Below, one piece after another: positions 1 to 64,000 of a DNA stretch of 64,000 nucleotides. The DNA lies in IMG/VR virus record IMGVR_UViG_3300044729_002678, positions 32,001 through 96,000 of that record; one strand, 5' to 3'. This DNA is from a virus. The notes beneath the pieces were generated by a model that did no database searches, had not been told where the DNA came from, and saw nothing but the letters and a program-made list of their open reading frames with translations. Numbering within the stretch: the stretch's first letter is position 1; every line of letters starts with the position of its first letter. A program made the position numbers and the translations under genes.

Positions 1-158
1 TCTAAAATGGTTTTACACAACCACTCAGAGGCTTCTGAGTCAAAGTAGGTGGGTTTTAATATATCAAATATCTGCCTGCTAAATAGCATATCTGATAATA
101 GAGCAGATAATATTTTTGTTTGAAATCCGGTTCCGAATTTTGTTCCAAATTTTTCCAT
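1..158 (-). CDS. Replicative DNA helicase (DnaB/gp41-like), N-terminal fragment running off the window
   Basis: Read by hand: ATG at 158, MEKFGTKFGTGFQTKILSALLSDMLFSRQIFDILKPTYFDSEASEWLCKTIL, open to the window edge; follows SSB-RecA-exonuclease. Confidence 0.65.
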   Translation of the reverse strand, partial: MEKFGTKFGTGFQTKILSALLSDMLFSRQIFDILKPTYFDSEASEWLCKTIL

Positions 159-164
159 ATGATA

Positions 165-195
165 CTAATATACAACTTTATTTGGTTTTTTCAAA
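165..195 (-). promoter_or_regulatory. Bacteroidota-type sigma70 promoter for the helicase gene
   Basis: Minus strand TTTG-N19-TATATTAG, 6 nt before the ATG; close to the TTTG-N19-21-TAnnTTTG consensus. Confidence 0.65.
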
Positions 196-1227
196 GTAAT
201 TTTTTAGGATATTATCCAATCCCATAAAACTATTCCGTAACCACGAATCTACATTCGCAAAAGCAGTATATAACTTATCATACATAAACATTTTTTTAAA
301 TTCCAGCAAATTCAATTTAGGCTGGTGATTATCCAATATATTTCTAATATTTGATGTTATAGATGTTGATATATCAGGTGATTTCAATTGCATTAAATCA
401 TAATTCAATTCTATTGTTTGAATAGAATCTAATAATTTTTTTGATAATTTTTCATCACAATTTTCCTTTATCCCCGCAACAAATCCATTATAATCTAATT
501 CCACCTCATTCAAAAAATCCATTTTACCTAAAATGGTTTTTGTGCCAATACCATTAACACCTTTAATATTATCAGATGTATCCCCCATTATTACACGATA
601 CCAAATTAAGTTTTGTGGTATTACACCCCACTCTTCCTTGACAAGGGGTTCATCATACATTACTTTTTTAACGGGCGAATAAACCTTAATTCGTTCATTT
701 ACCAATTGTAAAAAATCTTTATCGGATGATAATAGTACTACCTCTTTCTTAAAATAATGATTGGCCATCCAAGCCATCAAATCATCTGCTTCCACATAAT
801 CAACTTGTAGAAGCGTTATGGGTAAGTTTTGTAAATATTCATACAAGCGAACAAACTGCTTTTTCATAGATTGCTGTTGGTCCTCTATATCCTCATATCC
901 ACTTAATCTATTCAATCGGGTTAATCCCGTTCTACCCCCTTTGTAATCCGCATACACCTTTTTTCTACGATGCGAACCACCCTTACCATCAAACACTATA
1001 ACTACCCTTGATGGATTTAAATTACGAATAGTGGCTGCGGTGGATAACAGGAAACCCGTTATACCACCACAATGCTCACCATCATCATTAAGAGCTGGGA
1101 CTGCTCCAAACACTCTGATAAACATATTAAGTCCATCAATTATCAATACCTTATCATTTAGGTTTTGATTTGTTGTTTGCTGATTTCCCAGCTTACTCAA
1201 TAATTCTTTGTAATTCTTAGTCATCAA
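178..1227 (-). CDS. 5'-3' exonuclease / flap endonuclease (T4 RNase H, PolA N-terminal family)
   Basis: Motifs LIIDGLN, VFDG, YKGGR, EADD, SSDKDFLQL, GDTSDNIKGVNGIG. Confidence 0.92.
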   Translation of the reverse strand: MMTKNYKELLSKLGNQQTTNQNLNDKVLIIDGLNMFIRVFGAVPALNDDGEHCGGITGFLLSTAATIRNLNPSRVVIVFDGKGGSHRRKKVYADYKGGRTGLTRLNRLSGYEDIEDQQQSMKKQFVRLYEYLQNLPITLLQVDYVEADDLMAWMANHYFKKEVVLLSSDKDFLQLVNERIKVYSPVKKVMYDEPLVKEEWGVIPQNLIWYRVIMGDTSDNIKGVNGIGTKTILGKMDFLNEVELDYNGFVAGIKENCDEKLSKKLLDSIQTIELNYDLMQLKSPDISTSITSNIRNILDNHQPKLNLLEFKKMFMYDKLYTAFANVDSWLRNSFMGLDNILKNYFEKTK

Positions 1228-2350
1228 AATCAGATAATTCTATGTTGTCAGTATTCGCTTCATCAGATGCTTCCTTATAAGAAAGGATATAAGAATCACA
1301 AATTTCGTTGTAGATTTTTTCCTTTATATCAGCACGAGTTTGGAGTAGTTCTGGGAAATTCTTAGCTTGAAACTTTATTTCTTCCCCAGTTTCTTTATCC
1401 GCCCAAGTATACCAAGCACCACTTTGATTTGCAAGTTTATACGCCTTCATCATCTCCAACCACGAACCCAAATTATCAATACCACTATCAAAGAAAATAT
1501 CATAATCTATTGAACGAAGTGGTGGCCCCATTCGGTTTTTAATAACTTGCGCCCGCGTTTTAATACCAACCACCTGGTCAATACCACCAACCTTTGCTTT
1601 CAACTGCCCCATCTGCTTCAAACGAATTCTACAACTTGAATGGAATGCGATTGCTTTACCACCGGATGTGGTCCATGGATCTCCAAAACTTACTCCCATT
1701 CTCGTTCTTAATTGGTTTGTAAAAATAAGAGTAATTCGCTCTCTACCAATTAAGTTGGTAATTTTACGCATTGCCTTTGAAATGATGATTGCTTTTTGAG
1801 TTGCAAATCCGGCCTGGTCATAATCCGCTGATATTTCAACCTTTGTTGATGCACCTGCGACCGAATCCACTACAATAGTAACCAATTTCTTTTTATCGGA
1901 TTTTCTTACCGAATCAATAATTGAATCAATTGCTTCAAAAATATCTTCCACCGTTTCCAATGGAACATACAACATCTTTTTTAGGTCAACACCAATTGCA
2001 TCTAAAAACTCCTGATTAAGTGCGTTTTCAGTATCAATATACACACCTAACCCACCCCTCTTTTGCGTATCCGCAATCGAATGGGCCGCTACCAATGATT
2101 TACCACTACCTTCCAATCCCGTAATCTCCGTAATTCTACCAACAGGCAAACCACCATTTGGGCGATTTGATATAGCCAAATCTAACATTTCAGAGCCAGT
2201 AGACACCCACTCGTCTAAATCGGTGGGTGTCTGCTCTGAGCCGTCTAAATAATAAGCTACTTTGTGTTGTGATTTGAACTTCTTATTAAGATTATCTGCG
2301 AGTATGGTAGATAGTTCATCACGAACTATATCTACTTTTGGTTTACTCAT
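1217..2350 (-). CDS. recA: RecA/UvsX recombinase
   Basis: GRITEITGLEGSGKS Walker A, YIDTENAL, VVDSVA, IFTNQLR, TSGGKAIAFHSS. Confidence 0.95.
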   Translation of the reverse strand: MSKPKVDIVRDELSTILADNLNKKFKSQHKVAYYLDGSEQTPTDLDEWVSTGSEMLDLAISNRPNGGLPVGRITEITGLEGSGKSLVAAHSIADTQKRGGLGVYIDTENALNQEFLDAIGVDLKKMLYVPLETVEDIFEAIDSIIDSVRKSDKKKLVTIVVDSVAGASTKVEISADYDQAGFATQKAIIISKAMRKITNLIGRERITLIFTNQLRTRMGVSFGDPWTTSGGKAIAFHSSCRIRLKQMGQLKAKVGGIDQVVGIKTRAQVIKNRMGPPLRSIDYDIFFDSGIDNLGSWLEMMKAYKLANQSGAWYTWADKETGEEIKFQAKNFPELLQTRADIKEKIYNEICDSYILSYKEASDEANTDNIELSDFDD

Positions 2351-2355
2351 ATAGA

Positions 2356-3117
2356 TTAATCGTTAAAAAGGTCGTCAAATGCTTCTTTTACTGAACCGGC
2401 TTTGCTTGTGGTTGGTGTAGCTTCTACAACTGCAGGTTGTTCTGATTTTGTTTCTTCTTTCACTTCACCAGTTTCCAACCAAACCTCCAACATTCCCTTC
2501 AACTCATCATAAGTGTATCGCTTGAAGATTGTGCTTAAATCGGCTTGATTTTTTACCAACTGAACAATATTCTTATCCTCAGTCATTGGTGTTGTGTTTG
2601 GTTTTACCCTAATAAATGTTTCAGGATAAGATTTACCCACCTCTGCTGCTGATTTGAACTCTACGGTAATATCTCTACCACTCATAGGGTCAGTCAAATC
2701 ACCATAGTCTGGGTCTGCGAAGAACGCGAGGATTTCTTGGTAAACCTGCTTACCAAATCCCCAAAATTTAACACCCTCCGATTCTTCACCCCTTACCAAA
2801 ATAGGAACATAAGTTCTCATTTTTGGGGTTAGTTTTTTAGAGAGGTTGTAATCTTCCCTATCCTTCGTTGCTTTCAATTGCTCTGAAAATTCTACGATAG
2901 GGTCTTTCTCACCAAATGATACAGGTGATAGAATAGTTTTTCCACCAAAATCAAAGTGAAAATACAATTCAATGAAAGGGTTTTCTTTGTTGTGCACATA
3001 AGGCACTAATCTGATTTGCTGCTTACCTGGATTTGGTTTCCATAAGGTATCAGTCTTTTGAACTTTTGTTTGAAGTGTATTCAAACGATTTCGGATTGCG
3101 TTTAGGTCAATTCCCAT
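2356..3117 (-). CDS. Single-stranded DNA-binding protein (gp32-like)
   Basis: LWKP..G...IRLVP, VKFWGFGK, DLTDP..GRD motifs and an acidic tail AFDDLFND; next to recA. Confidence 0.85.
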   Translation of the reverse strand: MGIDLNAIRNRLNTLQTKVQKTDTLWKPNPGKQQIRLVPYVHNKENPFIELYFHFDFGGKTILSPVSFGEKDPIVEFSEQLKATKDREDYNLSKKLTPKMRTYVPILVRGEESEGVKFWGFGKQVYQEILAFFADPDYGDLTDPMSGRDITVEFKSAAEVGKSYPETFIRVKPNTTPMTEDKNIVQLVKNQADLSTIFKRYTYDELKGMLEVWLETGEVKEETKSEQPAVVEATPTTSKAGSVKEAFDDLFND

Positions 3118-3158
3118 AATTACTCCATTTTTTAATAGTTAAACAAAAATTATAGTCA

Positions 3159-3190
3159 CTAATATACAACATTTGGTTGACAATTCCAAA
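3159..3190 (-). promoter_or_regulatory. Bacteroidota-type sigma70 promoter for the ssb-recA-exonuclease genes
   Basis: Minus strand TTTG-N20-TATATTAG. Confidence 0.65.
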
Positions 3191-3215
3191 TATTTTTCCA
3201 ATATTTATTATTTTT

Positions 3216-3605
3216 TTATTCCGCAGTTACTACTTTATAAATAGTTGTTTTTAAAAATTTAAAACCTGTATCGTTTGTTAATAAAACTCCATTTTTATAA
3301 TCTTCCCAATTTAATTGGTAATTTTTATCCAAAACACCACCATTTAACTTTTGAATAAGTCTATTTAAGGCGTTTATAGTATATAATGTATTTGTTTCTC
3401 TTTTTCTATGAACCATTATTGTATTTGGTAAAAATTTTGAGGTATGTGTGGGTATGATATTGTAACTAATAACCAATTCATCTGAGTTTTCTAATGTCAA
3501 TACAAATATTTTTTTACTAAATAGTGTGAATCCGGTTTTTATAGCCGACACATCACTATCACATAAATCATCCTTTGTAAAGGTTATTAATAACTGTGTT
3601 TTCAC
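3216..3605 (-). CDS. Conserved phage hypothetical protein
   Basis: 129-aa ORF, GTG start with GGAGA upstream, HRK.ETNTLYTINALN motif. Confidence 0.7.
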   Translation of the reverse strand: MKTQLLITFTKDDLCDSDVSAIKTGFTLFSKKIFVLTLENSDELVISYNIIPTHTSKFLPNTIMVHRKRETNTLYTINALNRLIQKLNGGVLDKNYQLNWEDYKNGVLLTNDTGFKFLKTTIYKVVTAE

Positions 3606-3619
3606 TCATATCTCCATAA

Positions 3620-5530
3620 TTATTTTGAATATACATCTTTATTAGCAGCTTCAAGTATTTTAGCAAACCTTTTATCCAACTGCATTTCAAATTTTATTAC
3701 ACCACCATAACCAACACCATCTTCACGAATTGCAATTGTAGCCAATGGAATAATTTTACCATCAATATCAGCCTTATACCCCAAATAAGGAGGATTACCA
3801 TCTTGGGCCACTAATTTTTCTTTGATTTGTTTAAAATCAGATGTTCCAAATATTTTTTCCATTATTGTTTTATCCAAAGAGTTTGGGCCAATAGCCATTG
3901 TTTCTTCACCATCAGAAATAGATTTTAGAGGAAACTCATTTTTAATTTCCGCCAACATACCGGCTTTCAGTTTTGGATTTGTAACAATTGCTTTAATAGC
4001 GGCAGATTGATATTTACGATGGGTTTCATCAACATTTTTCATGTATTGTTTTGCCTCTTCATTTCCAGAATCGGCAAGAGCCTTTATACCTTCTAATACA
4101 ACTTTAGCTTTACCACGATTTCCACCACCCTTTTTTAAATCATTTAAAGCATCATCAAATGATATTTTTTTAGATTTTATAGTATCTATTAATGATTTTG
4201 CGGCAGGGTCATTTGAATCAATTAATTTTTTAATATCATTTGAAAATTTCGAACCAAAATTGCTTAGAGCTTTTCTTTGATTTGATGAATACACTTTTTG
4301 ATTAATTTCATCTGGCAAATCAGCATCCCATTCAGTAAATTTACCTGTGCCTGAATTCAAAAAATTAACTAAAGTTGATTTTTTCAACGAAACCTCGTCC
4401 AAAATTTCACTACCATCTTGTAGTCTAATTTTGGCGTACATATCGCTTGAAAATCCTTTATTTTTATTGTAGTTTTTAAGACCAAGTGCTTCCACTTCAT
4501 TTTTAGTATCCCAAGATGTAACCACAATTTCAGCACCAGGATATTGTAAATTAATCCGATTTAGTATTGCCTGTCTATTGTTTTTAGCAGCCTCTATCCA
4601 ACTCTTTGTAACAATTCTACTATTTTCAGCTTTTAAAGTAGGGTTGTTTTTAATCAATGCGGATTCGTGTGCCAAAAGAGATTCGGTTAATTTTGTAAAT
4701 TCTTCGTTTGACATGGATACACCCATCATCGTCATCAATTCTCCGGCTTGAGCAGATATTTGACCAGCTCCTCCAGAAATATCGCTAAAGTGAGACCATT
4801 TTGTAGCATCACCACTAGGACGGGTATTCATCATTCGTTCTAATGCTTTCAAATATCGTTTTGGGAATTTTGGATTAGAGATGAAATCAGTTGGAATCTT
4901 AAAAGCCTCGGGTGGAATTGGGTTTGCTAATTTTACATTTTTCTTTTCAAATTCGGCATCATCAGGAATCATTTCTTGAGTAAAAGCTTTGGATTCTAAT
5001 GAATTTGTTTTTATTAAAGTTTTATCTTTACCCGCTATAATACGCTCTTCGGAGGCAGGTTCACCTTTAGGTTCATCCAAATCATCCGATTGTTTTGATT
5101 TTTGTTTTTCCTTTTCAACATCATCTTCGCTCGCAATATCTTGCGTTTCAGGATTGTGTTTTTTAACGGTATATACTGAACCTGATTTTTTATTCTTAAC
5201 CCAAGTATCTTCCTCCAACCCCATCTTTTTCTTTTTCAGGTATTCTTCTTTTTCAGCAGCGGTCATCATACCAAACTCAATTGCCTCTATATCCTTTTCG
5301 GGATTATCTTCCTCACCATCGGGTTGAGCAGGTAGGGTTGTTGGTGGTTTTGGTGGTGTTCCTTGCTCTGATAATAGAGTATGTAAATACTTACCCACCT
5401 CTTTCCCATATAAATCAGATGCAATCTCAGAAATGTGCCTTATAACTCTTGGCTCATTTATGTTGATAAGGTCAGTTCCTATTTCAACCCATGCTCTATA
5501 TAAAATTTCTTCAATAAAACTATTCTTCAT
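3620..5530 (-). CDS. Hypothetical protein, possibly virion-internal, with a putative PD-(D/E)xK-like nuclease domain
   Basis: 636 aa; late motif 3 nt before ATG; QAGE...SSD...EVSLKK pattern. Confidence 0.5.
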   Translation of the reverse strand: MKNSFIEEILYRAWVEIGTDLININEPRVIRHISEIASDLYGKEVGKYLHTLLSEQGTPPKPPTTLPAQPDGEEDNPEKDIEAIEFGMMTAAEKEEYLKKKKMGLEEDTWVKNKKSGSVYTVKKHNPETQDIASEDDVEKEKQKSKQSDDLDEPKGEPASEERIIAGKDKTLIKTNSLESKAFTQEMIPDDAEFEKKNVKLANPIPPEAFKIPTDFISNPKFPKRYLKALERMMNTRPSGDATKWSHFSDISGGAGQISAQAGELMTMMGVSMSNEEFTKLTESLLAHESALIKNNPTLKAENSRIVTKSWIEAAKNNRQAILNRINLQYPGAEIVVTSWDTKNEVEALGLKNYNKNKGFSSDMYAKIRLQDGSEILDEVSLKKSTLVNFLNSGTGKFTEWDADLPDEINQKVYSSNQRKALSNFGSKFSNDIKKLIDSNDPAAKSLIDTIKSKKISFDDALNDLKKGGGNRGKAKVVLEGIKALADSGNEEAKQYMKNVDETHRKYQSAAIKAIVTNPKLKAGMLAEIKNEFPLKSISDGEETMAIGPNSLDKTIMEKIFGTSDFKQIKEKLVAQDGNPPYLGYKADIDGKIIPLATIAIREDGVGYGGVIKFEMQLDKRFAKILEAANKDVYSK

Positions 5531-5533
5531 AAG

Positions 5534-5541
5534 TATAAATA
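5534..5541 (-). promoter_or_regulatory. Putative late promoter TATTTATA (leaderless type)
   Basis: ATATTTATACTT-ATG, identical to the context of the portal gene start. Confidence 0.6.
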
Positions 5542-5547
5542 TCTTTA

Positions 5548-6756
5548 TTATATACTAAACATATTTTTATAATCATCCCCAACCTCAACCTTTACAGGAT
5601 AACCACCAAACTCCATAATCTCTTTTACCTTTTTGGGGAATGTATCTATTTCATCATCCGATACATCAAATAAGATTGAGTCATAAGTATAAAGTACAGG
5701 TATTGATTTGTATTCTCCCAATTGTTTTGAGAGTTTATCTATAATAAGTATGTTTCTTTCCGTTTCTAATGATTGTAATAAGTAATTAAATAGTTTATTT
5801 TTGTTCATTTCATCGGATTTTCGGATAATTCTCTTAAATATAGGGGTCTTAATCCCAAAATTAAAAGAAAACTCATCCCATAACCTATCAATCATCGCAG
5901 AAACCGAACTATAAAATGGTATATGTTTATACTCATCCTGCACCCCACCATACAACTGCCTAAAAGTTATAGGTTTTGCTTGCTCCATAGGCACTCCATA
6001 TTGTTGACCTAACCAATTGTGAGCGGATATATCAGTTGGTATGGGTTCTCCTATCAACCCGGCAATTAAACGAATGTGGTAGCCATCATAATCAAAACTG
6101 AACAACTTACCATTATCAAATCGAGATACAAATCTACTTCGGGTATCATCACCCTTTTTAAGTGCCGCATAGTTAATGCCATTGAACGCATTAGAAGGAC
6201 GGGATGTGGATGTAAGAAAGTTATACTTCGTATATTCAATACCACTTTTAGTATTTATACCCCACTTTTCTATGTTGTATAAAGAATGCGGATACAATTT
6301 TGAAAATTTATGTGGTGGGTTGTTCCTAATACTATTAAATAATTTTTTCCAATCACCAAACCCCTCATAATGTTTTAATATGGGTATTAAATCACCACTC
6401 TTTGGCACACCCCTCCGTCTGAATATAGGATATATCCCTAATTCATCTACCTCCCAATTCATCCCAAGATGAAACAATTGAGCCTGTAAATCGTATAGGT
6501 TTTTGTGGGTATTGTAGTGATATAAAAATGATTTTAAATCCACCACAAACACCTCATTAAATCTATTCAGGTCTAACTCACCCCCAAATATATCAGCATC
6601 TAAATTTCGGAAATTTATACACACATCCACCTCCCCATCCGAAATAAAAAGGGATGATAATTCCGTTTGAGCAGAGTGTTTGCTCAAAGAACTATATACT
6701 GGATACACCAAAACCCTATCCGAAGATAGGGTACGGGGAATTTCGTTAAAAATCAT
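5548..6756 (-). CDS. Short family A DNA polymerase
   Basis: TSTSRPS, INYAAL, motif A FDYDGYHIRL, motif B AKPITFRQLYG, motif C YTYDSILFD. Confidence 0.8.
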   Translation of the reverse strand: MIFNEIPRTLSSDRVLVYPVYSSLSKHSAQTELSSLFISDGEVDVCINFRNLDADIFGGELDLNRFNEVFVVDLKSFLYHYNTHKNLYDLQAQLFHLGMNWEVDELGIYPIFRRRGVPKSGDLIPILKHYEGFGDWKKLFNSIRNNPPHKFSKLYPHSLYNIEKWGINTKSGIEYTKYNFLTSTSRPSNAFNGINYAALKKGDDTRSRFVSRFDNGKLFSFDYDGYHIRLIAGLIGEPIPTDISAHNWLGQQYGVPMEQAKPITFRQLYGGVQDEYKHIPFYSSVSAMIDRLWDEFSFNFGIKTPIFKRIIRKSDEMNKNKLFNYLLQSLETERNILIIDKLSKQLGEYKSIPVLYTYDSILFDVSDDEIDTFPKKVKEIMEFGGYPVKVEVGDDYKNMFSI

Positions 6757-6760
6757 TTAA

Positions 6761-6792
6761 CTAATATACGAAAGAATAATTAAAATTACAAA
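6761..6792 (-). promoter_or_regulatory. Bacteroidota-type sigma70 promoter for the polymerase gene
   Basis: TTTG-N20-TATATTAG, 4 nt before ATG. Confidence 0.65.
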
Positions 6793-6947
6793 TAAAGTAC
6801 ATCAATTGTATAACCCGATACACGATAAACTGAATTGAACAACCCACCCTCTACTTTTGTAACTTTGTAGCCAAGAGCAGCCATTCGTCGGGCGAAAAGA
6901 AATTCACTGTAAAAAGGAACTTTAAATTTTTTCCAATACTTTTTCAT
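6786..6947 (-). CDS. Small hypothetical protein, 53 aa (not in the ORF track)
   Basis: MKKYWKKFKVPFYSEFLFARRMAALGYKVTKVEGGLFNSVYRVSGYTIDVLYL; fills the gap between neighbours. Confidence 0.55.
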   Translation of the reverse strand: MKKYWKKFKVPFYSEFLFARRMAALGYKVTKVEGGLFNSVYRVSGYTIDVLYL

Positions 6948-6952
6948 AGGGT

Positions 6953-7129
6953 TTAGAATTTATAAGTTAATTTTTTTCCAAGCTTTCGTTTGTTCACAAT
7001 CTTAGCATCCGCTTCCATTCTGGCCTTTTCTTCGGATGCCCCATATTTTAAGTGAAAATCGTAGGTCGCTTTCCAAAGAACTTTTTCAGGACCTGTTAAA
7101 TTTGTTGGTTCGGTTTTCATATCTCTCAT
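6953..7129 (-). CDS. Small hypothetical protein (start likely 7129 or 7120)
   Basis: The ORF-track start at 7198 overlaps the promoter; downstream ATGs fit better. Confidence 0.55.
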   Translation of the reverse strand: MRDMKTEPTNLTGPEKVLWKATYDFHLKYGASEEKARMEADAKIVNKRKLGKKLTYKF

Positions 7130-7141
7130 TGTCTTACATAG

Positions 7142-7173
7142 TAAAGATACTACAAAAATCCCAAACTTCCAAG
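7142..7173 (-). promoter_or_regulatory. Bacteroidota-type promoter variant
   Basis: CTTG-N20-TATCTTTA. Confidence 0.5.
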
Positions 7174-7229
7174 CTTTTTCCCCAAAAGTTATCCACATTT
7201 TAGGTTAAAACTGTCCAATTTAGTGGACA

Positions 7230-7790
7230 CTATACTGAAAATTGCTTTAAATTAGTTAAAAACCTGTCTATATTTGATATGTCATTTTTTAAAAGGTTTA
7301 TTACTTTTTGGTTTGTATCTATAATGTCTTTTTGGGGTGTATATTCCAATCTACCAATTTTCCACTTAAATTCTTTCTTAATATACAAAAATTCATCCAA
7401 TTCTTCAAAATTTTTTTTAGAAACTTCATATAAATTTGAATTATTAAATTGGGATACAATATATCTATCTAAATAACCACGATTATAATCGGATTGTGTT
7501 GGTGTGGGTGTGAATGGTATTGGTGATTTATATTTGTTTTTAAACTTATCGTTTGTCAATTTATCATACTCAACGATAGTTTTTTCAGTCTGATTATTTA
7601 AGTTTTTATATGGAATAAGTGGTTTAGATATACCTTCCAAATATTCACTCCCAGTATATACTTCCCCCGTACTTTTATATCTATGGTATGCGCCAATATA
7701 TTCCTCACCTGTTTCCAACATCCACTCAGATGATTTTGAAATTCCGGAAACTTTATCGCCCGGCATATAATATAATTTTTTTCGTGCCAT
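7230..7790 (-). CDS. Conserved hypothetical protein of the baseplate region
   Basis: Likely start MARKKLYY directly after the upstream stop; YIGAYH and PTPTQSDYNRG motifs. Confidence 0.65.
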   Translation of the reverse strand: MARKKLYYMPGDKVSGISKSSEWMLETGEEYIGAYHRYKSTGEVYTGSEYLEGISKPLIPYKNLNNQTEKTIVEYDKLTNDKFKNKYKSPIPFTPTPTQSDYNRGYLDRYIVSQFNNSNLYEVSKKNFEELDEFLYIKKEFKWKIGRLEYTPQKDIIDTNQKVINLLKNDISNIDRFLTNLKQFSV

Positions 7791-7791
7791 A

Positions 7792-9612
7792 CTAAAATCC
7801 AATATCACCCTCATTTATTTCATTAATTTGGGCCGCTGATAAATTTCTTGTTACGGGTGGTGTTGGTGATACACCTGCAATTGGATCAAATGCTTTGGGA
7901 ATTGTTGCACCATCGCTTATATCAAACATCATTTGACCTTCTAAATCCATTGTCCAATCACCATTATCAAATTTGTGAGATTGTTTCAAAATAATAAAAT
8001 AAACATTGGAAGCACGAAGCATTGAAGGTAATCCTGCAACTTTAAATGCTTTTCCAAATAAATGCTGCCCATACCCATCCACAGTTACAGTTAAAGTTAC
8101 ACCATATTTATATCCAATTTGTTGTGGTAATTGAACATTACATATTTTTTTTAATGTTTGAATACATTCATTTAGAATGGTTTCATCCAATTCTTTAAAT
8201 GACTCATACATATTTACTAATTCTTGTTTATGCTGTACCACATCAGGTAAAGTAGGTGTACACCCAAAAACACCTCTAATAGTTCCCTGTCCCTTACCAC
8301 TTTGAGCGGAAGATAGTGCAATTGCTGCAATTTCAGAGTCAATTGTAGATTGTATATTTATATTTCTTATTTTTGCGGTTTTATTTAATGGGTTTACAAT
8401 TGTTAAATCTTTAAGGTTTTGAATAAGAGTTTTTCTATCCGTTATTTCATATCCATGTTCAATGCCCTCTCCAGACTGACCATATGGTATTAATTCTAAT
8501 TTTATAGAATCACCCAAACAATTATTTATTTCATCTAAAACTTTTCGTATAAACTGAATAAGTGTATTTTTAGTTGCGTGCGGATTGTCAGATTTATCAC
8601 CAGGAAAATCATACTCAATTTTTTCTAAAAAATCAAATGATACAAAATACATAACACCACCACCATCCCATCCAAAGTTTGCACCTACGGTATAGTTAGC
8701 AGCCTCACCACCATTACCTTGATTTAATACATTTAATGGATTTGCAGATTTAATCTTTGGCGTTACTTGTGTAGCCGATACAACATCATAATTTATACCT
8801 TTAAAATTACCATCTTTTGGTAATGGTAAATTATTATTAATTGTTTCAATTAATTTTGATAAAGAAACATAATAAACAACTTTTTCTTTGTTCCAAAATA
8901 ACCAATTTGTTTCGCTTAATTTAATTTTTGCAATACCATAACTATTATCTCCCTTAGCTAAACCCAACCCAACATCAGGTTCAGAACCTTTTAAATTTTT
9001 TATTGCCTGTGCTTTTAAAAAACCAACAATTGTTTGTGGGCTGAAATTTCCTATTTTATGTTTTGTATTTTCATTTTTTAGATTTAATCCAAACGCTGCA
9101 GCAGATTCAAGCGCAGCTCCAGCAAAAGTAACCGAGCATTCATATTGTAATTTTTCGTTTATTGTAAATTGAAAATCTACAATCGTACCAGTAATCGTTA
9201 TTGATCCTCCATAGTTTATCCACCCAAGAGTTAATTTCACTTCATTGAAATGTTGAAAAAATGCTCTATCAAAACTATTAAATTGTCCCGGACTATAACA
9301 CACAAAATTAACAGTTGCTTTCCAAAGATATGCATCTATAATATCATTTGCACCATCATTTGACCAATCTACCGATGTTAGGGATGGTGGTGGAACTAAT
9401 CTTGGACCTGAAAGTATATCAGTATATGCAGCAGATGATACATTAGCAGATTCAATCGTTGCAGGCTCAGCACCACACAAACCTTTTCCAGTAGAAATAA
9501 ATCTAGCGTATGCTCTTCTTTCAGCTACAATTTTTGATGCGGATTTACCCAATTCATCATCATAAAAAACTCCGGATGGTACTGAATCTTTACCAAAATT
9601 TAATTTACTCAT
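7792..9612 (-). CDS. Putative baseplate hub / tail protein
   Basis: 606 aa after the LysM-like gene; C-terminal H.F..GDW.M.L pattern seen in hub proteins. Confidence 0.5.
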   Translation of the reverse strand: MSKLNFGKDSVPSGVFYDDELGKSASKIVAERRAYARFISTGKGLCGAEPATIESANVSSAAYTDILSGPRLVPPPSLTSVDWSNDGANDIIDAYLWKATVNFVCYSPGQFNSFDRAFFQHFNEVKLTLGWINYGGSITITGTIVDFQFTINEKLQYECSVTFAGAALESAAAFGLNLKNENTKHKIGNFSPQTIVGFLKAQAIKNLKGSEPDVGLGLAKGDNSYGIAKIKLSETNWLFWNKEKVVYYVSLSKLIETINNNLPLPKDGNFKGINYDVVSATQVTPKIKSANPLNVLNQGNGGEAANYTVGANFGWDGGGVMYFVSFDFLEKIEYDFPGDKSDNPHATKNTLIQFIRKVLDEINNCLGDSIKLELIPYGQSGEGIEHGYEITDRKTLIQNLKDLTIVNPLNKTAKIRNINIQSTIDSEIAAIALSSAQSGKGQGTIRGVFGCTPTLPDVVQHKQELVNMYESFKELDETILNECIQTLKKICNVQLPQQIGYKYGVTLTVTVDGYGQHLFGKAFKVAGLPSMLRASNVYFIILKQSHKFDNGDWTMDLEGQMMFDISDGATIPKAFDPIAGVSPTPPVTRNLSAAQINEINEGDIGF

Positions 9613-9914
9613 TGTTGTAGATTATTTAATACTGTGTATTCCTGCAAAATATTCGTTATTTCAGTTGGTATTCTTATTTGTTTCCCAACGGGGACTAATA
9701 AACTACCTTTACCAATACTATTTGCTTCCGCGATAATCCACCATAATGTGGGGTCTTTATAATACTGCCATGCTAAATTATCTAACCTATCGGAAAAAGA
9801 ACCAATAATGTAAATATCCGATAATTTTTCCTCTATAACAGGATATTTTACAGTTGGATAATACTTTCTACCCGTAGTAGAAGATAATCTATTTGATGTG
9901 TTATATCTTTTCAT
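9609..9914 (-). CDS. LysM-like baseplate wedge protein (gp53/tail X-like)
   Basis: DRLDNLAWQYYKDPTLWWIIAEAN...GKQIRIP. Confidence 0.8.
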   Translation of the reverse strand: MKRYNTSNRLSSTTGRKYYPTVKYPVIEEKLSDIYIIGSFSDRLDNLAWQYYKDPTLWWIIAEANSIGKGSLLVPVGKQIRIPTEITNILQEYTVLNNLQQ

Positions 9915-9919
9915 AGTTA

Positions 9920-12667
9920 TTATTTATAATCATATATTTTAGTACTTTTGCTAGAATGTAATTCGCTTCCTAACAATTTTAAGGTTATTGAAATATCAAC
10001 GCCCATTGGAAGTTGGTTCTCGTTAGAATCCTTATTCAACCCAATTTCCCAAGTAAAATCATCAGGAACCGTATATGTTAAATTTGTAATTAAAGCCGGA
10101 AACTTTTCATACATTGTTCCAAGAGTAAAGTTTGTTATATTACCACGATATCCATTACCCGCATTACCCATAAGATAGGTTGGCATAGTCATTCTACCTA
10201 ATTGGTCTAATTTTTTCCACATTGGTAATAATTCTTTAACTGAATAGGCGAATACTCTAAAACCAAAAGTCAATTCTCTACTAAATGTATCATAAATATA
10301 TGCGTTTTCTGCTCTACCACTATATTTTATTTCCGTCCAATTTGGAGTGAAAGTTTCACTTATACTATTAACAGTTCCTCTAAATTGAATGGTTGTACCT
10401 GATGTGGTAAAAGAAAGTTTTATTAAGTCTAAATTACCATCACCAGTAGTAGATATTCCTATCGTTCTATCTGATTTTCCTAACCCCATTTTGTTTTCTA
10501 TGTTTTTGTCGGTGTAATAATTATCATTGTAATTAGTAATTTTAGCCTTTAAGTTTTCCTTATATGTATTTGATTTTTTTGTTCTAAAATCGTTGAATGA
10601 AGTTTTATAGTCGGTTTTTGCATTTGCGAAATTTCTAATATCATCATAGTTTAATACCTCATCGCTAGCAACTACTCTTGTCTTTAATTTTTTACTTTTA
10701 GGTTTACCATTTTCAAATAATTTTTCATATCCCGTTGGTGGGGTTTTTCCCTCATCATATTGTTTATTGGCAAGAGGTCCAAACGATTCATCTTTGGTTG
10801 TCGGTGAAAGGTCTATAAATGATTTTTCGTATGTATTTTTAAAGTCTTCGTTTGGATTTCGTGGTGTTTTTAAAGGTACAGAAGCTAGCTCAACGCTGTT
10901 TGGTAATGGTAATTCGATTGTTTTTGTTTCAAAAATTGGATTAAATTTTTGATTGTAGTTTGCTTTCTTATTTCCATAATCTTGTCCAGGATTACTGAAT
11001 GTATTTGTGGATGTATTTGTGGTTGAAATACCAATCCCATAAACACTTTCAGGTCCACCATTTTGTGACCGTAATGGAACTTTGTTAAGGTTATTACCTA
11101 ATCTCTTTAAAACATCAGAATCCTTTCTAAAACTTTCTAATTTAGTTTTATATCCTCCAGTTAATATGTTTTGATATGTATCGGTGTCTAATGATGTTTC
11201 AATTGGTAATAACCCATGTCTTTGTGGTTTAAAACCAATGTGTTGCCCGCCAACTGCAGCCAATAAATTTATAGGTGTCCATAATTTATTATAGGTATTT
11301 GTTCGTTGCATGCCAAATTGTAATACCGACCAAACCAATCCTTTGGGGGATAATATAAATCTACCAATTCTATATACATCTATTAATGCTCTTTCGGTAG
11401 ATGATACAACACCACCCCGTATTAAATCAATACCACCGGTTACAAGAGATTCAGGAACACCAAATCCCCATTTTTGTGGTTCTTTTTTTCCTTTTCTTTG
11501 TATTCCCCTCAATACAAATGGTTGATTAAAAAGTGGCGGAAGTGGGTTAAAAGAATCATCTTGCAAATTATATTGTGAGTAAATTTTGTCTATATATGAT
11601 GGTGAATTTTCTCTTAATAATAAATCACCAATACTTACATACCCCTCTTCATATTTTTTACCATATACCCATTTTTGATTTCCGTTTTGATAGTTTGCTA
11701 ACGAAGAACCTTCTAATTTTATTTTATTTCCAGGACTAAAACTTAACCCATAATCACCATTAAAATTTACTTTGGGTGATGTAAATTTATCACCATTAAT
11801 ACCTGTAAATTTAGTTTCGTTTTTATCCACAAAGTTTTTTGTAAAGCCGGTCGCATCATCGTTTGGAAAAAAGTTTACTTCACCCAATTTTGAGTTAGGT
11901 ATTCGTTGTGTAAAAATCCCATTATTTATATCAACAAATTGAGTATTCTTAATTTTTGGTGTAAAGCCTTTAGCATCCGTATTAGGAAAATAATCAGTTA
12001 TTGATATTGTTGGCGTTGTAAATTGTGGTGTGAAATTAAAAATTTGTGGAGTTGTAGCGGGTTTATTAGGTGTAGCACCTAATGGATTAGGAGTTGTAGC
12101 AGGTTTATCAGGTGTATCACCCAATAAAGTAGGGGTTATGGCCGGTTTATCGGGTGTATCACCCAATAAAGTAGGGGTTATGGCCGGTTTATCAGGTGTA
12201 TCGCCCAATTGATTAGGGGTTGTTTCTCCTAAAAACTTTCCTTCTAAACTTAATCTATTTGGGTCAGTTTCTCCCAAAAATTTTGCTTCTAATGTTAGAG
12301 GTTTTGGGGATGTTAAACCTGATAAATTAAAACGGGTTTCTCTCATCTTAGTAGTAAACCCATCCGCAGATGTGTTTGGAAAAAAATCAACACTACTTAA
12401 TTGTGGTGTTGTAAATTGAGGTGAAAAATCAAAATTATTTGGTGTTGTTTCACCTACAAACTTTTCTTCACGTTTATATGTTGGAGTTATACCTACTTTT
12501 TCAGTAGTTTTTTCTATTTTAGATGGAGAAGATAATCCAGTTAACAACCCAGAAAGTGGAGTCTTATCATTATCATAATTTATTTTTGTAGATTGAGTTT
12601 CTACAATAGGTTTTTGTATTGGCCTTCTAAATTTTGATAAATCTGATTTTAATTCTGTCAGAGCCAT
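9920..12667 (-). CDS. Putative tail tube initiator / baseplate protein with a repetitive N-terminal region
   Basis: Follows the tape measure; C-terminal FRG...ISETFTPNW..IKYSGRAE..YIY..FSR domain. Confidence 0.55.
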   Translation of the reverse strand: MALTELKSDLSKFRRPIQKPIVETQSTKINYDNDKTPLSGLLTGLSSPSKIEKTTEKVGITPTYKREEKFVGETTPNNFDFSPQFTTPQLSSVDFFPNTSADGFTTKMRETRFNLSGLTSPKPLTLEAKFLGETDPNRLSLEGKFLGETTPNQLGDTPDKPAITPTLLGDTPDKPAITPTLLGDTPDKPATTPNPLGATPNKPATTPQIFNFTPQFTTPTISITDYFPNTDAKGFTPKIKNTQFVDINNGIFTQRIPNSKLGEVNFFPNDDATGFTKNFVDKNETKFTGINGDKFTSPKVNFNGDYGLSFSPGNKIKLEGSSLANYQNGNQKWVYGKKYEEGYVSIGDLLLRENSPSYIDKIYSQYNLQDDSFNPLPPLFNQPFVLRGIQRKGKKEPQKWGFGVPESLVTGGIDLIRGGVVSSTERALIDVYRIGRFILSPKGLVWSVLQFGMQRTNTYNKLWTPINLLAAVGGQHIGFKPQRHGLLPIETSLDTDTYQNILTGGYKTKLESFRKDSDVLKRLGNNLNKVPLRSQNGGPESVYGIGISTTNTSTNTFSNPGQDYGNKKANYNQKFNPIFETKTIELPLPNSVELASVPLKTPRNPNEDFKNTYEKSFIDLSPTTKDESFGPLANKQYDEGKTPPTGYEKLFENGKPKSKKLKTRVVASDEVLNYDDIRNFANAKTDYKTSFNDFRTKKSNTYKENLKAKITNYNDNYYTDKNIENKMGLGKSDRTIGISTTGDGNLDLIKLSFTTSGTTIQFRGTVNSISETFTPNWTEIKYSGRAENAYIYDTFSRELTFGFRVFAYSVKELLPMWKKLDQLGRMTMPTYLMGNAGNGYRGNITNFTLGTMYEKFPALITNLTYTVPDDFTWEIGLNKDSNENQLPMGVDISITLKLLGSELHSSKSTKIYDYK
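12048..12210 (-). repeat. 42-bp in-frame tandem repeat (LGDTPDKPAITPTL), about 4 copies
   Basis: ggtttatc(a/g)ggtgtatcacccaataaagtaggggttatggcc repeated. Confidence 0.9.
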
Positions 12668-12681
12668 AGTTTATTTCCCCA

Positions 12682-14802
12682 TTATTTATTTACATAACTA
12701 TTAATTGCACGAGAACTACGATTTATCTCACCAACAATTTTATTGTTTAATACCACATTTATTGGTTGATTTTTAATATCTGCCCTTAATCCCCTAATTT
12801 CTTCTAATAACGGGTCTGATTGTTTTCTATCATCCGATGTTTCGGTTATTGAACCGCCCCCACCACCATTTAATGCGTTTGCTATTAAAGCTATACCAGC
12901 CCCCAAAGCAACTAAGGCAACCAATGTAGGTATTACGGGAGTCATCGCAGCTAAACCAACAGCCAAAGGTATAAAAGCTAATCCAAGAGCGGCAAACGCA
13001 GGAGCTAAACTTAACAATCCGTTGGCTGTTTCTGGTGTTGCTATTTTTACAATAAAATCTCCAATTGAACCTATAACTTCCCCAATGGCTTTTCCTATCG
13101 CTATTATTCCTGGTGCTGCTAATTTAAGTGCAAATCCCAAACCTATAATACCAGCAGTAACTACACCAACACCAAGCGCAACCTGAGGAGATGCGAATGA
13201 TTTAAATCCTACGGCTATACCTTGCATAGCACTACCAACACCTCTTCCTGTACTACCAATTGATTTATCAATACTACCTACTTTTCCACCATCTACATTG
13301 GTATCTCCGACACCAGGAACTATATCAGATACACCTCCCCCACCCCTTTTGAATAAATTTAATGGATTAAGGTTTTTGAGACCAGAACTACCTGTCATTA
13401 CTTTGTTGAAAATTATAGCCTGAGCAACCATTTTTACTAATTCCAATGTCATAGCACCAAAGCCGGCTCCTGCGGATGTTGCTCCTGCCGTTATAGCACC
13501 CATAAAAGCACTTCCTTGTTCCAATAATTCTGTGTTAAGGTCAAACGCTTGATTTGCTTTTTCCATCGCCAAAAGCCGTTCATGATCCATACCTAACATA
13601 TTTTGTACTATTTCTTGTTGTTCATAACTCATTTCTGAATAATTTTCTTGGTCACCCATTTGTTCTTTTATTACATTTAAAAGATTTTTTTCCGCTTCTA
13701 ATTTATTTTCTGTACCCCTAGCGGTTCGTAGTTGTACAGCAGCGCCTGTTAAAGCTTGGACATCAAGTTGTTTTCCTGTCATTAATCGAAATTTATTTGC
13801 TTGTTGAATATTATTTTCAATATCCATTAAAGATTTTGAAGAACTTTTTATTGATTCTCTTGTAACACCTTGCTTTACCAATTCTGCGGTTAATCGTGCA
13901 TTAAGAGCCAATTCTTCTTTTGTTGCATTTACAATTAAGTCCTGATTTTCTGCCATTTCCTTTGCAACTTTATTTGCATTCACACCCACACTACCTGCAA
14001 TTTCTTCTATATTATGTACAACATCACTCGCAGCAATTCCAGCATTTTCATACGCTAAAGCCAAATCAACGGCAGATGCCGCATCTCCCGTTAGAGCAGA
14101 TAATTGAGTAACACCTTTTATCATATCTGATGTTGCCATACCAGCATTTCCGTATTGGTCTGCTAATGCATGTGCTGCTTCTGCAGTTGCTTCAGAACCA
14201 TATAATAATCCGGTCATACTGAAATTTGCTTTTCCAATCTCACCACCAATTATCGCCGCATCTCCAGCACTTATACCAAGCTGATGGGTCATATGAAACG
14301 CAGTTCCAACTATATTACTAAATTGTTCCCCCATTTTTTCAAATCCACTAATTGCTGCTTTTGCACCAAGTGCGAAAATACCTCCGGTTTTAAATATTTC
14401 AGCTATATCTTCACTTCCACCCAAAACTCCAGCTAATTCTCCTTTTAATTCTTTATAAAGTTCTTTTTGTTTTTCTAAATTATCTTCTTGTTCTTTTGTT
14501 TTTTTTAATAGCGCAATTTGCGTATCAAGCATATCCAATGCTATTTTACTAATCTTTCTACCAAGCTTTACTTCATTTTCAATAAAAGCATCTCTTTTTT
14601 CAATTAAAGCTGATATTTGACTTTCTAAATCGTTGTGCTCTTTTACAACAGAAACAATTTCTTTCATCTTTTCTTTAGTTGAATCACTCAAATTATTTGC
14701 GATTTGAAAGTTTTTTGCAAATATGTTACTCATATCACGAGCATTTTCAAGAGCTTTTAAAGTATCTCTTCCCAAATTCGGCGAATCAGTATCCATTGCC
14801 AT
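12682..14802 (-). CDS. Tape measure protein
   Basis: 706 aa, helical and Ala/Gly-rich with hydrophobic C-terminal segments; downstream of tube and chaperone. Confidence 0.8.
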   Translation of the reverse strand: MAMDTDSPNLGRDTLKALENARDMSNIFAKNFQIANNLSDSTKEKMKEIVSVVKEHNDLESQISALIEKRDAFIENEVKLGRKISKIALDMLDTQIALLKKTKEQEDNLEKQKELYKELKGELAGVLGGSEDIAEIFKTGGIFALGAKAAISGFEKMGEQFSNIVGTAFHMTHQLGISAGDAAIIGGEIGKANFSMTGLLYGSEATAEAAHALADQYGNAGMATSDMIKGVTQLSALTGDAASAVDLALAYENAGIAASDVVHNIEEIAGSVGVNANKVAKEMAENQDLIVNATKEELALNARLTAELVKQGVTRESIKSSSKSLMDIENNIQQANKFRLMTGKQLDVQALTGAAVQLRTARGTENKLEAEKNLLNVIKEQMGDQENYSEMSYEQQEIVQNMLGMDHERLLAMEKANQAFDLNTELLEQGSAFMGAITAGATSAGAGFGAMTLELVKMVAQAIIFNKVMTGSSGLKNLNPLNLFKRGGGGVSDIVPGVGDTNVDGGKVGSIDKSIGSTGRGVGSAMQGIAVGFKSFASPQVALGVGVVTAGIIGLGFALKLAAPGIIAIGKAIGEVIGSIGDFIVKIATPETANGLLSLAPAFAALGLAFIPLAVGLAAMTPVIPTLVALVALGAGIALIANALNGGGGGSITETSDDRKQSDPLLEEIRGLRADIKNQPINVVLNNKIVGEINRSSRAINSYVNK

Positions 14803-14816
14803 ATAACTATGTCCCC

Positions 14817-15086
14817 TTAATCCAACTTATATTTTTCAGGTCTAACAAAATTACCCTGTCTATCAAGATTAACTAATTTTAATTGTGTATCTGGTACATT
14901 TTCCCAAGAACCCCACATTTTTATAAGTAATTTTTTTATATCATCATTTATAACATCAAGTTCTTTATCTAATTTTTCTATTTGGTTTTTTATTCGTTTT
15001 TTTCTATTAAAAAAAATATCAAAAATTCCTTCATTGATATTATGCTTTTTTAATACCTTTTTTACTTCTGATAATTTTACTTTCAT
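14817..15086 (-). CDS. Small hypothetical protein with MKxKLS...INE leader
   Basis: 89-aa ORF with its own late motif at 15107-15114. Confidence 0.65.
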   Translation of the reverse strand: MKVKLSEVKKVLKKHNINEGIFDIFFNRKKRIKNQIEKLDKELDVINDDIKKLLIKMWGSWENVPDTQLKLVNLDRQGNFVRPEKYKLD

Positions 15087-15114
15087 ATTACCCTTAATTT
15101 ATATAATATAAATA

Positions 15115-15142
15115 TAGAAATACCCAATATTTCTATTGGGTA
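15115..15142 (-). terminator. Rho-independent terminator
   Basis: TACCCAATA-N4-TATTGGGTA stem followed by a T-rich tail on the minus strand. Confidence 0.7.
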
Positions 15143-15145
15143 TCC

Positions 15146-15373
15146 TTATCTTCTTTTTGATTGTGATTTTATTCTCGCTGCTTCTTTATCGTGTGCTGCT
15201 TTTTCTTCTTTTTTAAACTCAATAATTTTGGTTATATAAAACTGGCGCATCCAAATGGGCATGTTATACACATCTGACCAATTAAACCCACCATTACCAT
15301 GAAATATTAAATCAAAAATTTGTGAGTGTAATAATTTTCTATACTCAGGTTGATGGCCAAAAAAAGGAAACAT
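15146..15373 (-). CDS. C-terminal (frameshift) extension of the tail assembly chaperone
   Basis: Overlaps the end of the upstream gene at a T7 run; no SD; WSDVYNMPIW motif. Confidence 0.7.
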   Translation of the reverse strand: MFPFFGHQPEYRKLLHSQIFDLIFHGNGGFNWSDVYNMPIWMRQFYITKIIEFKKEEKAAHDKEAARIKSQSKRR

Positions 15374-16214
15374 CCATAGGTAGGCTTATTTCCCTCCTTT
15401 CCCCAGTTTCATCTGAAATAAATTCATATGTTAAATCTACATCAGGTGTAACTTCATTTATATACTTTCGTAATTCTCGTGAATCTAATGCAAATAATTC
15501 GTTATCTACAAAATGATTTATTTTTTGTTGGTTATATTCCCCATCAACCGATAGAATAACAGTTTTTAAACGGGTTGTCAATTCTTTAGAAACATCATCT
15601 TTTAACTTTTTATTAACCTTTTTCAATTCCTCCAAATCATGTTTTATTTTTCGGTCTTTAGATTCCGTCAAAGCCATAAAGGTAATTTTTCGCTTGGAAT
15701 GAGGTAATAAGAACTCAAACTCATTTTTGTTTAATTCTATTTGAGCAGAACCATCATACTCTTTATTTTGGAATTGTGTTAAATCAATTGATTCTTTTTG
15801 TTTTTTTCCACTAAATGGGTCGGTAATCTCAACTTCATAATCTTTACCATATCCCAAAATACGGCTTGAAATCATTATTGCGTTTTTATCACCAACTGTT
15901 AAATCGGTGTATTTAATGGGTTGTCCTTCCCCGTTGGAAATAATAAGTGATTGAAATAATTTATCCAAAACCGAACCATCTCTAATATAAGATTGTGTTG
16001 TTAAAATATCTTCTTCCTTTGCAGTCATATATTTCAATTCAATTTTACCCGAAGATAGTGGATTATCTTTTGGATAAATCAACCCACGAGATGGTAATTC
16101 TATAATCTCCGTTGGAAAGTTGTATTCTTTTAATTTTTGTGTTTCGTAGGCCTGCTTTATACTTTCTACTACTTCTTTATTACTCTGATATTCATCAGTA
16201 AGATTTTGGCTCAT
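15345..16214 (-). CDS. Tail assembly chaperone / baseplate hub assembly protein (gp26-like)
   Basis: ELPSRG..YP, MTAKEEDIL, ends FFWP; lies between tube and tape measure. Confidence 0.75.
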   Translation of the reverse strand: MSQNLTDEYQSNKEVVESIKQAYETQKLKEYNFPTEIIELPSRGLIYPKDNPLSSGKIELKYMTAKEEDILTTQSYIRDGSVLDKLFQSLIISNGEGQPIKYTDLTVGDKNAIMISSRILGYGKDYEVEITDPFSGKKQKESIDLTQFQNKEYDGSAQIELNKNEFEFLLPHSKRKITFMALTESKDRKIKHDLEELKKVNKKLKDDVSKELTTRLKTVILSVDGEYNQQKINHFVDNELFALDSRELRKYINEVTPDVDLTYEFISDETGERREISLPMDVSFFWPST

Positions 16215-16263
16215 AACATTTTCTCCTTTATATATAAATACAAAATTAAGATATTTTTAATAC

Positions 16264-16292
16264 AAAAAGAAAAACCCCCAAAAAGGGGGTTT
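16264..16292 (-). terminator. Rho-independent terminator after the tail tube gene
   Basis: AAACCCCC-N5-GGGGGTTT followed by a T tract. Confidence 0.8.
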
Positions 16293-16333
16293 AGCATTTT
16301 TCAATTTATATTTTTTACAATCCGAAAAATAAA

Positions 16334-16825
16334 TCAATACTGTAACACGGCGTAATCATAGGATAATCCAAGTTCAACATTTGCTAATTCAGAGTCTGAA
16401 GTATAATCCATATCGGAGAATTTGGCACGAGTGATAAAAGCCCCCTTCAATGTCCATTCTTCAACTTTATCACCAACAGGTCCTAATGCATGGAATGTAA
16501 TTTCTTTTTTATAAAAGTCGGAATAACCATCTCTACCTGTTACAGATTCGTGATGTAAACGAACCCATTCCATTACTGCTTGCGCACCAGATGGAACAAT
16601 CGGGTCATAAAGTGTAATTGTTAATTCTTGCCATTCAGACCTACCTTTTACATATCTTTTAACATTGACATGGTCAATAGTTACTCTATTTTGTTGTAAT
16701 TCAGGTCTATTTGCTGCTTTAATTAAATATGCTGGTACACCCTCAATATACATAATAAATCGGTTAGCAACTTTTGGTTCAAAGTTGGTAAACATTATTT
16801 CTTGTGGTGTTAATAATTGTGCCAT
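16334..16825 (-). CDS. Tail tube protein (gp19-like)
   Basis: FEPK..NRF, W..L.ITLYDPI.PSGAQAVMEW, WTLKGAF; follows the sheath. Confidence 0.9.
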   Translation of the reverse strand: MAQLLTPQEIMFTNFEPKVANRFIMYIEGVPAYLIKAANRPELQQNRVTIDHVNVKRYVKGRSEWQELTITLYDPIVPSGAQAVMEWVRLHHESVTGRDGYSDFYKKEITFHALGPVGDKVEEWTLKGAFITRAKFSDMDYTSDSELANVELGLSYDYAVLQY

Positions 16826-16865
16826 TTATTTCTCCTTATTTCCTATAAATATATCTTTTCCTAAA

Positions 16866-19262
16866 TTATCCTTCTGGGAATGCTGCACCAGTTGGTAATA
16901 CAGTAAAGTCTAACACGATGAATTCAGCGGTTTTTGCTGGTTGTAAGAAAATATCACCTTTTAAGATATTTCTATCAATTACATCAGGAGTGTTGTTTGT
17001 ATCATCCATTACAACTCTAAATGCGTACAAACCATTTCTTTGTTGAATTGATTCCAAATAAGGATTAACAATGGATAAGAAACGATTTCGGGTTGCTGCT
17101 GTGTTATTCTCAAACACCAAATATCTTGAAGAAGATGCGATAAACTTCTTAACTGCAATCAACAACCTTCTTACATTAATTCTATCCAAAGCAGATGGTT
17201 TAGCTTGTAGGGTTTTCTGTCCGAATACCGTTGCACCCTGCCCTGGGAATGTTGCGATTGGATTTACTCTACCAACATACAACTCATCTCTTTCATCATG
17301 CGTTAATCTTGTCTTAACTTCAATTACATTTGATAAACCACCCCTATTTAATCCAGCAGGTGCGTACCATTCAGCTGCGACTTGGTCGTTGAATGCTATA
17401 ACACCAGGTAAAACTACCGAAGGTGGGACCCAGACAGGTTTATTTTTATCAGTATCCAATATTTTAACCCACGGATGATAAGTTGCTACATAATTAGAAT
17501 CGAATGATGCCAAATCATTAACAACCGTCGAAATACTATCACTATAAGCCCCTGCATCCATTATATAGAATGTATCACCTCTATCTTCGCAAAGGTCTTT
17601 TGCGTAAGTGGTTACTGAAGAATGTAATCTATTGATAATACCTGGAAGAACCAACATATTCATATCAAATTCATCAGGATTTGATACCGCATTAATTGCT
17701 TTTCTCAATGCAGTAGTTCCTGCTGCCGTTGCGGATGAACAATCCAATCCCTGTGTATTTCCTGCTGAAATGCTACTACCAACCTCTATTTTTCTATTTG
17801 GTGCAAATCCATCAAAGCCACCTTGGAATGGGACCATAAATCTTCTTGCATCCAATGCTGCGGTTGATGCTCCAACGCTTAATGTTATAGGAGTACCATT
17901 TGATTCACAAGTAGCCAAATCAAAATCAGAGCCGGCTGTAGTTAAACCGGTTTTAGGAAGAGGATTTAAGAAATTTAAGTTATCAGTAGTTACAAAATCA
18001 TAAGAATAACCTAAAAATACTCTTTTGTTATACGAACCATCCAAAGATTGACTTACCACATAAGTTGGTGATGGAACGGTGTATGTATTTGGAATTGGTG
18101 AATTTAATGCCCCAAATCCAAATGGAACTAATGATACATCATTTGCAAGCGCATCCACATCGGTATCTACCTCAACTCTAACATAAACTGAATTGTTTGC
18201 GTAATCACCATTTGTGGATAGTTTTCCATTATCGTCTACAGTAATATATTTATCCCCAATAACCCGTTTGATATAATTTGGTGAGTTAGGGTCAAGATTT
18301 AAGTTTGAGAATTGTTCAACAATATTTGGACGAGAATCCGTATCTTGTACACCCTGCCCAAAAATTGAATAAGGGATTTTAGATGTATCTACCCTTCTAA
18401 TTACAACATCAAATGAACCATAATCCGTACCAGGAACATCACCCGATGCTTTAATGTTGGTAATACCAACCTTTAATTCATAGTTTGTTGAATTACCATG
18501 TGATAATGTATGAAACTTAAATAAGTTTTTGGCAACACCACCAATCTTTTGAGATTTAATCCAAGGGGTGGATGCTACTGAATATTGATTCGTAAAATCA
18601 AATAGTGTAAATGAACCTGTCTGAACCGTTACAGTCTGACCTGTTGTTGCAAATGATTCTGATTGGAATGTATTAAAGTTTAAGTAAGTATATGCTGTCT
18701 TTGAACTTTTTGGTAAATAACCATAAGTTTTTGTAAAATAATTGGCGTTACTTGGATTCATTGAAGCAGTAACACTTGTCGAAGAAACACTACTACCAGA
18801 TAAAGTTAATACAAACGATGATGCGGTTATACCACCAGTCGCACCATTTGTATTGGTAACTCTTGAAGAATCAAATATATCCGATGGAGTTGAAGTATTT
18901 GAAAGTGAGCCTGAAATAGTAGGATACAATACTGCTGCTACCCTATTCCCAGCCGAAGATGAAATTGTTAAAACCAACGGGTCGCCAAATGAATACCCTT
19001 CTGTTCCCAATACCCTAACAATAGTTGCGTTTGGGGCGTCTTGTAAATAAGCTTGAGCAGTATAAGGAAGATAAGAATCTTCAGTTAAACCGCCAAACTT
19101 TTGTTGGAATTCATTAAATGATTGTACTTGCGTTGGGACAAATGCAGGTCCTTTGATGGTTTGTCCAATAAGGACACCACCTATTTCTGCTACACCTTGT
19201 GGTAAAAATGATAAGTCACGCTCTCGGGTGAAAACGCCAGGACTAACAATTCTTTCAGCCAT
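16866..19262 (-). CDS. Contractile tail sheath protein (gp18-like)
   Basis: SPGVFTRERD, WYAPAGLNRG, GQKTLQ...SALDRINVRRLL, PAKTAEFI. Confidence 0.95.
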   Translation of the reverse strand: MAERIVSPGVFTRERDLSFLPQGVAEIGGVLIGQTIKGPAFVPTQVQSFNEFQQKFGGLTEDSYLPYTAQAYLQDAPNATIVRVLGTEGYSFGDPLVLTISSSAGNRVAAVLYPTISGSLSNTSTPSDIFDSSRVTNTNGATGGITASSFVLTLSGSSVSSTSVTASMNPSNANYFTKTYGYLPKSSKTAYTYLNFNTFQSESFATTGQTVTVQTGSFTLFDFTNQYSVASTPWIKSQKIGGVAKNLFKFHTLSHGNSTNYELKVGITNIKASGDVPGTDYGSFDVVIRRVDTSKIPYSIFGQGVQDTDSRPNIVEQFSNLNLDPNSPNYIKRVIGDKYITVDDNGKLSTNGDYANNSVYVRVEVDTDVDALANDVSLVPFGFGALNSPIPNTYTVPSPTYVVSQSLDGSYNKRVFLGYSYDFVTTDNLNFLNPLPKTGLTTAGSDFDLATCESNGTPITLSVGASTAALDARRFMVPFQGGFDGFAPNRKIEVGSSISAGNTQGLDCSSATAAGTTALRKAINAVSNPDEFDMNMLVLPGIINRLHSSVTTYAKDLCEDRGDTFYIMDAGAYSDSISTVVNDLASFDSNYVATYHPWVKILDTDKNKPVWVPPSVVLPGVIAFNDQVAAEWYAPAGLNRGGLSNVIEVKTRLTHDERDELYVGRVNPIATFPGQGATVFGQKTLQAKPSALDRINVRRLLIAVKKFIASSSRYLVFENNTAATRNRFLSIVNPYLESIQQRNGLYAFRVVMDDTNNTPDVIDRNILKGDIFLQPAKTAEFIVLDFTVLPTGAAFPEG

Positions 19263-19302
19263 TATATTCTCCTAATAGTTTTTGTTTCTATATAATAAAT
19301 AC

Positions 19303-19322
19303 AAAAAAATTAGGGAAACCTA
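19303..19322 (-). terminator. Possible short terminator
   Basis: TAGG-N4-CCTA plus T7 on the minus strand. Confidence 0.4.
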
Positions 19323-19325
19323 TAT

Positions 19326-19607
19326 TTATTGAGCCGATGTAAAGGTATTTGTATCAATATCGTATGAACCCACTCCATATTTTTGAGTAAGTTCTTTTCC
19401 AAACTCATTTTGGGTTTGAGCGAGTTCTTTATAATTTTTAATTAATTCTTCCTTTTCGGCTCGCAAACTTGCGAAAATTTCCTCTAATTCTTTGGATTGT
19501 ATTTCTATTTCTCCAAGTCTTGCCGTAACTGCCAAGTTTTTTTGACGAAATTCTAAAAGTCGTTCTCTTTCAGTATCTTCAAATTGCTTTACTACTTTTT
19601 CTTCCAT
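19326..19607 (-). CDS. Small coiled-coil hypothetical protein
   Basis: 93 aa, heptad pattern, ends KYG.G..DI.T..F. Confidence 0.7.
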   Translation of the reverse strand: MEEKVVKQFEDTERERLLEFRQKNLAVTARLGEIEIQSKELEEIFASLRAEKEELIKNYKELAQTQNEFGKELTQKYGVGSYDIDTNTFTSAQ

Positions 19608-19651
19608 AGATTTTGTTTTTTATATTGTTTATTAATAAATATTGAAAAAAG

Positions 19652-20488
19652 TTATTTAAAATCAGTTTCTTCGTTTAATCCACCACTTAATTTTGGACTT
19701 TCATTAAAAATTATTTTTCCAACTGAATATATTTTTTTATTGTTTGGTATCATCCCCGCATATTCGGGTATAATATAGGCTTTTGTAACCAAAGTAATAC
19801 TTGCTCTTACAATTCTATCATCATTTATATCTTGTATCGTTTCAAAGTTATAACTATCACCTTTTACCTGAAACTTAAACCTATCACCAAAAGACCTTCC
19901 TTGAAAGAAAATAATTTGTTCAACTACTTTGTTTAATTGTTCCATATAATCACACCAAACCGTCATTTCATACGAAACATCTAAATAATCAGGTCTTTCT
20001 ACTGCTATATATTCTTTTACAGGTTTTTGCCCCGTCAATAATGAAAATTGGTCATATCTATTAGCTTTTGTATATTTCCGTTCAAATGCTTGATGCGCAT
20101 CTTCGGAGTTTAATACTTTTAACTTTGCTGCATTTTGATTTGTGGATAACCCCGTTCTTTTAAATACAATAATTGGTGTTTGTATTTTACCATTTGTATC
20201 CCGTATAAAAGAATCTTTTTGAGCCGATGACCATTTTTCAGGATTTGCATAAATAACAGGCACACTAATTATTTGCCCATCATCTTCTATAAAAGGTTTT
20301 ACATTATTGACTAAAAAATCCCTAAAAGCAAGGTCAATATCATAAATACCTACTGATATATTTTTTGTTTTATCATCATCCCTCCGAACCTGTTTTGCTT
20401 TGTTCAACTTCGGGTTTTCCGATGTTGATGACATAGTCTGCTTTAAATCAGGCTTTTCTGAGTTTATATTTCTATATGTGTTAGGCAT
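19652..20488 (-). CDS. Tail completion / sheath stabiliser (gp15-like)
   Basis: VPVIYANPEKW, PDYLDVSYE; between neck and sheath genes. Confidence 0.65.
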   Translation of the reverse strand: MPNTYRNINSEKPDLKQTMSSTSENPKLNKAKQVRRDDDKTKNISVGIYDIDLAFRDFLVNNVKPFIEDDGQIISVPVIYANPEKWSSAQKDSFIRDTNGKIQTPIIVFKRTGLSTNQNAAKLKVLNSEDAHQAFERKYTKANRYDQFSLLTGQKPVKEYIAVERPDYLDVSYEMTVWCDYMEQLNKVVEQIIFFQGRSFGDRFKFQVKGDSYNFETIQDINDDRIVRASITLVTKAYIIPEYAGMIPNNKKIYSVGKIIFNESPKLSGGLNEETDFK

Positions 20489-20491
20489 TTA

Positions 20492-21022
20492 TTATATTCC
20501 TATTGGTAAATAGTTATCATTTTTGTTAGAATTCCCAAAGCGAACATCAACCAACTTAATAGATGATTGTTTTGTTACATGCGCAAGACATGAAATAGAA
20601 AGTGATGTTCCATGTCCATCTCCACCATCCCAAGTTTCGGGATTTTTACCTACAAATAATCGGTTTTCATTTATATTATCAACTAAATAATATTCATTAT
20701 CCCAATATATTATATCACCTACATCCGGCTTTACATCTTTATCATCTTTTAAAGTATCTCTTAAAAAGTTAAATGTTGCTGTATGCACATAAGATTGTCC
20801 AAAATCATCTGAAACTGCTTCTGTATCTTGTCTATCAATTAAGCAAGGGATTTTGACTGGATTATAAAAATATTTATCTTTACTTTCCCCATAAAGATTA
20901 ACCAATGATTCATCCAATACAGGTTTGTAATAATAGACTTCCGTATCAATTATTTCATTGATAAGTTCTTTGTTTAATCTTCTAATTAAACTAACATCTC
21001 TTGCCGAACCAAATAGTGCCAT
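20492..21022 (-). CDS. Neck / head completion protein (gp14-like)
   Basis: NLYGES, P.VGDII.W; gene order. Confidence 0.7.
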   Translation of the reverse strand: MALFGSARDVSLIRRLNKELINEIIDTEVYYYKPVLDESLVNLYGESKDKYFYNPVKIPCLIDRQDTEAVSDDFGQSYVHTATFNFLRDTLKDDKDVKPDVGDIIYWDNEYYLVDNINENRLFVGKNPETWDGGDGHGTSLSISCLAHVTKQSSIKLVDVRFGNSNKNDNYLPIGI

Positions 21023-21027
21023 AAATA

Positions 21028-22191
21028 TTACCCTATGTAAATTGGCATTGGAACACGATTGAGGGTTGATTCTAAAAATTCGGTTTCATCCTTCTTTGCT
21101 TCCAAAAGCGCCCTTTTACTTGTTGCTTCCAACATCTCTTTTAATTGTGTTACTAATTGCTCTCTTTCAGTTGCAGATTGATTCCTTAAATCAGAACCAT
21201 CCAAAGTAACTTCTGCGCCAGGTATTGGAATTGAACTAAATTTAGACCTGACCATACCCAATGAATCTTTTACCAAAGCCAATGTGTATTTAAAAATCCA
21301 TTGTCTACCATGCGCACTTATATCACAATAATCCAATCTACCAAATGGGCTATTTGAAAAATCAGATACTACACCCGATTTTGCTATTGGATTATTTCTT
21401 TCAGAATCAAGTGTGTATTCAAAATGAACTTTTGTTCTATGATAAGTATCGCTTGGGAATGGAAATACACGAATCCGTTTTCCATACATCTTAAATCCAA
21501 ATTGGGATTTTCTAATCATATCATTAAACTCAATTGCCTGCAATCTAAGTAGGTCATCATACATAGGCTGCATTAAAAATGAAACACCAGGTGAGTAATT
21601 TCCCCAACCAAAAGTTTCTAACATTTGTTGCGAACCAAGACCCGTTCCAATAAATGGGTCAAAATACCTAACAATGGCAGGTGGATTTTCATGATACAAT
21701 TTACGAATTGTAATTGAATCGGTTGATAAATTACCTGCCTCTAAACTTACAATAGTACTATCTGATAAATCATAAATTTGCTTTCCACTAACTAACTCAA
21801 AAGAACCAGTGTAATGGGTCAATGTTCCGCCGGATTTTGCTTCAGTTCCATAATCTGCGGCAATGTTTATTATTCCACTAAAATTATTATTTATTAATTT
21901 CCCATTTAAATTATTGGTCAATAAAGAACCCTGTAAACTTAATAGGTTTTCCTTTGTCCTATATTGATTTAATTGTGATGAAAATTCATCTGTTGCTTCC
22001 TCAAAGCAGGCGTAAAAATCTATATCTTGTAGTTCTATATCTACAACAGGATAACCCAATCTACGAGCGCACCATGTTATTACCGAATCAGCATCTGTCT
22101 GAAAATCGTAATCATTATCGAACCACCCAAATGGTGTTTTGCCGGGAAAGAATGATGATGAACCAGGATATATTGCGATATTTACTGCCAT
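21028..22191 (-). CDS. Neck protein (gp13-like)
   Basis: RRLGYPVVDIEL, W...Y.LAL.K..LG..RSKF..IP.PG..VTL.G. Confidence 0.8.
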   Translation of the reverse strand: MAVNIAIYPGSSSFFPGKTPFGWFDNDYDFQTDADSVITWCARRLGYPVVDIELQDIDFYACFEEATDEFSSQLNQYRTKENLLSLQGSLLTNNLNGKLINNNFSGIINIAADYGTEAKSGGTLTHYTGSFELVSGKQIYDLSDSTIVSLEAGNLSTDSITIRKLYHENPPAIVRYFDPFIGTGLGSQQMLETFGWGNYSPGVSFLMQPMYDDLLRLQAIEFNDMIRKSQFGFKMYGKRIRVFPFPSDTYHRTKVHFEYTLDSERNNPIAKSGVVSDFSNSPFGRLDYCDISAHGRQWIFKYTLALVKDSLGMVRSKFSSIPIPGAEVTLDGSDLRNQSATEREQLVTQLKEMLEATSKRALLEAKKDETEFLESTLNRVPMPIYIG

Positions 22192-22208
22192 TTTGTGTTA
22201 CCTATGTT

Positions 22209-22601
22209 TTATTCACCAAGTATATCGGTTGGTGTGGTTTCTTCACTATTATCTTCTTCAACAATAGTTTCTTCGGTTTCAGTTGTTACTTCTTCAACAA
22301 CAGGCTTAACATAATGTTCAAATGTTGAAAACTCATTTACTTCATTTGCAGATTTTAAATGGTTTATAACATAATTCTCCAAAGCATTCAATAATTGGTC
22401 ATGCCCATTTGTTATAGAATTATCATAAACAAGTTCCGATTTATCAATAGATTGATACGCAACAGTTCCATTATTATCAATATGAACATCGAGCGCAATT
22501 CCGCCTGGATATACCAAATGTGGAACAAGTGTTAAAATTGGTGATTGGTGAATTAAACCAGTTGTTGGGTTTTGAAAAAATCCTGTTACTTTAATTGCCA
22601 T
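22209..22601 (-). CDS. Hypothetical protein with an acidic C-terminus
   Basis: 130-aa ORF with AGGAGA SD and late motif. Confidence 0.7.
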   Translation of the reverse strand: MAIKVTGFFQNPTTGLIHQSPILTLVPHLVYPGGIALDVHIDNNGTVAYQSIDKSELVYDNSITNGHDQLLNALENYVINHLKSANEVNEFSTFEHYVKPVVEEVTTETEETIVEEDNSEETTPTDILGE

Positions 22602-22633
22602 ATATACTTTCTCCTATTTTATATAAATAGTTT

Positions 22634-22804
22634 TTATTTTTGTTTATTACCCCGCTTTTCCAATTTCTCCATCACTTCTGTATGTGTTAATAGTTTACCA
22701 CTTTGAGATGCCATTTGTTGAAATTCTTCCATAGTAATTTGAATAATGGGTTTACCACTATCTTTGATATGTTGGAGGAGTTGAGGTGTTGGTTTAAGGA
22801 ACAT
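22634..22804 (-). CDS. Small hypothetical protein, 56 aa (not in the ORF track)
   Basis: MFLKPTPQLLQHIKDSGKPIIQITMEEFQQMASQSGKLLTHTEVMEKLEKRGNKQK; starts directly after the upstream stop. Confidence 0.55.
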   Translation of the reverse strand: MFLKPTPQLLQHIKDSGKPIIQITMEEFQQMASQSGKLLTHTEVMEKLEKRGNKQK

Positions 22805-22805
22805 A

Positions 22806-25800
22806 TTAGACTCCCTTAATATAACAGGGAATTAAAACAATATCCCCACCTGCAGCTCCTAATTTTATTTCTATCCAATAATCCGGTTCTGTAAGATATT
22901 TACTTGTATTACCCGATTGTCCTATCGCAGTATCTGGCGTTCCGTTTTGTTCTGTTGGGGAGGCTGAAAATTGAGTAGCATCAATTCTAATATATTTACT
23001 ACTTGCTGGGTCGGATGATAAATGTATCCATTCTGATGCAGTTCCTGTTTGAATTCCAACATTATCCCCTGCTACTATTTTAGTATTACTACTTCTAACA
23101 ATTTCAAATAATTGAGAAGGAGTGTTTGTTCCAATACCCACTCTACCACTACCCGTAACAAATAGGGTATTTGCTAAGGTAGGTGAACCCACATGAAGTA
23201 ATCCATCTACTGCTGCTCCACTAACATATAATCGGGCTGATGGATTAGTTAGGCCTATACCCACATTTCCACTTGAACTAATGTGCATTCTAACTGTACC
23301 ATTTGTCTCAAATTGTAGGTTTTGATTATCATTTGTACCTAAAAGAGCAGTTGCACCAAATGAATTACCATTTTGGAGGAAAGCACCGTTTAAGAATGAA
23401 GCCGTTAGTGCATTTGTTGCCCAACTTGATGTTATATTATAAGTACCTGTTGGTAAGAATGATGCGGTTTGAGCGTTTTGGGCCCAAGAGGATGTTCCAA
23501 ATAAAGAGCCTGTAAATGAAGTTGCGGTTACACCACCTGCTACTTCTAAACGATTTGTAGGGGAACTTGTTCCAATACCAACATTACCACTACCACTTGC
23601 TAACACCATTATGTCAGTCCAAGTAATATTATTACCAGTAGTTCCTGCTCCAGCATATCTAAATCTCATTTGGTTATTACCACCCATATCTATTGCCCAG
23701 GCAGTATCATTACCTGCATATCTCCAAGCTGCTGATTGAGATGGAATTGCATTATACATTATTTGGGGATATGCGGTTGCTGAAGCACCAACATAAATTC
23801 TTCCAGGTAAAATAGCATGAACACCATTAAAGCTACTTCCGGCTGCATCTAATGAAGAACTTCCGTTGCTTACTGTCGATATCTGTAATTTTGCTGTTGG
23901 GGTTGTTGTACCTATACCCACATTACCACTTGAACTAACATAAAGATGTGATGTATTGAATGCTGATGTGCCATCATTTAATATGGTTAAAGATGCTGAT
24001 GCGTTACTGTTTTCTACCCTTAATGCGGTTGTTGCAGAAGTTGCCCCACTGCCTTTTATTTCTAGTTTTGCAGATGGTGAGCTTTCTCCGATTCCTACAA
24101 AGCCAGTAGAACCTACAATTCTCATTATTTCGGGTTGTGTTATTGCTCCGGCATAAAATGATAAATCATTTGTTCCAAAAACACCACCAGCATCTGATAA
24201 CATATACGCTGAGGTGTGTCCAAAACTTGAGCTTGGAACTCCTGCTCCCGTATTGCTGTATCGTATGAAGGGACTAAAACTACCTAAATTATTACCGCCA
24301 ATTGCAAATCCTGAATTGATATTTACATTACCGCCCGCAACAGTTAGGGTTGATAATGGGGTTGTTGTTCCTAACCCCAGTCTACTATTGCTTTCATCTA
24401 AATAAACAAGCGAAGATGTAACAGGCTGTCCATTACTCCTTCCTACCATTACTCTACCAATTTCCCAATTGGGTAAATCATTAAACCAATTCGGTCCTTG
24501 AATTACAGTAGAACCATTTGATGCGTTTACTTTTTCTACATTTCCTATTTTTTGAATAAAAGCAGAACCAGTTGGTTTTATATTTGTATAACCCCCACCA
24601 ACAGCAATATAAACATTATCACCGGAATTAAAAGCTGATGTATCTAAGTTACTTATATACCCAGATAAGTAAATATTTCCTTCACTTCCTGCTGTTATTT
24701 GTTCTCCCGCAACACCACCAGCTGGCATCCTATTGGGATTTGAAGCATCTGCGGGTAAAATACCTACTATGTTACCCGATGTGCCTGAACTTGTAAAGTA
24801 TAAGGGTGTTCCTTTTTGGATTGTAGAAACTCCGACATTTTTACCAGTTATAATAACATTTTCTGCAAAATTATCTCTCCACTCCACACCCGTAGATGTT
24901 GTGAATAAAATTTGGTCAGCTGTCCCCGCAGTTCCTAAATTATCGTATAACGGCCCTTTTAGTGAAAGAGAACCTGTTGTATTGATACTACCCGTAAATG
25001 TATGGGTATCATCTAAGCTATTACCAAATTGAGTTGAGCCTGATTGATATATAATACTTGCCGAAACAAATTCGGTATGAAACTCTTCCGCGGTTATTCT
25101 TCCCGTTACTATTACATTTCCATCAACATATAATTTTTCGGTTGGGTTTGATGTACCTATTCCTACATTCCCTGTGCTTGTGATGCGCATGCGTTCAGTA
25201 ACTGTTGAACTAGGATAGTTGTAAAATATAAAATCACTTGTTGCGTATAAAATAGTCGAGCCCCCTTGAAATACTGAACCAATTTGGGCGTTGTTAGATG
25301 TGTCAAATTTTAATAAAGCTAAACTTGAACCCCCTGTATTTTTGCTAAGGAAACTTCTGTTATTTTCGATTAATATATCACCGTCAATAACATGCAACTT
25401 AGCACTTGGTGAAGTTGTTCCTATACCTACATTACCACTTGCACTTATAAAGAAATATTCAGCACCTGTAGTACTTTGTACTCTCATTAGATTGTCGGTA
25501 GCAACAGTTCCACTTATGTGTAATGATGCGGTTGGAAACCTCGTTCCAATTCCCATTCTTGCAGAACCTACCGTTGTTCCTACTGAGTCAATTGTTACAA
25601 CGGCATCTGTAAGTGCGGTTGCTGATGTAGAACTATTATTATTTAATAAAAAGTGTATTTTACCACTTGCGTTTGTGCCCCCACCGTGGGTTTCCGTGCG
25701 CTCAAAAACAAGTGCGGATTTTCTATATGAAGTATTGGCTTGTTCTACATAACCAAATGATATTCCTGAAAAACTATTATTGGAAAATTGGGCTCCAAAA

Positions 25801-26237
25801 CTTGCTGCTATACCACTTACTCCCCCATTATACACGTCAAATAATCTTTGTGGAGTTTCCGTTCCTACACCAACTCTACCACTTGAACTAATTACCAATT
25901 GTCCTTGAGTTCCGTTTGCACCAAGTCGTAATCTATTTCCAGAAGTAGCATATATTGATGCAAAGCCGGTATCCCAAGTTAATACACCATACGATGTTTG
26001 AGAAGAACCAACACCCCAATTAGAAACACCACTACCATCAGTCCAAAATCCATTATTCCTAAAACTACCATTTACATCCAATTTAAAACCAGGTGTTCCT
26101 GTTCCAATTCCTACATTTCCACTACCACTTACAAATAGAATATTGGTGTTAGATGGCGAACTAACTCTAAGCAGATTAGCATTCGATGAACCTGTTATAG
26201 TAACATCATCTTTTATTGTGGGAGAAAATATATCCAT
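22806..26237 (-). CDS. Fibre protein with GNVGIGT repeats
   Basis: 1143 aa; many SGNVGIGT.xP beta-repeat units. Confidence 0.75.
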   Translation of the reverse strand: MDIFSPTIKDDVTITGSSNANLLRVSSPSNTNILFVSGSGNVGIGTGTPGFKLDVNGSFRNNGFWTDGSGVSNWGVGSSQTSYGVLTWDTGFASIYATSGNRLRLGANGTQGQLVISSSGRVGVGTETPQRLFDVYNGGVSGIAASFGAQFSNNSFSGISFGYVEQANTSYRKSALVFERTETHGGGTNASGKIHFLLNNNSSTSATALTDAVVTIDSVGTTVGSARMGIGTRFPTASLHISGTVATDNLMRVQSTTGAEYFFISASGNVGIGTTSPSAKLHVIDGDILIENNRSFLSKNTGGSSLALLKFDTSNNAQIGSVFQGGSTILYATSDFIFYNYPSSTVTERMRITSTGNVGIGTSNPTEKLYVDGNVIVTGRITAEEFHTEFVSASIIYQSGSTQFGNSLDDTHTFTGSINTTGSLSLKGPLYDNLGTAGTADQILFTTSTGVEWRDNFAENVIITGKNVGVSTIQKGTPLYFTSSGTSGNIVGILPADASNPNRMPAGGVAGEQITAGSEGNIYLSGYISNLDTSAFNSGDNVYIAVGGGYTNIKPTGSAFIQKIGNVEKVNASNGSTVIQGPNWFNDLPNWEIGRVMVGRSNGQPVTSSLVYLDESNSRLGLGTTTPLSTLTVAGGNVNINSGFAIGGNNLGSFSPFIRYSNTGAGVPSSSFGHTSAYMLSDAGGVFGTNDLSFYAGAITQPEIMRIVGSTGFVGIGESSPSAKLEIKGSGATSATTALRVENSNASASLTILNDGTSAFNTSHLYVSSSGNVGIGTTTPTAKLQISTVSNGSSSLDAAGSSFNGVHAILPGRIYVGASATAYPQIMYNAIPSQSAAWRYAGNDTAWAIDMGGNNQMRFRYAGAGTTGNNITWTDIMVLASGSGNVGIGTSSPTNRLEVAGGVTATSFTGSLFGTSSWAQNAQTASFLPTGTYNITSSWATNALTASFLNGAFLQNGNSFGATALLGTNDNQNLQFETNGTVRMHISSSGNVGIGLTNPSARLYVSGAAVDGLLHVGSPTLANTLFVTGSGRVGIGTNTPSQLFEIVRSSNTKIVAGDNVGIQTGTASEWIHLSSDPASSKYIRIDATQFSASPTEQNGTPDTAIGQSGNTSKYLTEPDYWIEIKLGAAGGDIVLIPCYIKGV

Positions 26238-26240
26238 CTA

Positions 26241-29051
26241 TTAATAAAATATTAAACTTCTAAAGAAAGGTGTATCATTACTTCTCATATAATATAGGTA
26301 ATTCAACCCACCATCCTCACTTTGCTTAATAACCATTCTTTGACATTGTCTTGCAGTTGAGTTACCTGCTGGTAATGTTGAAGCACCATTTTCCATAATG
26401 TCCCTATCAGTATCTATGTAAATAAATTGAGCTGATATGTTGGGTTGAATATAAATTCTATTAGCACCATCGTAACTGATAGTAGTACCATCGGTTAAGT
26501 TAAAGTTGGTTGAGTGATGCCAAGGTGGTATAAATGGATACTCATACATCATCGTTGCTATATTATACTTAACAAATCTTAATGTTGAGTTGGCTTCAAA
26601 ACAATAAATGTATTTACCTAATGAGTTGGATGGTGTTAAGTTACTACCACTTTCTCTACCATAAATCCATTTCATATCAGCGCCGCCAGCACCTGATGTG
26701 GTTGATGTAGTATTTCTTCTACCTGTTGGTAATATCGAATACACAGTTGTTGTATCAGGAGTTGCAGTAGTACCATTGGCGGTATTGGTTGTTCCAAATG
26801 TTATAGTATTGTTTGTGTTGGATGAAATTGTTGCTTCTTGCCCTACACCTGTTCCTGCTATAAATCTAACCTGCGAACCCACCCAAAAATTAGTAGGCCA
26901 GTTTTTAGTTGTATCTACTAATGTTGAAGTAGTACCACCTGTCGCTGAACCAAATCCCCGAGATGATGATAATTCAACTGATAAAGTTACATTTCCAGCA
27001 GTTGCTGTTGCATTAGCCGAAATTGAAGCTGTTATGAATAATCCGTTTGAACTTGTTTCATAAGAACGTAAAAATGTTCCTGCTGCTATTCCACTACCCG
27101 TAATAGGAGCACCGACTGGAATTGCTTGAATTGTCGCTAATTGAGATGATGCGGTTAAAAATATTAAATTTGAAGCGTTTACGGTACTTGCTACTGGGTA
27201 AAAACTTGCTGTTCCTGTGGTGATACTGGTATCTAAACCATAACTTGCTCCAAAAGCTTGAGGACTTAATATATTGTATCCCCAAACCGCGGTATTACCT
27301 GTTAAAGTAGTAGCAGAAGCCATAGCTGTTGCTAAGGTTAATGACTGTGAAGTATTTGCTGTAATTCTTGAATAGTTTGTAGTAGGACCTGTTGGCGAGC
27401 TACTCCATACTTGAAGAACACTACCTACCCATTGATTAGCAACCCAGTTTTTAGATGTATCAAATAATAATGTAGTAGTATGGGTGTTAAATCCAGCGTT
27501 TGCGGCTGGAGTACTTGCCATACCATAAGTAAACTGAGTAGGCTGTGTAGCACCTGTTAAAGTCGCTGATAACGGATATGAAGATGTTGCTATAAATGTT
27601 CCGTTATAAATTGAAGCATCTGAACCCGTTGCTCCCGTAATTGTAATTCTATCACCGGTCTCAAACGGATGCCCAGTAATAGTTGTTACAGTTGCTATAT
27701 TACCCGTTCTTGTAATTGCTGAAATTGGTATTTGGAAACTAAAAGATGACGAATACCTAACCGATGCTACACTAGCTACCCCATCTTCTAATCTTTGTGA
27801 AGGATAAAATGAATTATTTAAGTTCGAGAATTGTCCCATAGTAGCAAAATTACCACCACTTAAATATGATTTATCATCATCTGCTATTACTTCGTATTGG
27901 TCACTAGCGGCCGGTGTTATATCTAATGGAGCTGCAAATTCAAGAGTATTTGTAGTATTTGAGGTAATCATCCTCTCTAATCCCGTTGTTTTATTTTTAA
28001 ATCTATAATTCCTCCATTGATTTATACTCCAGTTTTGCGAAGTATCAACTGATGAAGTTGGTGAACCACTTGTTACGCTACCAGTAGTAAATATCGGAGT
28101 TAAATCGGCTGAAATTGGTTCATATTGTAGTTGAGTTGCAGCTAAATAGTTTGGCATTACGCCTGTTTGTGTGTGTAATGGAAACCAGGTAGCATATAAA
28201 GGATCATATCTATATGCTAAAAAGAAAGCGTTTGTTGAAATATTTTGAACACTTACTAATGAACCACAATTGATTTCAAATCTCGAACTTTTATCTAAAT
28301 TAGTTGTCCAAGGTGAATTAACTGTAATTGTACTTCTTTGAATCACGCATCGAGTAGCAGTACCTACAGCGATAGGATTTGAATCATATACATGATTATA
28401 TGCTTGATTTGGGTCAGTCACATGCCATTCTGCGTTAGCAAAAAATAATGTATCGTTGTTATTGTATAATACTCTTCTTACAAAATATTGTTGCGAAGTA
28501 CCTAAATATGCTCTAACCTGATATCCTCTCCATTGATTTACCACCCATTTTTTAGTTGTATCGGTTATAGAAGTTACACCAGTAGATGTGTTTGTATATG
28601 TTGCGGTTGGAGTTAAATATTCTATATTTTCAGGTTGAGTACATCCAGTAATTGTTCTTTCTTGTCCTCTACCTAAACCCGCTATTACTTTAATTTTAAG
28701 TCCTATTACCGCACTTTCGTTGATAAATCCGCCTTGAGCGGTTGAACTACCGCTTGTGCCAACTATAAAATTACCATAATGTCCTTGACTTAAATCCCAA
28801 CCACCACCAATTGTTGAAGCTGGGGAGTTTGGTAGTAAAGCTCCAAGTGTACTCCATGAATCACCAAAAGTATCGTATTGATACATTGTTGTAGCACTAG
28901 TGCTAAAAATATATCTATTCCATCTGCTTGAAGTAGCTGCGGTTGGAAAATTGTAAAGTGTTGTGCCTATTGTAGATGTGAAGGGTGAATATCTCATCCA
29001 TTCCCATACAGGTTGGTCTACTAATTTAACTAATCGTTTTGTAAGTGCCAT
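26241..29051 (-). CDS. Virion structural / receptor-binding protein with DTxxxWxxNxW repeats
   Basis: 936 aa, Thr-rich; four repeat units. Confidence 0.6.
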   Translation of the reverse strand: MALTKRLVKLVDQPVWEWMRYSPFTSTIGTTLYNFPTAATSSRWNRYIFSTSATTMYQYDTFGDSWSTLGALLPNSPASTIGGGWDLSQGHYGNFIVGTSGSSTAQGGFINESAVIGLKIKVIAGLGRGQERTITGCTQPENIEYLTPTATYTNTSTGVTSITDTTKKWVVNQWRGYQVRAYLGTSQQYFVRRVLYNNNDTLFFANAEWHVTDPNQAYNHVYDSNPIAVGTATRCVIQRSTITVNSPWTTNLDKSSRFEINCGSLVSVQNISTNAFFLAYRYDPLYATWFPLHTQTGVMPNYLAATQLQYEPISADLTPIFTTGSVTSGSPTSSVDTSQNWSINQWRNYRFKNKTTGLERMITSNTTNTLEFAAPLDITPAASDQYEVIADDDKSYLSGGNFATMGQFSNLNNSFYPSQRLEDGVASVASVRYSSSFSFQIPISAITRTGNIATVTTITGHPFETGDRITITGATGSDASIYNGTFIATSSYPLSATLTGATQPTQFTYGMASTPAANAGFNTHTTTLLFDTSKNWVANQWVGSVLQVWSSSPTGPTTNYSRITANTSQSLTLATAMASATTLTGNTAVWGYNILSPQAFGASYGLDTSITTGTASFYPVASTVNASNLIFLTASSQLATIQAIPVGAPITGSGIAAGTFLRSYETSSNGLFITASISANATATAGNVTLSVELSSSRGFGSATGGTTSTLVDTTKNWPTNFWVGSQVRFIAGTGVGQEATISSNTNNTITFGTTNTANGTTATPDTTTVYSILPTGRRNTTSTTSGAGGADMKWIYGRESGSNLTPSNSLGKYIYCFEANSTLRFVKYNIATMMYEYPFIPPWHHSTNFNLTDGTTISYDGANRIYIQPNISAQFIYIDTDRDIMENGASTLPAGNSTARQCQRMVIKQSEDGGLNYLYYMRSNDTPFFRSLIFY

Positions 29052-29062
29052 AATTTTTTATT

Positions 29063-29581
29063 TTAATTAAATTCCATTGAGTTTCTAAGTGCTGAGTATG
29101 CGATTCTTGATTGGAGGTTGAAAACAGATTCTGCTGCAACTATTGTTGTACTCCCAGCCGGCCCATTTAGATATGTATCAATTCGTGTAATCATAGTTCC
29201 CGAACTTGCTGCCATATCAATTTGTTGCCTACCAGCTGAATCCTGTCTTGATATAGGCTCTAATAACTTAACCATTCTACCTAACAATGCGGTTTGGTCT
29301 TGTAGGTATTGCAGGGATTCTTCTGATGCAGGTGTTAATTGATTTTCTATAAAAATTTGTAATCTATCAGTATTACTCATAGATGTTGTATTGTAATTCA
29401 ATGTCAATACATTATTGGTAATAGTTCCGCCCAAATTAGGGTCTGCAAAATTATAAATAATTAAATTATCAGTAACATTAGTTATTATAAGTAATCGTTC
29501 TAATGTTATAGTTTCGGTAGTATTAAACGTAATTTGCTGTGTTGCAGCGTTGAATGTATAATCCTCAAATAATATTTTCAT
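29063..29581 (-). CDS. Virion structural protein (fibre adaptor-like)
   Basis: YTFNAA...LLIITNVT...IYNFADP N-terminal motif. Confidence 0.55.
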   Translation of the reverse strand: MKILFEDYTFNAATQQITFNTTETITLERLLIITNVTDNLIIYNFADPNLGGTITNNVLTLNYNTTSMSNTDRLQIFIENQLTPASEESLQYLQDQTALLGRMVKLLEPISRQDSAGRQQIDMAASSGTMITRIDTYLNGPAGSTTIVAAESVFNLQSRIAYSALRNSMEFN

Positions 29582-29766
29582 GTTTTTTCTATTTTTATAA
29601 CCCTACATAATTTTGGATAATATTCGTTATTAAATTTTTCAATACAATTATTTGCTTCCTCTTCGGTATTGTATTGAAAAACGGGGATATTACTTTCATC
29701 TACAACAGATGCCCATAAATTACTTCCTTCGTAATGTTGTATTTGTATTTCGTATTTAGTGTTCAT
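29578..29766 (-). CDS. Small hypothetical protein
   Basis: 62 aa, late motif 3 nt before ATG. Confidence 0.55.
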   Translation of the reverse strand: MNTKYEIQIQHYEGSNLWASVVDESNIPVFQYNTEEEANNCIEKFNNEYYPKLCRVIKIEKT

Positions 29767-29784
29767 ATGTATAAATATATATTT

Positions 29785-32700
29785 TTATAAAACAACGGCA
29801 TATGCAAGCATTAAAGCAGTAGTGTTGGTTGGAAGAATACTTCCTACGGTTGCTGTTGCATAACCCGATTGCGATGTTGAAAATGTAATTACGGATTGAT
29901 TATCGGAAGTTCCTGTTATAGAATCAGGTATCACTACCTCATAACTGCTGTTATATATAGTAATAACTGGGGTTCTAAAACTTAAATTGTGATTGAATGT
30001 CCAAGTAGTAGATGCTATGGATTGTGTAAATGTAGCAAAATTTTGGCCTAAAAAATAAGATGCGGTTTGGGCGGTTATTGCGTTTGAAGAACTAACTGCC
30101 CAAGATGATGTTCCAAAAAGTGAACCCGTAAATGATGTTGCAGTTACACCACCTACTACTTGTAATGTGTTTGTTGGTGTTCCTGTCCCAATACCTACAT
30201 TTCCACTACCGCTAACATAAATTATATTATTTACCGCAGGTGAGTCTATTTCAAGTAAGCCACTATTGGATGCTCCGCTGATATGAAGTGAAGCAGATGG
30301 TGAGGTGGTTTTAATACCTAAGTTACCCGCGAAATAATTTTTATCTGTTCCTGCTTGATAGATTCCGTAAGCAGCGTTACTTTGAGTTCCGGCTGTTAAA
30401 GAATCAATGTAAAGACCATATGTATTTGTAATCGTTCCTACACTATTAATAAGTGGTTGAACTTTAACCCCATACATATTAGTTATTGTTTTATTGCTGG
30501 TTTGTGAATATATTTCTATTTCAAGTCCTATTGCGTTAGTAACATTACCACTACCTTCAATATTGACCCCACCTAAAAATCCAGCAACTGTATTTGCAGC
30601 ACCGCTATTACCTGTTCTTCCTGAAGCATAAAATGCTCTTAATATATTTGATGTGCTTGTATTCCTATTTGTAGTAATAACATTTATGGCTCTGTGGTTA
30701 ATAAAGGGCTGTGTTCCGGTTAGATACAATTCACCACTAAGAAATCCATTTGTTTGTCCAACACTCGTTGTATTGTTAGTAAATGTTACTAATCCATCAG
30801 CAGATGCCTCTAATAAATAATATCTTTGTGAACTTGTAAAAGTATAATCTTCTCCTACAAATGTTCTAGCATCATCCCCAACTATTAATCCAGCAATTCC
30901 AGATGAATTTTCTACTCTCAATGTGTTTGTTGCGGATGTTGCACCTGTTCCTCTAATATTCATTTTAGCAGTACCACCGGTCATTCCGATATTCCAATAT
31001 CTATTGGATGTTTCAATACGACCAGCCTCTCCACCATATGATGTAAATCCTAAATTAGCATATGAAGGTTCAAATAAACCTGCTATTGTACTGTTTGTTG
31101 CAAATGTCGGGTCTGCTGCCGTTCCACCAGCCGCAATAACTCTATTAGATGTATATATAGTACCATTTGTACCACCTGATGCCGATACATGTAATTGGTA
31201 TGTTGGGTTACTTGTCCCAATACCTACATTTCCACTACCACTTACATAGATTATGTTATTTACCATAGGAGAGTCTATTTCAAATAGAACACTATTTGAT
31301 GCTCCGCTGATATGTAATTGAGCGGATGGGGATGTTGTACCTATACCTACATTACCTGATGCGGATATAAATACCCTCGTTGTTCCTCCTGTTTCTAATT
31401 GTAAGTTATTAGTATCGTTTGTACCAATGGTCATTACTCCACCCAATGTATTTCCACCATTGAGTATTATTGCATTTGAACCATAGAATAGTCTATTAGA
31501 GTCATTTGTCCATAAATGAGTTGAACTTGGGGCGGATGTTAGGTTAGAATTGTTAAAATCTATACCTTTATAGTTTAATAATGTTCTTCCACGTAATTGA
31601 CCTAAACTTGTATATGTTTCTGCTATATATGAAGCACTACCGTGTGTAATTCCGCCATAATCATCATCTATTGTAATAATCCCCGCGCTCTGTGTAACTA
31701 CCCCATGAAATATACTTCTTCCATAGACATTAAACCCATCTATAGTAGTTGTAATAGCGGGAGTAGCCGCAGTATCTATTTTAACACCTCTAAAAGATGC
31801 CCCCATTCCACCATAAACTTCTATTATATTTCTACGATTTGCAGTTAAAGGGCCTGTTCCATCACCAACTACAAATAAATTATTTATATCCGTTTTTGTT
31901 TCATTGTAATGACCAACTACCAATTGACCTGAAGATGATGCAACAGTACCAATACCCATTACAACTGTTGCTGTTCCTCTTGCCCAAGAACCTGACCCTG
32001 CTGCAAACGAAGCTATACCATCTGCATCGGTTTCTATACCAATACTGAATGCGGCCTGTCCACTTGCTGTTGTATTGATACCAGCGGCATGTGAAGCAAC
32101 GCCTGAAGCAAGTGTTCCAATACCCTCTGCAATAGATGTATTACCTTGTGCAAGAGAAGAACTTCCTATTGCAAATGAACCTTCACCGGTAGCAGTAGTA
32201 GATTTACCAGCCGTAAACGAAGCGTTACCTTCCGCTGAAGAACCACTTCCTACTGCGAATGAACCTGTACCCGTAGCGCGGTTGTTTATACCACCTTTTA
32301 CAGCCGTATCCGAATTAATAGTGATTCCCGTGGCAGTACTGAATCCATCTTGGAATTGAATTGAACCATCGGAATCATCTATAACTAAAGAAACAACAGC
32401 TTCAGTTACAGTATAATCATAATATTCTTGAATAGATGAACTTAAATATCCAATTGAAAATTGGCGGGTTGATGCGCCTACAATAGAAGAACTATTAAAT
32501 ATAAAAGAACTATTTGATTGAGTAACAATCGTAGTTGAAGTCCCAAAAGAAAATAAATTGGAAAAAAATAAATTATCAATTACATCATATGGTATATTTA
32601 AGGAACTGGTTGCAAGATAAAATGGGCTACTTAAAGATGATGAATCCAACCAAGTCAAACTTGCACTTGAAATTGTTGTATAATTACTTAATGCGGGTGT

Positions 32701-32838
32701 AAATGTTATACTTCCCGTAGATATGGCGGTAATTGTATGAATAGAACTTGTGGGAACAAAAAAGCTACCAGATTTTAGAAACTGATTATTTTTTGGTATT
32801 ACTACTGCTACTTGTGAATTTGCTACTGGTATTGGCAT
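29785..32838 (-). CDS. Fibre protein with YadA-head-like and GNVGIGT repeats
   Basis: 14-aa A.G..S.A.G repeats, GNVGIGT units, C-terminal W...HNL...P domain. Confidence 0.75.
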   Translation of the reverse strand: MPIPVANSQVAVVIPKNNQFLKSGSFFVPTSSIHTITAISTGSITFTPALSNYTTISSASLTWLDSSSLSSPFYLATSSLNIPYDVIDNLFFSNLFSFGTSTTIVTQSNSSFIFNSSSIVGASTRQFSIGYLSSSIQEYYDYTVTEAVVSLVIDDSDGSIQFQDGFSTATGITINSDTAVKGGINNRATGTGSFAVGSGSSAEGNASFTAGKSTTATGEGSFAIGSSSLAQGNTSIAEGIGTLASGVASHAAGINTTASGQAAFSIGIETDADGIASFAAGSGSWARGTATVVMGIGTVASSSGQLVVGHYNETKTDINNLFVVGDGTGPLTANRRNIIEVYGGMGASFRGVKIDTAATPAITTTIDGFNVYGRSIFHGVVTQSAGIITIDDDYGGITHGSASYIAETYTSLGQLRGRTLLNYKGIDFNNSNLTSAPSSTHLWTNDSNRLFYGSNAIILNGGNTLGGVMTIGTNDTNNLQLETGGTTRVFISASGNVGIGTTSPSAQLHISGASNSVLFEIDSPMVNNIIYVSGSGNVGIGTSNPTYQLHVSASGGTNGTIYTSNRVIAAGGTAADPTFATNSTIAGLFEPSYANLGFTSYGGEAGRIETSNRYWNIGMTGGTAKMNIRGTGATSATNTLRVENSSGIAGLIVGDDARTFVGEDYTFTSSQRYYLLEASADGLVTFTNNTTSVGQTNGFLSGELYLTGTQPFINHRAINVITTNRNTSTSNILRAFYASGRTGNSGAANTVAGFLGGVNIEGSGNVTNAIGLEIEIYSQTSNKTITNMYGVKVQPLINSVGTITNTYGLYIDSLTAGTQSNAAYGIYQAGTDKNYFAGNLGIKTTSPSASLHISGASNSGLLEIDSPAVNNIIYVSGSGNVGIGTGTPTNTLQVVGGVTATSFTGSLFGTSSWAVSSSNAITAQTASYFLGQNFATFTQSIASTTWTFNHNLSFRTPVITIYNSSYEVVIPDSITGTSDNQSVITFSTSQSGYATATVGSILPTNTTALMLAYAVVL

Positions 32839-32839
32839 T

Positions 32840-34324
32840 TTATTTCAACTTTTTAATTTCTTCTTTTAGTTCTTTTATTTCATCTAAAAGATGTTTAATT
32901 ACTGCTGCATGATATGGTATCATACTTACATAACTAACACCAAATTCATAACCTTCTTTTGATATGTTACCCTCTTCGTCTGTATGTTCTTTAATTAATG
33001 GGTTTTCTGCTATTGTAATTAAATGGTCAAATCCATTTTTCATAACATCTTGCGCAATAACCCCTACATCGTATTTACCAGTTATTGTATCTAAATTATC
33101 ACTACTTTCAGGTCTTTTCCAATTAAATGAAACAGGTTTTACATTTTCTATCAACCTTAATGCGGTTTCAATATCTATACCTTTAATATTTTCTTTTAAC
33201 CTAACATCCGATGTTGAGGATATTCCAGATGAACCAAGAGACCTAATTTCTTGCGCAGTAACAGCACCATCGGTAAATATACCCGTATTTATTACATTAT
33301 ATGGGTTAGATATTTGTTCAGGACTAATCATTACCCCCGACATAGAATTATCAGGATGTCTAATTGATGTGTAATAAGATGTATTTCCCGTTTTGGGTGG
33401 TGGGTGTCTCAATGTACCATAATTAGTAGTACCTGGAGTTGGATTATATACTTTTACAGCAATTGGTGGGGATGCGCCTCTAGATGATAGATTAAATAAA
33501 TCTTGAAACCCAATATACACAATTCCAGCTTTATTTTGGTCTCTTAACGCATCAGTATTATTTCTAAGATTTGCAGCGGTTTCGGTTGTTCTAGTAATTC
33601 TAACAGGCCCATAGAAATCGGAAATATTATTATTTGTTGGTTTTATTTCTACCAAATTTCTTAATGTGTTTGGAGTTCCATGTGGACCGAAAAAACCATT
33701 TCCAATTATTGTCGCAAACGCCAACGATGAACCAGTATTAAGAGTTCCCTTTACATGCTGACCATGACCCTCCGCAATTGTATAAGTTCCTTCTGCATGG
33801 GAATAATCACCATTTGCTTTTGTAGAAAATCCTTCAGCATGGGAATAATCACCATTTGCTAGTGTACTCAATCCTTCAGCATGGGAATAATCACCATTTG
33901 CTGTTGTAGAAATTCCTTCTGCATGGGAAGCCGTACCATTTGCATTAGTATATTGACCTTCTGCATGGGAATAATCACCATTCGCCGCATTTTGAAAACC
34001 ATTAGAAAGAGTGCCTAAAATTTGCAATGTTGCTGTTGGTAGTACTGCACCCGTTCCTATTCCGATTCTACTTCCACTTTCATAAATTGAAGAGGTTGTA
34101 ATAGTAGTGTTTCCACTCCAACGGGTTATATAATTTTGAGTTCCACTTCCACCAATAACACTACCACCGCTTACTAGCGATGATGCTGAAAAGTAGGTGA
34201 ATATGCCTGATTGTGAATTATAACCAACAATATTTGCTTGTGCGGTATTTGGTAAACCACTTGCGGTTATGTTTAATACGTGTATTGCACTACCTGATTG
34301 TAGTATCTTTTTCCATGATGGCAT
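32840..34324 (-). CDS. Fibre protein with YadA-like head repeats and a C-terminal S74 intramolecular chaperone
   Basis: ANGDYSHAEG repeats; SDVRLKENI...V.F.WK...GVIAQDV...V.Y followed by a coiled coil. Confidence 0.85.
   Translation of the reverse strand: MPSWKKILQSGSAIHVLNITASGLPNTAQANIVGYNSQSGIFTYFSASSLVSGGSVIGGSGTQNYITRWSGNTTITTSSIYESGSRIGIGTGAVLPTATLQILGTLSNGFQNAANGDYSHAEGQYTNANGTASHAEGISTTANGDYSHAEGLSTLANGDYSHAEGFSTKANGDYSHAEGTYTIAEGHGQHVKGTLNTGSSLAFATIIGNGFFGPHGTPNTLRNLVEIKPTNNNISDFYGPVRITRTTETAANLRNNTDALRDQNKAGIVYIGFQDLFNLSSRGASPPIAVKVYNPTPGTTNYGTLRHPPPKTGNTSYYTSIRHPDNSMSGVMISPEQISNPYNVINTGIFTDGAVTAQEIRSLGSSGISSTSDVRLKENIKGIDIETALRLIENVKPVSFNWKRPESSDNLDTITGKYDVGVIAQDVMKNGFDHLITIAENPLIKEHTDEEGNISKEGYEFGVSYVSMIPYHAAVIKHLLDEIKELKEEIKKLK
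33790..33985 (-). repeat. 42-bp tandem repeat (ANGDYSHAEGxSTx), about 5 copies
   Basis: gcatgggaataatcaccatt recurring every 42 bp. Confidence 0.9.
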
Positions 34325-34436
34325 ACTTCACTCACTAATTTATAACACATTATGGTTGGATACACATACTAAGTGAGTAGTATATGGGCCCACTTCCTTA
34401 TTCAGGCCAATAATATGTTTTGGTTATACTCTATTA
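34325..34436 (-). ncRNA. Structured 5' leader RNA (three-way junction plus possible RBS pseudoknot)
   Basis: Stems found by eye between the late motif TACTTATA (34437-34444) and the ATG at 34324. Confidence 0.6.
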
Positions 34437-34477
34437 TATAAGTATGGAAAAATATTTTATTATTGTTTATTTCCCCA

Positions 34478-36280
34478 CTATGAGTATATCCAAATATCGC
34501 CATTATTTTGGATATGCATATTACCAAATCCAAAAGAAGCGCTACCAAAAGTTGGTGCATTTGAATCGGATGGGGCGGCTGATGATGCGGAAACCGTTAC
34601 CATAAAATCGGTTGGAGTTACATTCATTGAACCTGTTGGTACACCCAATGCTACACCCCATCTATTTGCTAAACCATTTGCTGCACCACTACCGCTATTG
34701 AATACGAAAGCAGAACCACTACCATTTGCTCCTTCAATAATTATACCACCTTCGGATGAGGGTGTTAAAGAACCTGAACTTCTTCCTAAAACGATAAACT
34801 TATCTTCTATTGATATGTTTGATGTGTTTATTACCGTTGTATCACCGTTTACAGTTAAATCACCAGTAACAGTTAAATTATTTCGAACAGTAGTTGTACC
34901 GGTTGTAGCACCTATGGCGACTGTAGTCGCTACCCCACCAATGTTTAGGGTAGTAGCGTTTGTATTAAATATAGTAGTAGTTCCAGTTGATGTTGTTGTT
35001 ATATCACCACCATTTACTGCTAAATCCCCACCAATGGAAATATTACCACTTGCGGTTATATGTGTAAATGAGGGGGAATCTGCAAAGTCAAATGTTAATG
35101 TATCGGGTGTAGTAGCAGCACTAATCGTTATGTTTACATCGGATGATGAAATGATTAAAGTATCTGCCGAAGAATCTGCTTGCGCTGTACCAGTCGAACC
35201 ACCCAAGCCACCAACATTAATAGTTGCAAACGAATTAATACCCGTTATACTACCCGATGGTAATGTTGCTACTTTAACGAGCTCACCACCAGAACCAACT
35301 AAAGCTATATTATAGCCTGCATTGTCCGTCACCAATGGCAATCCCGATGCGGTTAGGGTTGATGTGGCTAAATTGGTAAATGTTGGAGAGTCTTTAAATG
35401 AAAAGGTTATAGTATCAATACCAGCTGAACCTGATATTAACAAGTTATTGTTTGTGTTGGAAATCCCAGCAAATGAGCCTGATGCAATACTCAAATTACC
35501 TGTTGCAGTATCTGCTATAACGGCTACACCACCAACGCTCATTGTTGCATAAGCATTTGTTCCCGCCACACTTTGTATAGAAGCGCTTAAAGCCGCAATT
35601 GTTGCTGCAGCATAATCACCAATGTATAAGTATGCATCAACATGGGTTGGTATTGTTGAAGCGCCTGCTGCAAATTGTGTTGGGTCTTGTATCCACAAAA
35701 TACCCGCAGAACAATCAACTACCCAGTCGGATTGGTCTGTGGGTTCTATTAAAATACTTCCTGAATATAATCTAGGTGTATAATTCTCGCCAAAAGCAGG
35801 TGGAACAATTTGTAATCCAAATCCACTACCAGTTAAATGATAATTATTTACATATGGAGCAGTTCCTTTTTTGGGGTTGGATGAATTACTAACACTTTCA
35901 TAACTACCTGTTAATCTAAGTGCATAAGTGTGATTTGTAGATGATATATTAATTTCACCTTGTTGTTCAATTGTTGTTCCTACTAAATCAGCTGGTGCTG
36001 TATATGGATAGTTACCACTACCAACTGCAGTCAACTGAAATCTTACATATTCTAATACAGGCTTACCACCCAATGATTGGGAATAAAGTGTATAAATGGT
36101 TGGAGCGGTTGTTGGTATTTGTGAATTTATTGGTAATTGATCAGCAAATATACTCTGTCCCCCCAATTGAACAGTTGATGAAATGATTTCATTTGGGGTT
36201 GGATTTAGTGGGGTGGTATGTGCTTTACCATCCAATCGTTTACTAACAATATCTAATTTATTAAGCTGAGTTACTGCCAT
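34478..36280 (-). CDS. Fibre / structural protein, paralogue of 38644-40665
   Basis: Shared GDLTVNGDTT...IEDKFI and RWG...PTD...FGN.HI....IW.Y segments. Confidence 0.7.
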   Translation of the reverse strand: MAVTQLNKLDIVSKRLDGKAHTTPLNPTPNEIISSTVQLGGQSIFADQLPINSQIPTTAPTIYTLYSQSLGGKPVLEYVRFQLTAVGSGNYPYTAPADLVGTTIEQQGEINISSTNHTYALRLTGSYESVSNSSNPKKGTAPYVNNYHLTGSGFGLQIVPPAFGENYTPRLYSGSILIEPTDQSDWVVDCSAGILWIQDPTQFAAGASTIPTHVDAYLYIGDYAAATIAALSASIQSVAGTNAYATMSVGGVAVIADTATGNLSIASGSFAGISNTNNNLLISGSAGIDTITFSFKDSPTFTNLATSTLTASGLPLVTDNAGYNIALVGSGGELVKVATLPSGSITGINSFATINVGGLGGSTGTAQADSSADTLIISSSDVNITISAATTPDTLTFDFADSPSFTHITASGNISIGGDLAVNGGDITTTSTGTTTIFNTNATTLNIGGVATTVAIGATTGTTTVRNNLTVTGDLTVNGDTTVINTSNISIEDKFIVLGRSSGSLTPSSEGGIIIEGANGSGSAFVFNSGSGAANGLANRWGVALGVPTGSMNVTPTDFMVTVSASSAAPSDSNAPTFGSASFGFGNMHIQNNGDIWIYS

Positions 36281-36335
36281 TTTAATTCCTGTATTTTATT
36301 TATTTGACATATTTTATAGTACCACATTAATTTTT

Positions 36336-38345
36336 TTATGCTACTGTTATTTGTGTTATTCTCCCCGTCCAACCAGTTGTTGCGGTAATTCTAACTAACC
36401 AATTGGTATCCGAAGATGGTAGGCCAGGCCAGCTTTGATTTCTCATATTAATTGTTTTTGCTGTACCACTATTAATAGCAGCACCATCACCACAACCAAC
36501 ATTGTCATCAAATTGTGTATAAGATGTAGGAGCAGCCACTAACAAATCACGATATCCAGTACTCTCTGGTATTTTAATATGTATGTAGGCGTTTTGGCTT
36601 GCTAATGCGGTAGTATTAGCTACAAATCCTGAAGTCATACCAGTCCATGAAATTGTTATATTTTTTTGAGAATTACTACCATCAGATGCATTATGCAAAA
36701 ACCTTCTATACAAATATTTAGTTCCGCTCAATGCACTATAGTCTGGAACAGTACCTGCTTTATATACCGCGCCACTCATATTACCAACAACCGATGGATA
36801 AACTAACGCATTGTCAAAAAATGCCAATTCGCTTGTGAGTGTACCCAATGATGTGGTTGCATTATACACAGCAGTAGTTAAAGATGCTTGGGTATCATAG
36901 GAAGCGGATGGGACTCTGTGGCTTTCAGTTGTGAAATACTCAATTTTAGTAGTTGGTATCGATGTATTTGTATGTATGATAATTGTTGGTGTACTTATTG
37001 TTTGTGGTCCAGTTGTTTTTCCTTGAACACCAAGTGCTGTATAAGTTACTGATATTGGGTTGTTTAATGCCCTCGCATTCGTCCCAAATGTAAATGAAGA
37101 AGTTGCTTGTAAATTTGAATTGAAATTAGTAGGTGCGGGTGGTGTATATGATGTAACAGAACCCGATGTTCCTGTGGATGAAAATGTTATAGCGGTTGAA
37201 TTATAACTACAACTATAAAAACCAGGAACACTACCACTTGCAATAAAAGTAAGAGCAGTACGATACGGAATCCCCGAAATCCATTTAAGACCTGTTGGAT
37301 TAAATGAATGTGTTGAATTTGTTGGTGCTGAAAATGATGTACCTGCTTGTGCTGGATCAAAAACCCAATCTGCGTAATTTGTCATTTTCATAGAAGATGA
37401 TTGTATTACTTTTACATAATTCCATCCTCTTTGAAAAAATGATGATGTTATTGTTAAAGTACCGGTTCTATGCCTTCTATACACAAATGATAATCCCGTA
37501 TCTTTAAATGATCCGGTTTGTGCAGCAGATAAACTAAAATTATTAGCATCTGAAAAAGCGGATGTTCCTGTTGTAGTTACTTTAAATTGCTGATTGTTTA
37601 TTTCAACAATATAACTCTCACCACCATCCGCAGGAACACTAAAAGCATCCGCTGGATAGTTTGTAAACGAAGCCGAATCAGGAGTAGTACTTTCGTTTAT
37701 ATCAAATGTTAGGGAACGTGATGCTGTAAAAATACCGAGTCTATAATAAGTACTGCTTGGCGATGTTGTATTTGTAACAGCTATAAAAGATTCCCCATTG
37801 TTTACCGCAGTACTCATCGGAGCTACACTGCCAGTTCCACTTGAGCTGATGTACCCTGTCGCAACAACACCACTACCAAACGATAATCTTGTGTTTGAAG
37901 TTGTATTAGCGCTTGTTGCTAATCCTTCAAGATTTCTAACATCAGGTGCTGAAGATGGGGCTAATCCATTTAACACCTCATTAAACCTATCAATCGCAGT
38001 ACCAATTGGTGTTGTTTGTGCGGAAAAATCAGTAAAAAGACCATCGCTATAATCACTATCTTCAGCAGAACCAATTGTTATATTTCCACCAACTACAGTA
38101 TGATTTGAGGCGGTTGTGAGTGTGGTAATACCATTCCACACAGCTAGTTTGTTTGCTTCACCACCAGTACCAGCATATGTTACTGCATTTGCGGTTGCAA
38201 TTGATGATGTATCGAATTTAGTAATATTACCCGAGCCATCTATACCAAGTACTTGAGCTTGACCGGCCGTTGGTAAATTACTCGCGGTTATGTTAGTAAA
38301 ACTTCCGTCGCTACCTGATATTAATATTCGTTTCCATTCTGCCAT
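36336..38345 (-). CDS. Virion structural protein (MxxWK..SGS family)
   Basis: 669 aa, Ser/Thr-rich; EDSDYSDGLF.DF...TPIGTAIDRFNEVL. Confidence 0.65.
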   Translation of the reverse strand: MAEWKRILISGSDGSFTNITASNLPTAGQAQVLGIDGSGNITKFDTSSIATANAVTYAGTGGEANKLAVWNGITTLTTASNHTVVGGNITIGSAEDSDYSDGLFTDFSAQTTPIGTAIDRFNEVLNGLAPSSAPDVRNLEGLATSANTTSNTRLSFGSGVVATGYISSSGTGSVAPMSTAVNNGESFIAVTNTTSPSSTYYRLGIFTASRSLTFDINESTTPDSASFTNYPADAFSVPADGGESYIVEINNQQFKVTTTGTSAFSDANNFSLSAAQTGSFKDTGLSFVYRRHRTGTLTITSSFFQRGWNYVKVIQSSSMKMTNYADWVFDPAQAGTSFSAPTNSTHSFNPTGLKWISGIPYRTALTFIASGSVPGFYSCSYNSTAITFSSTGTSGSVTSYTPPAPTNFNSNLQATSSFTFGTNARALNNPISVTYTALGVQGKTTGPQTISTPTIIIHTNTSIPTTKIEYFTTESHRVPSASYDTQASLTTAVYNATTSLGTLTSELAFFDNALVYPSVVGNMSGAVYKAGTVPDYSALSGTKYLYRRFLHNASDGSNSQKNITISWTGMTSGFVANTTALASQNAYIHIKIPESTGYRDLLVAAPTSYTQFDDNVGCGDGAAINSGTAKTINMRNQSWPGLPSSDTNWLVRITATTGWTGRITQITVA

Positions 38346-38379
38346 ATGTTCTCACAATTTATATGTTATAATTATATTT

Positions 38380-38625
38380 TTATTTATCTTTTTTTGTTTT
38401 TTTTCCGCTCAATACAATAAATTGAGATTGTAATTTTATAATTGTATTATAGACCAATTCAACATCAGAAACTTTAAATGTTGAATCCTTTATTGCGCTT
38501 AACAAAAAGGTAATCTCTTCCAACCCCAAATCATTTTCATTTGATGTTTGTTGTTTTGTTTCCACTACAACTTCTTCTTGTTGTGGTTGAACACTCTTTG
38601 TTCTTAATTTATCTAAAATTGACAT
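38380..38625 (-). CDS. Small hypothetical protein
   Basis: 81 aa with AAGGAG SD. Confidence 0.7.
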   Translation of the reverse strand: MSILDKLRTKSVQPQQEEVVVETKQQTSNENDLGLEEITFLLSAIKDSTFKVSDVELVYNTIIKLQSQFIVLSGKKTKKDK

Positions 38626-38643
38626 TTTGTAACTCCTTTATTT

Positions 38644-40665
38644 TTAAATATACATCCAAATTGTATTATTAGATGTGTTGATATGAACATTTCCAAATCC
38701 AGCAGAAGCGCTTCCATATGTTGGTGCTCCAGCGGCCGTATTTAATGGGTTTGCAGTAGATGCGCTTACACTCACCAAATAATCCGTAGGTGTTACTGTA
38801 GTAGCGTTATGGACAACATTGTTGTTTAATCCCCAACGAGCGCTTCCATCTGCGGGTACATTTGTACCATTATAAAAAAGAGCTGAACCCGTTGATATAC
38901 CACTACTACCAGATGTAGTTTGAACTATAATACCACCATCAGTTGTAGTACCGGAGCCGGATGCTAATAATATAAACTTATCTTCTATTGATATATTTGT
39001 TGTGTTTATTATTGTTGTATCACCGTTTACAGTTAAATCACCAGTAACAGTTAAATTCCCACCAACAGTAGCATTAGTTGCAACAGCCAATGTTGTACCA
39101 ATAGTGGCTGCACCACTTGTTGTAAGCGTTTGGCCTATTAATCCTGCGGATGAACTAATATTGCCTGATGCGGTTATTTGTGTTGTAGTTAAATTACCGC
39201 CAATAGTTCCATTTCCGCTTGTGTTTAGTGTCGCACCTATTAATCCTGCGGATGAACTTATGTTACCACTAGCGGTTATGTTTGTAGTTGTTATAGCACC
39301 ATTAGCAGTTAATCTGCCTGTTATAGTGCTTGTTCCACCAATAGTTTCGTTGCCTGTAATACTTAAATTACCACTTCCGCTTATGTTACCACTTGCGGTT
39401 ATGTTTGTAAAACGCGGGGAATCGTTAAATGAGAAAGTTATAACATCATCTTGGCTGGCGGATATTAACAAGTTATTGTTTGTGTTGGCACTTCCCGCAA
39501 ATGAGCCTGAATTGATAGTTAAAATATCTGCTGAACTATCGGCTGTTACTGTAACCCCACCAATTGTTATATTTGAAAATGAATTGATACCTGCTACATT
39601 ACCCGATGGTAATGTTGCTACTTTAACAAATTCACCACTAGAACTAACTAAAAGGATATGCAATCCTGATAAACTTGCGCTTGTTATTTCTGGTGTTGCT
39701 GATGCGGTTATGGTTGTGGTTGTTAATGCACCATTAGCGCTTAGTCTACCACCAATAGTTGCAGTTCCGCTTGTTGTGAGTGTAGCGCCTATTAAACCTG
39801 CAGATGAACTTATGTTACCCGATGAAGTTATTTGATTTACTACTATTGATTTAATTTCTTTACTTGATGAACCAATAACAATAGCATTATCTGCAAATGG
39901 AATTAAATCGGAATTTAATAACCCATCACCCAATGCAAAAAGACCATATACATTTACAGAATCATTAGAATCCCCTCCAAGATTTACACTACCATTAAAA
40001 TTGGTTTGTGTTGTACTACCACCAATATTTACAGTAGTAGCCCCACCTCCTAAATCAAGTTGAGTTAGATTTCCATCAAATATGCGAGCATTTCCAGTAA
40101 ATGTAGTTGTTATATCACCACCATTTACTGCTAAATCCCCACCAACAGTAGCTCCACCACTTGTTGTAAGCGTTTGGCCTGTTAATCCTGCGGATGAACT
40201 AATATTGCCTGATGCGGTTATGTTTGTAGTTGTTATAGCACCATTAGCAGTTAATCTGCCTGTTAAGGTTGATGTTCCCGTAATACTTAAATTACCACTT
40301 CCGCTTATGTTACCACTTGCGGTTATGTTTGTAAATGAGGGGGAATCTGCAAAGTCAAATGTTAATGTATCAGTTCCAGAATTAGTAGTAATCGTTAGGT
40401 TTGCATCGGATGATGAAATGATTAAGTTATCTGATGCACCATCTGCAAACACTGTTCCAGTTGAACCACCCAAGCCACCAACACTCATTGTAACGAATGA
40501 AAGAACGGATTGCCCTGTTAATGTTGCTTGTGAAACCTGTCTAACTTCACCTGCAGTACTTATTAATAACACATTTTCAGTTGTACCTGTTGGAACCTGG
40601 CTTGCGGTTACGCTTGTTAGATGGGCATTACTACCTGATACTATTACTTTTTTCCATGATGCCAT
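38644..40665 (-). CDS. Fibre protein with ITASGNIS repeats
   Basis: 673 aa; repeated TNITASGNISSSAGL.G.TL.TSG. Confidence 0.75.
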   Translation of the reverse strand: MASWKKVIVSGSNAHLTSVTASQVPTGTTENVLLISTAGEVRQVSQATLTGQSVLSFVTMSVGGLGGSTGTVFADGASDNLIISSSDANLTITTNSGTDTLTFDFADSPSFTNITASGNISGSGNLSITGTSTLTGRLTANGAITTTNITASGNISSSAGLTGQTLTTSGGATVGGDLAVNGGDITTTFTGNARIFDGNLTQLDLGGGATTVNIGGSTTQTNFNGSVNLGGDSNDSVNVYGLFALGDGLLNSDLIPFADNAIVIGSSSKEIKSIVVNQITSSGNISSSAGLIGATLTTSGTATIGGRLSANGALTTTTITASATPEITSASLSGLHILLVSSSGEFVKVATLPSGNVAGINSFSNITIGGVTVTADSSADILTINSGSFAGSANTNNNLLISASQDDVITFSFNDSPRFTNITASGNISGSGNLSITGNETIGGTSTITGRLTANGAITTTNITASGNISSSAGLIGATLNTSGNGTIGGNLTTTQITASGNISSSAGLIGQTLTTSGAATIGTTLAVATNATVGGNLTVTGDLTVNGDTTIINTTNISIEDKFILLASGSGTTTDGGIIVQTTSGSSGISTGSALFYNGTNVPADGSARWGLNNNVVHNATTVTPTDYLVSVSASTANPLNTAAGAPTYGSASAGFGNVHINTSNNTIWMYI

Positions 40666-40745
40666 AATTAGTTTTCCATTTTTACTTTATTAACCCTTAA
40701 ATATAAATAGTTTATATTTTTTTATTCTATATTAATTTATTATTT

Positions 40746-41387
40746 TTATTCAACTCCCAAATAAAAATTTCCATCAGAACCATAATACATCCCACCAGTC
40801 ACAGCCGTTGGTGGTGTATCAAATTTACCCAATACCATTACACCCTCTGAATTTATTTGTGCTGCAACAAAACTGCCGGATTTAATAATAAAAAAATCAG
40901 GGGCTTCAGACGATATTTTGGTTTGAACTTCGTTTGATTGATTATATATTGTTACACTTGATGTAGTTAATCTGACATTTCCTAATTGTATGTATTCATC
41001 TCCACCAAAAACTTCCGTAATAACCCCAGTATCATCAACAAAACTTAAACTTCTACTTACATACACATCACTCCAAGCAGCATCAGGACTACCAACGGAA
41101 AAATCGGATGTTTTACCTGATTGAACATAGGGGATAAGTGAACCTGAATAATTTACTGAGCCTGAAAATGAACTTCTACCAATAATTAGGAGATTTCCCA
41201 ATAGATTTACATTACCATTTGTAGTGGTATTTGTAGTTACTACTTCTTCAACAGTTTCACCTAAACTACTTGATTTTTTTAAAAATAATTTACCATCAGC
41301 AGTATTGACTGCTAACTCACCTAACGCAATGGAGGCTGTTGTCGGTATGTTCCCCGATACTAAATTTCTTTTTAGTATGATTGCCAT
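40746..41387 (-). CDS. Fibre-associated protein with an Mtd/hyaluronidase-like N-terminal domain
   Basis: I.LKR..V.G..P....LGELAVNTADGKLF. Confidence 0.6.
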   Translation of the reverse strand: MAIILKRNLVSGNIPTTASIALGELAVNTADGKLFLKKSSSLGETVEEVVTTNTTTNGNVNLLGNLLIIGRSSFSGSVNYSGSLIPYVQSGKTSDFSVGSPDAAWSDVYVSRSLSFVDDTGVITEVFGGDEYIQLGNVRLTTSSVTIYNQSNEVQTKISSEAPDFFIIKSGSFVAAQINSEGVMVLGKFDTPPTAVTGGMYYGSDGNFYLGVE

Positions 41388-41794
41388 TAGAAAAATCCCC
41401 CGTCAACATTTTCGGTAAATAAAGAATAACTTGCCGTACCAAATAAAGAACCAGTAAACGATGGTGCAATAATGTTATTAGTAACAACAAGTGAACCTGT
41501 TATAGTTGTGTTACCATCAACTTTAAATTCAGCAAGAACATCTAAATGCCCTACGGCATCTACTGTTTGAAATCTATCACCACCATCAACATTTTCAAAT
41601 ATTTGTAAACCAGTATCACCCCTATCACCTTTTGGTCCTTTGGATGTAACAGTTACTACATGAGTTTCTTTTTGTATTACATTTACGGATGTATCTTTAG
41701 TCTTATCAGTAACAATAACCCTGTTGTCAGATTTGTTTATTTCTACCGAATTTTGAGTTGATACAACTTTAACATTTAATCTATCATTACTCAC
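41387..41794 (-). CDS. Structural protein with a short collagen-like stretch
   Basis: GPKGDRGDTG; SFTGSLFGTAS; ends DGGFF. Confidence 0.55.
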   Translation of the reverse strand: MSNDRLNVKVVSTQNSVEINKSDNRVIVTDKTKDTSVNVIQKETHVVTVTSKGPKGDRGDTGLQIFENVDGGDRFQTVDAVGHLDVLAEFKVDGNTTITGSLVVTNNIIAPSFTGSLFGTASYSLFTENVDGGFF

Positions 41795-42180
41795 CTAGTT
41801 ACCTCTTTCGAAAGCTTTACAAGTCCTTCCAATAATCTCGTAACTATACCACCATTACTCTGCAATTCTATATCATATACACCTTCGGCGAAGTTTAAAT
41901 TTGATGATGATGCAGCAGAAATAAACAAACCAATACTACCCGATGTTCTTGGTAGAACAACCGATGCTGATTCTGGGGTAAGGTTTAATCCTGTCCCATC
42001 ATTAGAAAGTGTATTAGTAATACTTAAATATGTTGTGGATGAATCAACCGAAGGTCTTATTTGCATTCTTGCACTGTATCCAGTTAAGTCAACAGGCTCA
42101 CCATTAGAATCTTTCCATTCTAATAATAAATCCGTTGTCGAACCCTGTTCTATGGTCAATAAATATCTTCCAGCTGCCAT
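41791..42180 (-). CDS. Ig-like fibre attachment/adaptor protein
   Basis: IEQG.T, DLTGYSARMQIR, YDIEL, RLLEG.V.LS.EVT. Confidence 0.6.
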   Translation of the reverse strand: MAAGRYLLTIEQGSTTDLLLEWKDSNGEPVDLTGYSARMQIRPSVDSSTTYLSITNTLSNDGTGLNLTPESASVVLPRTSGSIGLFISAASSSNLNFAEGVYDIELQSNGGIVTRLLEGLVKLSKEVTR

Positions 42181-42208
42181 TTTATACTCCTATTATTAAT
42201 ATAAATAT

Positions 42209-42868
42209 CTAATATTCATATAATAGTTTAAATATTTCATCTAAAGCGGGATGTCTATGATTATCTTTTAATGTTACGGTGTAAACAAACCCACTTGGTT
42301 TTAATTTTGCTACTTCATGAATAGCAGAATCGTTTGCTGACTTTAAATCTATTTGTTGTGGGTCTCCACACAATATCATTTTTGAATTCTTACCCAATCT
42401 ACCCAACACCATCGCTAATTGAGATTTTGTAAGATTTTGAAATTCATCAATAATACAAACACATTCATCAAAAGTTCTTCCTCTAAAATGCGTAAGGGAT
42501 ACCAATTCTATTTTTTCATCCTGCTCCATTTTATCCAATACCGATGATTTATCATAAACTTTTCGCATATTAGAACGAATAGGAACTAACCACGGCTCTA
42601 ATTTTTCTTCCAAAGAACCTGGTAAAAATCCATTATCTTCATTAGAAACGGTGGGACGCGTTACAACAATTTTGTTATATTCTCTCTTAAAAAAGGAATC
42701 TAATGCTATTTGACACGCAAGTAATGTTTTACCACTACCAGCTTTTCCTAAAATAAAATTGAAGGGATGATTTAAGATATTTTGTTTTGCTACTTTTTGT
42801 TCTTCGGAAAGTGTAATTGAAAACTTTATATCACCTTTTGGAACTCTTTTTTCGGTATTTTCTATCAT
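42209..42868 (-). CDS. phoH: PhoH-family ATPase
   Basis: GKAGSGKTLLA, VTRP, GFLPG, RGRTF, DEFQN, GDPQQIDL, HRHP; start re-set to MIENTEKR, downstream of the late motif at 42892-42899. Confidence 0.92.
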   Translation of the reverse strand: MIENTEKRVPKGDIKFSITLSEEQKVAKQNILNHPFNFILGKAGSGKTLLACQIALDSFFKREYNKIVVTRPTVSNEDNGFLPGSLEEKLEPWLVPIRSNMRKVYDKSSVLDKMEQDEKIELVSLTHFRGRTFDECVCIIDEFQNLTKSQLAMVLGRLGKNSKMILCGDPQQIDLKSANDSAIHEVAKLKPSGFVYTVTLKDNHRHPALDEIFKLLYEY

Positions 42869-42904
42869 AATGTAACCCTTTATACTTTTAATATAAATAT
42901 CCCA

Positions 42905-42943
42905 TAAAAAACAAAAGGGGATGATTTTCATCATCCCCCTTTG
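42905..42943 (-). terminator. Rho-independent terminator after the major capsid gene
   Basis: GGGGATGA-N6-TCATCCCC stem with a T tract. Confidence 0.85.
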
Positions 42944-42970
42944 AAAACACTTTAACTATTATGTGATTGA

Positions 42971-44611
42971 TTAAGCACCACCAATAGTTTCCAATCCGTT
43001 CACATATACTTTACCATAGAACTCACCTCTGACCATTTCTTTGGCGTAGCGAGTCATTACACCCTTACGAGGAGTAAAGTTTTTGTAATCGTACACAAGA
43101 GGCGTCATAATCAATGGAATGTATGGAGCGTAAACAGCACCAGTTTCCAAGAATTGTGTTCCTCTGTAACCCATCAAAATCAAGTTTTCTTGCATATATG
43201 GGTTCTTATAAACCTGATATCTTTGTGCGAAAGAACCTACTTTGGTCATACCAAATGCAAATTGTCTTTCATCACCAGTTCCATCAGCAGTGTATCCTGG
43301 AATTGATTCCAAAATAGTAGCAACATCAGGAGAACATACTAAGAAGTTTGCACCACCACGCATTGTCTTAGCGTGAATTTGGTTAGAAACTCTCTGCAAT
43401 ACAGTTCCCAAAGTTGCGAACCAAGTACCCTGAATGTAAGCTGCTACATTAGTAGTGTTCGCATTTGTGAATGTAGTTCCATTCCATTCCTGTCCGATTT
43501 TTGCAGACCAGTAACCTGTAGTCAATGCGTTCTGAATCAACATGTCCAAAATCTCAAAATCAATCTCTTGTGATACATATTCAGATAACATTGAAGTTAA
43601 TTCTGCTTCTGCATCAATAGAGTGATATGCGTTCAAGTCCTGCGCAAATTCAGGTGTCCATTGTGCTTTCAACTTACGAGTTTTAGCAACAATTGGAACT
43701 GAACGCATTTCGATGTTCAATTCTGGGATTTCCAAATCCGTTTCAGGATTTGCTGCCATTTGTGTTTTTGATACCTCAAAATCACCACGAGTTACATCAG
43801 TTGGTTGTTTTTGGTATCTGATAGTAGCCGCTGTGGCGCCTGTTGCACTTGTAACTTTACAAACGAAAGCAATTTGAGTATCGGTTGAGTTTACAGTTGT
43901 AAATTGTGGGTAAAATGTTTCAATGTTAGTACCACTAATTGTAAACGCACGAACACCTTCCAAATCAGGACGAGTAAACGAACCTGTACTGAATGTTAAT
44001 TTTTGGAAAACACCACCAGCCGTTGAAGCAGACCATGCGGTATCATAGTTAAAATCAGCAGCTGAAATAGAAGCTGTTACCATAGCTGTGTCTGTAGGAG
44101 CCGCAGCTTTTGTAGAAATTGCTGATGTAGCATCATCGTTGATAGTGTAACCAAAACGACCAGCGCCATACAAACCACCTGAGGCTTGGTTGGCTGTTTC
44201 GGTAATACCAAATACTGAGTCGGCTTGTGAATTTTTACCAGAACCGGTTGTAAAACCAGGCTGACCTGTTCCATACTTAAAATCTAAATAGAAAATAAGA
44301 CCGGATGGGAGATTCATAGGTTGAACTGAAACAAACTCTTTCGCAGCGATTTCAGAGAAAATACGGCGAACAAGCGGAAGGGCTACGCCATTCCACTCTT
44401 CAGAGTTGTTGAACATTGATGTGGCAGAAGCTTCAGTTACTAACTGCTTTGCCTGATTTTCCAAAAGTTGAGCCATGTTGTTGATTTCGGTCTCATTGGT
44501 AATTTCATCTAAAAGACCGGTTTTTTTCCACTTGGCTACTAAACCTTTGGCTTCTTTACGAAGAACTCTTTCGAATCCTGCGCTTTCTTTTAAAATGCTA
44601 TTTATATTCAT
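42971..44611 (-). CDS. Major capsid protein (gp23-like)
   Basis: LPLVRR, VQPMNLPSGLIFYL, AKTRKLKAQWTPEFAQDLNAYH.IDAEAEL, YAPYIPL, MTRYA. Confidence 0.96.
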   Translation of the reverse strand: MNINSILKESAGFERVLRKEAKGLVAKWKKTGLLDEITNETEINNMAQLLENQAKQLVTEASATSMFNNSEEWNGVALPLVRRIFSEIAAKEFVSVQPMNLPSGLIFYLDFKYGTGQPGFTTGSGKNSQADSVFGITETANQASGGLYGAGRFGYTINDDATSAISTKAAAPTDTAMVTASISAADFNYDTAWSASTAGGVFQKLTFSTGSFTRPDLEGVRAFTISGTNIETFYPQFTTVNSTDTQIAFVCKVTSATGATAATIRYQKQPTDVTRGDFEVSKTQMAANPETDLEIPELNIEMRSVPIVAKTRKLKAQWTPEFAQDLNAYHSIDAEAELTSMLSEYVSQEIDFEILDMLIQNALTTGYWSAKIGQEWNGTTFTNANTTNVAAYIQGTWFATLGTVLQRVSNQIHAKTMRGGANFLVCSPDVATILESIPGYTADGTGDERQFAFGMTKVGSFAQRYQVYKNPYMQENLILMGYRGTQFLETGAVYAPYIPLIMTPLVYDYKNFTPRKGVMTRYAKEMVRGEFYGKVYVNGLETIGGA

Positions 44612-44642
44612 TTTTATATCCTTTGTTTAATAGTTTATACAA

Positions 44643-45734
44643 TTATTTTTTGATGTTAGCAAGCTTTTGGAATCTTGTAGCCAACGAAGAACCTTCGGTT
44701 ATGATACCAGCAGGTTTTGTTCCTTTGGTTGGTTTAGATGCAAATGATTCTCTAACAAATCTTTTTTGTGATTTTTTAGCAACATTAAGGTTTTCACCCA
44801 ATGTAGCAAACACTAATTTTACTTCTCTCAAAGATGAAGCACGGTCAAAGTTTTCTACAACTTTAACTTTTTGCTTTTCATTCAAATCAAAGTTTCTGAA
44901 AAGTTTGTTTGTGTAAAGTAGTTTTGCATTCAAAAGGTTTACTTCGTTAATGGTGTTCTTTAACGATTTAATTACTTTATATGCTTCTTCCAAATCACTC
45001 TTCATTTCTTCAGCCTCTTCTTCAGTCATTCCACCCTCTTCTTCATCTGCTGGCTCTTCACCATTCATTTCTCTAAGGGCCCTAATAACTTCATTCAAAT
45101 CAACTTCTTCATCGCCACCTTCTTCTTCAAAGAACTCACCAGTTCCTTGTTCATCTTCGGTTTCAGAATCGTAGTTAGCAACTTTATTATCACCTGCGCC
45201 AATTTCAGATGACTCTAATTCTTGTAATCTTTTTGATACTCTTTCACGAATTTTTTTCAATTCTGTGATTTCTGGGTTTTCTTCTTCAGCGGGCTCTCCT
45301 CCCATTTCACCTTCTAATTCTCTGATAATTGATTCTAAGTCTAAATCACCCATTTCATCATCATCATCTTCTTCAGCAGGTTCTTTGGTTTCAAATTCAC
45401 CACCCATTTCATCTTCTTCTTCAACAGGCTCGTCGGTTTCAAATTCACCACCCATTTCATCTTCTTCTTCAACAGGCTCGTCGGTTTGAAATTCACCACC
45501 CATTTCATCTTCTTCACCCATATACTCATCGGTTGTTGCAAACTCTTCTTCTTCCCCCATTGGAACTTCTTCATCTTCTAACTCTTCAGCAATTTTGTGA
45601 GACAACATTGATTGGAGTCTTGGAGTGAATGCTTCCTCAAGGGCGATTTTTGCATTTGCTAATGCTGTTTCTTTAACGGCTTTAGCATCGGCGATTGCTT
45701 CTTTAAGCAAATCTTTATTGCCTTTATTTTTCAT
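44643..45734 (-). CDS. Prohead core scaffold protein (gp22-like)
   Basis: Acidic, coiled-coil, directly upstream of the capsid gene; EVNLLNAKLLY, RFQKLA.I. Confidence 0.8.
   Translation of the reverse strand: MKNKGNKDLLKEAIADAKAVKETALANAKIALEEAFTPRLQSMLSHKIAEELEDEEVPMGEEEEFATTDEYMGEEDEMGGEFQTDEPVEEEDEMGGEFETDEPVEEEDEMGGEFETKEPAEEDDDDEMGDLDLESIIRELEGEMGGEPAEEENPEITELKKIRERVSKRLQELESSEIGAGDNKVANYDSETEDEQGTGEFFEEEGGDEEVDLNEVIRALREMNGEEPADEEEGGMTEEEAEEMKSDLEEAYKVIKSLKNTINEVNLLNAKLLYTNKLFRNFDLNEKQKVKVVENFDRASSLREVKLVFATLGENLNVAKKSQKRFVRESFASKPTKGTKPAGIITEGSSLATRFQKLANIKK
45390..45514 (-). repeat. 48-bp in-frame repeat (EEDEMGGEFxTDEPVE), about 3 copies
   Basis: aattcaccacccatttcatcttcttc repeated. 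Confidence 0.85.
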
Positions 45735-45844
45735 TTAATCTCCTAAATTTTTTTGGAAAAGTAAGATTATTATAAATCTTAATAATTGTTATAATAATTT
45801 TAGTTCCACAATAGTGTGTTGGAACATTAATTTGATAATAAATA
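45735..45844 (-). promoter_or_regulatory. Late promoter and two-hairpin leader of the scaffold-capsid operon
   Basis: TATTTATT at 45837-45844; hairpins 45803-45825 and 45762-45781; AGGAGA SD. Confidence 0.55.
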
Positions 45845-45868
45845 GAGGAGTTTTTTAAAAACGATATT

Positions 45869-46126
45869 TTATTCTGCTTTACTTTTCAGATATTGTTTTC
45901 TAATGGCCAATTCCATTTTTTTTCTTTTTTCTATTGATTTTGGTACGAATTCAGTTCTTTCTTTCAAAACATCCATCATTCCGCTATCTTTAACCATTTT
46001 TTTGAAAAGTCTTAATGCTGCTTCAACATTATTGTCTACCACTTTAACTGCCATTCCCCTACCAGGAACATACATTAACTCTCTTCTAATTTTTTTCTTT
46101 TTTGGTCTTTCTTCGTTTTCGTTCAT
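45869..46126 (-). CDS. rpsU: Phage-encoded 30S ribosomal protein bS21
   Basis: V.V...NVE.ALR.FKK.V...G.....K.R..F...S..KR.K...A pattern. Confidence 0.85.
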   Translation of the reverse strand: MNENEERPKKKKIRRELMYVPGRGMAVKVVDNNVEAALRLFKKMVKDSGMMDVLKERTEFVPKSIEKRKKMELAIRKQYLKSKAE

Positions 46127-46141
46127 AACTTTTTTTTAAAA

Positions 46142-46462
46142 TTAAACTATTTGTAAATTGTATATTGATTCAGTAACCAAACCATTTTTAGTTCTGATTA
46201 ATGCTTTTTCTTTTTTTATTTCTACCACAACCCCACCATACTCCTTATCAAGTATCATAACAGGAGAACCAACTTCAATTAAGTTTGCATCTTCTATTAT
46301 TGTATTTTCCGATATATCATCTAATACAACCTTAAAAGCACGAATTGCTTTTGAAATACCTGTTTTTTGTTTTTTGGGTAATTTATTAATATCCTTTAAA
46401 TTATCTTTTATAAAATCAGAAAATTTAAGTGATAAGTTTTGTATAATGTCTATTGCTGGCAT
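46142..46462 (-). CDS. Hypothetical protein with a C-terminal KOW/SH3-like module
   Basis: IEVGSPV.I.....GGVVVEI....A.I. Confidence 0.6.
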   Translation of the reverse strand: MPAIDIIQNLSLKFSDFIKDNLKDINKLPKKQKTGISKAIRAFKVVLDDISENTIIEDANLIEVGSPVMILDKEYGGVVVEIKKEKALIRTKNGLVTESIYNLQIV

Positions 46463-46476
46463 GAGTTGTTACCTTT

Positions 46477-48243
46477 TTATTTTTTATGTGATTTAAATCC
46501 CTGTCCCTTCATCCACCAAGCCAATGCCCAAGGATTATCAATACCCGGTTCATCTTTCATCGCTTTTACTGTTTTTTTCCATCCTTCGGGTGCAACTTCG
46601 TTGGTTACTTGTTTATTTTCCACAAATGGTTTAAAAGCCGAAATAACTTTATCTGCTGTCATTTTATCAAATTTGCTTTGCATTGCAACATCACCAACTT
46701 TGTATAATTTCAACAACTTTTCTGCTGTTTTCTTATCAACTTTTGTAGAACCAACGCGGGAAGTAGAACCATCTACTACACTCTTTAACAAGTCAGATAA
46801 TTTTACATTTGCTTCATTTACTTTTTTTTTTAAAATAAGATTTGATAGTTTCATTTCACCAACAAAATCTTTTGCATTTTCTTTATCTTGCGGGTCTACA
46901 TCGGTTACTTTATAAGTCTTACCACCAACAGTGAAAGTATCCTCACCTGCTGCAATTGCTCTTGCTCTTTCAGCACCAAATTCATTACCTTCATCCATTA
47001 CGATTTCTGCATCACTCAATTTTCCTTTAACAAGACCACTTACAGTTTTAATTACAACTTCGTTACCTTTAACAGAATAAACCATTCCTGTCTTATTTTG
47101 TGATTTAAGATGGACGGTATCTCCAAACTTTGGTTTTTTTACTTCCTTCACTAAATTTTGAAATTTCATCAATACAATTGCGTAATTACCCACTTTTCTT
47201 TCTGCACCAGCTGCGTATTTTTTATTTACAATTGCAATAGTGTTCCCAGATACTTTAATTATATACATTGGTATCATTTCAGTTGAGAAATCATATTTAA
47301 TTCCTGCTTTTTTCAATTCAGAACCAACGTTCATAAATGATGATGCGTTTTTAACTGCCGCTTCAATTTTATCTAAATCAGCATCGTATTTACCTTCGTT
47401 TACTGATTCTTTAATAACATTCTCCATTAATCCAATTGCAATATCTTTAACTTCTCTTTCTGCACCAGCTGCATATTTTTTATTTACAATTGCAATAGTG
47501 TTTCCAGATACTTTAATTCTATACATTGGTATCATTGAAGTTGAGAAATCATACTTTACACCAATTTTCTTTAATTCAGAACCAACGTTCATAAATGATG
47601 ATGCGTTTTTAACTGCTGCTTCAATTTTATCTAAATCAGCATCATACTTACCTTCATTGATTGATTTTTTGTTTATTAATTGACTTAATTTCATGTTTTC
47701 TCCTACAAAATCTTTTGCATTTTCTTTATCTTCGGAATCTACATCCGTTACTTTAAATGTTTTATCACCAACTTGGAATGTATCTTCACCTGCTGCAATT
47801 GCTCTTGCTCTTTCAGCACCAAATTCATTACCTTCTTTTATTTCGTAATATTTACCCAATATCTCACCAATTTCATCATAAGACGATTCCAACCTTTGCT
47901 GGAGAGTTGATACTTCTTTGATAGTGTTTGTAAAAATCTTAAAAGATTCGTTCATAGATTTCATATGACGAGAAACAGTTACCTTATCAAACCAATCACC
48001 AGTTTCTTGTAAAGTTAATTTATGAGCGGTTTCAACAATCTTTTTAATGTTTTGGTATGCTTCCATCAAATTACCATTATGGTAAATTGCCTCACCAATT
48101 TTTCGGTATGAAGCAACTGCCTCAACAAAAGCCCTTTTTTCTTCATTGGTCATTTTTGTATCATCCAAATCTTCCTCACCAATGTTTAATCTACGATAAT
48201 CCATATGCTGTGATTCTTTTAATAAGTTAAATAGTTTTTTCAT
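46477..48243 (-). CDS. Modular internal head protein with duplicated modules
   Basis: A-B-B-C-A module layout with xNE junctions. Confidence 0.7.
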   Translation of the reverse strand: MKKLFNLLKESQHMDYRRLNIGEEDLDDTKMTNEEKRAFVEAVASYRKIGEAIYHNGNLMEAYQNIKKIVETAHKLTLQETGDWFDKVTVSRHMKSMNESFKIFTNTIKEVSTLQQRLESSYDEIGEILGKYYEIKEGNEFGAERARAIAAGEDTFQVGDKTFKVTDVDSEDKENAKDFVGENMKLSQLINKKSINEGKYDADLDKIEAAVKNASSFMNVGSELKKIGVKYDFSTSMIPMYRIKVSGNTIAIVNKKYAAGAEREVKDIAIGLMENVIKESVNEGKYDADLDKIEAAVKNASSFMNVGSELKKAGIKYDFSTEMIPMYIIKVSGNTIAIVNKKYAAGAERKVGNYAIVLMKFQNLVKEVKKPKFGDTVHLKSQNKTGMVYSVKGNEVVIKTVSGLVKGKLSDAEIVMDEGNEFGAERARAIAAGEDTFTVGGKTYKVTDVDPQDKENAKDFVGEMKLSNLILKKKVNEANVKLSDLLKSVVDGSTSRVGSTKVDKKTAEKLLKLYKVGDVAMQSKFDKMTADKVISAFKPFVENKQVTNEVAPEGWKKTVKAMKDEPGIDNPWALAWWMKGQGFKSHKK

Positions 48244-48257
48244 TTCATTTCCTTTTT

Positions 48258-49214
48258 TCAGTAAGAACCTGGTCTATTACCTTTTTTCATAGAAGTTGCC
48301 CAAATACCAATCATCTTTTTAATATCGGCGGGAATTTCTTTATCATAAATAGTTAGTTTACCATCTTTTCCTATATGGGCTATCGTTTCATAATCACCAT
48401 CTTTTTCTTCTGCCCTATTCCAAATAGTTAAACCATTACCCAAATATCCAGACCCAATATCGTATTTTTTAGCTTCGTTTAGTAATTTTTCCGAATATAC
48501 AGTCATACCGGTGTTGTCCTCAATTGTAAATATATAACCCGGTATATTTGTAACCTTTTTCATATGTTCAAACTTTGCAGGAATTTCATTTTTTGTTTTT
48601 ACCTGTGTTTGATAATACACTTTTTTATTAAACGATACTACAATAGTCCAAGGACCTGTTTGAGAACCCTTTTTAATACCGGCCATCATTTTTGCTGAAT
48701 TAGTAGCTTCGTTTACTGATTCTTTGATATATTTCATAGAAGAGTTTGAACCATCGGTAAAGAATACATTATCACCATCAATCATTTTTACTTTTCTTTT
48801 GAATGGGCCTTTTTTACCTAAAGCTGCTTCCCAATGTGGATTATCAACAACTTTAACCATTTGACCAACTTTGATTTCTTTTTTTACTGATTCTTGAAGC
48901 TTTTTAATTAGCTTATTTTGAATTGGATTATTCGGTTTTCCAGACACCGCAGTCACAAAATCCATTCTGTCTGAAAGTTTTCCCTTCTTAACAAATTGGA
49001 AAACTTTTTCGATATCCAAATTGTGAGTATCAACAAACTTTTGAACTGCATCTTTATTTAAACCGGTAAGTCCACCAATTTCCATTGCGGTTCTCGAAGC
49101 GGACTCTAATTTTAAGCTTTTTTGTGTGTTTTGAACTGCCACCAAATTCATTTCTTTTTTTGCAATCTCTCTAATCATTTTTTTGAGTTGTTCTAATTTC
49201 ATTTTGTTTCCCAA
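48258..49214 (-). CDS. Modular hypothetical protein (probable internal head protein)
   Basis: MKLEQLKKMIRE leader; ESVKKE, ESVNE and LLNE junctions. Confidence 0.65.
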   Translation of the reverse strand: MGNKMKLEQLKKMIREIAKKEMNLVAVQNTQKSLKLESASRTAMEIGGLTGLNKDAVQKFVDTHNLDIEKVFQFVKKGKLSDRMDFVTAVSGKPNNPIQNKLIKKLQESVKKEIKVGQMVKVVDNPHWEAALGKKGPFKRKVKMIDGDNVFFTDGSNSSMKYIKESVNEATNSAKMMAGIKKGSQTGPWTIVVSFNKKVYYQTQVKTKNEIPAKFEHMKKVTNIPGYIFTIEDNTGMTVYSEKLLNEAKKYDIGSGYLGNGLTIWNRAEEKDGDYETIAHIGKDGKLTIYDKEIPADIKKMIGIWATSMKKGNRPGSY

Positions 49215-49846
49215 TTTTTAGGACATTCGCAATATCCACCAATTTCACAAATAATATCTCGCATTATACTATTAGCAGTTTCATATTTATTCACTTTTGA
49301 ACCCCTACTAACACCCTCATTAACGGGTTTCATAAAAGCCCCATGAGTAGATGGGTTACTTACAAAATCCCAACAAATTAAATCAAAATCGTTTTCTACA
49401 GCAACAGTACCATCTTCTCTAATTTGACGAACTGAACCCATACCCCGTGAAGATATTCCTACCGTACAACCTGCTTCTATCAATTCTTTAAGTATTCTGC
49501 CCGATGGGGTATTTAGTATTTCTACTTTACCAACAACATCTTTACCATTCCACCATACATCTCTAATAATATGTGAAGTATTTTTTAATTCCACAACCGA
49601 TGATTCTGGGTGGTCTAACTCACCATATGCACGATTTTCTGTTATCTCTCTACCCTTATATTTATCAACCTCACGCTTCAAAATATTTTCGGGATATATT
49701 CTACCATTTTGGTTTTTTTCATTTGCCCTTTGAAGAACACCAGTTACAATTAATCTACCATTACCATTCATAGCAGCTTCTTTAAGCTGTTGTGGTTTTA
49801 CATCAAATACAATAGTATCAATTAATAGTTGTTTCATATCAGGCAC
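49199..49846 (-). CDS. Prohead core protease (gp21-like)
   Basis: NQNGRIYP, GELDHP, SH, GISSRGMGS, DFVSNPS. Confidence 0.93.
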   Translation of the reverse strand: MPDMKQLLIDTIVFDVKPQQLKEAAMNGNGRLIVTGVLQRANEKNQNGRIYPENILKREVDKYKGREITENRAYGELDHPESSVVELKNTSHIIRDVWWNGKDVVGKVEILNTPSGRILKELIEAGCTVGISSRGMGSVRQIREDGTVAVENDFDLICWDFVSNPSTHGAFMKPVNEGVSRGSKVNKYETANSIMRDIICEIGGYCECPKNWETK

Positions 49847-50366
49847 CCAATTGTCTTATTTTACTTGAAATTCGGTTTAATCGCTCTGATATTTTAGAAA
49901 AATTGTTTCTTGTTTTTTTCCAATAAGCACCAGATGAAATACCCATTTCTGTCTTTAGTTTTATATTTTGATTCACTAAGTGTTCAACCTCATATATCTT
50001 TCTATTAATTTCTTTAATAGCCTTATTAATTTTATATTGTGGGGAACCTGTTTCATCTTTTCGGTATTGACGATAGTTCATTTCATTGATGACATCCTCA
50101 ATCTTTTTTTCCCAATTTTCTAAAAAATTTCTTTTTACATTTTTTACTTTTTTATACCCCAACACCTCAATATGGTCATTATCCATATCTCCTTTACTTT
50201 TCGCAAAAGCATGTGGAGTTCGTGGTGGACCAGCACCGCCATCCAAATTACCGGTAACATTTTGTTCACCCAAATCCTCATCATCCTTTTCATCGGGATT
50301 GACGATTTCCTCTTCTTCTAATTGCTTAAATTTTTTATCAAGCTCTTCAATTAAAAACCTACTCAT
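49839..50366 (-). CDS. Conserved head-module hypothetical protein
   Basis: TPHAF motif and C-terminal coiled coil; between portal and protease. Confidence 0.7.
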   Translation of the reverse strand: MSRFLIEELDKKFKQLEEEEIVNPDEKDDEDLGEQNVTGNLDGGAGPPRTPHAFAKSKGDMDNDHIEVLGYKKVKNVKRNFLENWEKKIEDVINEMNYRQYRKDETGSPQYKINKAIKEINRKIYEVEHLVNQNIKLKTEMGISSGAYWKKTRNNFSKISERLNRISSKIRQLGA

Positions 50367-51205
50367 TATTGAACACCCTTTAATTCGTTTAACAATTGAT
50401 AGTATCTTAAAAGTCCAAGTGCTTGAACCTCCGATACGATTTTTGCGTTGGATAAATTATCAATCAACCCAATAACCTCTTTTAACTTAATGGAAGAAAC
50501 TTTATCAGTAATTTTAAACTTTGAGAATTCATTTTTAAGTTTTTTACTTTCCCTTAAAATAAATCTTTTTAAATTGCCTGAATTATCAATATTGTTAATA
50601 TAATTTCTAAGAACCAATTTTTGTTCGCTGGTTAGTTCTTTATACTTATCATTAAATTTATCAACTAAAAACTTATAAGCCAATAACCTAACATCTTTTG
50701 ATTCTTTACTATACAAATCAGTATTTTCTTCTTTTATAGGTTTTTTTGTTTTTGTTATATTTTCTAAAATTTGATTTTTACATTCAACCCATTCTTTTGG
50801 ATATGTATTTTCTTGATTCTCAAATAGTTTATATATAGTGGCAAGTGATTTATAGTTATTTACCCTATACTTAAAAAAATCTTTAGCATCAAACTTTTCA
50901 TTTATTGATTTAATAAGATTATATTTTTCTTTTTTTAAATTGGTTTCATTTAATTTTTTTCTTTCAACCAAAATAATATTAAGAAACTCACTTGCTTTGT
51001 ATGTATTATCAAAATTTTCTTTGACAAGATATTGATACATTTTAAGTTCTTTACTTAATTCACTACCCTGCTTAAAATGCTTTTTAATTATAGATAATCC
51101 TATTGAATTTTTTTCATTCAAAGTATCAGATGCAATCTGCCTAACAAGAAGTTCAAATAAAACCCCAGTGTTTTTAAATTTAGAATGCTTTAATTTAGTG
51201 TTCAT
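50366..51205 (-). CDS. Conserved head-module hypothetical protein
   Basis: KHSKFKNTG.LFELLVRQI. Confidence 0.7.
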   Translation of the reverse strand: MNTKLKHSKFKNTGVLFELLVRQIASDTLNEKNSIGLSIIKKHFKQGSELSKELKMYQYLVKENFDNTYKASEFLNIILVERKKLNETNLKKEKYNLIKSINEKFDAKDFFKYRVNNYKSLATIYKLFENQENTYPKEWVECKNQILENITKTKKPIKEENTDLYSKESKDVRLLAYKFLVDKFNDKYKELTSEQKLVLRNYINNIDNSGNLKRFILRESKKLKNEFSKFKITDKVSSIKLKEVIGLIDNLSNAKIVSEVQALGLLRYYQLLNELKGVQ

Positions 51206-51250
51206 TTATAATTATCCTATCTTATCAATAAATAAATATACAAAATTTAA

Positions 51251-53152
51251 TTAAACATCGTTATTTAATATGTTTCTTTCATCCAACATATCAAATTTTT
51301 GGTTTTTTTCATCGGTATCTGTCAACAATGACTCAACTATAATTTTTTTAGTTTTTATTTTTGAATTTTGTAAGCTTGTTTTTAACTGCATCCCTTCAAC
51401 AGAAAGTGGTGATTTCCTAAATGTATGGTATGCTTTTTCAGGTTTTATATCCGTTTCATATCCCATTGCGTTTCTTCCAAAAGAACTATCATCAGTTCCA
51501 GCAATACTACCCTCTTCCGGTCTACCAGCCCCTTCAAATCCACCAGGAGGTGAACCACCTTCATTATCACCAGAAGCAGGTTGCCCTCCCGCTTCTGCCG
51601 ATTGTTGTGATAATGCTGCCAAATCATGCGGAGTTCCAAACGATTCACCAGTCTTAATTGGGTCATTACCCTCAGTTTCAATTTGGGACTGTCTAAATCC
51701 TAATTTCAAATCGTTAATAACTTTAACCTGTTCTGCTTTCCACTCATCATCGGACATGTTAAATATATTTTTATATACCCATTCTTGTGAAAGTAGTTTT
51801 GATGTTTTTATATCCGATGCCAATCGCACATTTTCAATCCAAAGAGCAACCTTTTCTTGCTGATAAATTATTGATGGTGGTGTTAATTCTAAATAGAAGT
51901 TAGATAAGGCCTCATTTTCGTATCCCTGTGCATACAAATGTATGATTGCTATTTTTGTCAATTCGGATAAAACAATTTTTTGTACCCGCTCAATACTCCT
52001 AGCAAAACGAATATCTTGTTGAGCAAGCGTCGCTTTACCCTCTACACCCTCTTCATAACCAATAAATGCTTTTGGAACTTTAAGAGCGGCCTGCATTCGG
52101 TTTTTAAGATAATTTATATCCTCAATACCAGTGAATTCCATTCCACCCAAAGTATCAATTTGAGTACCACTTTGACCACCTCTTACGGGTAAATAATAAT
52201 CTTCTAACATATTTTGTATGTTAAATTTAAGATTATAATCACCAGTAGCTTCATCTACATAAGGAACTTTTTTCATTTGGTCTATAATGTTCCTAACATG
52301 CTGGTCTACTTCATTTGGTGGTATGTTACCAACATCAATTTTAAATACCCTTTTTTCAGGAGCACGCATAATACGATGAATTAACATCGCATCTTCCATA
52401 AGGGTTAATTGTTTCCAAGTTTTTCTAGCAGGTTCTAATAAGGAACGACCATAAGGTAAAAAGTTTGTGTCTGAAAATAACCTAAAATGGGCTATTTTAT
52501 AAAATGGAATATAATTTTGTATATCGTTGCTAGATTTTTGATAATTAAATCCGGTAGCACCACCACCCATCGTTGTCATTTTAAATCTAACTTCATATGG
52601 GTTATCGGAATTAAACCCCTCTTCTCTTTCAATTTCATATGCTGATATTGGTGATACATTTACAATACCAATACCCTCTTCAATATCTAAGTTAAGATAG
52701 TAATCGCCATATTTATTCATCCCTCTAATCCACGCCCAAAGATTAAATTCTATATTAAGGACATCATAAAAAAGATTTTGTAATATTTTTTTAATATTTT
52801 CATCATCCGAATTAATCCTCAATACATCCCCAAGATCGTTCTTGAGTGTGCATTCATCCGAGTAAATATCTAAAACGGATGCAATAATTGAATCTTTATC
52901 CATCGCCTCATAATCAGTATAAAGTTCTAACCGATTGGATGAATAATTGTATTGATTATTGTAAGTTTCCCAATTTTGACGAGATGAGTGTAATCTACCA
53001 AATCTATCGTAGTAGGAAGTTCCTTTTATATTACCCTGCGATTGTAATCGTTGTGTATCAATAGCCCTAGTTTTACCCTTACCAATTCTTCTTACTACAA
53101 CCTGAGTTGAAAAGAGTTTTTGTAATCTACCGAATAAAGATTTATCTGCCAT
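51251..53152 (-). CDS. Portal protein (gp20-like)
   Basis: YGRS.LE.AR..WKQL.LMEDA..IHRI.RAPE.RVF.IDVGN, EDYYLP.R. Confidence 0.95.
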   Translation of the reverse strand: MADKSLFGRLQKLFSTQVVVRRIGKGKTRAIDTQRLQSQGNIKGTSYYDRFGRLHSSRQNWETYNNQYNYSSNRLELYTDYEAMDKDSIIASVLDIYSDECTLKNDLGDVLRINSDDENIKKILQNLFYDVLNIEFNLWAWIRGMNKYGDYYLNLDIEEGIGIVNVSPISAYEIEREEGFNSDNPYEVRFKMTTMGGGATGFNYQKSSNDIQNYIPFYKIAHFRLFSDTNFLPYGRSLLEPARKTWKQLTLMEDAMLIHRIMRAPEKRVFKIDVGNIPPNEVDQHVRNIIDQMKKVPYVDEATGDYNLKFNIQNMLEDYYLPVRGGQSGTQIDTLGGMEFTGIEDINYLKNRMQAALKVPKAFIGYEEGVEGKATLAQQDIRFARSIERVQKIVLSELTKIAIIHLYAQGYENEALSNFYLELTPPSIIYQQEKVALWIENVRLASDIKTSKLLSQEWVYKNIFNMSDDEWKAEQVKVINDLKLGFRQSQIETEGNDPIKTGESFGTPHDLAALSQQSAEAGGQPASGDNEGGSPPGGFEGAGRPEEGSIAGTDDSSFGRNAMGYETDIKPEKAYHTFRKSPLSVEGMQLKTSLQNSKIKTKKIIVESLLTDTDEKNQKFDMLDERNILNNDV

Positions 53153-53171
53153 AAGTATAAATATAATTTTT

Positions 53172-54755
53172 TTAAAATAACCAACCTAAATCAACATCAT
53201 TACCACGAATATCTTTCATAATATATGGATTTTGGCCTGAGTTTTTACTTGAGAATACCGTTATTTGATTTCCAGATACACGGGTGATACTACTTAAAGC
53301 ATTTCTTGTTAAGTTCATACCTTGCTGTCTTAACTTCAATGCGGTATCTCTAACCCAAAGACCTGTAGAAAATGATATAACCAAATCATCATTATATCCC
53401 CTTTGTGCCTCTGCTTTTGACCCATTCCATATAAAAACAAATAACTCATCCAACAATCGTTTAGAGTGAATTATTGGTGATTTTTCTCTCATATAAGTAT
53501 CTAATTTAGATACTATTAAAGGCCTCGTTTTTTGTGTCATTGAAAATCCTGGCACCATATCTTCTTTTTGCTTTAAATCCCATCCCCTCCTTAAATGAAT
53601 ATCTTCATCTATATATCCCAACTCCCTATACGAATAGTAAAGATTTCCATAATTACGGTCAATTACTTCCTGAATAACAGCCCATCCAATATTTGCATTT
53701 TCAATCACCAAAAGGGCGTTGTTCCATTCTGCTGCTACCGATGATAAGAAAGCACCATATTGTTTTGTTTCTATTTTACCTTTGTATTCCGCCACCTGCT
53801 CTAACTGCTCAACATCAATCACATGAAAAGCAGAATAATCTGCTCCATCTCCCCTTGCAACATCCGCCACAACTATATAATCTTTTGAATAGTTAGGATA
53901 ATCCCATATCCAATAATTTGCATCAAATCCACGCTTCTCAATAGGTTCTGTTACATGCGTTTCTTTATACCACTCCAATACAGAACCATCAACGACTGTG
54001 TAACCTGATGAAATAAAATCAGTATCACATTCTTGAGCAGCACCCTTTTCCCCCAATAATCTTGTTTGTTCATCTCTCCATCTTTGATTTCTTTCGGGGT
54101 GAACCGTCCAGTGTAATCTCGTTGGATGCCATTTATCACCAGCTTCTCCCTGCTGCCAAACTTTATGGAAAAAATTACCAACCCCATTTGGTGTTGAAAG
54201 AACTATTGCACCACCACCAGTTGAAAGTGTGGATTGTGCAGATAACCAAATCTCTTCAATACCTTTGATAAATGCGGCCTCATCTATAATCAATAAAGAA
54301 AGTGCTTCAGAACGTCCTGCGGTTTCAGTCGCAGAAACTGCTTTGATTTGAGAACCATTTTTTAATCGAAGTGATAATTTATTATCTTCAGCAGCACCCA
54401 CCTTTAACCAACTTGGTAGATTATCATACATAAATCTAACCTTTGTAACCAAGTTTTTTGCTACATCTTGCGTTGTTGCAATTACAAGAACATTCTTATC
54501 TCTATGAAATATCATCAACCAAGTTGCGTATCCAGCTGAAATAGTTGATATACCTAATTGGCGGGATTTTAGAATAACATTAAATCGGTGGGTTTTAAAA
54601 GAATCAATTAAATCTTCTTGGAAATCATATAGGTTAAATAATATTTTTCCCCTATGCGGGTGCTGTATGTAACAATATTTTTTAAAAAAATATATTGGGT
54701 CTTTCGCACACTTTACATACTCTTCTGATATTAATTCTTTTAAAGTTTTCGGCAT
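53172..54755 (-). CDS. terL: Terminase large subunit
   Basis: KSRQLGIST, LIIDEAAF, STPNG, ADVARGDG.DYS, IENAN.G, DDLV. Confidence 0.95.
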   Translation of the reverse strand: MPKTLKELISEEYVKCAKDPIYFFKKYCYIQHPHRGKILFNLYDFQEDLIDSFKTHRFNVILKSRQLGISTISAGYATWLMIFHRDKNVLVIATTQDVAKNLVTKVRFMYDNLPSWLKVGAAEDNKLSLRLKNGSQIKAVSATETAGRSEALSLLIIDEAAFIKGIEEIWLSAQSTLSTGGGAIVLSTPNGVGNFFHKVWQQGEAGDKWHPTRLHWTVHPERNQRWRDEQTRLLGEKGAAQECDTDFISSGYTVVDGSVLEWYKETHVTEPIEKRGFDANYWIWDYPNYSKDYIVVADVARGDGADYSAFHVIDVEQLEQVAEYKGKIETKQYGAFLSSVAAEWNNALLVIENANIGWAVIQEVIDRNYGNLYYSYRELGYIDEDIHLRRGWDLKQKEDMVPGFSMTQKTRPLIVSKLDTYMREKSPIIHSKRLLDELFVFIWNGSKAEAQRGYNDDLVISFSTGLWVRDTALKLRQQGMNLTRNALSSITRVSGNQITVFSSKNSGQNPYIMKDIRGNDVDLGWLF

Positions 54756-54764
54756 TGGTTTTTA

Positions 54765-55367
54765 TTATTTACTTATTTTCCAATAAACTTTTCCTGTAAA
54801 GTTTGGTACTAAATTATTATCAAAACCAATTCCAAGTGCATATGCTTTTTTCTTTTTTGTTTTTAATAATAATTCACCATTTAAAACCATAAAATTTTTA
54901 TTTGCGGTAATACCTGTTCCCAAATAAACTTCTCTTTTATTTACTAAAATCGTATTTGTTACAATTTTTGTGGGTATTAAAATATTTGAAATATGCTGCC
55001 GTGCTTCAATTTGATTTTTTGAAATAGTATCTTTCATCACAATATAACCAAATGTATCCACAGCAATTGTATCTTCGTAATAATATTTTGCGTAGTAATC
55101 TCTCAAAAGAGACATAGTATCTATTGGTTCATTTTGATTAATAAAAATACTATCTATATCAACTACAACTTTATCTTTCCATTCTGGGGCATAAACCTCC
55201 GATTCAGTATTAATAGTATCGTATTTATACTCTATCGTTGTTACTGTATCAATTATGGGTTCGTTATTGAAAATATTCTTAACAAAACCCATAGGTAATT
55301 TATCCCTAAGTAAAAATAGGGCGATTAACAATATTATTACAGATATAATAATTTTAGACAGTTTCAT
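54765..55367 (-). CDS. Membrane-anchored protein, possible spanin-like lysis protein
   Basis: N-terminal TM, many D-T/S-hydrophobic repeats, C-terminal amphipathic beta strands ending GKVYWKISK. Confidence 0.45.
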   Translation of the reverse strand: MKLSKIIISVIILLIALFLLRDKLPMGFVKNIFNNEPIIDTVTTIEYKYDTINTESEVYAPEWKDKVVVDIDSIFINQNEPIDTMSLLRDYYAKYYYEDTIAVDTFGYIVMKDTISKNQIEARQHISNILIPTKIVTNTILVNKREVYLGTGITANKNFMVLNGELLLKTKKKKAYALGIGFDNNLVPNFTGKVYWKISK

Positions 55368-55611
55368 TATTTTTTTTCTGCTTTTTTTGTCTTGATTTAT
55401 AATTATTTCTTCTTTTTGGTTTTGGTTTTACTTCTTCTGTTTTCACTTCTGGTGATAATTGACCCACAGATGCTTTTGCAGATGTAAGTGGTTTGATTTG
55501 TGTTTTTAATGGTTCTATCTTTACAATTTCTAATGTTTCAGGTAAATTTATTATTTTTTTACCCATAAAAAATCGATCGAACGAACTCAATAACTTTTTT
55601 AAAATGCTCAT
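55354..55611 (-). CDS. Small basic hypothetical protein
   Basis: 85 aa, AGGAGG SD, late motif. Confidence 0.65.
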   Translation of the reverse strand: MSILKKLLSSFDRFFMGKKIINLPETLEIVKIEPLKTQIKPLTSAKASVGQLSPEVKTEEVKPKPKRRNNYKSRQKKQKKNNETV

Positions 55612-55652
55612 AACTTTTCCTCCTATTATTATAAATACTGATTTTAATTTTA

Positions 55653-56588
55653 TTAAACTAATTTTGATATAAGTTCATTTGCTTTACCTATTAACAAATC
55701 ATTATATGAACTGTTTGTTATTATTGGTAGAGCTGCTATTATATCTTTTTTGGATTGAATATACATTTTTGATTTTGGGCTGTTTTCAAACTTTTTTGCG
55801 CCCCAAAGATGATAGATTGATTTATTTAATAACTCCTGTGCTTCTTCGGGTTCACCATCTAAATTAAAAGAATAAAACGATTTATTGGTGTATATAACTG
55901 GAACTAATGCTTTTGTTTTTACGTTCTTAACCCCCTTTGATAATGCGGCTAAAAACCATTGCTCCAATGTAATTTGAGCGGAAGATGCGGCATACATCTT
56001 TTTTTTCTCATCTGTCATATTTTTTATTTCACCACTCGCACCCAATACAAATTTAAAATACTTAGAAACATATTCTTTTTTAAATTTCTCATTTTTCATA
56101 CCAACTACCGCACAATTCATTGGAAAAGAATCTATAAATAGTTGTTTAAGTTTTTCATCCCATCTCCAACTAGATGAATGTTCAATATCTAATGGATTCC
56201 CATATGTGAATGGTGATTCTCTATGTAAATACAATAAATCACAATCATCCATTTCTTTTTTTAGGTTTTTATATAATACCAAATCAGTATCATAAATAAC
56301 AAAAGGCGCTTTTAATTTAGACATAGCCCATATTTTAGGGGATGCCCAAAAATTATTAGAAATCATTTCATATGGATAATCATCAAAATAATGGGTAATA
56401 ACTTTATCGTATAATGGGGTTATATTCCAATTATCATAAAATTCTTTTGATTTTTTATCGGTAATTAAATAAAGTGGTGTATTTGAATTGTAAATTTTGT
56501 GTACTATACACGAATACATTTGAACCAATAACTCAAAACTTCCAGGCGGTCTATCATCGTTGACCAAAAATACATGATACGCATTCAT
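55653..56588 (-). CDS. Putative GT-A fold glycosyltransferase
   Basis: LITD, W..PK, FVIYDTDLVL (DxD), NCAVVG, LEQ, YHLWG.KK. Confidence 0.6.
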   Translation of the reverse strand: MNAYHVFLVNDDRPPGSFELLVQMYSCIVHKIYNSNTPLYLITDKKSKEFYDNWNITPLYDKVITHYFDDYPYEMISNNFWASPKIWAMSKLKAPFVIYDTDLVLYKNLKKEMDDCDLLYLHRESPFTYGNPLDIEHSSSWRWDEKLKQLFIDSFPMNCAVVGMKNEKFKKEYVSKYFKFVLGASGEIKNMTDEKKKMYAASSAQITLEQWFLAALSKGVKNVKTKALVPVIYTNKSFYSFNLDGEPEEAQELLNKSIYHLWGAKKFENSPKSKMYIQSKKDIIAALPIITNSSYNDLLIGKANELISKLV

Positions 56589-56625
56589 CGAAACTTATTT
56601 AGTATAAATATGGATTAAAAAGTAA

Positions 56626-56895
56626 TTAATCCAATTCTTTTATCATTACTTTTAATGGTGTTTTTCCCTTTAGTATCCTATGATATGTTTCTTTTTGTAT
56701 GGTAAATACATCCCCAACTTTAAGTTCTATTGGTAGTTTATTATCAGATTGAAAATACCAACCTTTTCCATCAACTACTTCAACCAATCTTGTTTTTTTA
56801 TCTCTATGCCATACTAATTCTGAATTATCTACATCCGTATCAAAAGACCGGTAGATAATACTTTTAGATTTGGTTTCTGCGTATGGTTTACTCAT
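56626..56895 (-). CDS. Small cupin-like protein
   Basis: WHRD...R.VEV....W.FQ.DN..P..L..GD...I....YHR. Confidence 0.6.
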   Translation of the reverse strand: MSKPYAETKSKSIIYRSFDTDVDNSELVWHRDKKTRLVEVVDGKGWYFQSDNKLPIELKVGDVFTIQKETYHRILKGKTPLKVMIKELD

Positions 56896-56896
56896 T

Positions 56897-58654
56897 TTAC
56901 CAATATGAATTTATATCCTCACCACCACCGATTTTAGACCAATGGCGGGGTAAATTACAACTCCAATAACCTGGTGTAGTTTTATCTTTCTTATCAGGAC
57001 AATTGTGCCTGTCTGAAAATGCTTTTCTTGCTTCTGGGTTATTTATTTTTGCAGTTAACCCACCCTTTACATCGCCGAAAGTTACTTTTCTAATATTATC
57101 ACTTTCTGGGTCTTTTACATAAACTACATATTTTTTACCTTCACCTGAATTTCTTTTGGGTGAATTTAATTCTACTTCTTGTCCCTGATATTCTGCTTCG
57201 GTTAAAATTGGAAAATCTAAAAGAACTTTTTTTCCCTCATAAATACCAACCTTACCTAAATCGGAATCTAAAAACCATTCATCGCTTTCATTCATTGGTA
57301 TAAATTCACCCTTTTTCCAAAGAGTTCTACATTCATTTACCAACTTAAAGAATTTGGGAGAACCATACCTGTAAATATTTTCTGATATTGGTTTTTTGTT
57401 TTTTATGTGATATTGAAGCCCCTCACTCAAGTTTTTTTTTACTTCACCCAACGGATTACCATTTACATTTAATTCACCATTTAGGTAATGTTTCGCATTT
57501 ACCATTAGAGTTTTTGCACTAACAATATCAGATTGCCACCAATGTGGAAAATCAATCTCTTCTTCCGCATTATCAAATTGCCCTAATAATTCATATAATT
57601 CTTTTGCATATTTTGCGATACGAAAAAGGTCTGCTTTTAACATATTTGGTTCATCGTCTTGATGTCCTACATCTATATCCTCTGTCAAACTTTTTAACTT
57701 CTTTAACTTTGTTGTTAAATCAGCCATATCTTTCAAATGGGCTTTTTGCGCAGGGGTTCTATCACCCTGTGGAATTTTTGTAAACTCCACCGTTTTTTTG
57801 GCGTTATCTTTTAATTTTTTTTGGATTGATAACATCTCCTTTTTTTGTTTTTCAGTACCCTTTCCCACTTTTTTAACTGAAGAAACCGATGGTTCATCAT
57901 CATCAACTTCATTTATAACAGGGTATTTCTTACCACCAAATTCAAACTCTTTCAATCCTTCTTTTCTTGCTTTAAAAAGTGCCCCAGTAAAAGCATTTCC
58001 CTCGTTTACTGATTCTTTTTTCATTTTTCTTTTTTGTAGAACTAATTGTTGAATTTGTGAAAATATGGATTGTATATCCTTATCTAATTGTTTTTCATCT
58101 GCGCTCATTGGTGATTCAATATCTACATTGGAGTAAAGTTTTTTCTTTTTTGCAATTAATACATCCACCTTTTTAATTAAATCATTTTTTACTTTATCCA
58201 AATCTTTTATTATATCTTCGGTAGTATTTTCTTTTATTACCCCCTCCCGCCTATTCAACAACTTAAACGCAATGGTCTGCATTTTCATAAGTCCTGCGTT
58301 TACAAATTGGTCCCTATTCTCCTGTTTCTTCAATTGGTCATAAACGGATATGATAGCGGATGCTGAGTATGAATCTACTTTCATCTGCTTTCCGGTCTTA
58401 GGGTCTTTAACTGATTTATAACCTGACCTCATAACATCTCTTAGTTGAGTTATTACCGGCGGTTCATTCTTTGCTTCATTTACTACCCCTTCTTCGGTTT
58501 TCCAACCCCCACCAGCTGCTTTGTATTGTTTTGCTGCCCAGGCATTGGCGTAGGCACTTGGATATACGTCAAACTTTTTTTTTGCCTGCGATTTATAGTA
58601 AGACCATTTTGAAGGGTCGGTTGGAACATTCTTTTCTACCAATTGTTTTTTCAT
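56897..58654 (-). CDS. Modular polyprotein-like internal head protein
   Basis: Start re-set to MKKQLVEK with GAGGT SD; domains separated by VNE/LTE/LSE. Confidence 0.65.
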   Translation of the reverse strand: MKKQLVEKNVPTDPSKWSYYKSQAKKKFDVYPSAYANAWAAKQYKAAGGGWKTEEGVVNEAKNEPPVITQLRDVMRSGYKSVKDPKTGKQMKVDSYSASAIISVYDQLKKQENRDQFVNAGLMKMQTIAFKLLNRREGVIKENTTEDIIKDLDKVKNDLIKKVDVLIAKKKKLYSNVDIESPMSADEKQLDKDIQSIFSQIQQLVLQKRKMKKESVNEGNAFTGALFKARKEGLKEFEFGGKKYPVINEVDDDEPSVSSVKKVGKGTEKQKKEMLSIQKKLKDNAKKTVEFTKIPQGDRTPAQKAHLKDMADLTTKLKKLKSLTEDIDVGHQDDEPNMLKADLFRIAKYAKELYELLGQFDNAEEEIDFPHWWQSDIVSAKTLMVNAKHYLNGELNVNGNPLGEVKKNLSEGLQYHIKNKKPISENIYRYGSPKFFKLVNECRTLWKKGEFIPMNESDEWFLDSDLGKVGIYEGKKVLLDFPILTEAEYQGQEVELNSPKRNSGEGKKYVVYVKDPESDNIRKVTFGDVKGGLTAKINNPEARKAFSDRHNCPDKKDKTTPGYWSCNLPRHWSKIGGGEDINSYW

Positions 58655-58667
58655 AATTAACCTCAAA

Positions 58668-59162
58668 TTATGGTGTATAATTAGATATGTTCATTTTAAC
58701 AAATGTTTCAATATCTTTTGGTGATAATACCTGCTGCATTTCAAATCCAGAAAAAGCCCGCGTACCTAAAAATACAAATCCTTTTGCGGTTTCATAGTTC
58801 GCAGGAATATCATCATCAGTATTAACAAATTCAGATGGTAAATAAGTTACCAAAGCGTTAAATACCGAATGGTGTGGCCCAATTTCCGGATTTGGTTTTA
58901 CCGATATCGGTTGATTTCCTATCCTAAATTTTCTAATCATTAAACCATACCCCTTACCAGGATTTTGGTATCTTCTAAACCAATTATCTTTTTCTAAACG
59001 ATAAACAGCAGTTTTTCCATCTACCTTTCTCATAAGAATCAATCTTATCATAGATTCGTTTGGTGGATCGGTTGGCATGTTTCTAAAATCTTTAACACTT
59101 GCTTCAGTTAAAACTGATTTTATTGATTCTCTAATCAATTTTCTTAATTGGGATTGTTTCAT
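58668..59162 (-). CDS. Hypothetical protein with a capsid-targeting-like leader
   Basis: MKQSQLRKLIRESIKSVLTE/A. Confidence 0.65.
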   Translation of the reverse strand: MKQSQLRKLIRESIKSVLTEASVKDFRNMPTDPPNESMIRLILMRKVDGKTAVYRLEKDNWFRRYQNPGKGYGLMIRKFRIGNQPISVKPNPEIGPHHSVFNALVTYLPSEFVNTDDDIPANYETAKGFVFLGTRAFSGFEMQQVLSPKDIETFVKMNISNYTP

Positions 59163-59166
59163 TTTT

Positions 59167-59511
59167 TTATGCTCCGGTTTTTACATATACAGGCGTTTGC
59201 CCTTTTTCTTTTTCATTTCCTTTTTTGGCATCCCCACCCTTTTTTTGAGCTGCCCGTTTTCTTCTTACAAAACTTGCTATCCCATCCTTACCCAACTTTT
59301 GGGCTTTTTCTTTGGATAAGCAAGCAGAATATGGTTCTCCCTCTTCCGCATCACCACACTTACCAAGTTTTTCACCTGTGGTAGAATATCTATCCCAACC
59401 ACCACCAGTAGTTGAGCCGGTTTTACCCTTGCCAAACCATTTTCTTAAATCTTCTACAATAACTTTTCTTACTGCTGATTTAATTAGGTGCTCAAGTTGT
59501 GGTTTCTTCAA
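59167..59511 (-). CDS. Basic hypothetical head protein
   Basis: Likely TTG start at 59511 with GGAGA SD; EDLRKWF...W......CG......C. Confidence 0.6.
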   Translation of the reverse strand: MKKPQLEHLIKSAVRKVIVEDLRKWFGKGKTGSTTGGGWDRYSTTGEKLGKCGDAEEGEPYSACLSKEKAQKLGKDGIASFVRRKRAAQKKGGDAKKGNEKEKGQTPVYVKTGA

Positions 59512-60094
59512 GTTCTTTCTCCAATTTTCCAATATAATCAACTCGTAACTTTTCAAAATCAGTATCTACTTTTGATAGAACATCTTCTATATTAACTCCA
59601 TTCCATTCTTCAACCGAACCATTTTCGTTGATGAACTTCATTTTTAACGCAACTTTAAGGGCCTCTTTTTCAAATTGAGCCTGCTTTAACCATGCTTTCG
59701 CATTCTCAAGCATTTTTCTTTTTTCATATCTATCATACTCTCCACTTATTCTTAGTTTTGATTCCATACTTAATACACAATCAAAACACATGCCGTGAAA
59801 AGCACGCATTTTTTCATCCAATCTTTTTGGGTTTTTACAGTCGCAAATTTCCTTCATACAATTAGGAAACTTTCTCAAGTCCTCCCTTAATTGATGAAGC
59901 TTGCCGAGCTTTACTTTATATCCGGCTTTTTGCTCCCACATATCCCCATTCTCATCTTCCCATTGTTCACCAACTGAACGACGAACATAAGTAGGTGAGT
60001 TTTCAAAACCAACGGTTGTTTTTGTTTGCGTTTTATGAACACCCGCCAACATTTCAGTAACCGCTTTTGTATTTTTTAATTTACTATTTCCCAT
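59492..60094 (-). CDS. Conserved hypothetical protein with Cys pairs
   Basis: G..WE...G..W.QK.GY; C..C and CFDC. Confidence 0.7.
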   Translation of the reverse strand: MGNSKLKNTKAVTEMLAGVHKTQTKTTVGFENSPTYVRRSVGEQWEDENGDMWEQKAGYKVKLGKLHQLREDLRKFPNCMKEICDCKNPKRLDEKMRAFHGMCFDCVLSMESKLRISGEYDRYEKRKMLENAKAWLKQAQFEKEALKVALKMKFINENGSVEEWNGVNIEDVLSKVDTDFEKLRVDYIGKLEKELEETTT

Positions 60095-60116
60095 AACTTT
60101 TTATATAAATATATAA

Positions 60117-62462
60117 TTAATAGAATAAACCTAAAATTTGATTAATCGGAGCGAAAACTCCAGTAAGTTTCAGAGTATTGCCTTTATATACAAAAACAAT
60201 TCCTTCTTTTGGAACAATTTTATTTACACCACCAATCGCTTCTAATCTTTCTAATTCCATTTTAAGCTTAGCAACTTTCTTAGGGTCTCCACCCGTTTTA
60301 ACATCTTTAATAGTTTGGTCTAATCTCGTTTTAATACTACGAATTGCTTCATCGGGATTTACAGTTAGTACTGAACTCATAAATGATAATACCTCAGAAC
60401 CAACACCCAAAAATATATCCTCAAATGGTCGAATATTATCTTTTGATATTTTTTGGTGGTCGTTTTTATCCACACCCAATGCCCATTGTAATACTTTTTC
60501 CGATTTAATTGTTTTGTTACTTAATCCAAAACCTTTATTAAAGAATGCCCACCTTCTTATTAATCCGTCTTTTGTTTCTTTATCTAACTTTTCAGGTGAA
60601 TTTTTTTCTATGTAATCATCCCACCAAGCCTGATGATACTCTGCCATACCATAGCTATCTTTTAACCCAAATTTAGATTGTAATTTTTGCAACATCCCCA
60701 AAAACTTTGGTTGTAATTGTTTTAAGCTTTCCTCTTTTGGTAATTGAGTAACGGGTGGTCCTTGTATGGTATATTTGTCTTGAACATGCTGATTTACTTG
60801 TTTAATCATCCCAGCTAATACGGTAGCATCAGATTGCTCTGCTCCAATTGCCACACCACTATCATCGTATTCAGTTGTGTTATGAAATACTAATAGAGCC
60901 TGACCATAAGGTATTACATTTACGGAGGTTGGATAAATAACCTCTAAGTTCATAAATTTCTTACCCTGCTTAAATATTTTGTCCCGTTGTGCTTTGGATA
61001 AACTACCCATTGCTTTTTCTAAATCTTTCATAGCAAAGTTGTAAGCATCAGTTAATCCACCTCTACCAGCAAATTTAGTAGCAACATCCTTTATGGACAT
61101 TGCGTTTTCACCACTATTTGCTAAATGCCCTTTATTTCTTGCAGCAATTAATCCCCTATCATCTCTCCAGCTAATAGCAAGTGCTTGGCCATCTGTTTTT
61201 TCTCGAGTCAGTTCAAGTTCACCATTTAGGGCTTTTGTTATTATGTTTTTTAAATCACCAAAAGTTAAATTTAATTCATTATCAAATGGATGATTCATAT
61301 GACCGTATGCACCACCTTCGGTTAAAAAGTTGGAAAACCTTTTACCAATAGTTTCCAATAATTTATATTGTTTTTTATCTAATATTTCTAGTTTTTTACC
61401 AAGTACCCACTCAACAACCTCATAACCCATTCCTCTATATACTTCTTTTAAATCAACATCTTCTAATCCAGTTATTTCAACCTCCGGCGCATTTTGGGTA
61501 GTATCTAACGGAGATGTTGCCAGGTCAGCAGTTAAATAATCTTCGGTTTCAGGAATATCCAACAAATCATCCATTGTGAATACCTTTCTCCTACTTACAT
61601 ATTGATAAAAATCACCAGTACCTTTTGCACTTTTTCTAACCATTACATCTGCTTTTGGAAAATGCATTTGGGTATATCCACCATTTACAAACCAATAATC
61701 ATTTTTTTGTGCACCTTTTCCTAGTCCTAATATTCTTTCTTTATTATCTGGAACATAAATTGCATCAGGTTCTCCTGCATCCGCACCATATCCGCCACCT
61801 AATGTCGATTCAATTAGGGGAACTATATTATAATTTTGTAAAAAATTGGTTACTATTTCGTTTACACCACCCAACCTTTTAGAAATCATATTAAATATTT
61901 CCTGATTCCATTGTGGGTATGCTTTCTTAAAACCGGCTTTCTTTTGTGAATCGCTCCCCTTCGATAACCAATTACGAACATCAGTTCCACTTATTGGATT
62001 CTTTTGAGAAGGTGATACATACACATACCCATGGTCTTTATAACCAAATGCGGGTTTGAAACCATCGCCCGAATGAAATTTCTTAAAATACTTTCCACCA
62101 AGTCTTGCAGCGTCTTTCTCACCAACAACAGTTACAAATGCGGTTGTTTCATCTGAAAACTTTTTTAGTATTTCCGTTGGATTATATGGATTTTTTACTT
62201 GAACAATTTTGTTGGGTGGAACACCAAACATTGTGGTCATTATTTTTTTCTTCTCCAAAAAATTGAAAGGGTCTTTTGGTCCACCACTTTTGTTGGATGT
62301 CCCAATGAATACATTTTCTTTACCGAATTTTGATACTAAATGCGCATATGTTGCGTAATGCCCTTTATGAAATGGTTGAAATCTACCCGCGTAAACTACA
62401 ACAGTCTTATTTACTTCTTCGGTTAATACAGATTTAACCCATTCTTTTATTAAATTTCCCAT
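60117..62462 (-). CDS. HxGH nucleotidyltransferase fused to a ligase-like (KxDG) domain
   Basis: YAGRFQPFHKGH, ISGT.VR; C-terminal EKTDG, NLEVI, LVFH, EGIVF, LKLTG. Confidence 0.7.
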   Translation of the reverse strand: MGNLIKEWVKSVLTEEVNKTVVVYAGRFQPFHKGHYATYAHLVSKFGKENVFIGTSNKSGGPKDPFNFLEKKKIMTTMFGVPPNKIVQVKNPYNPTEILKKFSDETTAFVTVVGEKDAARLGGKYFKKFHSGDGFKPAFGYKDHGYVYVSPSQKNPISGTDVRNWLSKGSDSQKKAGFKKAYPQWNQEIFNMISKRLGGVNEIVTNFLQNYNIVPLIESTLGGGYGADAGEPDAIYVPDNKERILGLGKGAQKNDYWFVNGGYTQMHFPKADVMVRKSAKGTGDFYQYVSRRKVFTMDDLLDIPETEDYLTADLATSPLDTTQNAPEVEITGLEDVDLKEVYRGMGYEVVEWVLGKKLEILDKKQYKLLETIGKRFSNFLTEGGAYGHMNHPFDNELNLTFGDLKNIITKALNGELELTREKTDGQALAISWRDDRGLIAARNKGHLANSGENAMSIKDVATKFAGRGGLTDAYNFAMKDLEKAMGSLSKAQRDKIFKQGKKFMNLEVIYPTSVNVIPYGQALLVFHNTTEYDDSGVAIGAEQSDATVLAGMIKQVNQHVQDKYTIQGPPVTQLPKEESLKQLQPKFLGMLQKLQSKFGLKDSYGMAEYHQAWWDDYIEKNSPEKLDKETKDGLIRRWAFFNKGFGLSNKTIKSEKVLQWALGVDKNDHQKISKDNIRPFEDIFLGVGSEVLSFMSSVLTVNPDEAIRSIKTRLDQTIKDVKTGGDPKKVAKLKMELERLEAIGGVNKIVPKEGIVFVYKGNTLKLTGVFAPINQILGLFY

Positions 62463-62495
62463 ATGAATATAAATATAAGATTATTGATTAATCAA

Positions 62496-63998
62496 TTATG
62501 ATGTATATGATGATGAATAATATGGTAAAAATATTATAACATCTGCTAGCCCAGAACCACCCGAATAATCATTTTTTAATTTAATTTGTAGATATCCATC
62601 TGGGTCGGCCAAAATACCCACAACATCAAGCTCACTTCTATTTGGATTTCTAATTATCGGAATATCACCATTCGTCCAATCGGTTTTATTTTGGTCGTTC
62701 AAAGTTTCTGGTACTGGTGGGGTTGTTCCTCCCCAAATAGTACCTGTTAAATCTAATCCCAATCGATCATATTCGGTTTCAGTAATAACATCCGAAATAT
62801 TTGTTGATAATGTGTATGCGCTGTTTGCAGTAGTAGTTGTTGTTACTAAGCTACTACTTACTGATGTCAATGTAGAATTAGTTGTTACTAAACTACTACT
62901 CACCGATGTCAATTCGGAGTTAGTTGTTATTAAACTACTACTCACATCAATAACAATATCACTTAAAGATGATAAAGATTGGCTTAATTCGGTGATATCA
63001 CCGCCACCAGTTGATTGAGCATTATATCCTTGAAAATAATGGTTATATAATACCGACTCGTAGTTTGCAAAATCGTTTAGAGAATTTAAATATTCAACCT
63101 TTATATCATTTGCAGTATTTTTATTTGGTGGGTTAAAAATAAATGTATAAGTTGATTCGGTTAAATTTGTTTTTGTATCAGAATAGATATCTGTCAAAGA
63201 ACCTGTTATAGGTTCGTTTATTAATTTTGTTCCAATTAACTGATACTCGGTTGTAGCATCCCCCGTTGCTTTTGATTTAATATAAACATTTATTTTATCA
63301 ATATTACCTACAAGTGGATTTATATTCTTTACTGTGATATGTGCTAGTGATTGAGAAAATGTGGTAGCAGAACCAGTATTAATAGTTTCTAAAATAAAAC
63401 TACCCGTAGAAAATGCGGTAAATGTTTTTTGTAATGATTCGGTTTTAGTTATTACCGATGCCGTCAATGGTCTATCAACCCTAAATTTTCTGCTTGTTAA
63501 AAAAGATTGTATGGATGCAGTATAACTTAATGGTTTTAACATACCAGCACTTATTTCTGCTGATGTAAGTTGTGGTGTTAATGAAACATTTTGTAAATTA
63601 ATTTTTATTTGACCACCAACCGAATTTTGATTTAATTGATATGATGGTGTTTCTAAAAAAACATTTTGACCTGAAAAATCAGATGAGTAAACAATAGTTT
63701 GATTGATAGATTGTGTTACTAATTGTAATGAAGTTTCTGCTGGTATTTCTTTATAAAACGATAGTGATTCAGATACAGTTATAGTTGGCGCTGCATTCTG
63801 ATTAAAGAAAACAATTGGAGATTCGGTTCTAACATCCCTACTTATAGAAAATCGTCTACGCCACCTAACATTTAAAACATTTTTAAATTCTTCTGGTATA
63901 TCTCCACCAACAGCCGTTCTTTCGGCTATTCCACACAATATAATTTCACCAACACCATTTGGGGTGTTGTAGGAATCATCTCTTTCACCATAAACCCA
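62496..63998 (-). CDS. Large structural protein, 5' end outside the window
   Basis: Frame stays open to the window edge; SSSL.T coiled-coil repeats. Confidence 0.65.
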   Translation of the reverse strand, partial: WVYGERDDSYNTPNGVGEIILCGIAERTAVGGDIPEEFKNVLNVRWRRRFSISRDVRTESPIVFFNQNAAPTITVSESLSFYKEIPAETSLQLVTQSINQTIVYSSDFSGQNVFLETPSYQLNQNSVGGQIKINLQNVSLTPQLTSAEISAGMLKPLSYTASIQSFLTSRKFRVDRPLTASVITKTESLQKTFTAFSTGSFILETINTGSATTFSQSLAHITVKNINPLVGNIDKINVYIKSKATGDATTEYQLIGTKLINEPITGSLTDIYSDTKTNLTESTYTFIFNPPNKNTANDIKVEYLNSLNDFANYESVLYNHYFQGYNAQSTGGGDITELSQSLSSLSDIVIDVSSSLITTNSELTSVSSSLVTTNSTLTSVSSSLVTTTTTANSAYTLSTNISDVITETEYDRLGLDLTGTIWGGTTPPVPETLNDQNKTDWTNGDIPIIRNPNRSELDVVGILADPDGYLQIKLKNDYSGGSGLADVIIFLPYYSSSYTS

Positions 63999-64000
63999 AG

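Follow-up and report, generated by a model that had tools for sequence, protein, structure and literature searches.

The RNA that precedes a tail-fibre gene in this phage genome is almost certainly a member of an uncatalogued and widespread family of leader RNAs of aquatic phages, to which the name WKK-fibre leader was given. The window analysed here, 64,000 nt comprising bases 32001-96000 of the 161.6-kb IMG/VR record IMGVR_UViG_3300044729_002678, has a G+C content of about 34% and carries all its genes on the minus strand. The three-way junction formed by the RNA in the window is far beyond chance, and more than 120 other phage contigs conserve it, with covarying pairs. As regards its role, the sequence and position of the RNA point to control in cis, the RNA acting at the 5' end of the fibre mRNA as a gate on translation initiation, a reading to which we give about an even chance.

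The element is located in a 153-nt gap between a 600-aa ORF on its upstream side (34478-36280) and a 494-aa tail-fibre gene on its downstream side (32840-34324, minus strand). The fibre protein has the N-terminus MPSWKKILQSGS (the gene is hereafter referred to as the MPSWKK gene) and a C-terminal S74 intramolecular chaperone domain, which was detected as PF13884 with an E-value of 1.3e-13; tail-fibre PHROGs were matched as well. This bears out the earlier note on this DNA, which had placed an S74 fibre gene downstream of a structured leader, and we infer that this gene is under the control of the leader RNA. No family was assigned to the 600-aa ORF, and its product, used as probe, revealed no relatives in IMG/VR. 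The fibre N-terminus gave no match by tblastn against the GenBank phages; blastn with other members of the family led to Flavobacterium phage immuto (see below). No RNA-level constraint was found within the fibre ORF, where synonymous sites past codon 6 are free, and no terminators were seen inside this gene. Scans for terminators or sigma-70 promoters around the element gave nothing above background.

The whole leader RNA (34344-34419, minus strand) consists of three helices, P1, P2 and P3. The 5' arm of P1, AACAUAUUA(U)UGG (34407-34419), pairs with the 3' arm, CCAUAAUGUGUU (34344-34355), with a one-nucleotide bulged U beside the invariant GG. P2 is the hairpin CCU-GAAUA-AGG (34396-34406), in which the two C-G pairs at the base are invariant and the third pair onward covaries. 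The J2/3 linker AAG (34393-34395) is followed by P3 (34357-34392). At the base of P3, UGGG (34392-34389) pairs with UCCA (34360-34357); a 2x2 internal loop (CC / UA) separates this base from the upper hairpin CAUAUACUA-CUCACU-UAGUAUGUG, in which positions 34386-34378 are paired to 34371-34363 and the loop CUCACU occupies 34377-34372. A single A at 34356 (J3/1) closes the three-way junction. The stems, loops, linker, junction A and distances described in the earlier note are all present in this stretch, and the minimum free energy (MFE) fold agrees with them: ViennaRNA folded 34340-34425 into the proposed three-way junction at -23.4 kcal/mol (z = -2.85), and 3 of 200 shuffles folded as well. 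The fold of the wider 166-nt region was unexceptional (z = -1.34). Also present in the sequence is the exact complementarity that had been pointed out between ACUCACU (34372-34378), which is the P3 loop plus its closing A, and the Shine-Dalgarno-like box AGUGAGU (34330-34336), the proposed partner of this loop, which ends 5 nt before the ATG (34324-34322).

A first covariance model (R1) was built from five close-relative sequences that were fetched through the fibre protein. This model also matched the 100 nt that immediately precede the start codon in about 20 much more distant loci, which had been collected through the N-terminal fibre motif alone. In order to remove the protein bias, IMG/VR was scanned with a structure-blind nucleotide pattern of the core alone. 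This pattern was found in at least 120 contigs, with 130 distinct elements among the matches listed, and about 125 of these 130 precede an MPxWKK fibre gene, which typically begins with MP(N/S)WKK 12-33 nt downstream. An ATGCC... start encoding MPxW(K/R)(K/R) was located within 140 nt downstream in 123 of the listed elements and within 33 nt in 121; the remaining ones comprise two with minor variation, two evident chance matches in GC-rich DNA and three that carry insertions. A second covariance model (R2), run on 100 loci that add up to about 1 Mb, gave exactly one match per locus. Both models matched the window at 34322-34432 (R1, 121 bits, E = 5e-24; R2, 73.4 bits, E = 2e-19), and the window carries the core with all helices directly upstream of the MPSWKK gene at 34324. 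The element is a three-way junction of 50-80 nt across the family, and it was matched once in each of five genomes of 97-167 kb, that of the window included.

One carrier has been cultured. This is Flavobacterium phage vB_FspM_immuto_2-6A (MW353175), whose copy of the RNA (137877-137970) is located upstream of immuto26A_219, annotated as 'putative tail fiber-like protein'; its host is Flavobacterium sp. LMO8, from the Baltic Sea. When the core was searched in 185,579 bacterial and archaeal genomes, one true instance was found among the 120 matches listed, the rest being almost all chance matches in GC-rich genomes. The true instance (L260) is on a 15-kb contig binned as a Pelagibacter MAG, which is probably phage. 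Since only this one was found among the bacterial and archaeal matches listed, the element looks phage-borne, and most members of the family infect, or look like infecting, Bacteroidota.

The comparison of the family gave support to every helix. Between the window and its close relatives, the 55-nt core is identical bar one loop base; in the outer part of P1 six positions differ and all of them keep pairing, with two compensatory and two one-sided changes. P1 pairs 1-6 are formed in 73-100% of the sequences family-wide, and in the core-anchored comparison of 124 distinct members pairs 1-5 are formed in 91-100%, with three to seven standard pair types each. Pairing drops to 1-30% at most positions when the P1 bulge is removed or doubled. 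The second pair of the P3 base (43/76) is G-C in 89 members and A-U in 35, that is, 100% paired with no exception. The pairs of the P3 upper stem, whose length ranges from 7 to 26 nt, covary as well, and the upper hairpin varies in both sequence and length. The P2 loop is usually GNRA or UNCG in other members. In the R2-based alignment of 100 members, 89% of the cells pair, compared with 35-48% in slid registers, and changes on both sides were observed in 16 of the 22 pairs. The covariation score of this alignment was 0.372 against 0.145 in shuffles, and none of 500 shuffles reached 0.372. Even the G27-C79 pair next to the junction, otherwise invariant, is replaced by A-U in phage immuto. The three-way junction drawn from a single sequence in the earlier note is thus a real conserved leader RNA, according to both the MFE fold and the family-wide covariation, and the conservation and covariation upstream of MPxWKK fibre genes on which that structure had been made to depend were found in P1, P2 and P3 alike.

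The nearly invariant core reads N-GG-CC[P2]GG-AAG-URGG-C[P3]G-UWW-CYA-A-CC. The GG/CC that closes P1, the CC/GG at the base of P2, the AAG linker, the U-A and G-C pairs at the base of P3 and the single A are invariant, as are one unpaired G, the C-G pair that opens the upper stem and the UWW bulge. AAG and the single junction A were fixed in the search patterns; AAG is kept in the four pattern-independent members that were inspected, and the junction A is kept in those inspected too.

The sequences that surround the RNA bear on its place in the transcript. A promoter-like box, CATACTTATATAAT (34433-34446, minus strand), is found upstream of P1; it is a degenerate copy of TATTTATA and aligns to ATATATTTATAC in close relatives, and its function as a promoter is putative. 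The 'late motif' read here in the earlier note stands as far as a box upstream of P1 is concerned, but the copy in the window is degenerate, and it is in the close relatives that the full TATTTATA occupies the same place. The promoter-like motif is present upstream of 13 genes in the window. Most members of the family have a TATTTAT box 18-25 nt before the core, and in many relatives the box directly follows a clear intrinsic terminator of the upstream gene. Because of the TATTTAT box and of the preceding intrinsic terminators, the RNA is probably located at the very 5' end of the transcription unit.

Further upstream, the sequence GGGGAAAUAAAC (34465-34476, minus strand) is a remnant of the 3' end of a small upstream gene and marks a recombination junction; in three relatives (L021, L023 and L025) the block that matches it contains the stop codon of a small protein gene. 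In 116 of 125 members, the gene next to the RNA on its upstream side encodes a small helical protein (47-104 aa) of a single family, and in many members this gene is present as two tandem copies. In the window, the gene of the same family (81 aa; 38380-38625, minus strand) is separated from the RNA by two inserted genes, one encoding an RNA-less MAEWKR fibre and the other the 600-aa protein. AlphaFold predicted a two-helix hairpin for the small protein, with pLDDT above 90 over about residues 33-70; searches of Pfam and PHROG gave no family for it, and none of the PDB folds matched significantly. The small protein was considered as a specific partner of the RNA and was rejected, because its paralogues are also located upstream of RNA-less fibres; it tracks the fibre family and not the RNA.

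In the RNA-less fibre paralogues (mostly MAxWKK), what follows the promoter box is a plain A-rich leader, indicating that the RNA is an addition on one fibre gene per genome. Two homing-endonuclease genes have been inserted exactly at the start site that the leader serves. The first is NUMOD1 homing-endonuclease-like, with a GIY-YIG-like N-terminus (a match below the Pfam cut-off), and the second is a small HNH gene beginning MPN. Since these genes occupy the start site, the leader evidently serves any ORF that follows it.

One important question is whether the complementarity between the P3 loop and the initiation region extends beyond the window. Core and AUG are 12-24 nt apart in 115 of the 121 members among the matches listed, so that the 3' arm of P1 falls at the Shine-Dalgarno position in most of the family. 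Four classes were distinguished. Class C (65 members) has loops of 3-5 nt on P2 and P3, with no complement, and a median core-to-AUG distance of 16 nt. The 28 members of class A share a conserved P3 loop, ACGGCAUAA, whose GGCAU(A) is complementary to (U)AUGCC at the start codon, with a median distance of 21 nt; a U directly precedes the AUG in 24 of these 28, versus 37 of the 65 in class C. Class B (22 members; median 17 nt, close to that of class C) has an extended P2 with the loop UGGCA, which is complementary to UGCCA of AUG-CCA. In this class the Shine-Dalgarno sequence AAGGAG is half inside the 3' arm of P1, and a small upstream ORF ends with a stop codon at or inside the 5' arm of P1, 4-10 nt ahead of the conserved core GG. 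Class W, to which the window belongs (6 members in IMG/VR plus 16 in metagenomes), carries the P3 loop CUCACU facing AGUGAGU, has no canonical Shine-Dalgarno sequence and shows the longest linker (29-33 nt; median 31 nt). Matches of at least 5 nt between a loop and the initiation region fall almost entirely in classes A (27), B (14) and W (6), and the longer linkers are those of the two clades with P3-loop complementarity, A and W. A possible -7 box of the Bacteroidota type (TAAATTTG) separates RNA and start codon in some members of clade A, which counts against a gate; if active, this box would yield transcripts without the RNA.

In the window's clade, the CUCACU loop and the AGUGAGU box are both invariant in the 6 IMG/VR and 16 metagenome variants, and a metagenome scan for variants of the clade's loop gave 20 loci, in none of which the loop or the box differed. 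The flanks of AGUGAGU vary, and its spacing to the AUG ranges from 2 to 7 nt. When the linker was shuffled with its composition preserved, a 7-nt complement such as that of the window arose in 0.7% of cases, and an energy of -10.3 kcal/mol was calculated for the duplex; the 6-nt loop pairs over 7 nt only if two closing A-U pairs open. Since both partners are invariant in the clade, the pairing is not backed by covariation, and AGUGAGU could simply be a weak Shine-Dalgarno sequence. From the sequence, we consider a loop/RBS pseudoknot in this clade plausible, its probability being slightly below even. In class C (65 of the 121 members), nested-fold predictions leave the AUG region about 60% unpaired, and because this class, about half of the family, has no complementary loop, occlusion by pairing cannot be the general mechanism. 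The pairing of loop and RBS proposed in the earlier note must hence be restricted: the loops of other clades match their own start regions, but the pairing is not family-wide and the P3 upper hairpin that would provide it is variable. The idea draws its best support from three lineages, which, using two different hairpins, each have a conserved loop of their own able to mask the start.

The gate on initiation is the reading that we prefer. Translational control is favoured by the promoter-like box or terminator upstream, by the 3' arm of P1 at the Shine-Dalgarno position and by the AUG 12-33 nt after the core. The control of fibre synthesis that the earlier note had assigned to the leader therefore gains from this position, which argues for an action on translation; the loop/RBS pairing through which it was thought to act is confined to a clade. 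According to this model, the junction would fold right at the 5' end of the fibre mRNA or close to it and would hold the translation-initiation region in or against itself, so that binding of the 30S subunit would be gated. The 3' arm of P1, AU-rich and marginally stable, would occupy the Shine-Dalgarno position, and in the window's clade the long linker would let the P3 loop CUCACU pair with AGUGAGU, drawing the site into a pseudoknot. A trans factor, which might be a phage or host protein or the ribosome itself, would release or stabilise the fold; in clade B, ribosomes terminating on the small upstream gene could open the junction and P1 and free the Shine-Dalgarno sequence. In this way, the phage would set how much of this one fibre is made, or when, separately from the RNA-less paralogues. 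Single-sequence folding gave the closing pair of P1 a probability of 0.33-0.69, and such a marginal P1 suits a fold that is stabilised by something else. A purely steric gate does not need invariant junction nucleotides, which implies a specific ligand or partner. It is nonetheless unlikely, in our estimate, that the junction acts as a sensor (a riboswitch, or a sensor of the state of the ribosome or of bS21) that tunes one receptor-binding fibre against the RNA-less paralogues during infection. If it did, the state of the host would tune the host-range equipment of the progeny, in phages of Bacteroidota and of other aquatic hosts.

The first alternative is a metabolite-sensing riboswitch. The invariant junction would form a pocket, and a ligand would stabilise the weak P1 and thereby change access to the start site, tying the fibre to host physiology. 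The size of 50-80 nt is that of an aptamer, the variable peripheral stems capped by GNRA or UNCG loops surround an invariant junction, and the marginal, AU-rich P1 adjoins the initiation region. Glutamine riboswitches are present in marine phages, which counts for this reading. The layout and the string GGAAGU(A/G)GG resemble the glutamine-I riboswitch (PMC5393176), but the P1 pairs that contact the ligand there and the E-loop are absent, and no Rfam model scores the element, even at E = 10. Moreover, among the elements listed, the only gene associated with the RNA is a structural fibre gene, and none is followed by a metabolic or transport gene. A riboswitch is for these reasons considered unlikely.

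The probable location of the RNA at the 5' end, a few nucleotides past the promoter-like box, would also suit a stabiliser or processing element that shields the long fibre transcript from 5'-end-dependent decay, or sets a processing site, with no direct role in initiation. 5'-terminal stem-loops stabilise mRNAs such as ompA and the SP82 leader, and the fibre genes downstream can be very long, of more than 2500 aa in the family. Such an element requires a stable 5' helix rather than some 20 invariant junction nucleotides, and P1 is weak; the clade-B copies are internal, coming straight after the stop codon of the upstream gene without an intervening promoter; and neither the tight constraint on the AUG distance nor the loops that complement the start region would be accounted for. 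This makes a stabiliser rather improbable.

A third possibility takes the conserved geometry between P1 and the AUG as that of an enhancer that docks the ribosome, for hosts in which Shine-Dalgarno pairing is not used. P1, 6-10 nt before the AUG and thus at the place of the helix between Shine-Dalgarno and anti-Shine-Dalgarno sequences, would dock on the platform of the Bacteroidota 30S subunit and bring these ribosomes to the mRNA. The cultured carrier infects a Flavobacterium, the promoter-like boxes are similar to those of Bacteroidota, and the homing-endonuclease ORFs are placed for translation from the leader. In addition, a bS21 homologue (PF01165) is encoded in four of the five large RNA-carrying genomes, that of the window among them, which points to manipulation of initiation by the phage; the fifth, immuto, carries the RNA without bS21. 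Against docking, the strong AAGGAG inside P1 in clade B makes P1 and Shine-Dalgarno pairing mutually exclusive, and in clades A, B and W the loops would hide the start region instead of exposing it. Docking is therefore held to be quite improbable.

A processive antitermination RNA (put-like or EAR-like), acting in cis on RNA polymerase so that the fibre operon is fully transcribed, would fit a single copy per genome that directly follows a promoter-like box and precedes long genes. We regard it as very improbable, given the constrained AUG distance and the loops that complement the start region, the clade-B members with no promoter before the RNA, the lack of likeness to the Rfam put or EAR models and the fact that no terminators were seen within the window's fibre gene. 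Finally, the RNA might trim the leader itself, as a small self-cleaving ribozyme of a new class: it is a compact three-way junction, invariant at the junction and variable in its stems, and it is carried by phages, as with hammerhead or twister. This is likewise very improbable, since the sequence does not contain the hammerhead core (CUGANGA, GAAA), no Rfam ribozyme model matched and there is no obvious reason why a cleavage site should stay so near the AUG.

Tail fibres determine host range. To our knowledge, phage-specific structured cis-regulatory RNAs are rare and none is known for tail-fibre genes. The family described here is abundant (more than 120 contigs), is supported comparatively in every helix and is absent from Rfam, and phage immuto on Flavobacterium sp. 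LMO8 provides a cultured and tractable representative. It raises the question of how one fibre is controlled among several paralogues, and by what signal. Initiation in Bacteroidota does not rely on Shine-Dalgarno pairing, and many carrier phages encode their own bS21, so the element may reveal how a structured leader functions in translation that is independent of Shine-Dalgarno sequences.

The leader was compared with known systems. When 33800-35000 was compared with Rfam 15 by cmscan (E up to 10), a chance sRNA match on the opposite strand was all that appeared, and eight diverse members, together with controls, gave no match at E up to 1; the statement of the earlier note that no known RNA family could be assigned is in agreement with this search. 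No description of the motif was found in the literature. A hammerhead ribozyme was rejected, the junction strands being 0 nt, AAG and A, with no hammerhead core and no match to the Rfam ribozyme models.

The closest likeness in architecture is that to the glutamine-I riboswitch (glnA RNA, RF01739), for which the published, crystallised sequence (PMC5393176) and structure description (PMC6698751) were used. Both RNAs are three-way junctions, of about 60 nt in glutamine-I, with the same P1-P2-P3 order, a short and often GNRA-capped P2 with CC...GG, then the GGAAGU(A/G)GG string and then P3; both are near a start codon, and both are found in aquatic bacteria and phages. In glutamine-I, C-G and G-C pairs of P1 (CGUUC/GAACG) contact the glutamine (PMC6698751), whereas P1 of the WKK-fibre leader is variable and AU-rich and keeps only the junction-proximal GG/CC. 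The 3' strand of the leader is UWWCYAACC, in place of the GAAG of the glutamine-I E-loop, and its URG/CYA is a covarying Watson-Crick helix and not a loop-E motif (GAAGUA opposite UGAAG). Finally, the leader precedes a fibre gene and not a nitrogen-metabolism gene. Membership of glutamine-I was rejected on the grounds of P1, loop E and gene context, and RF01739 gave no match at E up to 10.

In function, by analogy, the leader is closest to phage translational operators and to leaders that sequester the Shine-Dalgarno sequence. Like platforms of the latter kind and RNA thermometers, the window's clade has a pyrimidine-rich CUCACU facing a purine-rich, Shine-Dalgarno-like box, and clade B has its Shine-Dalgarno sequence partly in P1; unlike them, the sequestering part of the leader is a peripheral and clade-specific addition that half of the family does not have. 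The stop codon at or within the 5' arm of P1 in clade B recalls the translational coupling of MS2 coat and replicase and of ribosomal-protein operons, but coupling cannot be the general mechanism, since a terminator and/or a promoter box separates the genes in the window's clade and in most others. In phage leader operators such as the T4 gene 32 pseudoknot, those of RegA and gp43 and the MS2 coat hairpin, a structure at the initiation region sets the amount of protein, and the T4 gene 32 leader pseudoknot is comparable with the loop-to-RBS pseudoknot proposed for the window. Those operators are short hairpins or pseudoknots with a known binding protein, each in a narrow group of phages, whereas the WKK-fibre leader is a three-way junction with an invariant core that extends across many phage lineages.

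The promoter, the leader RNA and the 5' end of the fibre gene form one mobile block. The gene located directly 5' of the leader RNA encodes a small two-helix protein in 116 of the 125 members. Proteins of this family range from 47 to 104 aa and gave no match in Pfam or PHROG; their genes (in relatives, e.g., L021:1103-1348 and L191:2709-2930) are frequently paired as tandem paralogues ahead of the leader RNA and are also found ahead of RNA-less WKK-type fibres. Such proteins may associate with the fibre as assembly factors or adaptors. In the window, the small gene lies at 38380-38625 (minus strand), and the genes of the MAEWKR fibre (36336-38345) and of a 600-aa protein (34478-36280) are placed between it and the RNA-fibre unit. 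A 12-nt remnant of the end of the small gene was located at 34465-34476 (minus strand), just 5' of the promoter box. From this remnant it follows that insertion of the MAEWKR fibre and the 600-aa gene separated the small gene from the RNA-fibre unit that it originally adjoined.

At L141:10525-11247 and L075:1553-1795 (both on the minus strand), a homing-endonuclease gene has inserted precisely at the junction of leader RNA and fibre gene, starting 15-16 nt past the RNA core. The product of one is a NUMOD1 protein whose N-terminus is GIY-YIG-like (a match below the Pfam cut-off); the other encodes a small HNH protein, and its ORF starts with the MPN of the fibre itself. Extra sequence separates the RNA from the fibre start in three members (L084, L163 and L184). 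The first two, with an RNA-to-ATG distance of ~118 nt, share a conserved insert of ~100 nt that has hairpin-like stretches of its own; in L184 no fibre start was detected within 1.4 kb downstream of the RNA. In one further relative (L010/L018), the fibre ORF behind the RNA ends at 212 aa, and the match to residues 80-490 of the window fibre is stretched across 2159 nt (L002:3001-5159). The short ORF and this spread point to a putative split gene, insertion or intron-like element.

Loci of clade B, the variants with an extended P2 (e.g., L076, L082, L159 and L260), have strong AAGGAG Shine-Dalgarno sites and lack the TATTTAT box. Their upstream stop codon lies 4-10 nt 5' of the core GG, at or within the 5' arm of P1. 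The phages that carry clade B members may infect hosts other than Bacteroidota; one of these loci is on a contig binned as Pelagibacter. A metagenome copy of the window's clade (L317:4326-4403), located at a contig end, retains an intact junction; the sequence after P1 differs and lacks the AGUGAGU box. This copy may be a recombinant.

The promoter-like box TATTTATA is present in 18 copies on the coding strand of the window, 13 of them in short intergenic gaps just 5' of genes (minus strand; positions 5541, 53163, 62475, 60111, 56610 and 8 more). In three cases only 3-5 nt separate the end of the box from the ATG (e.g., TATTTATACTTATG), and this spacing suggests that the mRNAs of these genes would be leaderless or near-leaderless.

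Five large RNA-bearing genomes were also checked for homologues of ribosomal protein bS21. None was detected in the cultured Flavobacterium phage immuto, and the other four genomes encode one; the homologue in the window (45869-46126, minus strand) matches PF01165 with 42.5 bits.

Follow-up and report, generated by a model that had tools for sequence, protein, structure and literature searches.

To our knowledge, bS21 is the commonest ribosomal protein in phage genomes, and what it is for has been a question since 2019. The gene at positions 45869-46126 (minus strand), which encodes an 85-aa bS21 among the head genes of a large phage, raises the question of what such a protein does in this setting, and whether it bears on which mRNAs are translated late in infection. 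All positions are those of the window, by which we mean the whole stretch of 64,000 nucleotides that was analyzed (bases 32001-96000 of a virus record of 161,618 bp with 33.5% GC). The phage is a ~162-kb myovirus that is distantly related to T4.

Several elements of an answer are already published, namely the existence of phage bS21 (Mizuno et al., 2019), its N-terminal extensions (Al-Shayeb et al., 2020) and its late module and late expression in phages with Bacteroidetes hosts (Chen et al., 2022). A bS21 is also known from Pelagibacter phage HTVC008M (Mizuno et al., 2019), and a phage bS21 is reported to be able to enter E. coli ribosomes (cited in PMC9976891). In huge phages, rpS21 has a basic N-terminal extension, for which a part in ribosome binding or in preferential initiation was suggested (Al-Shayeb et al., 2020, Nature, PMC7162821). 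Closest to the present case are the freshwater myoviruses infecting Bacteroidetes in which bS21 lies in the terminase/portal/protease/MCP module and is expressed late (Chen et al., 2022, ISME Commun, PMC9723584). Those authors proposed that the phage bS21 enters host ribosomes and favors late phage mRNAs, found that position 54 was aromatic, Tyr or otherwise, in every one of their 61 proteins, and argued that the anti-Shine-Dalgarno (anti-SD) sequence stays blocked (PMC9723584). The relevance of this last point comes from F. johnsoniae, whose ribosomes, when without bS21, have a free anti-SD and translate SD-led mRNA (McNutt, 2023, PMC9976891; Jha, 2020, PMC7797042), so that in this phylum the occupancy of ribosomes by bS21 is already known to switch the recognition of SDs on or off.

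The open reading frame at 45869-46126 is, as judged by two profile matches above their curated cut-offs, a genuine phage-encoded paralog of ribosomal protein bS21. PF01165 (Ribosomal_S21) matched residues 27-79 (E 5.3e-11, 42.5 bits vs. a cut-off of 27) and TIGR00030 matched with E 4.1e-10 (39.3 bits vs. a cut-off of 28.95). The 14 homologs of the protein, with 65-95% identity, are all ~85 aa long. In an AF2 model (mean pLDDT 70), residues 34-48, 50-59, and 65-84 are helical and the N-terminus, of low pLDDT, is unstructured; in the HMMER alignment the linker is P-K-S, compared to the K-P-S of the family. A Foldseek search of the model against the PDB returned weak matches only, all of them to organellar bS21 chains (best E 0.6); with E values of at least 0.6, these matches are uninformative beyond the fold family.

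The names of the neighboring genes are those of their annotated orthologs in Flavobacterium phage vB_FspM_immuto (hereafter immuto) and Microcystis phage Mel-JY01. These are the large terminase (53172-54755), the portal (51251-53152), the prohead protease (49199-49837) and, on the minus strand, the scaffold (44643-45734) and the gp23-like major capsid protein (MCP; 42971-44611); the tail sheath (16866-19262, minus strand) and tail tube (16334-16825, minus strand) are orthologs of the Mel-JY01 tail sheath and its Gp19 tail tube. Within the head module, the bS21 gene has the prohead-protease region on one side and the scaffold/capsid genes on the other, and it begins 15 nt past the stop of an upstream 106-aa gene. 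This placement, together with a predicted host of Flavobacteriia type, resembles that in the phages of Chen et al. (2022); however, bS21 is opposite in strand to the structural genes in those phages, whereas here it is on the same strand as its neighbors, as are 200 of the 213 called ORFs of the genome. No promoter or terminator of the sigma-70 (E. coli) consensus was found near bS21. The gene would be co-transcribed with the head genes and, because it is in the late module, its product cannot act before late transcription begins. A search of the phage for the other parts of the anti-SD pocket, bS18 and bS6, found neither.

Our comparison of leaders supports the view that bS21 is an SD-less gene among SD-led late genes. 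Its own leader (46127-46141, minus strand), which reads TTTAAAAAAAAGTT-ATG, is A-rich, contains no SD and has an anti-SD duplex energy of +1.3 kcal/mol. The structural (late) module, which occupies 2356-59522 of the minus strand within the window, has an SD in 20 of its 57 called genes when an energy of at most -5.5 kcal/mol and a spacing of 5-10 nt are required. On that strand, the scaffold gene is preceded by AGGAG (45740-45744, spacing 5 nt), the capsid gene by the SD-like AAGGA (44619-44623, 7 nt), the sheath gene by AGGAG (19269-19273, 6 nt), and the tube gene by AAGGAGA (16833-16837, 7 nt). The strongest SD of the window, AGGAGG at 55619-55624 (minus strand; spacing 7 nt, -10.2 kcal/mol), belongs to an 85-aa gene at 55354-55611. 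Further SD sites of the module, also on the minus strand, are at 59519-59522, 59172-59175, 58661-58664, 48250-48254, 42187-42191, 41802-41805, 41398-41401, 38634-38638, 22811-22815, 22611-22615, 16224-16228, 14813-14816, 12677-12680, 3612-3615, and 3123-3126. The sequence-only reading from which this work began had described a bS21 gene in the head module with an A-rich start and no SD, AGGAGA before the genes at 44643-45734, 16866-19262, 16334-16825, 15345-16214, and 22209-22601, AGGAG before those at 41791-42180 and 38380-38625, AGGAGG before 55354-55611 and AAGGA before the capsid gene, and each of these was found where it had been described.

These motifs are more frequent and better placed than expected by chance. 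On the coding strand, GGAG occurs 5-10 nt before a called start 19 times (~3 expected), most often at 6 nt, and AGGAG occurs in the same interval 10 times (~0.6 expected). The same early reading had called for a count of SDs in late versus early genes across the genome, and this count shows enrichment in the former and depletion among the early and replication genes. When a strict SD is defined as GGAG or GAGG 4-20 nt upstream, with internal ATGs as the null, strict SDs precede 21/78 structural genes vs. 2/121 others (null 6.5%; Fisher p = 5.4e-8); relative to the null, this is an enrichment for the late genes (p = 1.8e-8) and a depletion for all others (p = 0.013). An energy-based definition, a duplex with ACCUCCUUU of -5.5 kcal/mol or lower, gave a similar division (27/78 vs. 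6/121, Fisher p = 6.6e-8): of the 27 SDs in the structural block (29.7-114.4 kb of the genome), 15 were at -7 kcal/mol or lower, while there were four in the block of 88 small early genes and two among the 33 genes of the replication and sugar-modification block. The absence of an SD from the bS21 leader is also consistent across related loci, in which a strict SD was found upstream of 0/38 distinct bS21 genes vs. ~27% of their neighbors.

Two features of the protein distinguish it from bS21 of the Bacteroidia type, which is ~62-65 aa long without an N-terminal extension, has at position 54 a signature aromatic residue, Tyr or another, that stacks on A1534, and has a C-terminal domain less basic than that of other phyla (Jha, 2020, PMC7797042). 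The first is the residue at position 54. In a gapless HMMER alignment of residues 32-83 of the phage protein with residues 10-61 of F. johnsoniae bS21 (7jil chain z), Arg76 (codon AGA, 45899-45901, minus strand) is opposite Tyr54, as had been proposed in the sequence-only reading. The equivalent of Tyr54 is therefore not conserved in this phage when it is aligned with Bacteroidota bS21: four Flavobacteriales MAGs encode a bS21 with Tyr or Phe in this column, and Arg76 is invariant in 15 members of the phage clade. Three positions past Arg76 is an invariant aromatic residue, Tyr79 (codon TAT, 45890-45892, minus strand), which corresponds to position 57 and is opposite Thr57 of the F. johnsoniae protein; Tyr or Trp at position 57 is common among Arg54-type sequences (RKQY, RAEW). 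The C-terminal domain has a net charge of +5 and a pI of 10.1, compared to +3 and 10.0 for a partial F. johnsoniae domain, and the median pI is 11.4 for related Arg54-type phage proteins vs. 10.2 for those of the aromatic type.

The second feature is a basic N-terminal extension, MNENEERPKKKKIRRELMYVPGRG, encoded by codons 1-24 (46055-46126, minus strand), which makes the phage protein 85 aa in length. These residues are conserved as protein in the clade and are absent from cellular Flavobacteriales bS21s; those of the host lineage are 62-64 aa long and begin at the equivalent of residue 25. Both distinguishing features had been claimed at the outset and both were upheld. We considered an internal start at Met25, which is preceded by AGGGGA, and rejected it. 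Relatives have Ile or Leu at residue 25 and conserve what precedes it as protein, which shows that the 24-aa extension is translated. A basic stretch followed by a PG motif is common to Arg54 and Tyr54 phage bS21s.

The relatives of this phage provide a comparison of SD use with and without bS21. In immuto, a cultured phage with a Flavobacterium host, no bS21 was found anywhere in the genome, and the orthologs of scaffold, MCP, sheath, and tube have A-rich leaders without an SD (that of scaffold reads CGACAAACAAACACAAACTAAG); strict SDs are below the null genome-wide (1/85 and 4/127 vs. 10.9%). In Mel-JY01, bS21 is syntenic and its residue 54 is Lys, and the orthologous scaffold, capsid, sheath, and tube genes have SDs of the GGAG type, although in this phage SDs are present on structural and on other genes alike.

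To extend this comparison, 158 MCP-anchored loci were taken from IMG/VR, bS21 was located in them by six-frame HMM search and SDs were scored; we kept loci of at least 10 genes, and bS21 was called absent only if a locus had at least 4 kb upstream of the MCP. Strict SDs were found before 24/742 genes (3%) in the 46 loci without bS21, one of them from a cultured Flavobacterium phage, 79/331 (24%) in the 18 loci whose bS21 has an aromatic residue at position 54, and 231/741 (31%) in the 41 loci whose bS21 has Arg, Lys, or Leu there. One of the motifs AGGA, GGAG, GAGG, or GGGA was present in the MCP leader of 50/53 distinct bS21-bearing loci vs. 2/45 bS21-less loci. Among 98 distinct MCPs, 45 were accompanied by both bS21 and an SD, 44 by neither, eight by bS21 without an SD and one by an SD without bS21. 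A search for bS21 across a complete immuto-like genome of 162 kb and four larger fragments found none. These results support a link between phage bS21 and SD-led late genes across relatives. The link is a correlation only, from which we infer the direction of causality. Two further complete genomes have a weaker contrast between late and other genes than does the present phage: 14/68 late vs. 12/151 other genes have SDs in G005, which has an Arg-type bS21 and is T9SS-positive, and 7/75 vs. 7/109 in G007, which has a Tyr54-type bS21 and only a weak contrast.

In our search of the literature, no paper connected phage bS21 with SDs on late genes or with bS21-less relatives that are free of SDs. 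There is no analysis of ribosome binding sites in Chen et al. (2022), where neither "RBS" nor "ribosome binding" appears in the text, and Al-Shayeb et al. (2020, PMC7162821) related their SD prediction only to rpS1. Neither the latter paper nor Mizuno et al. (2019) is known to connect bS21 with SDs on late genes or with bS21-less relatives.

The sequence-only reading had suggested that the replacement of Tyr54 by Arg could free the anti-SD and thereby favor SD-led mRNAs. On this view Tyr54 would be expected with SD-free late genes, but phage bS21s with Tyr or Phe at this position accompany SDs almost as often. The difference between 24 and 31% strict SDs is small, with per-locus medians of 0.22 for aromatic-54 and 0.31 for Arg/Lys/Leu-54 loci (p = 0.13), and sister phages can differ in having the Tyr54 or the Arg54 form (L049 and L051, 99% SH-aLRT on the MCP tree). 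We therefore rejected residue 54 as a discriminator. Since the Tyr54-type proteins show the same association, Arg76 is not the determinant, although it may contribute in this clade. Of the proposal that bS21 favors SD-led late genes, the comparative link between bS21 and SDs holds, whereas the substitution at Tyr54 as its cause does not. If bS21 enables SD use, the determinant would be a feature common to both forms of the protein, for which we favor the basic N-terminal extension over residue 54. The length of the extension was also tried as a predictor, and is only partly consistent: it is short in L055 and L111/L113, which have no SDs, but also in L092 and L108, in which SDs are present.

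E. coli S21 reportedly makes the 3' end of 16S rRNA available for pairing, a finding ascribed to Backendorf et al. and to van Duin and Wijnands, both in 1981. The mechanism that we propose draws on that work and on the reading of SDs by bS21-free F. johnsoniae ribosomes (PMC9976891; PMC7797042), and has four steps. First, the SD-less bS21 mRNA, with its host-style A-rich leader, would be translated by the ordinary, SD-blind ribosomes of the host. Second, the phage bS21 would take the place of the exchangeable host bS21 on the 30S subunit. Third, the substituted 30S would no longer hide the 3' tail of its 16S rRNA in the bS21/bS18/bS6 pocket or, alternatively, would actively stabilize the helix between SD and anti-SD. 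The basic N-terminal extension, which may project from the helix that overlies the anti-SD, is the best candidate for the feature that would leave the 3' tail free. Fourth, the SD-led mRNAs for scaffold, capsid, sheath, tube, and other virion proteins would gain a private and efficient route of late initiation. Both the incorporation of the phage protein into ribosomes and the liberation of the anti-SD are steps that we infer. As a whole, we consider this four-step mechanism a serious but tentative possibility, against which count the position of bS21 in the late module, the argument of Chen et al. (2022) for a blocked anti-SD, the weak contrast in G007, and the few contrasts and the exceptions given below. 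Its broader form is that phage bS21 displaces host bS21 and turns an SD-blind Bacteroidota ribosome into an SD-reading one, that the resulting channel is closed to host mRNAs and reserved for late virion genes in high demand, that bS21 and SD-led late genes have co-evolved across a large lineage of aquatic myoviruses, and that the extension, not residue 54, is what acts. We put this broader form forward more cautiously still, as a possible reading about which we have real doubts.

The proposed switch resembles that of F. johnsoniae in that the occupancy of the 30S platform by bS21 decides whether SDs are read, as known for the bacterium (PMC7797042, PMC9976891) and as proposed for the phage. 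It differs in that the F. johnsoniae switch is the absence of bS21 and concerns one gene (rpsU, in its autoregulation), whereas here a viral paralog would replace bS21 and affect dozens of late genes; moreover, the phage bS21 mRNA is SD-less, the opposite of F. johnsoniae rpsU. Compared to the phages of Chen et al. (2022), in which position 54 is aromatic, this phage has Arg, and 41 of 59 related loci have Arg, Lys, or Leu. A precedent for alternative ribosomes is found in Francisella tularensis, in which alternative bS21 paralogs on one ribosome pool alter which mRNAs are translated (PMC9578407); this is, however, a cellular system in an SD-using gammaproteobacterium, and involves neither viral takeover nor sequestration of the anti-SD.

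The association could also have arisen if phage bS21 has nothing to do with SDs. The protein may serve in a generic hijack or maintenance of ribosomes, replacing or topping up the loosely bound host bS21 once host expression shuts down, or phage mRNAs may be favored through a feature other than the SD; the co-occurrence with SDs would then reflect the shared ancestry of one large clade or some co-inherited factor. As bS21 is essential in F. johnsoniae (PMC9976891), supply alone could matter, and phage bS21s with Tyr54 seem capable of sequestering the anti-SD (Chen et al., 2022, PMC9723584). The phylogenetic structure of the data also favors this explanation. On the MCP tree, which was inferred both as a quick tree and with FastTree, only about four changes in bS21 state underlie the association, which leaves 3-4 independent contrasts, too few for a sign test to have the power to reach significance; one of them (L109/L115 vs. 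L098/L111-113) is in the opposite direction or shows no difference. SDs are nearly absent from L055 and L111/L113, which do have bS21, and are present in L115 (53% GC), which has no bS21 nearby; many further genes differ between bS21-bearing and bS21-less relatives. Against it is the persistence of canonically spaced SDs over an MCP divergence of 54-85% identity, as an SD-blind ribosome would let these sites decay. Likewise, the bS21-less relatives and the candidate hosts hold fewer SDs than their internal-ATG nulls, and bS21 itself consistently goes without an SD in a module rich in them. On balance we regard a function unrelated to SDs as somewhat unlikely.

The proposed SD switch presumes an SD-blind host. 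The contrary view is that the host of the bS21-bearing clade itself reads SDs, being from a non-Bacteroidia lineage of the FCB group or a cyanobacterium, with bS21 incidental. This view draws on Mel-JY01, the nearest cultured bS21-bearing member, which has a Lys54 bS21 and SDs on structural and other genes, has Microcystis as its recorded host and gave no match to the T9SS sorting domain; our literature search found no paper on it. In addition, the combination of Arg or Lys at position 54 and an aromatic at 57 is similar to the pattern that Arg-type sequences show outside the Bacteroidia. A tblastn search with the present bS21 against cultured phages gave no match, and other bS21 queries against cultured phages found no Bacteroidota phage with bS21. 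There is thus no relative of known host to break the confounding of bS21 with host, and the host of the bS21-bearing group is a predicted one.

For the present phage, several lines of evidence point to a Bacteroidota host, as had been suggested from its promoters, and the host is very probably a member of the Flavobacteriales, probably a marine one. A 518-aa phage protein has a T9SS C-terminal sorting domain (PF18962, E 2.7e-9), which is also present in four bS21-bearing relatives (G001, G004, G005, and G013) and in immuto; a homolog search with this protein returned only phage-like proteins and indicated no host. The great majority of the closest cellular homologs of the phage UvdE (60-71% identity) come from Flavobacteriales MAGs (marine Flavobacteriales, Cryomorphaceae, and Flavobacteriaceae), some of them on contigs of 1.0-1.4 Mb. 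The GC contents of two candidate-host genomes (32-33%) match that of the phage, and several intergenic promoter motifs of the Bacteroidota type (-33 TTTG / -7 TAnnTTTG) are present in the phage. In the two candidate-host genomes, strict SDs precede 0/86 and 2/59 genes, where the internal-ATG nulls are 8-9%, and the candidate-host rpsU genes have no SD. An SD-using host would also be unexpected for a phage whose early and replication genes are below the null in strict SDs, and Tyr54-type phage bS21s, which have the Bacteroidota signature, are likewise found among SD-led genes. An SD-reading host is accordingly improbable.

Equally improbable is a reversal of roles in which ribosomes that become free of bS21 once host rpsU expression stops would read the SD-led late mRNAs, and the phage bS21 would serve late in infection as a brake or timer, by covering the anti-SD again or by returning ribosomes to full activity; bS21-free F. 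johnsoniae ribosomes do gain SD-dependent translation (PMC9976891), Tyr54-type phage bS21s could sequester the anti-SD, and an SD-less bS21 mRNA would escape the SD regime in its own synthesis, but bS21-less relatives would gain equally from SDs and yet avoid them, the Arg, Lys, or Leu54 variants have no signature stacking residue, and it is hard to see why a brake would be encoded in one operon with the genes that it targets.

Earlier proposals held that bS21 redirects ribosomes to phage mRNAs but named no feature by which these mRNAs would be recognized. The feature named here is the SD, which is found on the structural genes of bS21 phages and not on those of bS21-less relatives, on the early genes of this phage itself or on those of its candidate hosts. 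The published generalization that phage bS21 always has an aromatic residue at position 54 is corrected by the Arg, Lys, and Leu forms. The link between bS21 and SDs also suggests a testable reason for why phages encode bS21, for which F. johnsoniae is an existing genetic system. If the proposed switch is true, this would be a virus that alters the recognition of initiation sites by the ribosome through the exchange of a single small ribosomal protein.

Transcription of the whole phage genome (G000) runs almost entirely in one direction, with 200 of its 213 ORFs on one strand. Between 114 and 161 kb, 88 early genes form a block, and their ORFs are very small, averaging about 90-115 aa. Genes for glycosyltransferases, epimerases and aminotransferases are grouped beside DNA polymerase B in the region from 1 to 30 kb. 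In the neighborhood of the bS21 gene, the scaffold protein (window 44643-45734, minus strand) carries three copies of a tandem acidic repeat, EEDEMGGEF(E/Q)TDEPVEE; the orthologous scaffold of the cultured Flavobacterium phage immuto is mis-annotated as "DNA polymerase phi-like". Directly upstream of the bS21 region is a 588-aa protein (window 46477-48243, minus strand) with long internal duplications: two units are present twice, one of them ~80 aa long (NEGKYDADLDKIEAAVKNASSFMNVGSELKK...) and the other DEGNEFGAERARAIAAGEDTF.

The portal gene has no Shine-Dalgarno (SD) site and represents a third type of start context, in which the motif ATATTTATAC(T/A)T lies directly against the ATG. Several further SD-less genes have the same motif touching their start codons, and sites are located on the minus strand at window positions 53153-53164, 5531-5542, 29767-29778, 56600-56611, 60101-60112 and 62465-62476. 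Allowing up to one mismatch, there were 22 matches to the motif, versus 13 +/- 3.8 expected. The motif resembles a -7-type or late-promoter element and, since such an element would be so near the start codon, the mRNAs would be leaderless or almost so.

Outside the window, a 518-aa protein (genome 131487-133043, L013:1487-3043, minus strand) has a C-terminal sorting domain of the type IX secretion system (T9SS; PF18962, E 2.7e-9), and its export via this system of the host would be predicted. Similar genes are present in four bS21-bearing relatives (G001, G004, G005, and G013) and in immuto.

The recorded host of another relative, Mel-JY01 (L017; PP395634.1), is Microcystis elabens, although other members of the lineage around it point to Flavobacteriales. 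Its major capsid protein (MCP) is 58% identical to that of G000, its bS21 is syntenic with Lys at the Flavobacterium johnsoniae Tyr54 position, and its SDs occur on late genes and other genes alike. A search of Mel-JY01 for a T9SS sorting-domain match found none. The host assignment or host range of this phage merits a closer look.

In four Flavobacteriales MAGs representing candidate hosts (L250-L253), the leaders of rpsU, the host bS21 gene, are A-rich and without an SD. They differ in this from F. johnsoniae and many Flavobacteriales, for which an SD-led rpsU has been described. This candidate-host lineage may lack SD-based autoregulation of bS21.

Three MCP-anchored IMG/VR loci of relatives (L055, L111, and L113) are exceptions to the association of bS21 with SD-led head and tail genes. 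All three have a bS21 with Arg54 and little or no N-terminal extension, but SDs are nearly missing from their head and tail genes (1/19, 2/30, and 2/18, respectively). These loci could assist in mapping the determinant.

Follow-up and report, generated by a model that had tools for sequence, protein, structure and literature searches.

Why should three different genes of one phage carry the same 17 nucleotides, in frame, at the borders between small protein modules? The question is raised by a window of 64,000 nucleotides (the whole stretch of DNA that was analysed) from the 161,618-bp genome of a T4-like phage of Flavobacteria type, in which the polyprotein genes P1, P2 and P3 all lie on the minus strand. 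Profile and gene-order evidence reveals a head module of T4 type (terminase, gp20 portal, S77 protease, scaffold and gp23 capsid protein), and the protease, of gp21 type, is flanked by polyprotein genes (Table 1). No GenBank phage matched the region in megablast. Compared by portal, the named phages that come closest are Flavobacterium phage immuto and Microcystis phage Mel-JY01 (~51-52%); of the commonest junction of the polyproteins, ESVNE, immuto has faint sites (ESVNE/ESLNE) only, and none was found in Mel-JY01. Two gene starts given in a preliminary description of this DNA have been corrected: P2 likely begins at ATG 49202, overlapping the protease stop as ATGA, and P3 at ATG 58654.

Table 1. 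Positions in the window of the head genes, the polyproteins with their modules, and the junction words (a slash marks a junction or predicted cut)
Feature	Position	Strand	Remarks
Major capsid protein (gp23 family)	42971-44611	-	Pfam PF07068 7e-80; aligned to T4 gp23*
Acidic repeat protein, candidate scaffold (gp22 analogue)	44643-45734	-	Directly before capsid gene, as in relatives
Polyprotein P1	46477-48243	-	Leader MKKLFNLLKE/, then 7 modules
Module 1N	47833-48243	-	
Module 1A	47653-47832	-	
Module 1B	47395-47652	-	
Module 1B2	47143-47394	-	
Module 1C	46990-47142	-	
Module 1A2	46813-46989	-	
Module 1D	46480-46812	-	
Polyprotein P2	48258-49202	-	Leader MKLEQLKKMIRE/, then 4 modules
Module 2a	48879-49202	-	
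Module 2b	48708-48878	-	
Module 2c	48474-48707	-	
Module 2d	48261-48473	-	
Prohead core serine protease (T4 gp21-like, Peptidase_S77)	49199-49846	-	Pfam PF03420 2.2e-32, phrog_207 5e-55
Portal protein (gp20 family)	51251-53152	-	Pfam PF07230 1e-70; head-module context
Polyprotein P3	56897-58654	-	Leader MKKQLVE/, then 6 modules
Module 3n	58475-58654	-	
Module 3e	58229-58474	-	
Module 3f	58001-58228	-	
Module 3g	57680-58000	-	
Module 3h	57197-57679	-	
Module 3i	56900-57196	-	
p164, basic 164-aa protein	58668-59162	-	Leader MKQSQLRKLIRE/SIKSVLTE/AS
Junction word copy 1, KESVNE/G	47396-47412	-	Between tandem B modules 1B/1B2
Junction word copy 2, KESVNE/A	48709-48725	-	Boundary 2b/2c
Junction word copy 3, KESVNE/G	58002-58018	-	Boundary 3f/3g; homology with relatives begins or stops at aa 215-223
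Decayed junction LQESVKK/E, CAAGAATCAGTAAAAAA	48880-48896	-	Boundary 2a/2b; 3 mismatches to word

The junction peptides listed in the preliminary description (KESVNE/G, KESVNE/A, KSINE/G, KKVNE/A, LLNE/A, VVNE/A, SLTE/D and ILTE/A) are all present. The strict form of the cleavage motif, [VIL][NT]E[GAD], occurs 28 times in the 49,711 aa encoded genome-wide, nine of them in the 1,495 aa of P1, P2 and P3, and a leader expression matches 8 of 211 ORFs, five of which are the capsid protein, the scaffold, P1, P2 and p164, both patterns having been partly defined post hoc. Further strict-motif sites stand at the expected positions of the head proteins themselves. The capsid protein has the leader MNINSILKE/S and a predicted propeptide site, QLVTE/AS, after residue 60, which is kept in 40/40 relatives with ordinary synonymous variation. 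The candidate scaffold has the leader MKNKGNKDLLKE/A and a C-terminal IITE/GS, and the protease has a candidate C-terminal self-cleavage site, KPVNE/GV, most relatives keeping [VIL]-[NK]-E/[GS] there. Among 120 homologues, the cleavage-type motif is enriched 6-fold over composition, and ESVNE alone occurs 132 times (0.13 expected).

The leaders of P1, P2 and P3 are short, N-terminal and end in (L/I/V)-x-E; they resemble the capsid-targeting sequence (CTS) of T4 and, judging from this likeness, may act in targeting. Some relatives carry stand-alone genes consisting of a leader ending in ESVNE, one B module and a stop (P0004, P0007, P0009); that of P0009 lies in a related head-gene cluster, two genes upstream of an S77 protease gene. 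In the window, p164 is a candidate stand-alone internal protein adjoining P3.

The modules are mostly basic (13/17 with a pI of 8.1 or higher). They had been described as small unrelated domains; the division into modules holds and the unrelatedness only partly, because A (three copies) and B (two copies) have paralogues. In AlphaFold2 (AF2) models, the B modules score pLDDT 80-88, and all the junctions (5/5 in P3 and 6/6 in P1) lie in or within 1 aa of linkers with pLDDT<50 (P ~0.002 each). Searches of the three proteins against Pfam and PHROG gave only sub-threshold or unknown-function matches. Foldseek of both AF2 models against PDB gave no match at E<=0.001, its weaker rows being generic helical bundles and faint SH3-like ones. 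By these three methods, no effector function, family or fold was identifiable in the window modules. Homologous polyproteins elsewhere carry SLT (4e-28), DUF3008, DUF5824 and ParB-like DGHHR modules.

The 17-mer AAAGAATCAGTAAACGA is, as had been noted, identical in the three genes, and these are its only exact copies in the whole genome, each in frame, at a module boundary and in a different gene. The 13-nt partial copy reported at 48883-48895 proved to lie inside the 3-mismatch copy of the 2a/2b boundary, and this decayed site is an intact ESVNE in the close relatives L003, L005, L007 and L008. Matches to the word with <=3 mismatches number five in the window, vs 0.56 expected, and 0/100 shuffles reached five. 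A 1-mismatch copy in reverse orientation at 41445 is absent from relatives and was taken as chance. Beyond this genome, the exact 17-mer is found in at least 118 IMG/VR stretches; 119 of 129 matches are in frame within open frames (stop to stop) of at least 150 aa, and a few sit in an unrelated small ORF.

This identity is more than codon bias would produce: with genome codon usage, three identical codon strings for the given peptide have P = 4e-4 to 9e-4. In a sample of 80 related IMG/VR loci, the exact 14-mer GAATCAGTAAACGA encodes 45/60 of the ESVNE sites whose flank identity is below 50%, vs 5% expected (P ~1e-45); the codons flanking ESVNE sites show normal usage, and no copy of the word lies on the opposite strand of these loci. 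In diverged module pairs, which are not phylogenetically independent, the synonymous difference is 22-32% in the flanks vs 7-12.5% at the junction (single-flank test, P ~2.5e-4). Shallow orthologous junctions with both flanks shared show no excess conservation (8.5% vs 8.8%), these pairs being too shallow to inform; therefore, active maintenance is visible only in the deeper comparisons. The silent sites of the junction word are conserved. Furthermore, the cleavage-type sites of the capsid protein and protease vary normally at silent positions, and the other VNE, INE, LNE and xTE sites, like the protease VNE site, use ordinary codons, so that no codon rule is attached to the peptide. RNA folding around the three words revealed no structure (z from -0.8 to +0.6) and no hairpin.

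Module shuffling takes place at the junction. The shared DNA had been proposed to be a recombination microhomology allowing modules to be added, duplicated or swapped as in a cassette array. Indeed, 17 of 37 distinct blastn endpoints in relatives lie <=20 nt from strict sites (3.3 expected, P<1e-4), nearly all the remaining ones falling at the decayed junction or weaker [VIL]-x-E sites and a few near the N-termini of P2 and P3. Chimeric junctions are seen at the nucleotide level, with crossovers mapping within the word, and motif-defined modules recur at full length in different orders and different genes, even in phages 98% identical elsewhere. Thus, L004 (98-100% identical) carries B inside a P2-like gene, L005 joins 2a to 2d and carries 2c within a P1-like gene, and L009 and L013 have 3f-2b-2a-2c after the protease. 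Variable adjacencies are marked by NE-type junctions and stable ones by IKE/G, SLTE/D and ILTE/A. In P1, 1N-1A is almost invariant among 45 homologues and the middle is variable, 1N being common to all relatives and, in Mel-JY01, a gene of its own that immediately follows the protease; in P3, 3n and 3i form a constant frame around an interior that varies among >2,000 homologues. As the proposal withstood both the breakpoint and the codon-bias checks, it is well supported. An identity of 14-17 nt is short for T4-type homologous recombination; candidate mechanisms are microhomology, copy-choice or a dedicated enzyme.

The explanation that we favour, with a probability of roughly 0.6, is that the three genes encode polyproteins that are loaded into the prohead and cut into small internal proteins, and that the DNA of the cut site doubles as an in-frame recombination microhomology. 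Each precursor of this T4-type head assembly would combine a CTS-like leader with 4 to 7 small, mostly basic modules, probably folding independently and linked by (V/I/L)-x-E/small sites. The neighbouring gp21-type protease would probably cut these sites inside the prohead, releasing internal proteins analogous to T4 IPI-III. (K)ESVNE, the commonest junction, being one fixed DNA word, GAATCAGTAAACGA, recombination at the word could join, delete, duplicate or move modules within a gene, between the two loci or between co-infecting phages. Each new combination would immediately be a valid precursor, because the crossover regenerates both the reading frame and the cut site. Cleavage is supported indirectly by the presence of the motif at the propeptide of the capsid protein and at the C-termini of scaffold and protease, and the predicted low-pLDDT linkers lend similarly indirect support to a cut-site role of the junctions; the adjacent S77 protease, the CTS-like leaders and the stand-alone leader-plus-module genes in head clusters bear in the same way on packaging and cutting. 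We infer that the products are cleaved, packaged and injected, and that recombination maintains the word. Whether the word is, further, a dual-coded and selected in-frame crossover hotspot of a protein-level cassette system reassorting capsid-delivered proteins, with words that differ between lineages, we put at even odds; such a system would be a phage analogue of exon shuffling or integrons that always regenerates frame and protease site.

The same proteins might instead be expendable parts of the prohead core or scaffold (like T4 gp22, gp67 and gp68), chopped up and mostly leaving the head; the modules would then be assembly parts, not delivered cargo, and junction shuffling would still happen. 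Genes between the protease and the capsid gene do occupy the place where T4 keeps its core genes, the conserved 1N is helical and scaffold-like in its AF2 model, and the search for effector domains (profiles and folds) came back empty. We nevertheless consider this unlikely, since a separate acidic repeat scaffold candidate is present, P3 lies outside the core-gene position, compact folded modules with very high turnover among near-identical phages are unusual for assembly parts, and the SLT lysozyme and ParB-like DGHHR modules of homologous polyproteins are typical of delivered proteins. It is more doubtful still that these are ordinary multidomain virion or accessory proteins that stay uncleaved, (V/I/L)-N-E being a favoured linker and the word an inherited recombination scar. 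The motif is admittedly short, and the stable boundaries indicate that modules can stay together, but its enrichment, its match to the conserved capsid propeptide position and the protease C-terminal site, and the stand-alone versions, whose leader ends in it directly before the module, all argue for cutting.

Silent-site conservation above the flanks across deep divergence, together with a strictly coding-strand orientation, could also mean that the word serves at the level of nucleic acid or translation, with recombination there incidental: a sequence-specific nuclease or homing enzyme might target it, RNA might be processed at it, or its codon string might be required for ribosomes to pause between domains. 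The lack of RNA structure around the words and the ordinary codons of the other sites make this rather improbable. Finally, as most relatives are metagenomic contigs, the mosaicism could be an assembly artefact, contigs having been joined wrongly at a short repeat that they share. This is barely credible: assemblers use k-mers longer than the 14-17 nt of the repeat, the same architectures occur in contigs of different samples (L003/L004, L011-L013, L070/L080-L082), the exact P1 sequence is present on 13 contigs, and the window genome itself has a tandem B duplication and three copies of the word.

Prohead-loaded polyproteins of this kind would have several partial counterparts. IPI, IPII, IPIII and Alt of T4 bear a CTS that is removed by the prohead protease gp21 (PMC7411985, PMC3012670). 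The system described here shares with them a gp21-family protease, ~10-residue N-terminal leaders ending hydrophobic-x-E, small and mostly basic predicted products, stand-alone leader-plus-module genes in relatives and a hypervariable repertoire whose one conserved part is the targeting and cleavage signal. Unlike them, it has many modules in one chain, with internal predicted cut sites, and its conserved signal is a constant DNA sequence at which recombination breakpoints lie. In giant phages, multiply processed head and ejection proteins are known, as with the gp245 protease of SPN3US and its AXE sites (PMC7411985, PMC10052503); according to the available excerpts of these reports, a T4-related prohead protease cuts several head proteins after x-x-E there, and long propeptides that target cargo are lost, exchangeable module strings or DNA-level site conservation not being mentioned in those excerpts. 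Polyvalent proteins (Iyer et al. 2017, PMC5512222) are recognised by their conflict enzymes, often accompanied by a zincin-like peptidase of their own; they likewise have many domains per polypeptide, extensive mosaicism and a predicted packaging and delivery with the DNA. They are encoded with portal, terminase and head genes, as the gene order is here, and relatives of our polyproteins carry SLT and ParB-like modules. In contrast, Pfam, PHROG and Foldseek recognised no conflict-related domain in the window modules, which are tiny and have prohead-protease-type sites and a fixed DNA word between them.

The recombination side has parallels too. In integrons, gene cassettes are bounded by attC-type imperfect inverted repeats, on which an integrase acts, and the units are genes. 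Here too, units of an ordered array come, go and change places at a repeated junction, between constant first and last modules; RNA folding, however, revealed no attC-like inverted repeat there, and what is exchanged is protein modules in frame. PeSLs, intergenic regulatory elements comprising a promoter and a terminator hairpin, shuffle whole genes (PMC2839356; PMC4122927). Like the word, they are short, conserved, one-orientation DNA motifs where close T4-like relatives insert, delete and exchange modules, and in both cases rearrangements among close relatives break at the repeat; unlike them, the word has only 14-17 nt, codes for peptide in frame within ORFs, is devoid of RNA structure and shuffles protein modules. 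Our literature search found no published description of the phenomenon, nothing relevant on "ESVNE" and no virion proteome for this phage, its close relatives or immuto-like phages.

If the favoured explanation is true, large phages possess a built-in mechanism to diversify the proteins that they carry into the host: as one 14-17-nt word would be both protease site and recombination point, any exchange would give a functional precursor. The T4 internal-protein paradigm would be extended from single genes to exchangeable arrays, and an explanation would be at hand for the mosaic "hypothetical" proteins that aquatic viromes contain by the thousand (two of the genes have 2,152 and 757 homologues). 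The junction motif would make it possible to divide such proteins by computation into units for functional screening, for instance of anti-defence activity. It would also bring an evolutionary question within experimental reach, namely whether silent sites are conserved because they promote recombination.

On their sequence, the genes around P1, P2 and P3, the three polyprotein genes, are a T4-type head module (see table) in a phage whose genome is a single contig of 161.6 kb (33.5% GC), the window being its bases 32001–96000 and carrying nearly every gene on the minus strand. Portal comparison places Flavobacterium phage immuto and Microcystis phage Mel-JY01 closest among named phages (~51–52%). 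The protease stop codon shares the sequence ATGA (49199–49202) with the likely start codon of P2, an overlap that suggests translational coupling of the protease with its putative substrate. The bS21 homologue inside the head module is also found at the equivalent place in Mel-JY01 and in a metagenomic contig carrying the polyprotein homologue P0009, and the scaffold candidate contains 48-nt tandem repeats (45347–45534) that encode EEEDEMGGEFETDEPV units.

Genes of the head module, with their positions in the window
Feature	Position	Strand	Remark
gp23 capsid protein	42971-44611		
Candidate scaffold, acidic repeat protein	44643-45734		363 aa
bS21 ribosomal protein homologue	45869-46126	-	PF01165, 5e-11
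106-aa gene			between P1 and bS21 homologue
P1	46477-48243	-	after P2, before 106-aa gene
P2	48258-49202	-	directly past protease in gene order
Prohead protease, S77/gp21-type	49199-49846		
Two genes of no assigned function			between portal and protease
gp20 portal	51251-53152		
Large terminase	53172-54755		
P3	56897-58654	-	upstream of terminase, adjoins 164-aa basic protein
164-aa basic protein	58668-59162	-	pI 9.7

P1, P2 and P3 are modular. Cut at (V/I/L/M)-x-E sites, they give 17 modules of 51–161 aa, 13 of which have a pI of at least 8.1, and no recognisable family or fold was found for any of the window modules. The preliminary description regarded them as unrelated domains, a view that fails for the B and A modules: in P1 one repeat, of 246 nt, is in tandem (87% identity) and another, of 181 nt, is dispersed (81%), so the B modules are paralogues of one another, and likewise the A modules. 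AlphaFold2 models of P3 and P1, run with homologue alignments, resemble beads on a string, as all 5 module junctions of P3 and all 6 of P1 are located in segments of pLDDT<50 or at most 1 aa from them (P ~0.002 for each protein); the P3 leader is also below 50, and the B modules of P1 reach 80–88.

The strict junction motif [VIL][NT]E[GAD] occurs 28 times genome-wide, 9 of them within the polyproteins. It is also present in the capsid protein (residues 58–60, QLVTE/AS, the slash marking the putative cut point), at the C-termini of the scaffold candidate (IITE/GS) and of the protease (PVNE/GV), and at residues 18–20 of the 164-aa protein. The capsid site is followed, 16 residues on, by a conserved VRR segment alignable to mature T4 gp23*, and reads L-V-(T/S/K)-E/A in 38 of 40 relatives, the remaining two having L-I-S-E and I-V-S-E. 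Furthermore, the capsid protein, the scaffold, P1, P2 and the 164-aa protein all start with a leader M-x(3-9)-hydrophobic-x-E, a pattern matched by 8 of 211 ORFs and which we take to resemble the T4 CTS. The leader of the 164-aa protein, MKQSQLRKLIRE/SIKSVLTE/AS, is like those of P2 and of stand-alone B-module genes, and this neighbour of P3 is a candidate stand-alone internal protein. The stand-alone genes consist of leader-ESVNE, a B module and a stop, and one of them, P0009, belongs to a related head-gene cluster, where it is two genes upstream of an S77 protease gene; the stand-alone genes thus connect the modules with internal proteins of the classical T4 type. A cytidylyltransferase-like protein of 781 aa (60117–62462, minus strand), with an internal FLTE/GG at residues 380–382, may be a further protease substrate.

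Modules are exchanged precisely at the junctions. Homologues with mosaic coverage number 2,152 for P3 and 757 for P1, and a set of 120 of them has 132 copies of ESVNE in total (0.13 expected). Some carry SLT lysozyme (4e-28), DUF3008 or DUF5824 domains, or a DGHHR module judged ParB-like by eye; in two larger P3 relatives, P0138 and P0130, an SLT lytic transglycosylase (PF01464, 4e-28) and the DGHHR module are flanked by the first and last frame modules of P3. Among 80 IMG/VR loci retrieved via the protease (72–99% identity), the core head genes are colinear and P1, P2 and P3 are mosaic, window-defined modules recurring full-length in a different order, a different gene or even another locus. 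The modules at either end (1N-1A...1A2-1D, 3n...3i) provide a constant frame. L004 (98–100% identity in shared parts) has a B module within a P2-like gene and a P1-like gene without B; L005 (~98%) has 2a fused straight to 2d, and 2c within a P1-like gene; the more distant L009 and L013 display 3f-2b-2a-2c past the protease and 3n-1C-3g-3h-3i upstream of the terminase. As the preliminary description anticipated, breakpoints coincide with junctions: a strict site is no more than 20 nt away from 17 of 37 distinct internal blastn endpoints, where 3.3 would be expected (P<1e-4), and the other endpoints are mostly at a decayed junction, IKE/G and LVKE/V. Junctions of L005 are chimeric in their DNA, with a left flank identical to that of one junction in the window, a right flank identical to that of another, and the point of joining inside TCA/GTAAACGAA. 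NE-type junctions are variable adjacencies (0–44% kept); the IKE/G, SLTE/D and ILTE/A adjacencies, scored from the upstream module, are stable (91–100%). Chimeras of metagenome assembly are an unlikely source of this mosaicism, since separate samples yielded the same architectures and assembler k-mers are longer than the word, the DNA encoding KESVNE.

The word is fixed at its silent sites. The reported 17-mer AAAGAATCAGTAAACGA was recovered exactly at only three places in the genome, all on the minus strand (47396, 48709 and 58002), each time encoding KESVNE in frame, with flanks lacking relatedness past ~20 nt; the identity exceeds what codon usage predicts for this peptide (P = 4e-4 to 9e-4). 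The partial copy at 48880–48896 is a decayed junction (ESVKK), intact as ESVNE at the orthologous site in L003, L005, L007 and L008. Across 60 ESVNE sites with flank identity below 50%, exact GAATCAGTAAACGA is found at 45 versus 5% expected (P ~1e-45), with TCA in 51, GTA in 57 and AAC in 53, and usage of S, V and N codons in the flanks is normal. No clear GTA or AAC excess appears at other VNE, INE, LNE and xTE sites, and silent variation is ordinary at the orthologous cleavage-type sites in the protease and in the capsid protein; the constancy is therefore a property of the ESVNE junction and not of the peptide or of protease sites generally. In diverged module pairs, synonymous differences amount to 7–12.5% in the junction versus 22–32% in the flank (P ~2.5e-4); in shallow pairs the two do not differ. 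In IMG/VR, at least 118 stretches contain the 17-mer without mismatch; among the matches listed, 119 of 129 are in frame in stop-to-stop open frames of at least 150 aa (96 contexts), and 81 of 117 loci have homologous core head genes.

A rival explanation gives the word a nucleic-acid function. No RNA structure was found at the word, and opposite-strand copies number 0 in the 80 loci, so that a reversed one-mismatch copy, AAAGAACCAGTAAACGA (41445–41461, plus strand), reading S-F-T-G-S within the minus-strand gene 41387–41794, is probably due to chance. About eight exact 17-mers (L099, L101, L105, L108, L109, L138, L147, L160) belong to a short, conserved open frame (45–68 aa, stop to stop), FYYNRGCN-KESVN(D/E)-LYRKIL, unrelated to the polyproteins. 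Concerning the proteins, the alternatives are that P1, P2 and P3 are expendable core proteins, or multidomain proteins that are never cleaved.

The nearest known systems are the T4 CTS and internal proteins (PMC7411985, PMC3012670), PeSL-mediated shuffling (PMC2839356, PMC4122927), the multiply processed head proteins of giant phages (PMC7411985) and polyvalent proteins (PMC5512222). The parts of this literature retrieved on T4 internal proteins, PeSL, giant-phage heads and polyvalent proteins contain no description of an in-frame, dual-coded junction, nor did a literature search find a published one. The preferred reading, with a probability of about 0.7, is that the prohead protease cuts the polyproteins, freeing small internal proteins. 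The balance leans modestly towards the word being kept because it is a recombination substrate. Delivery of the modules into the host may follow, with less confidence than their release.
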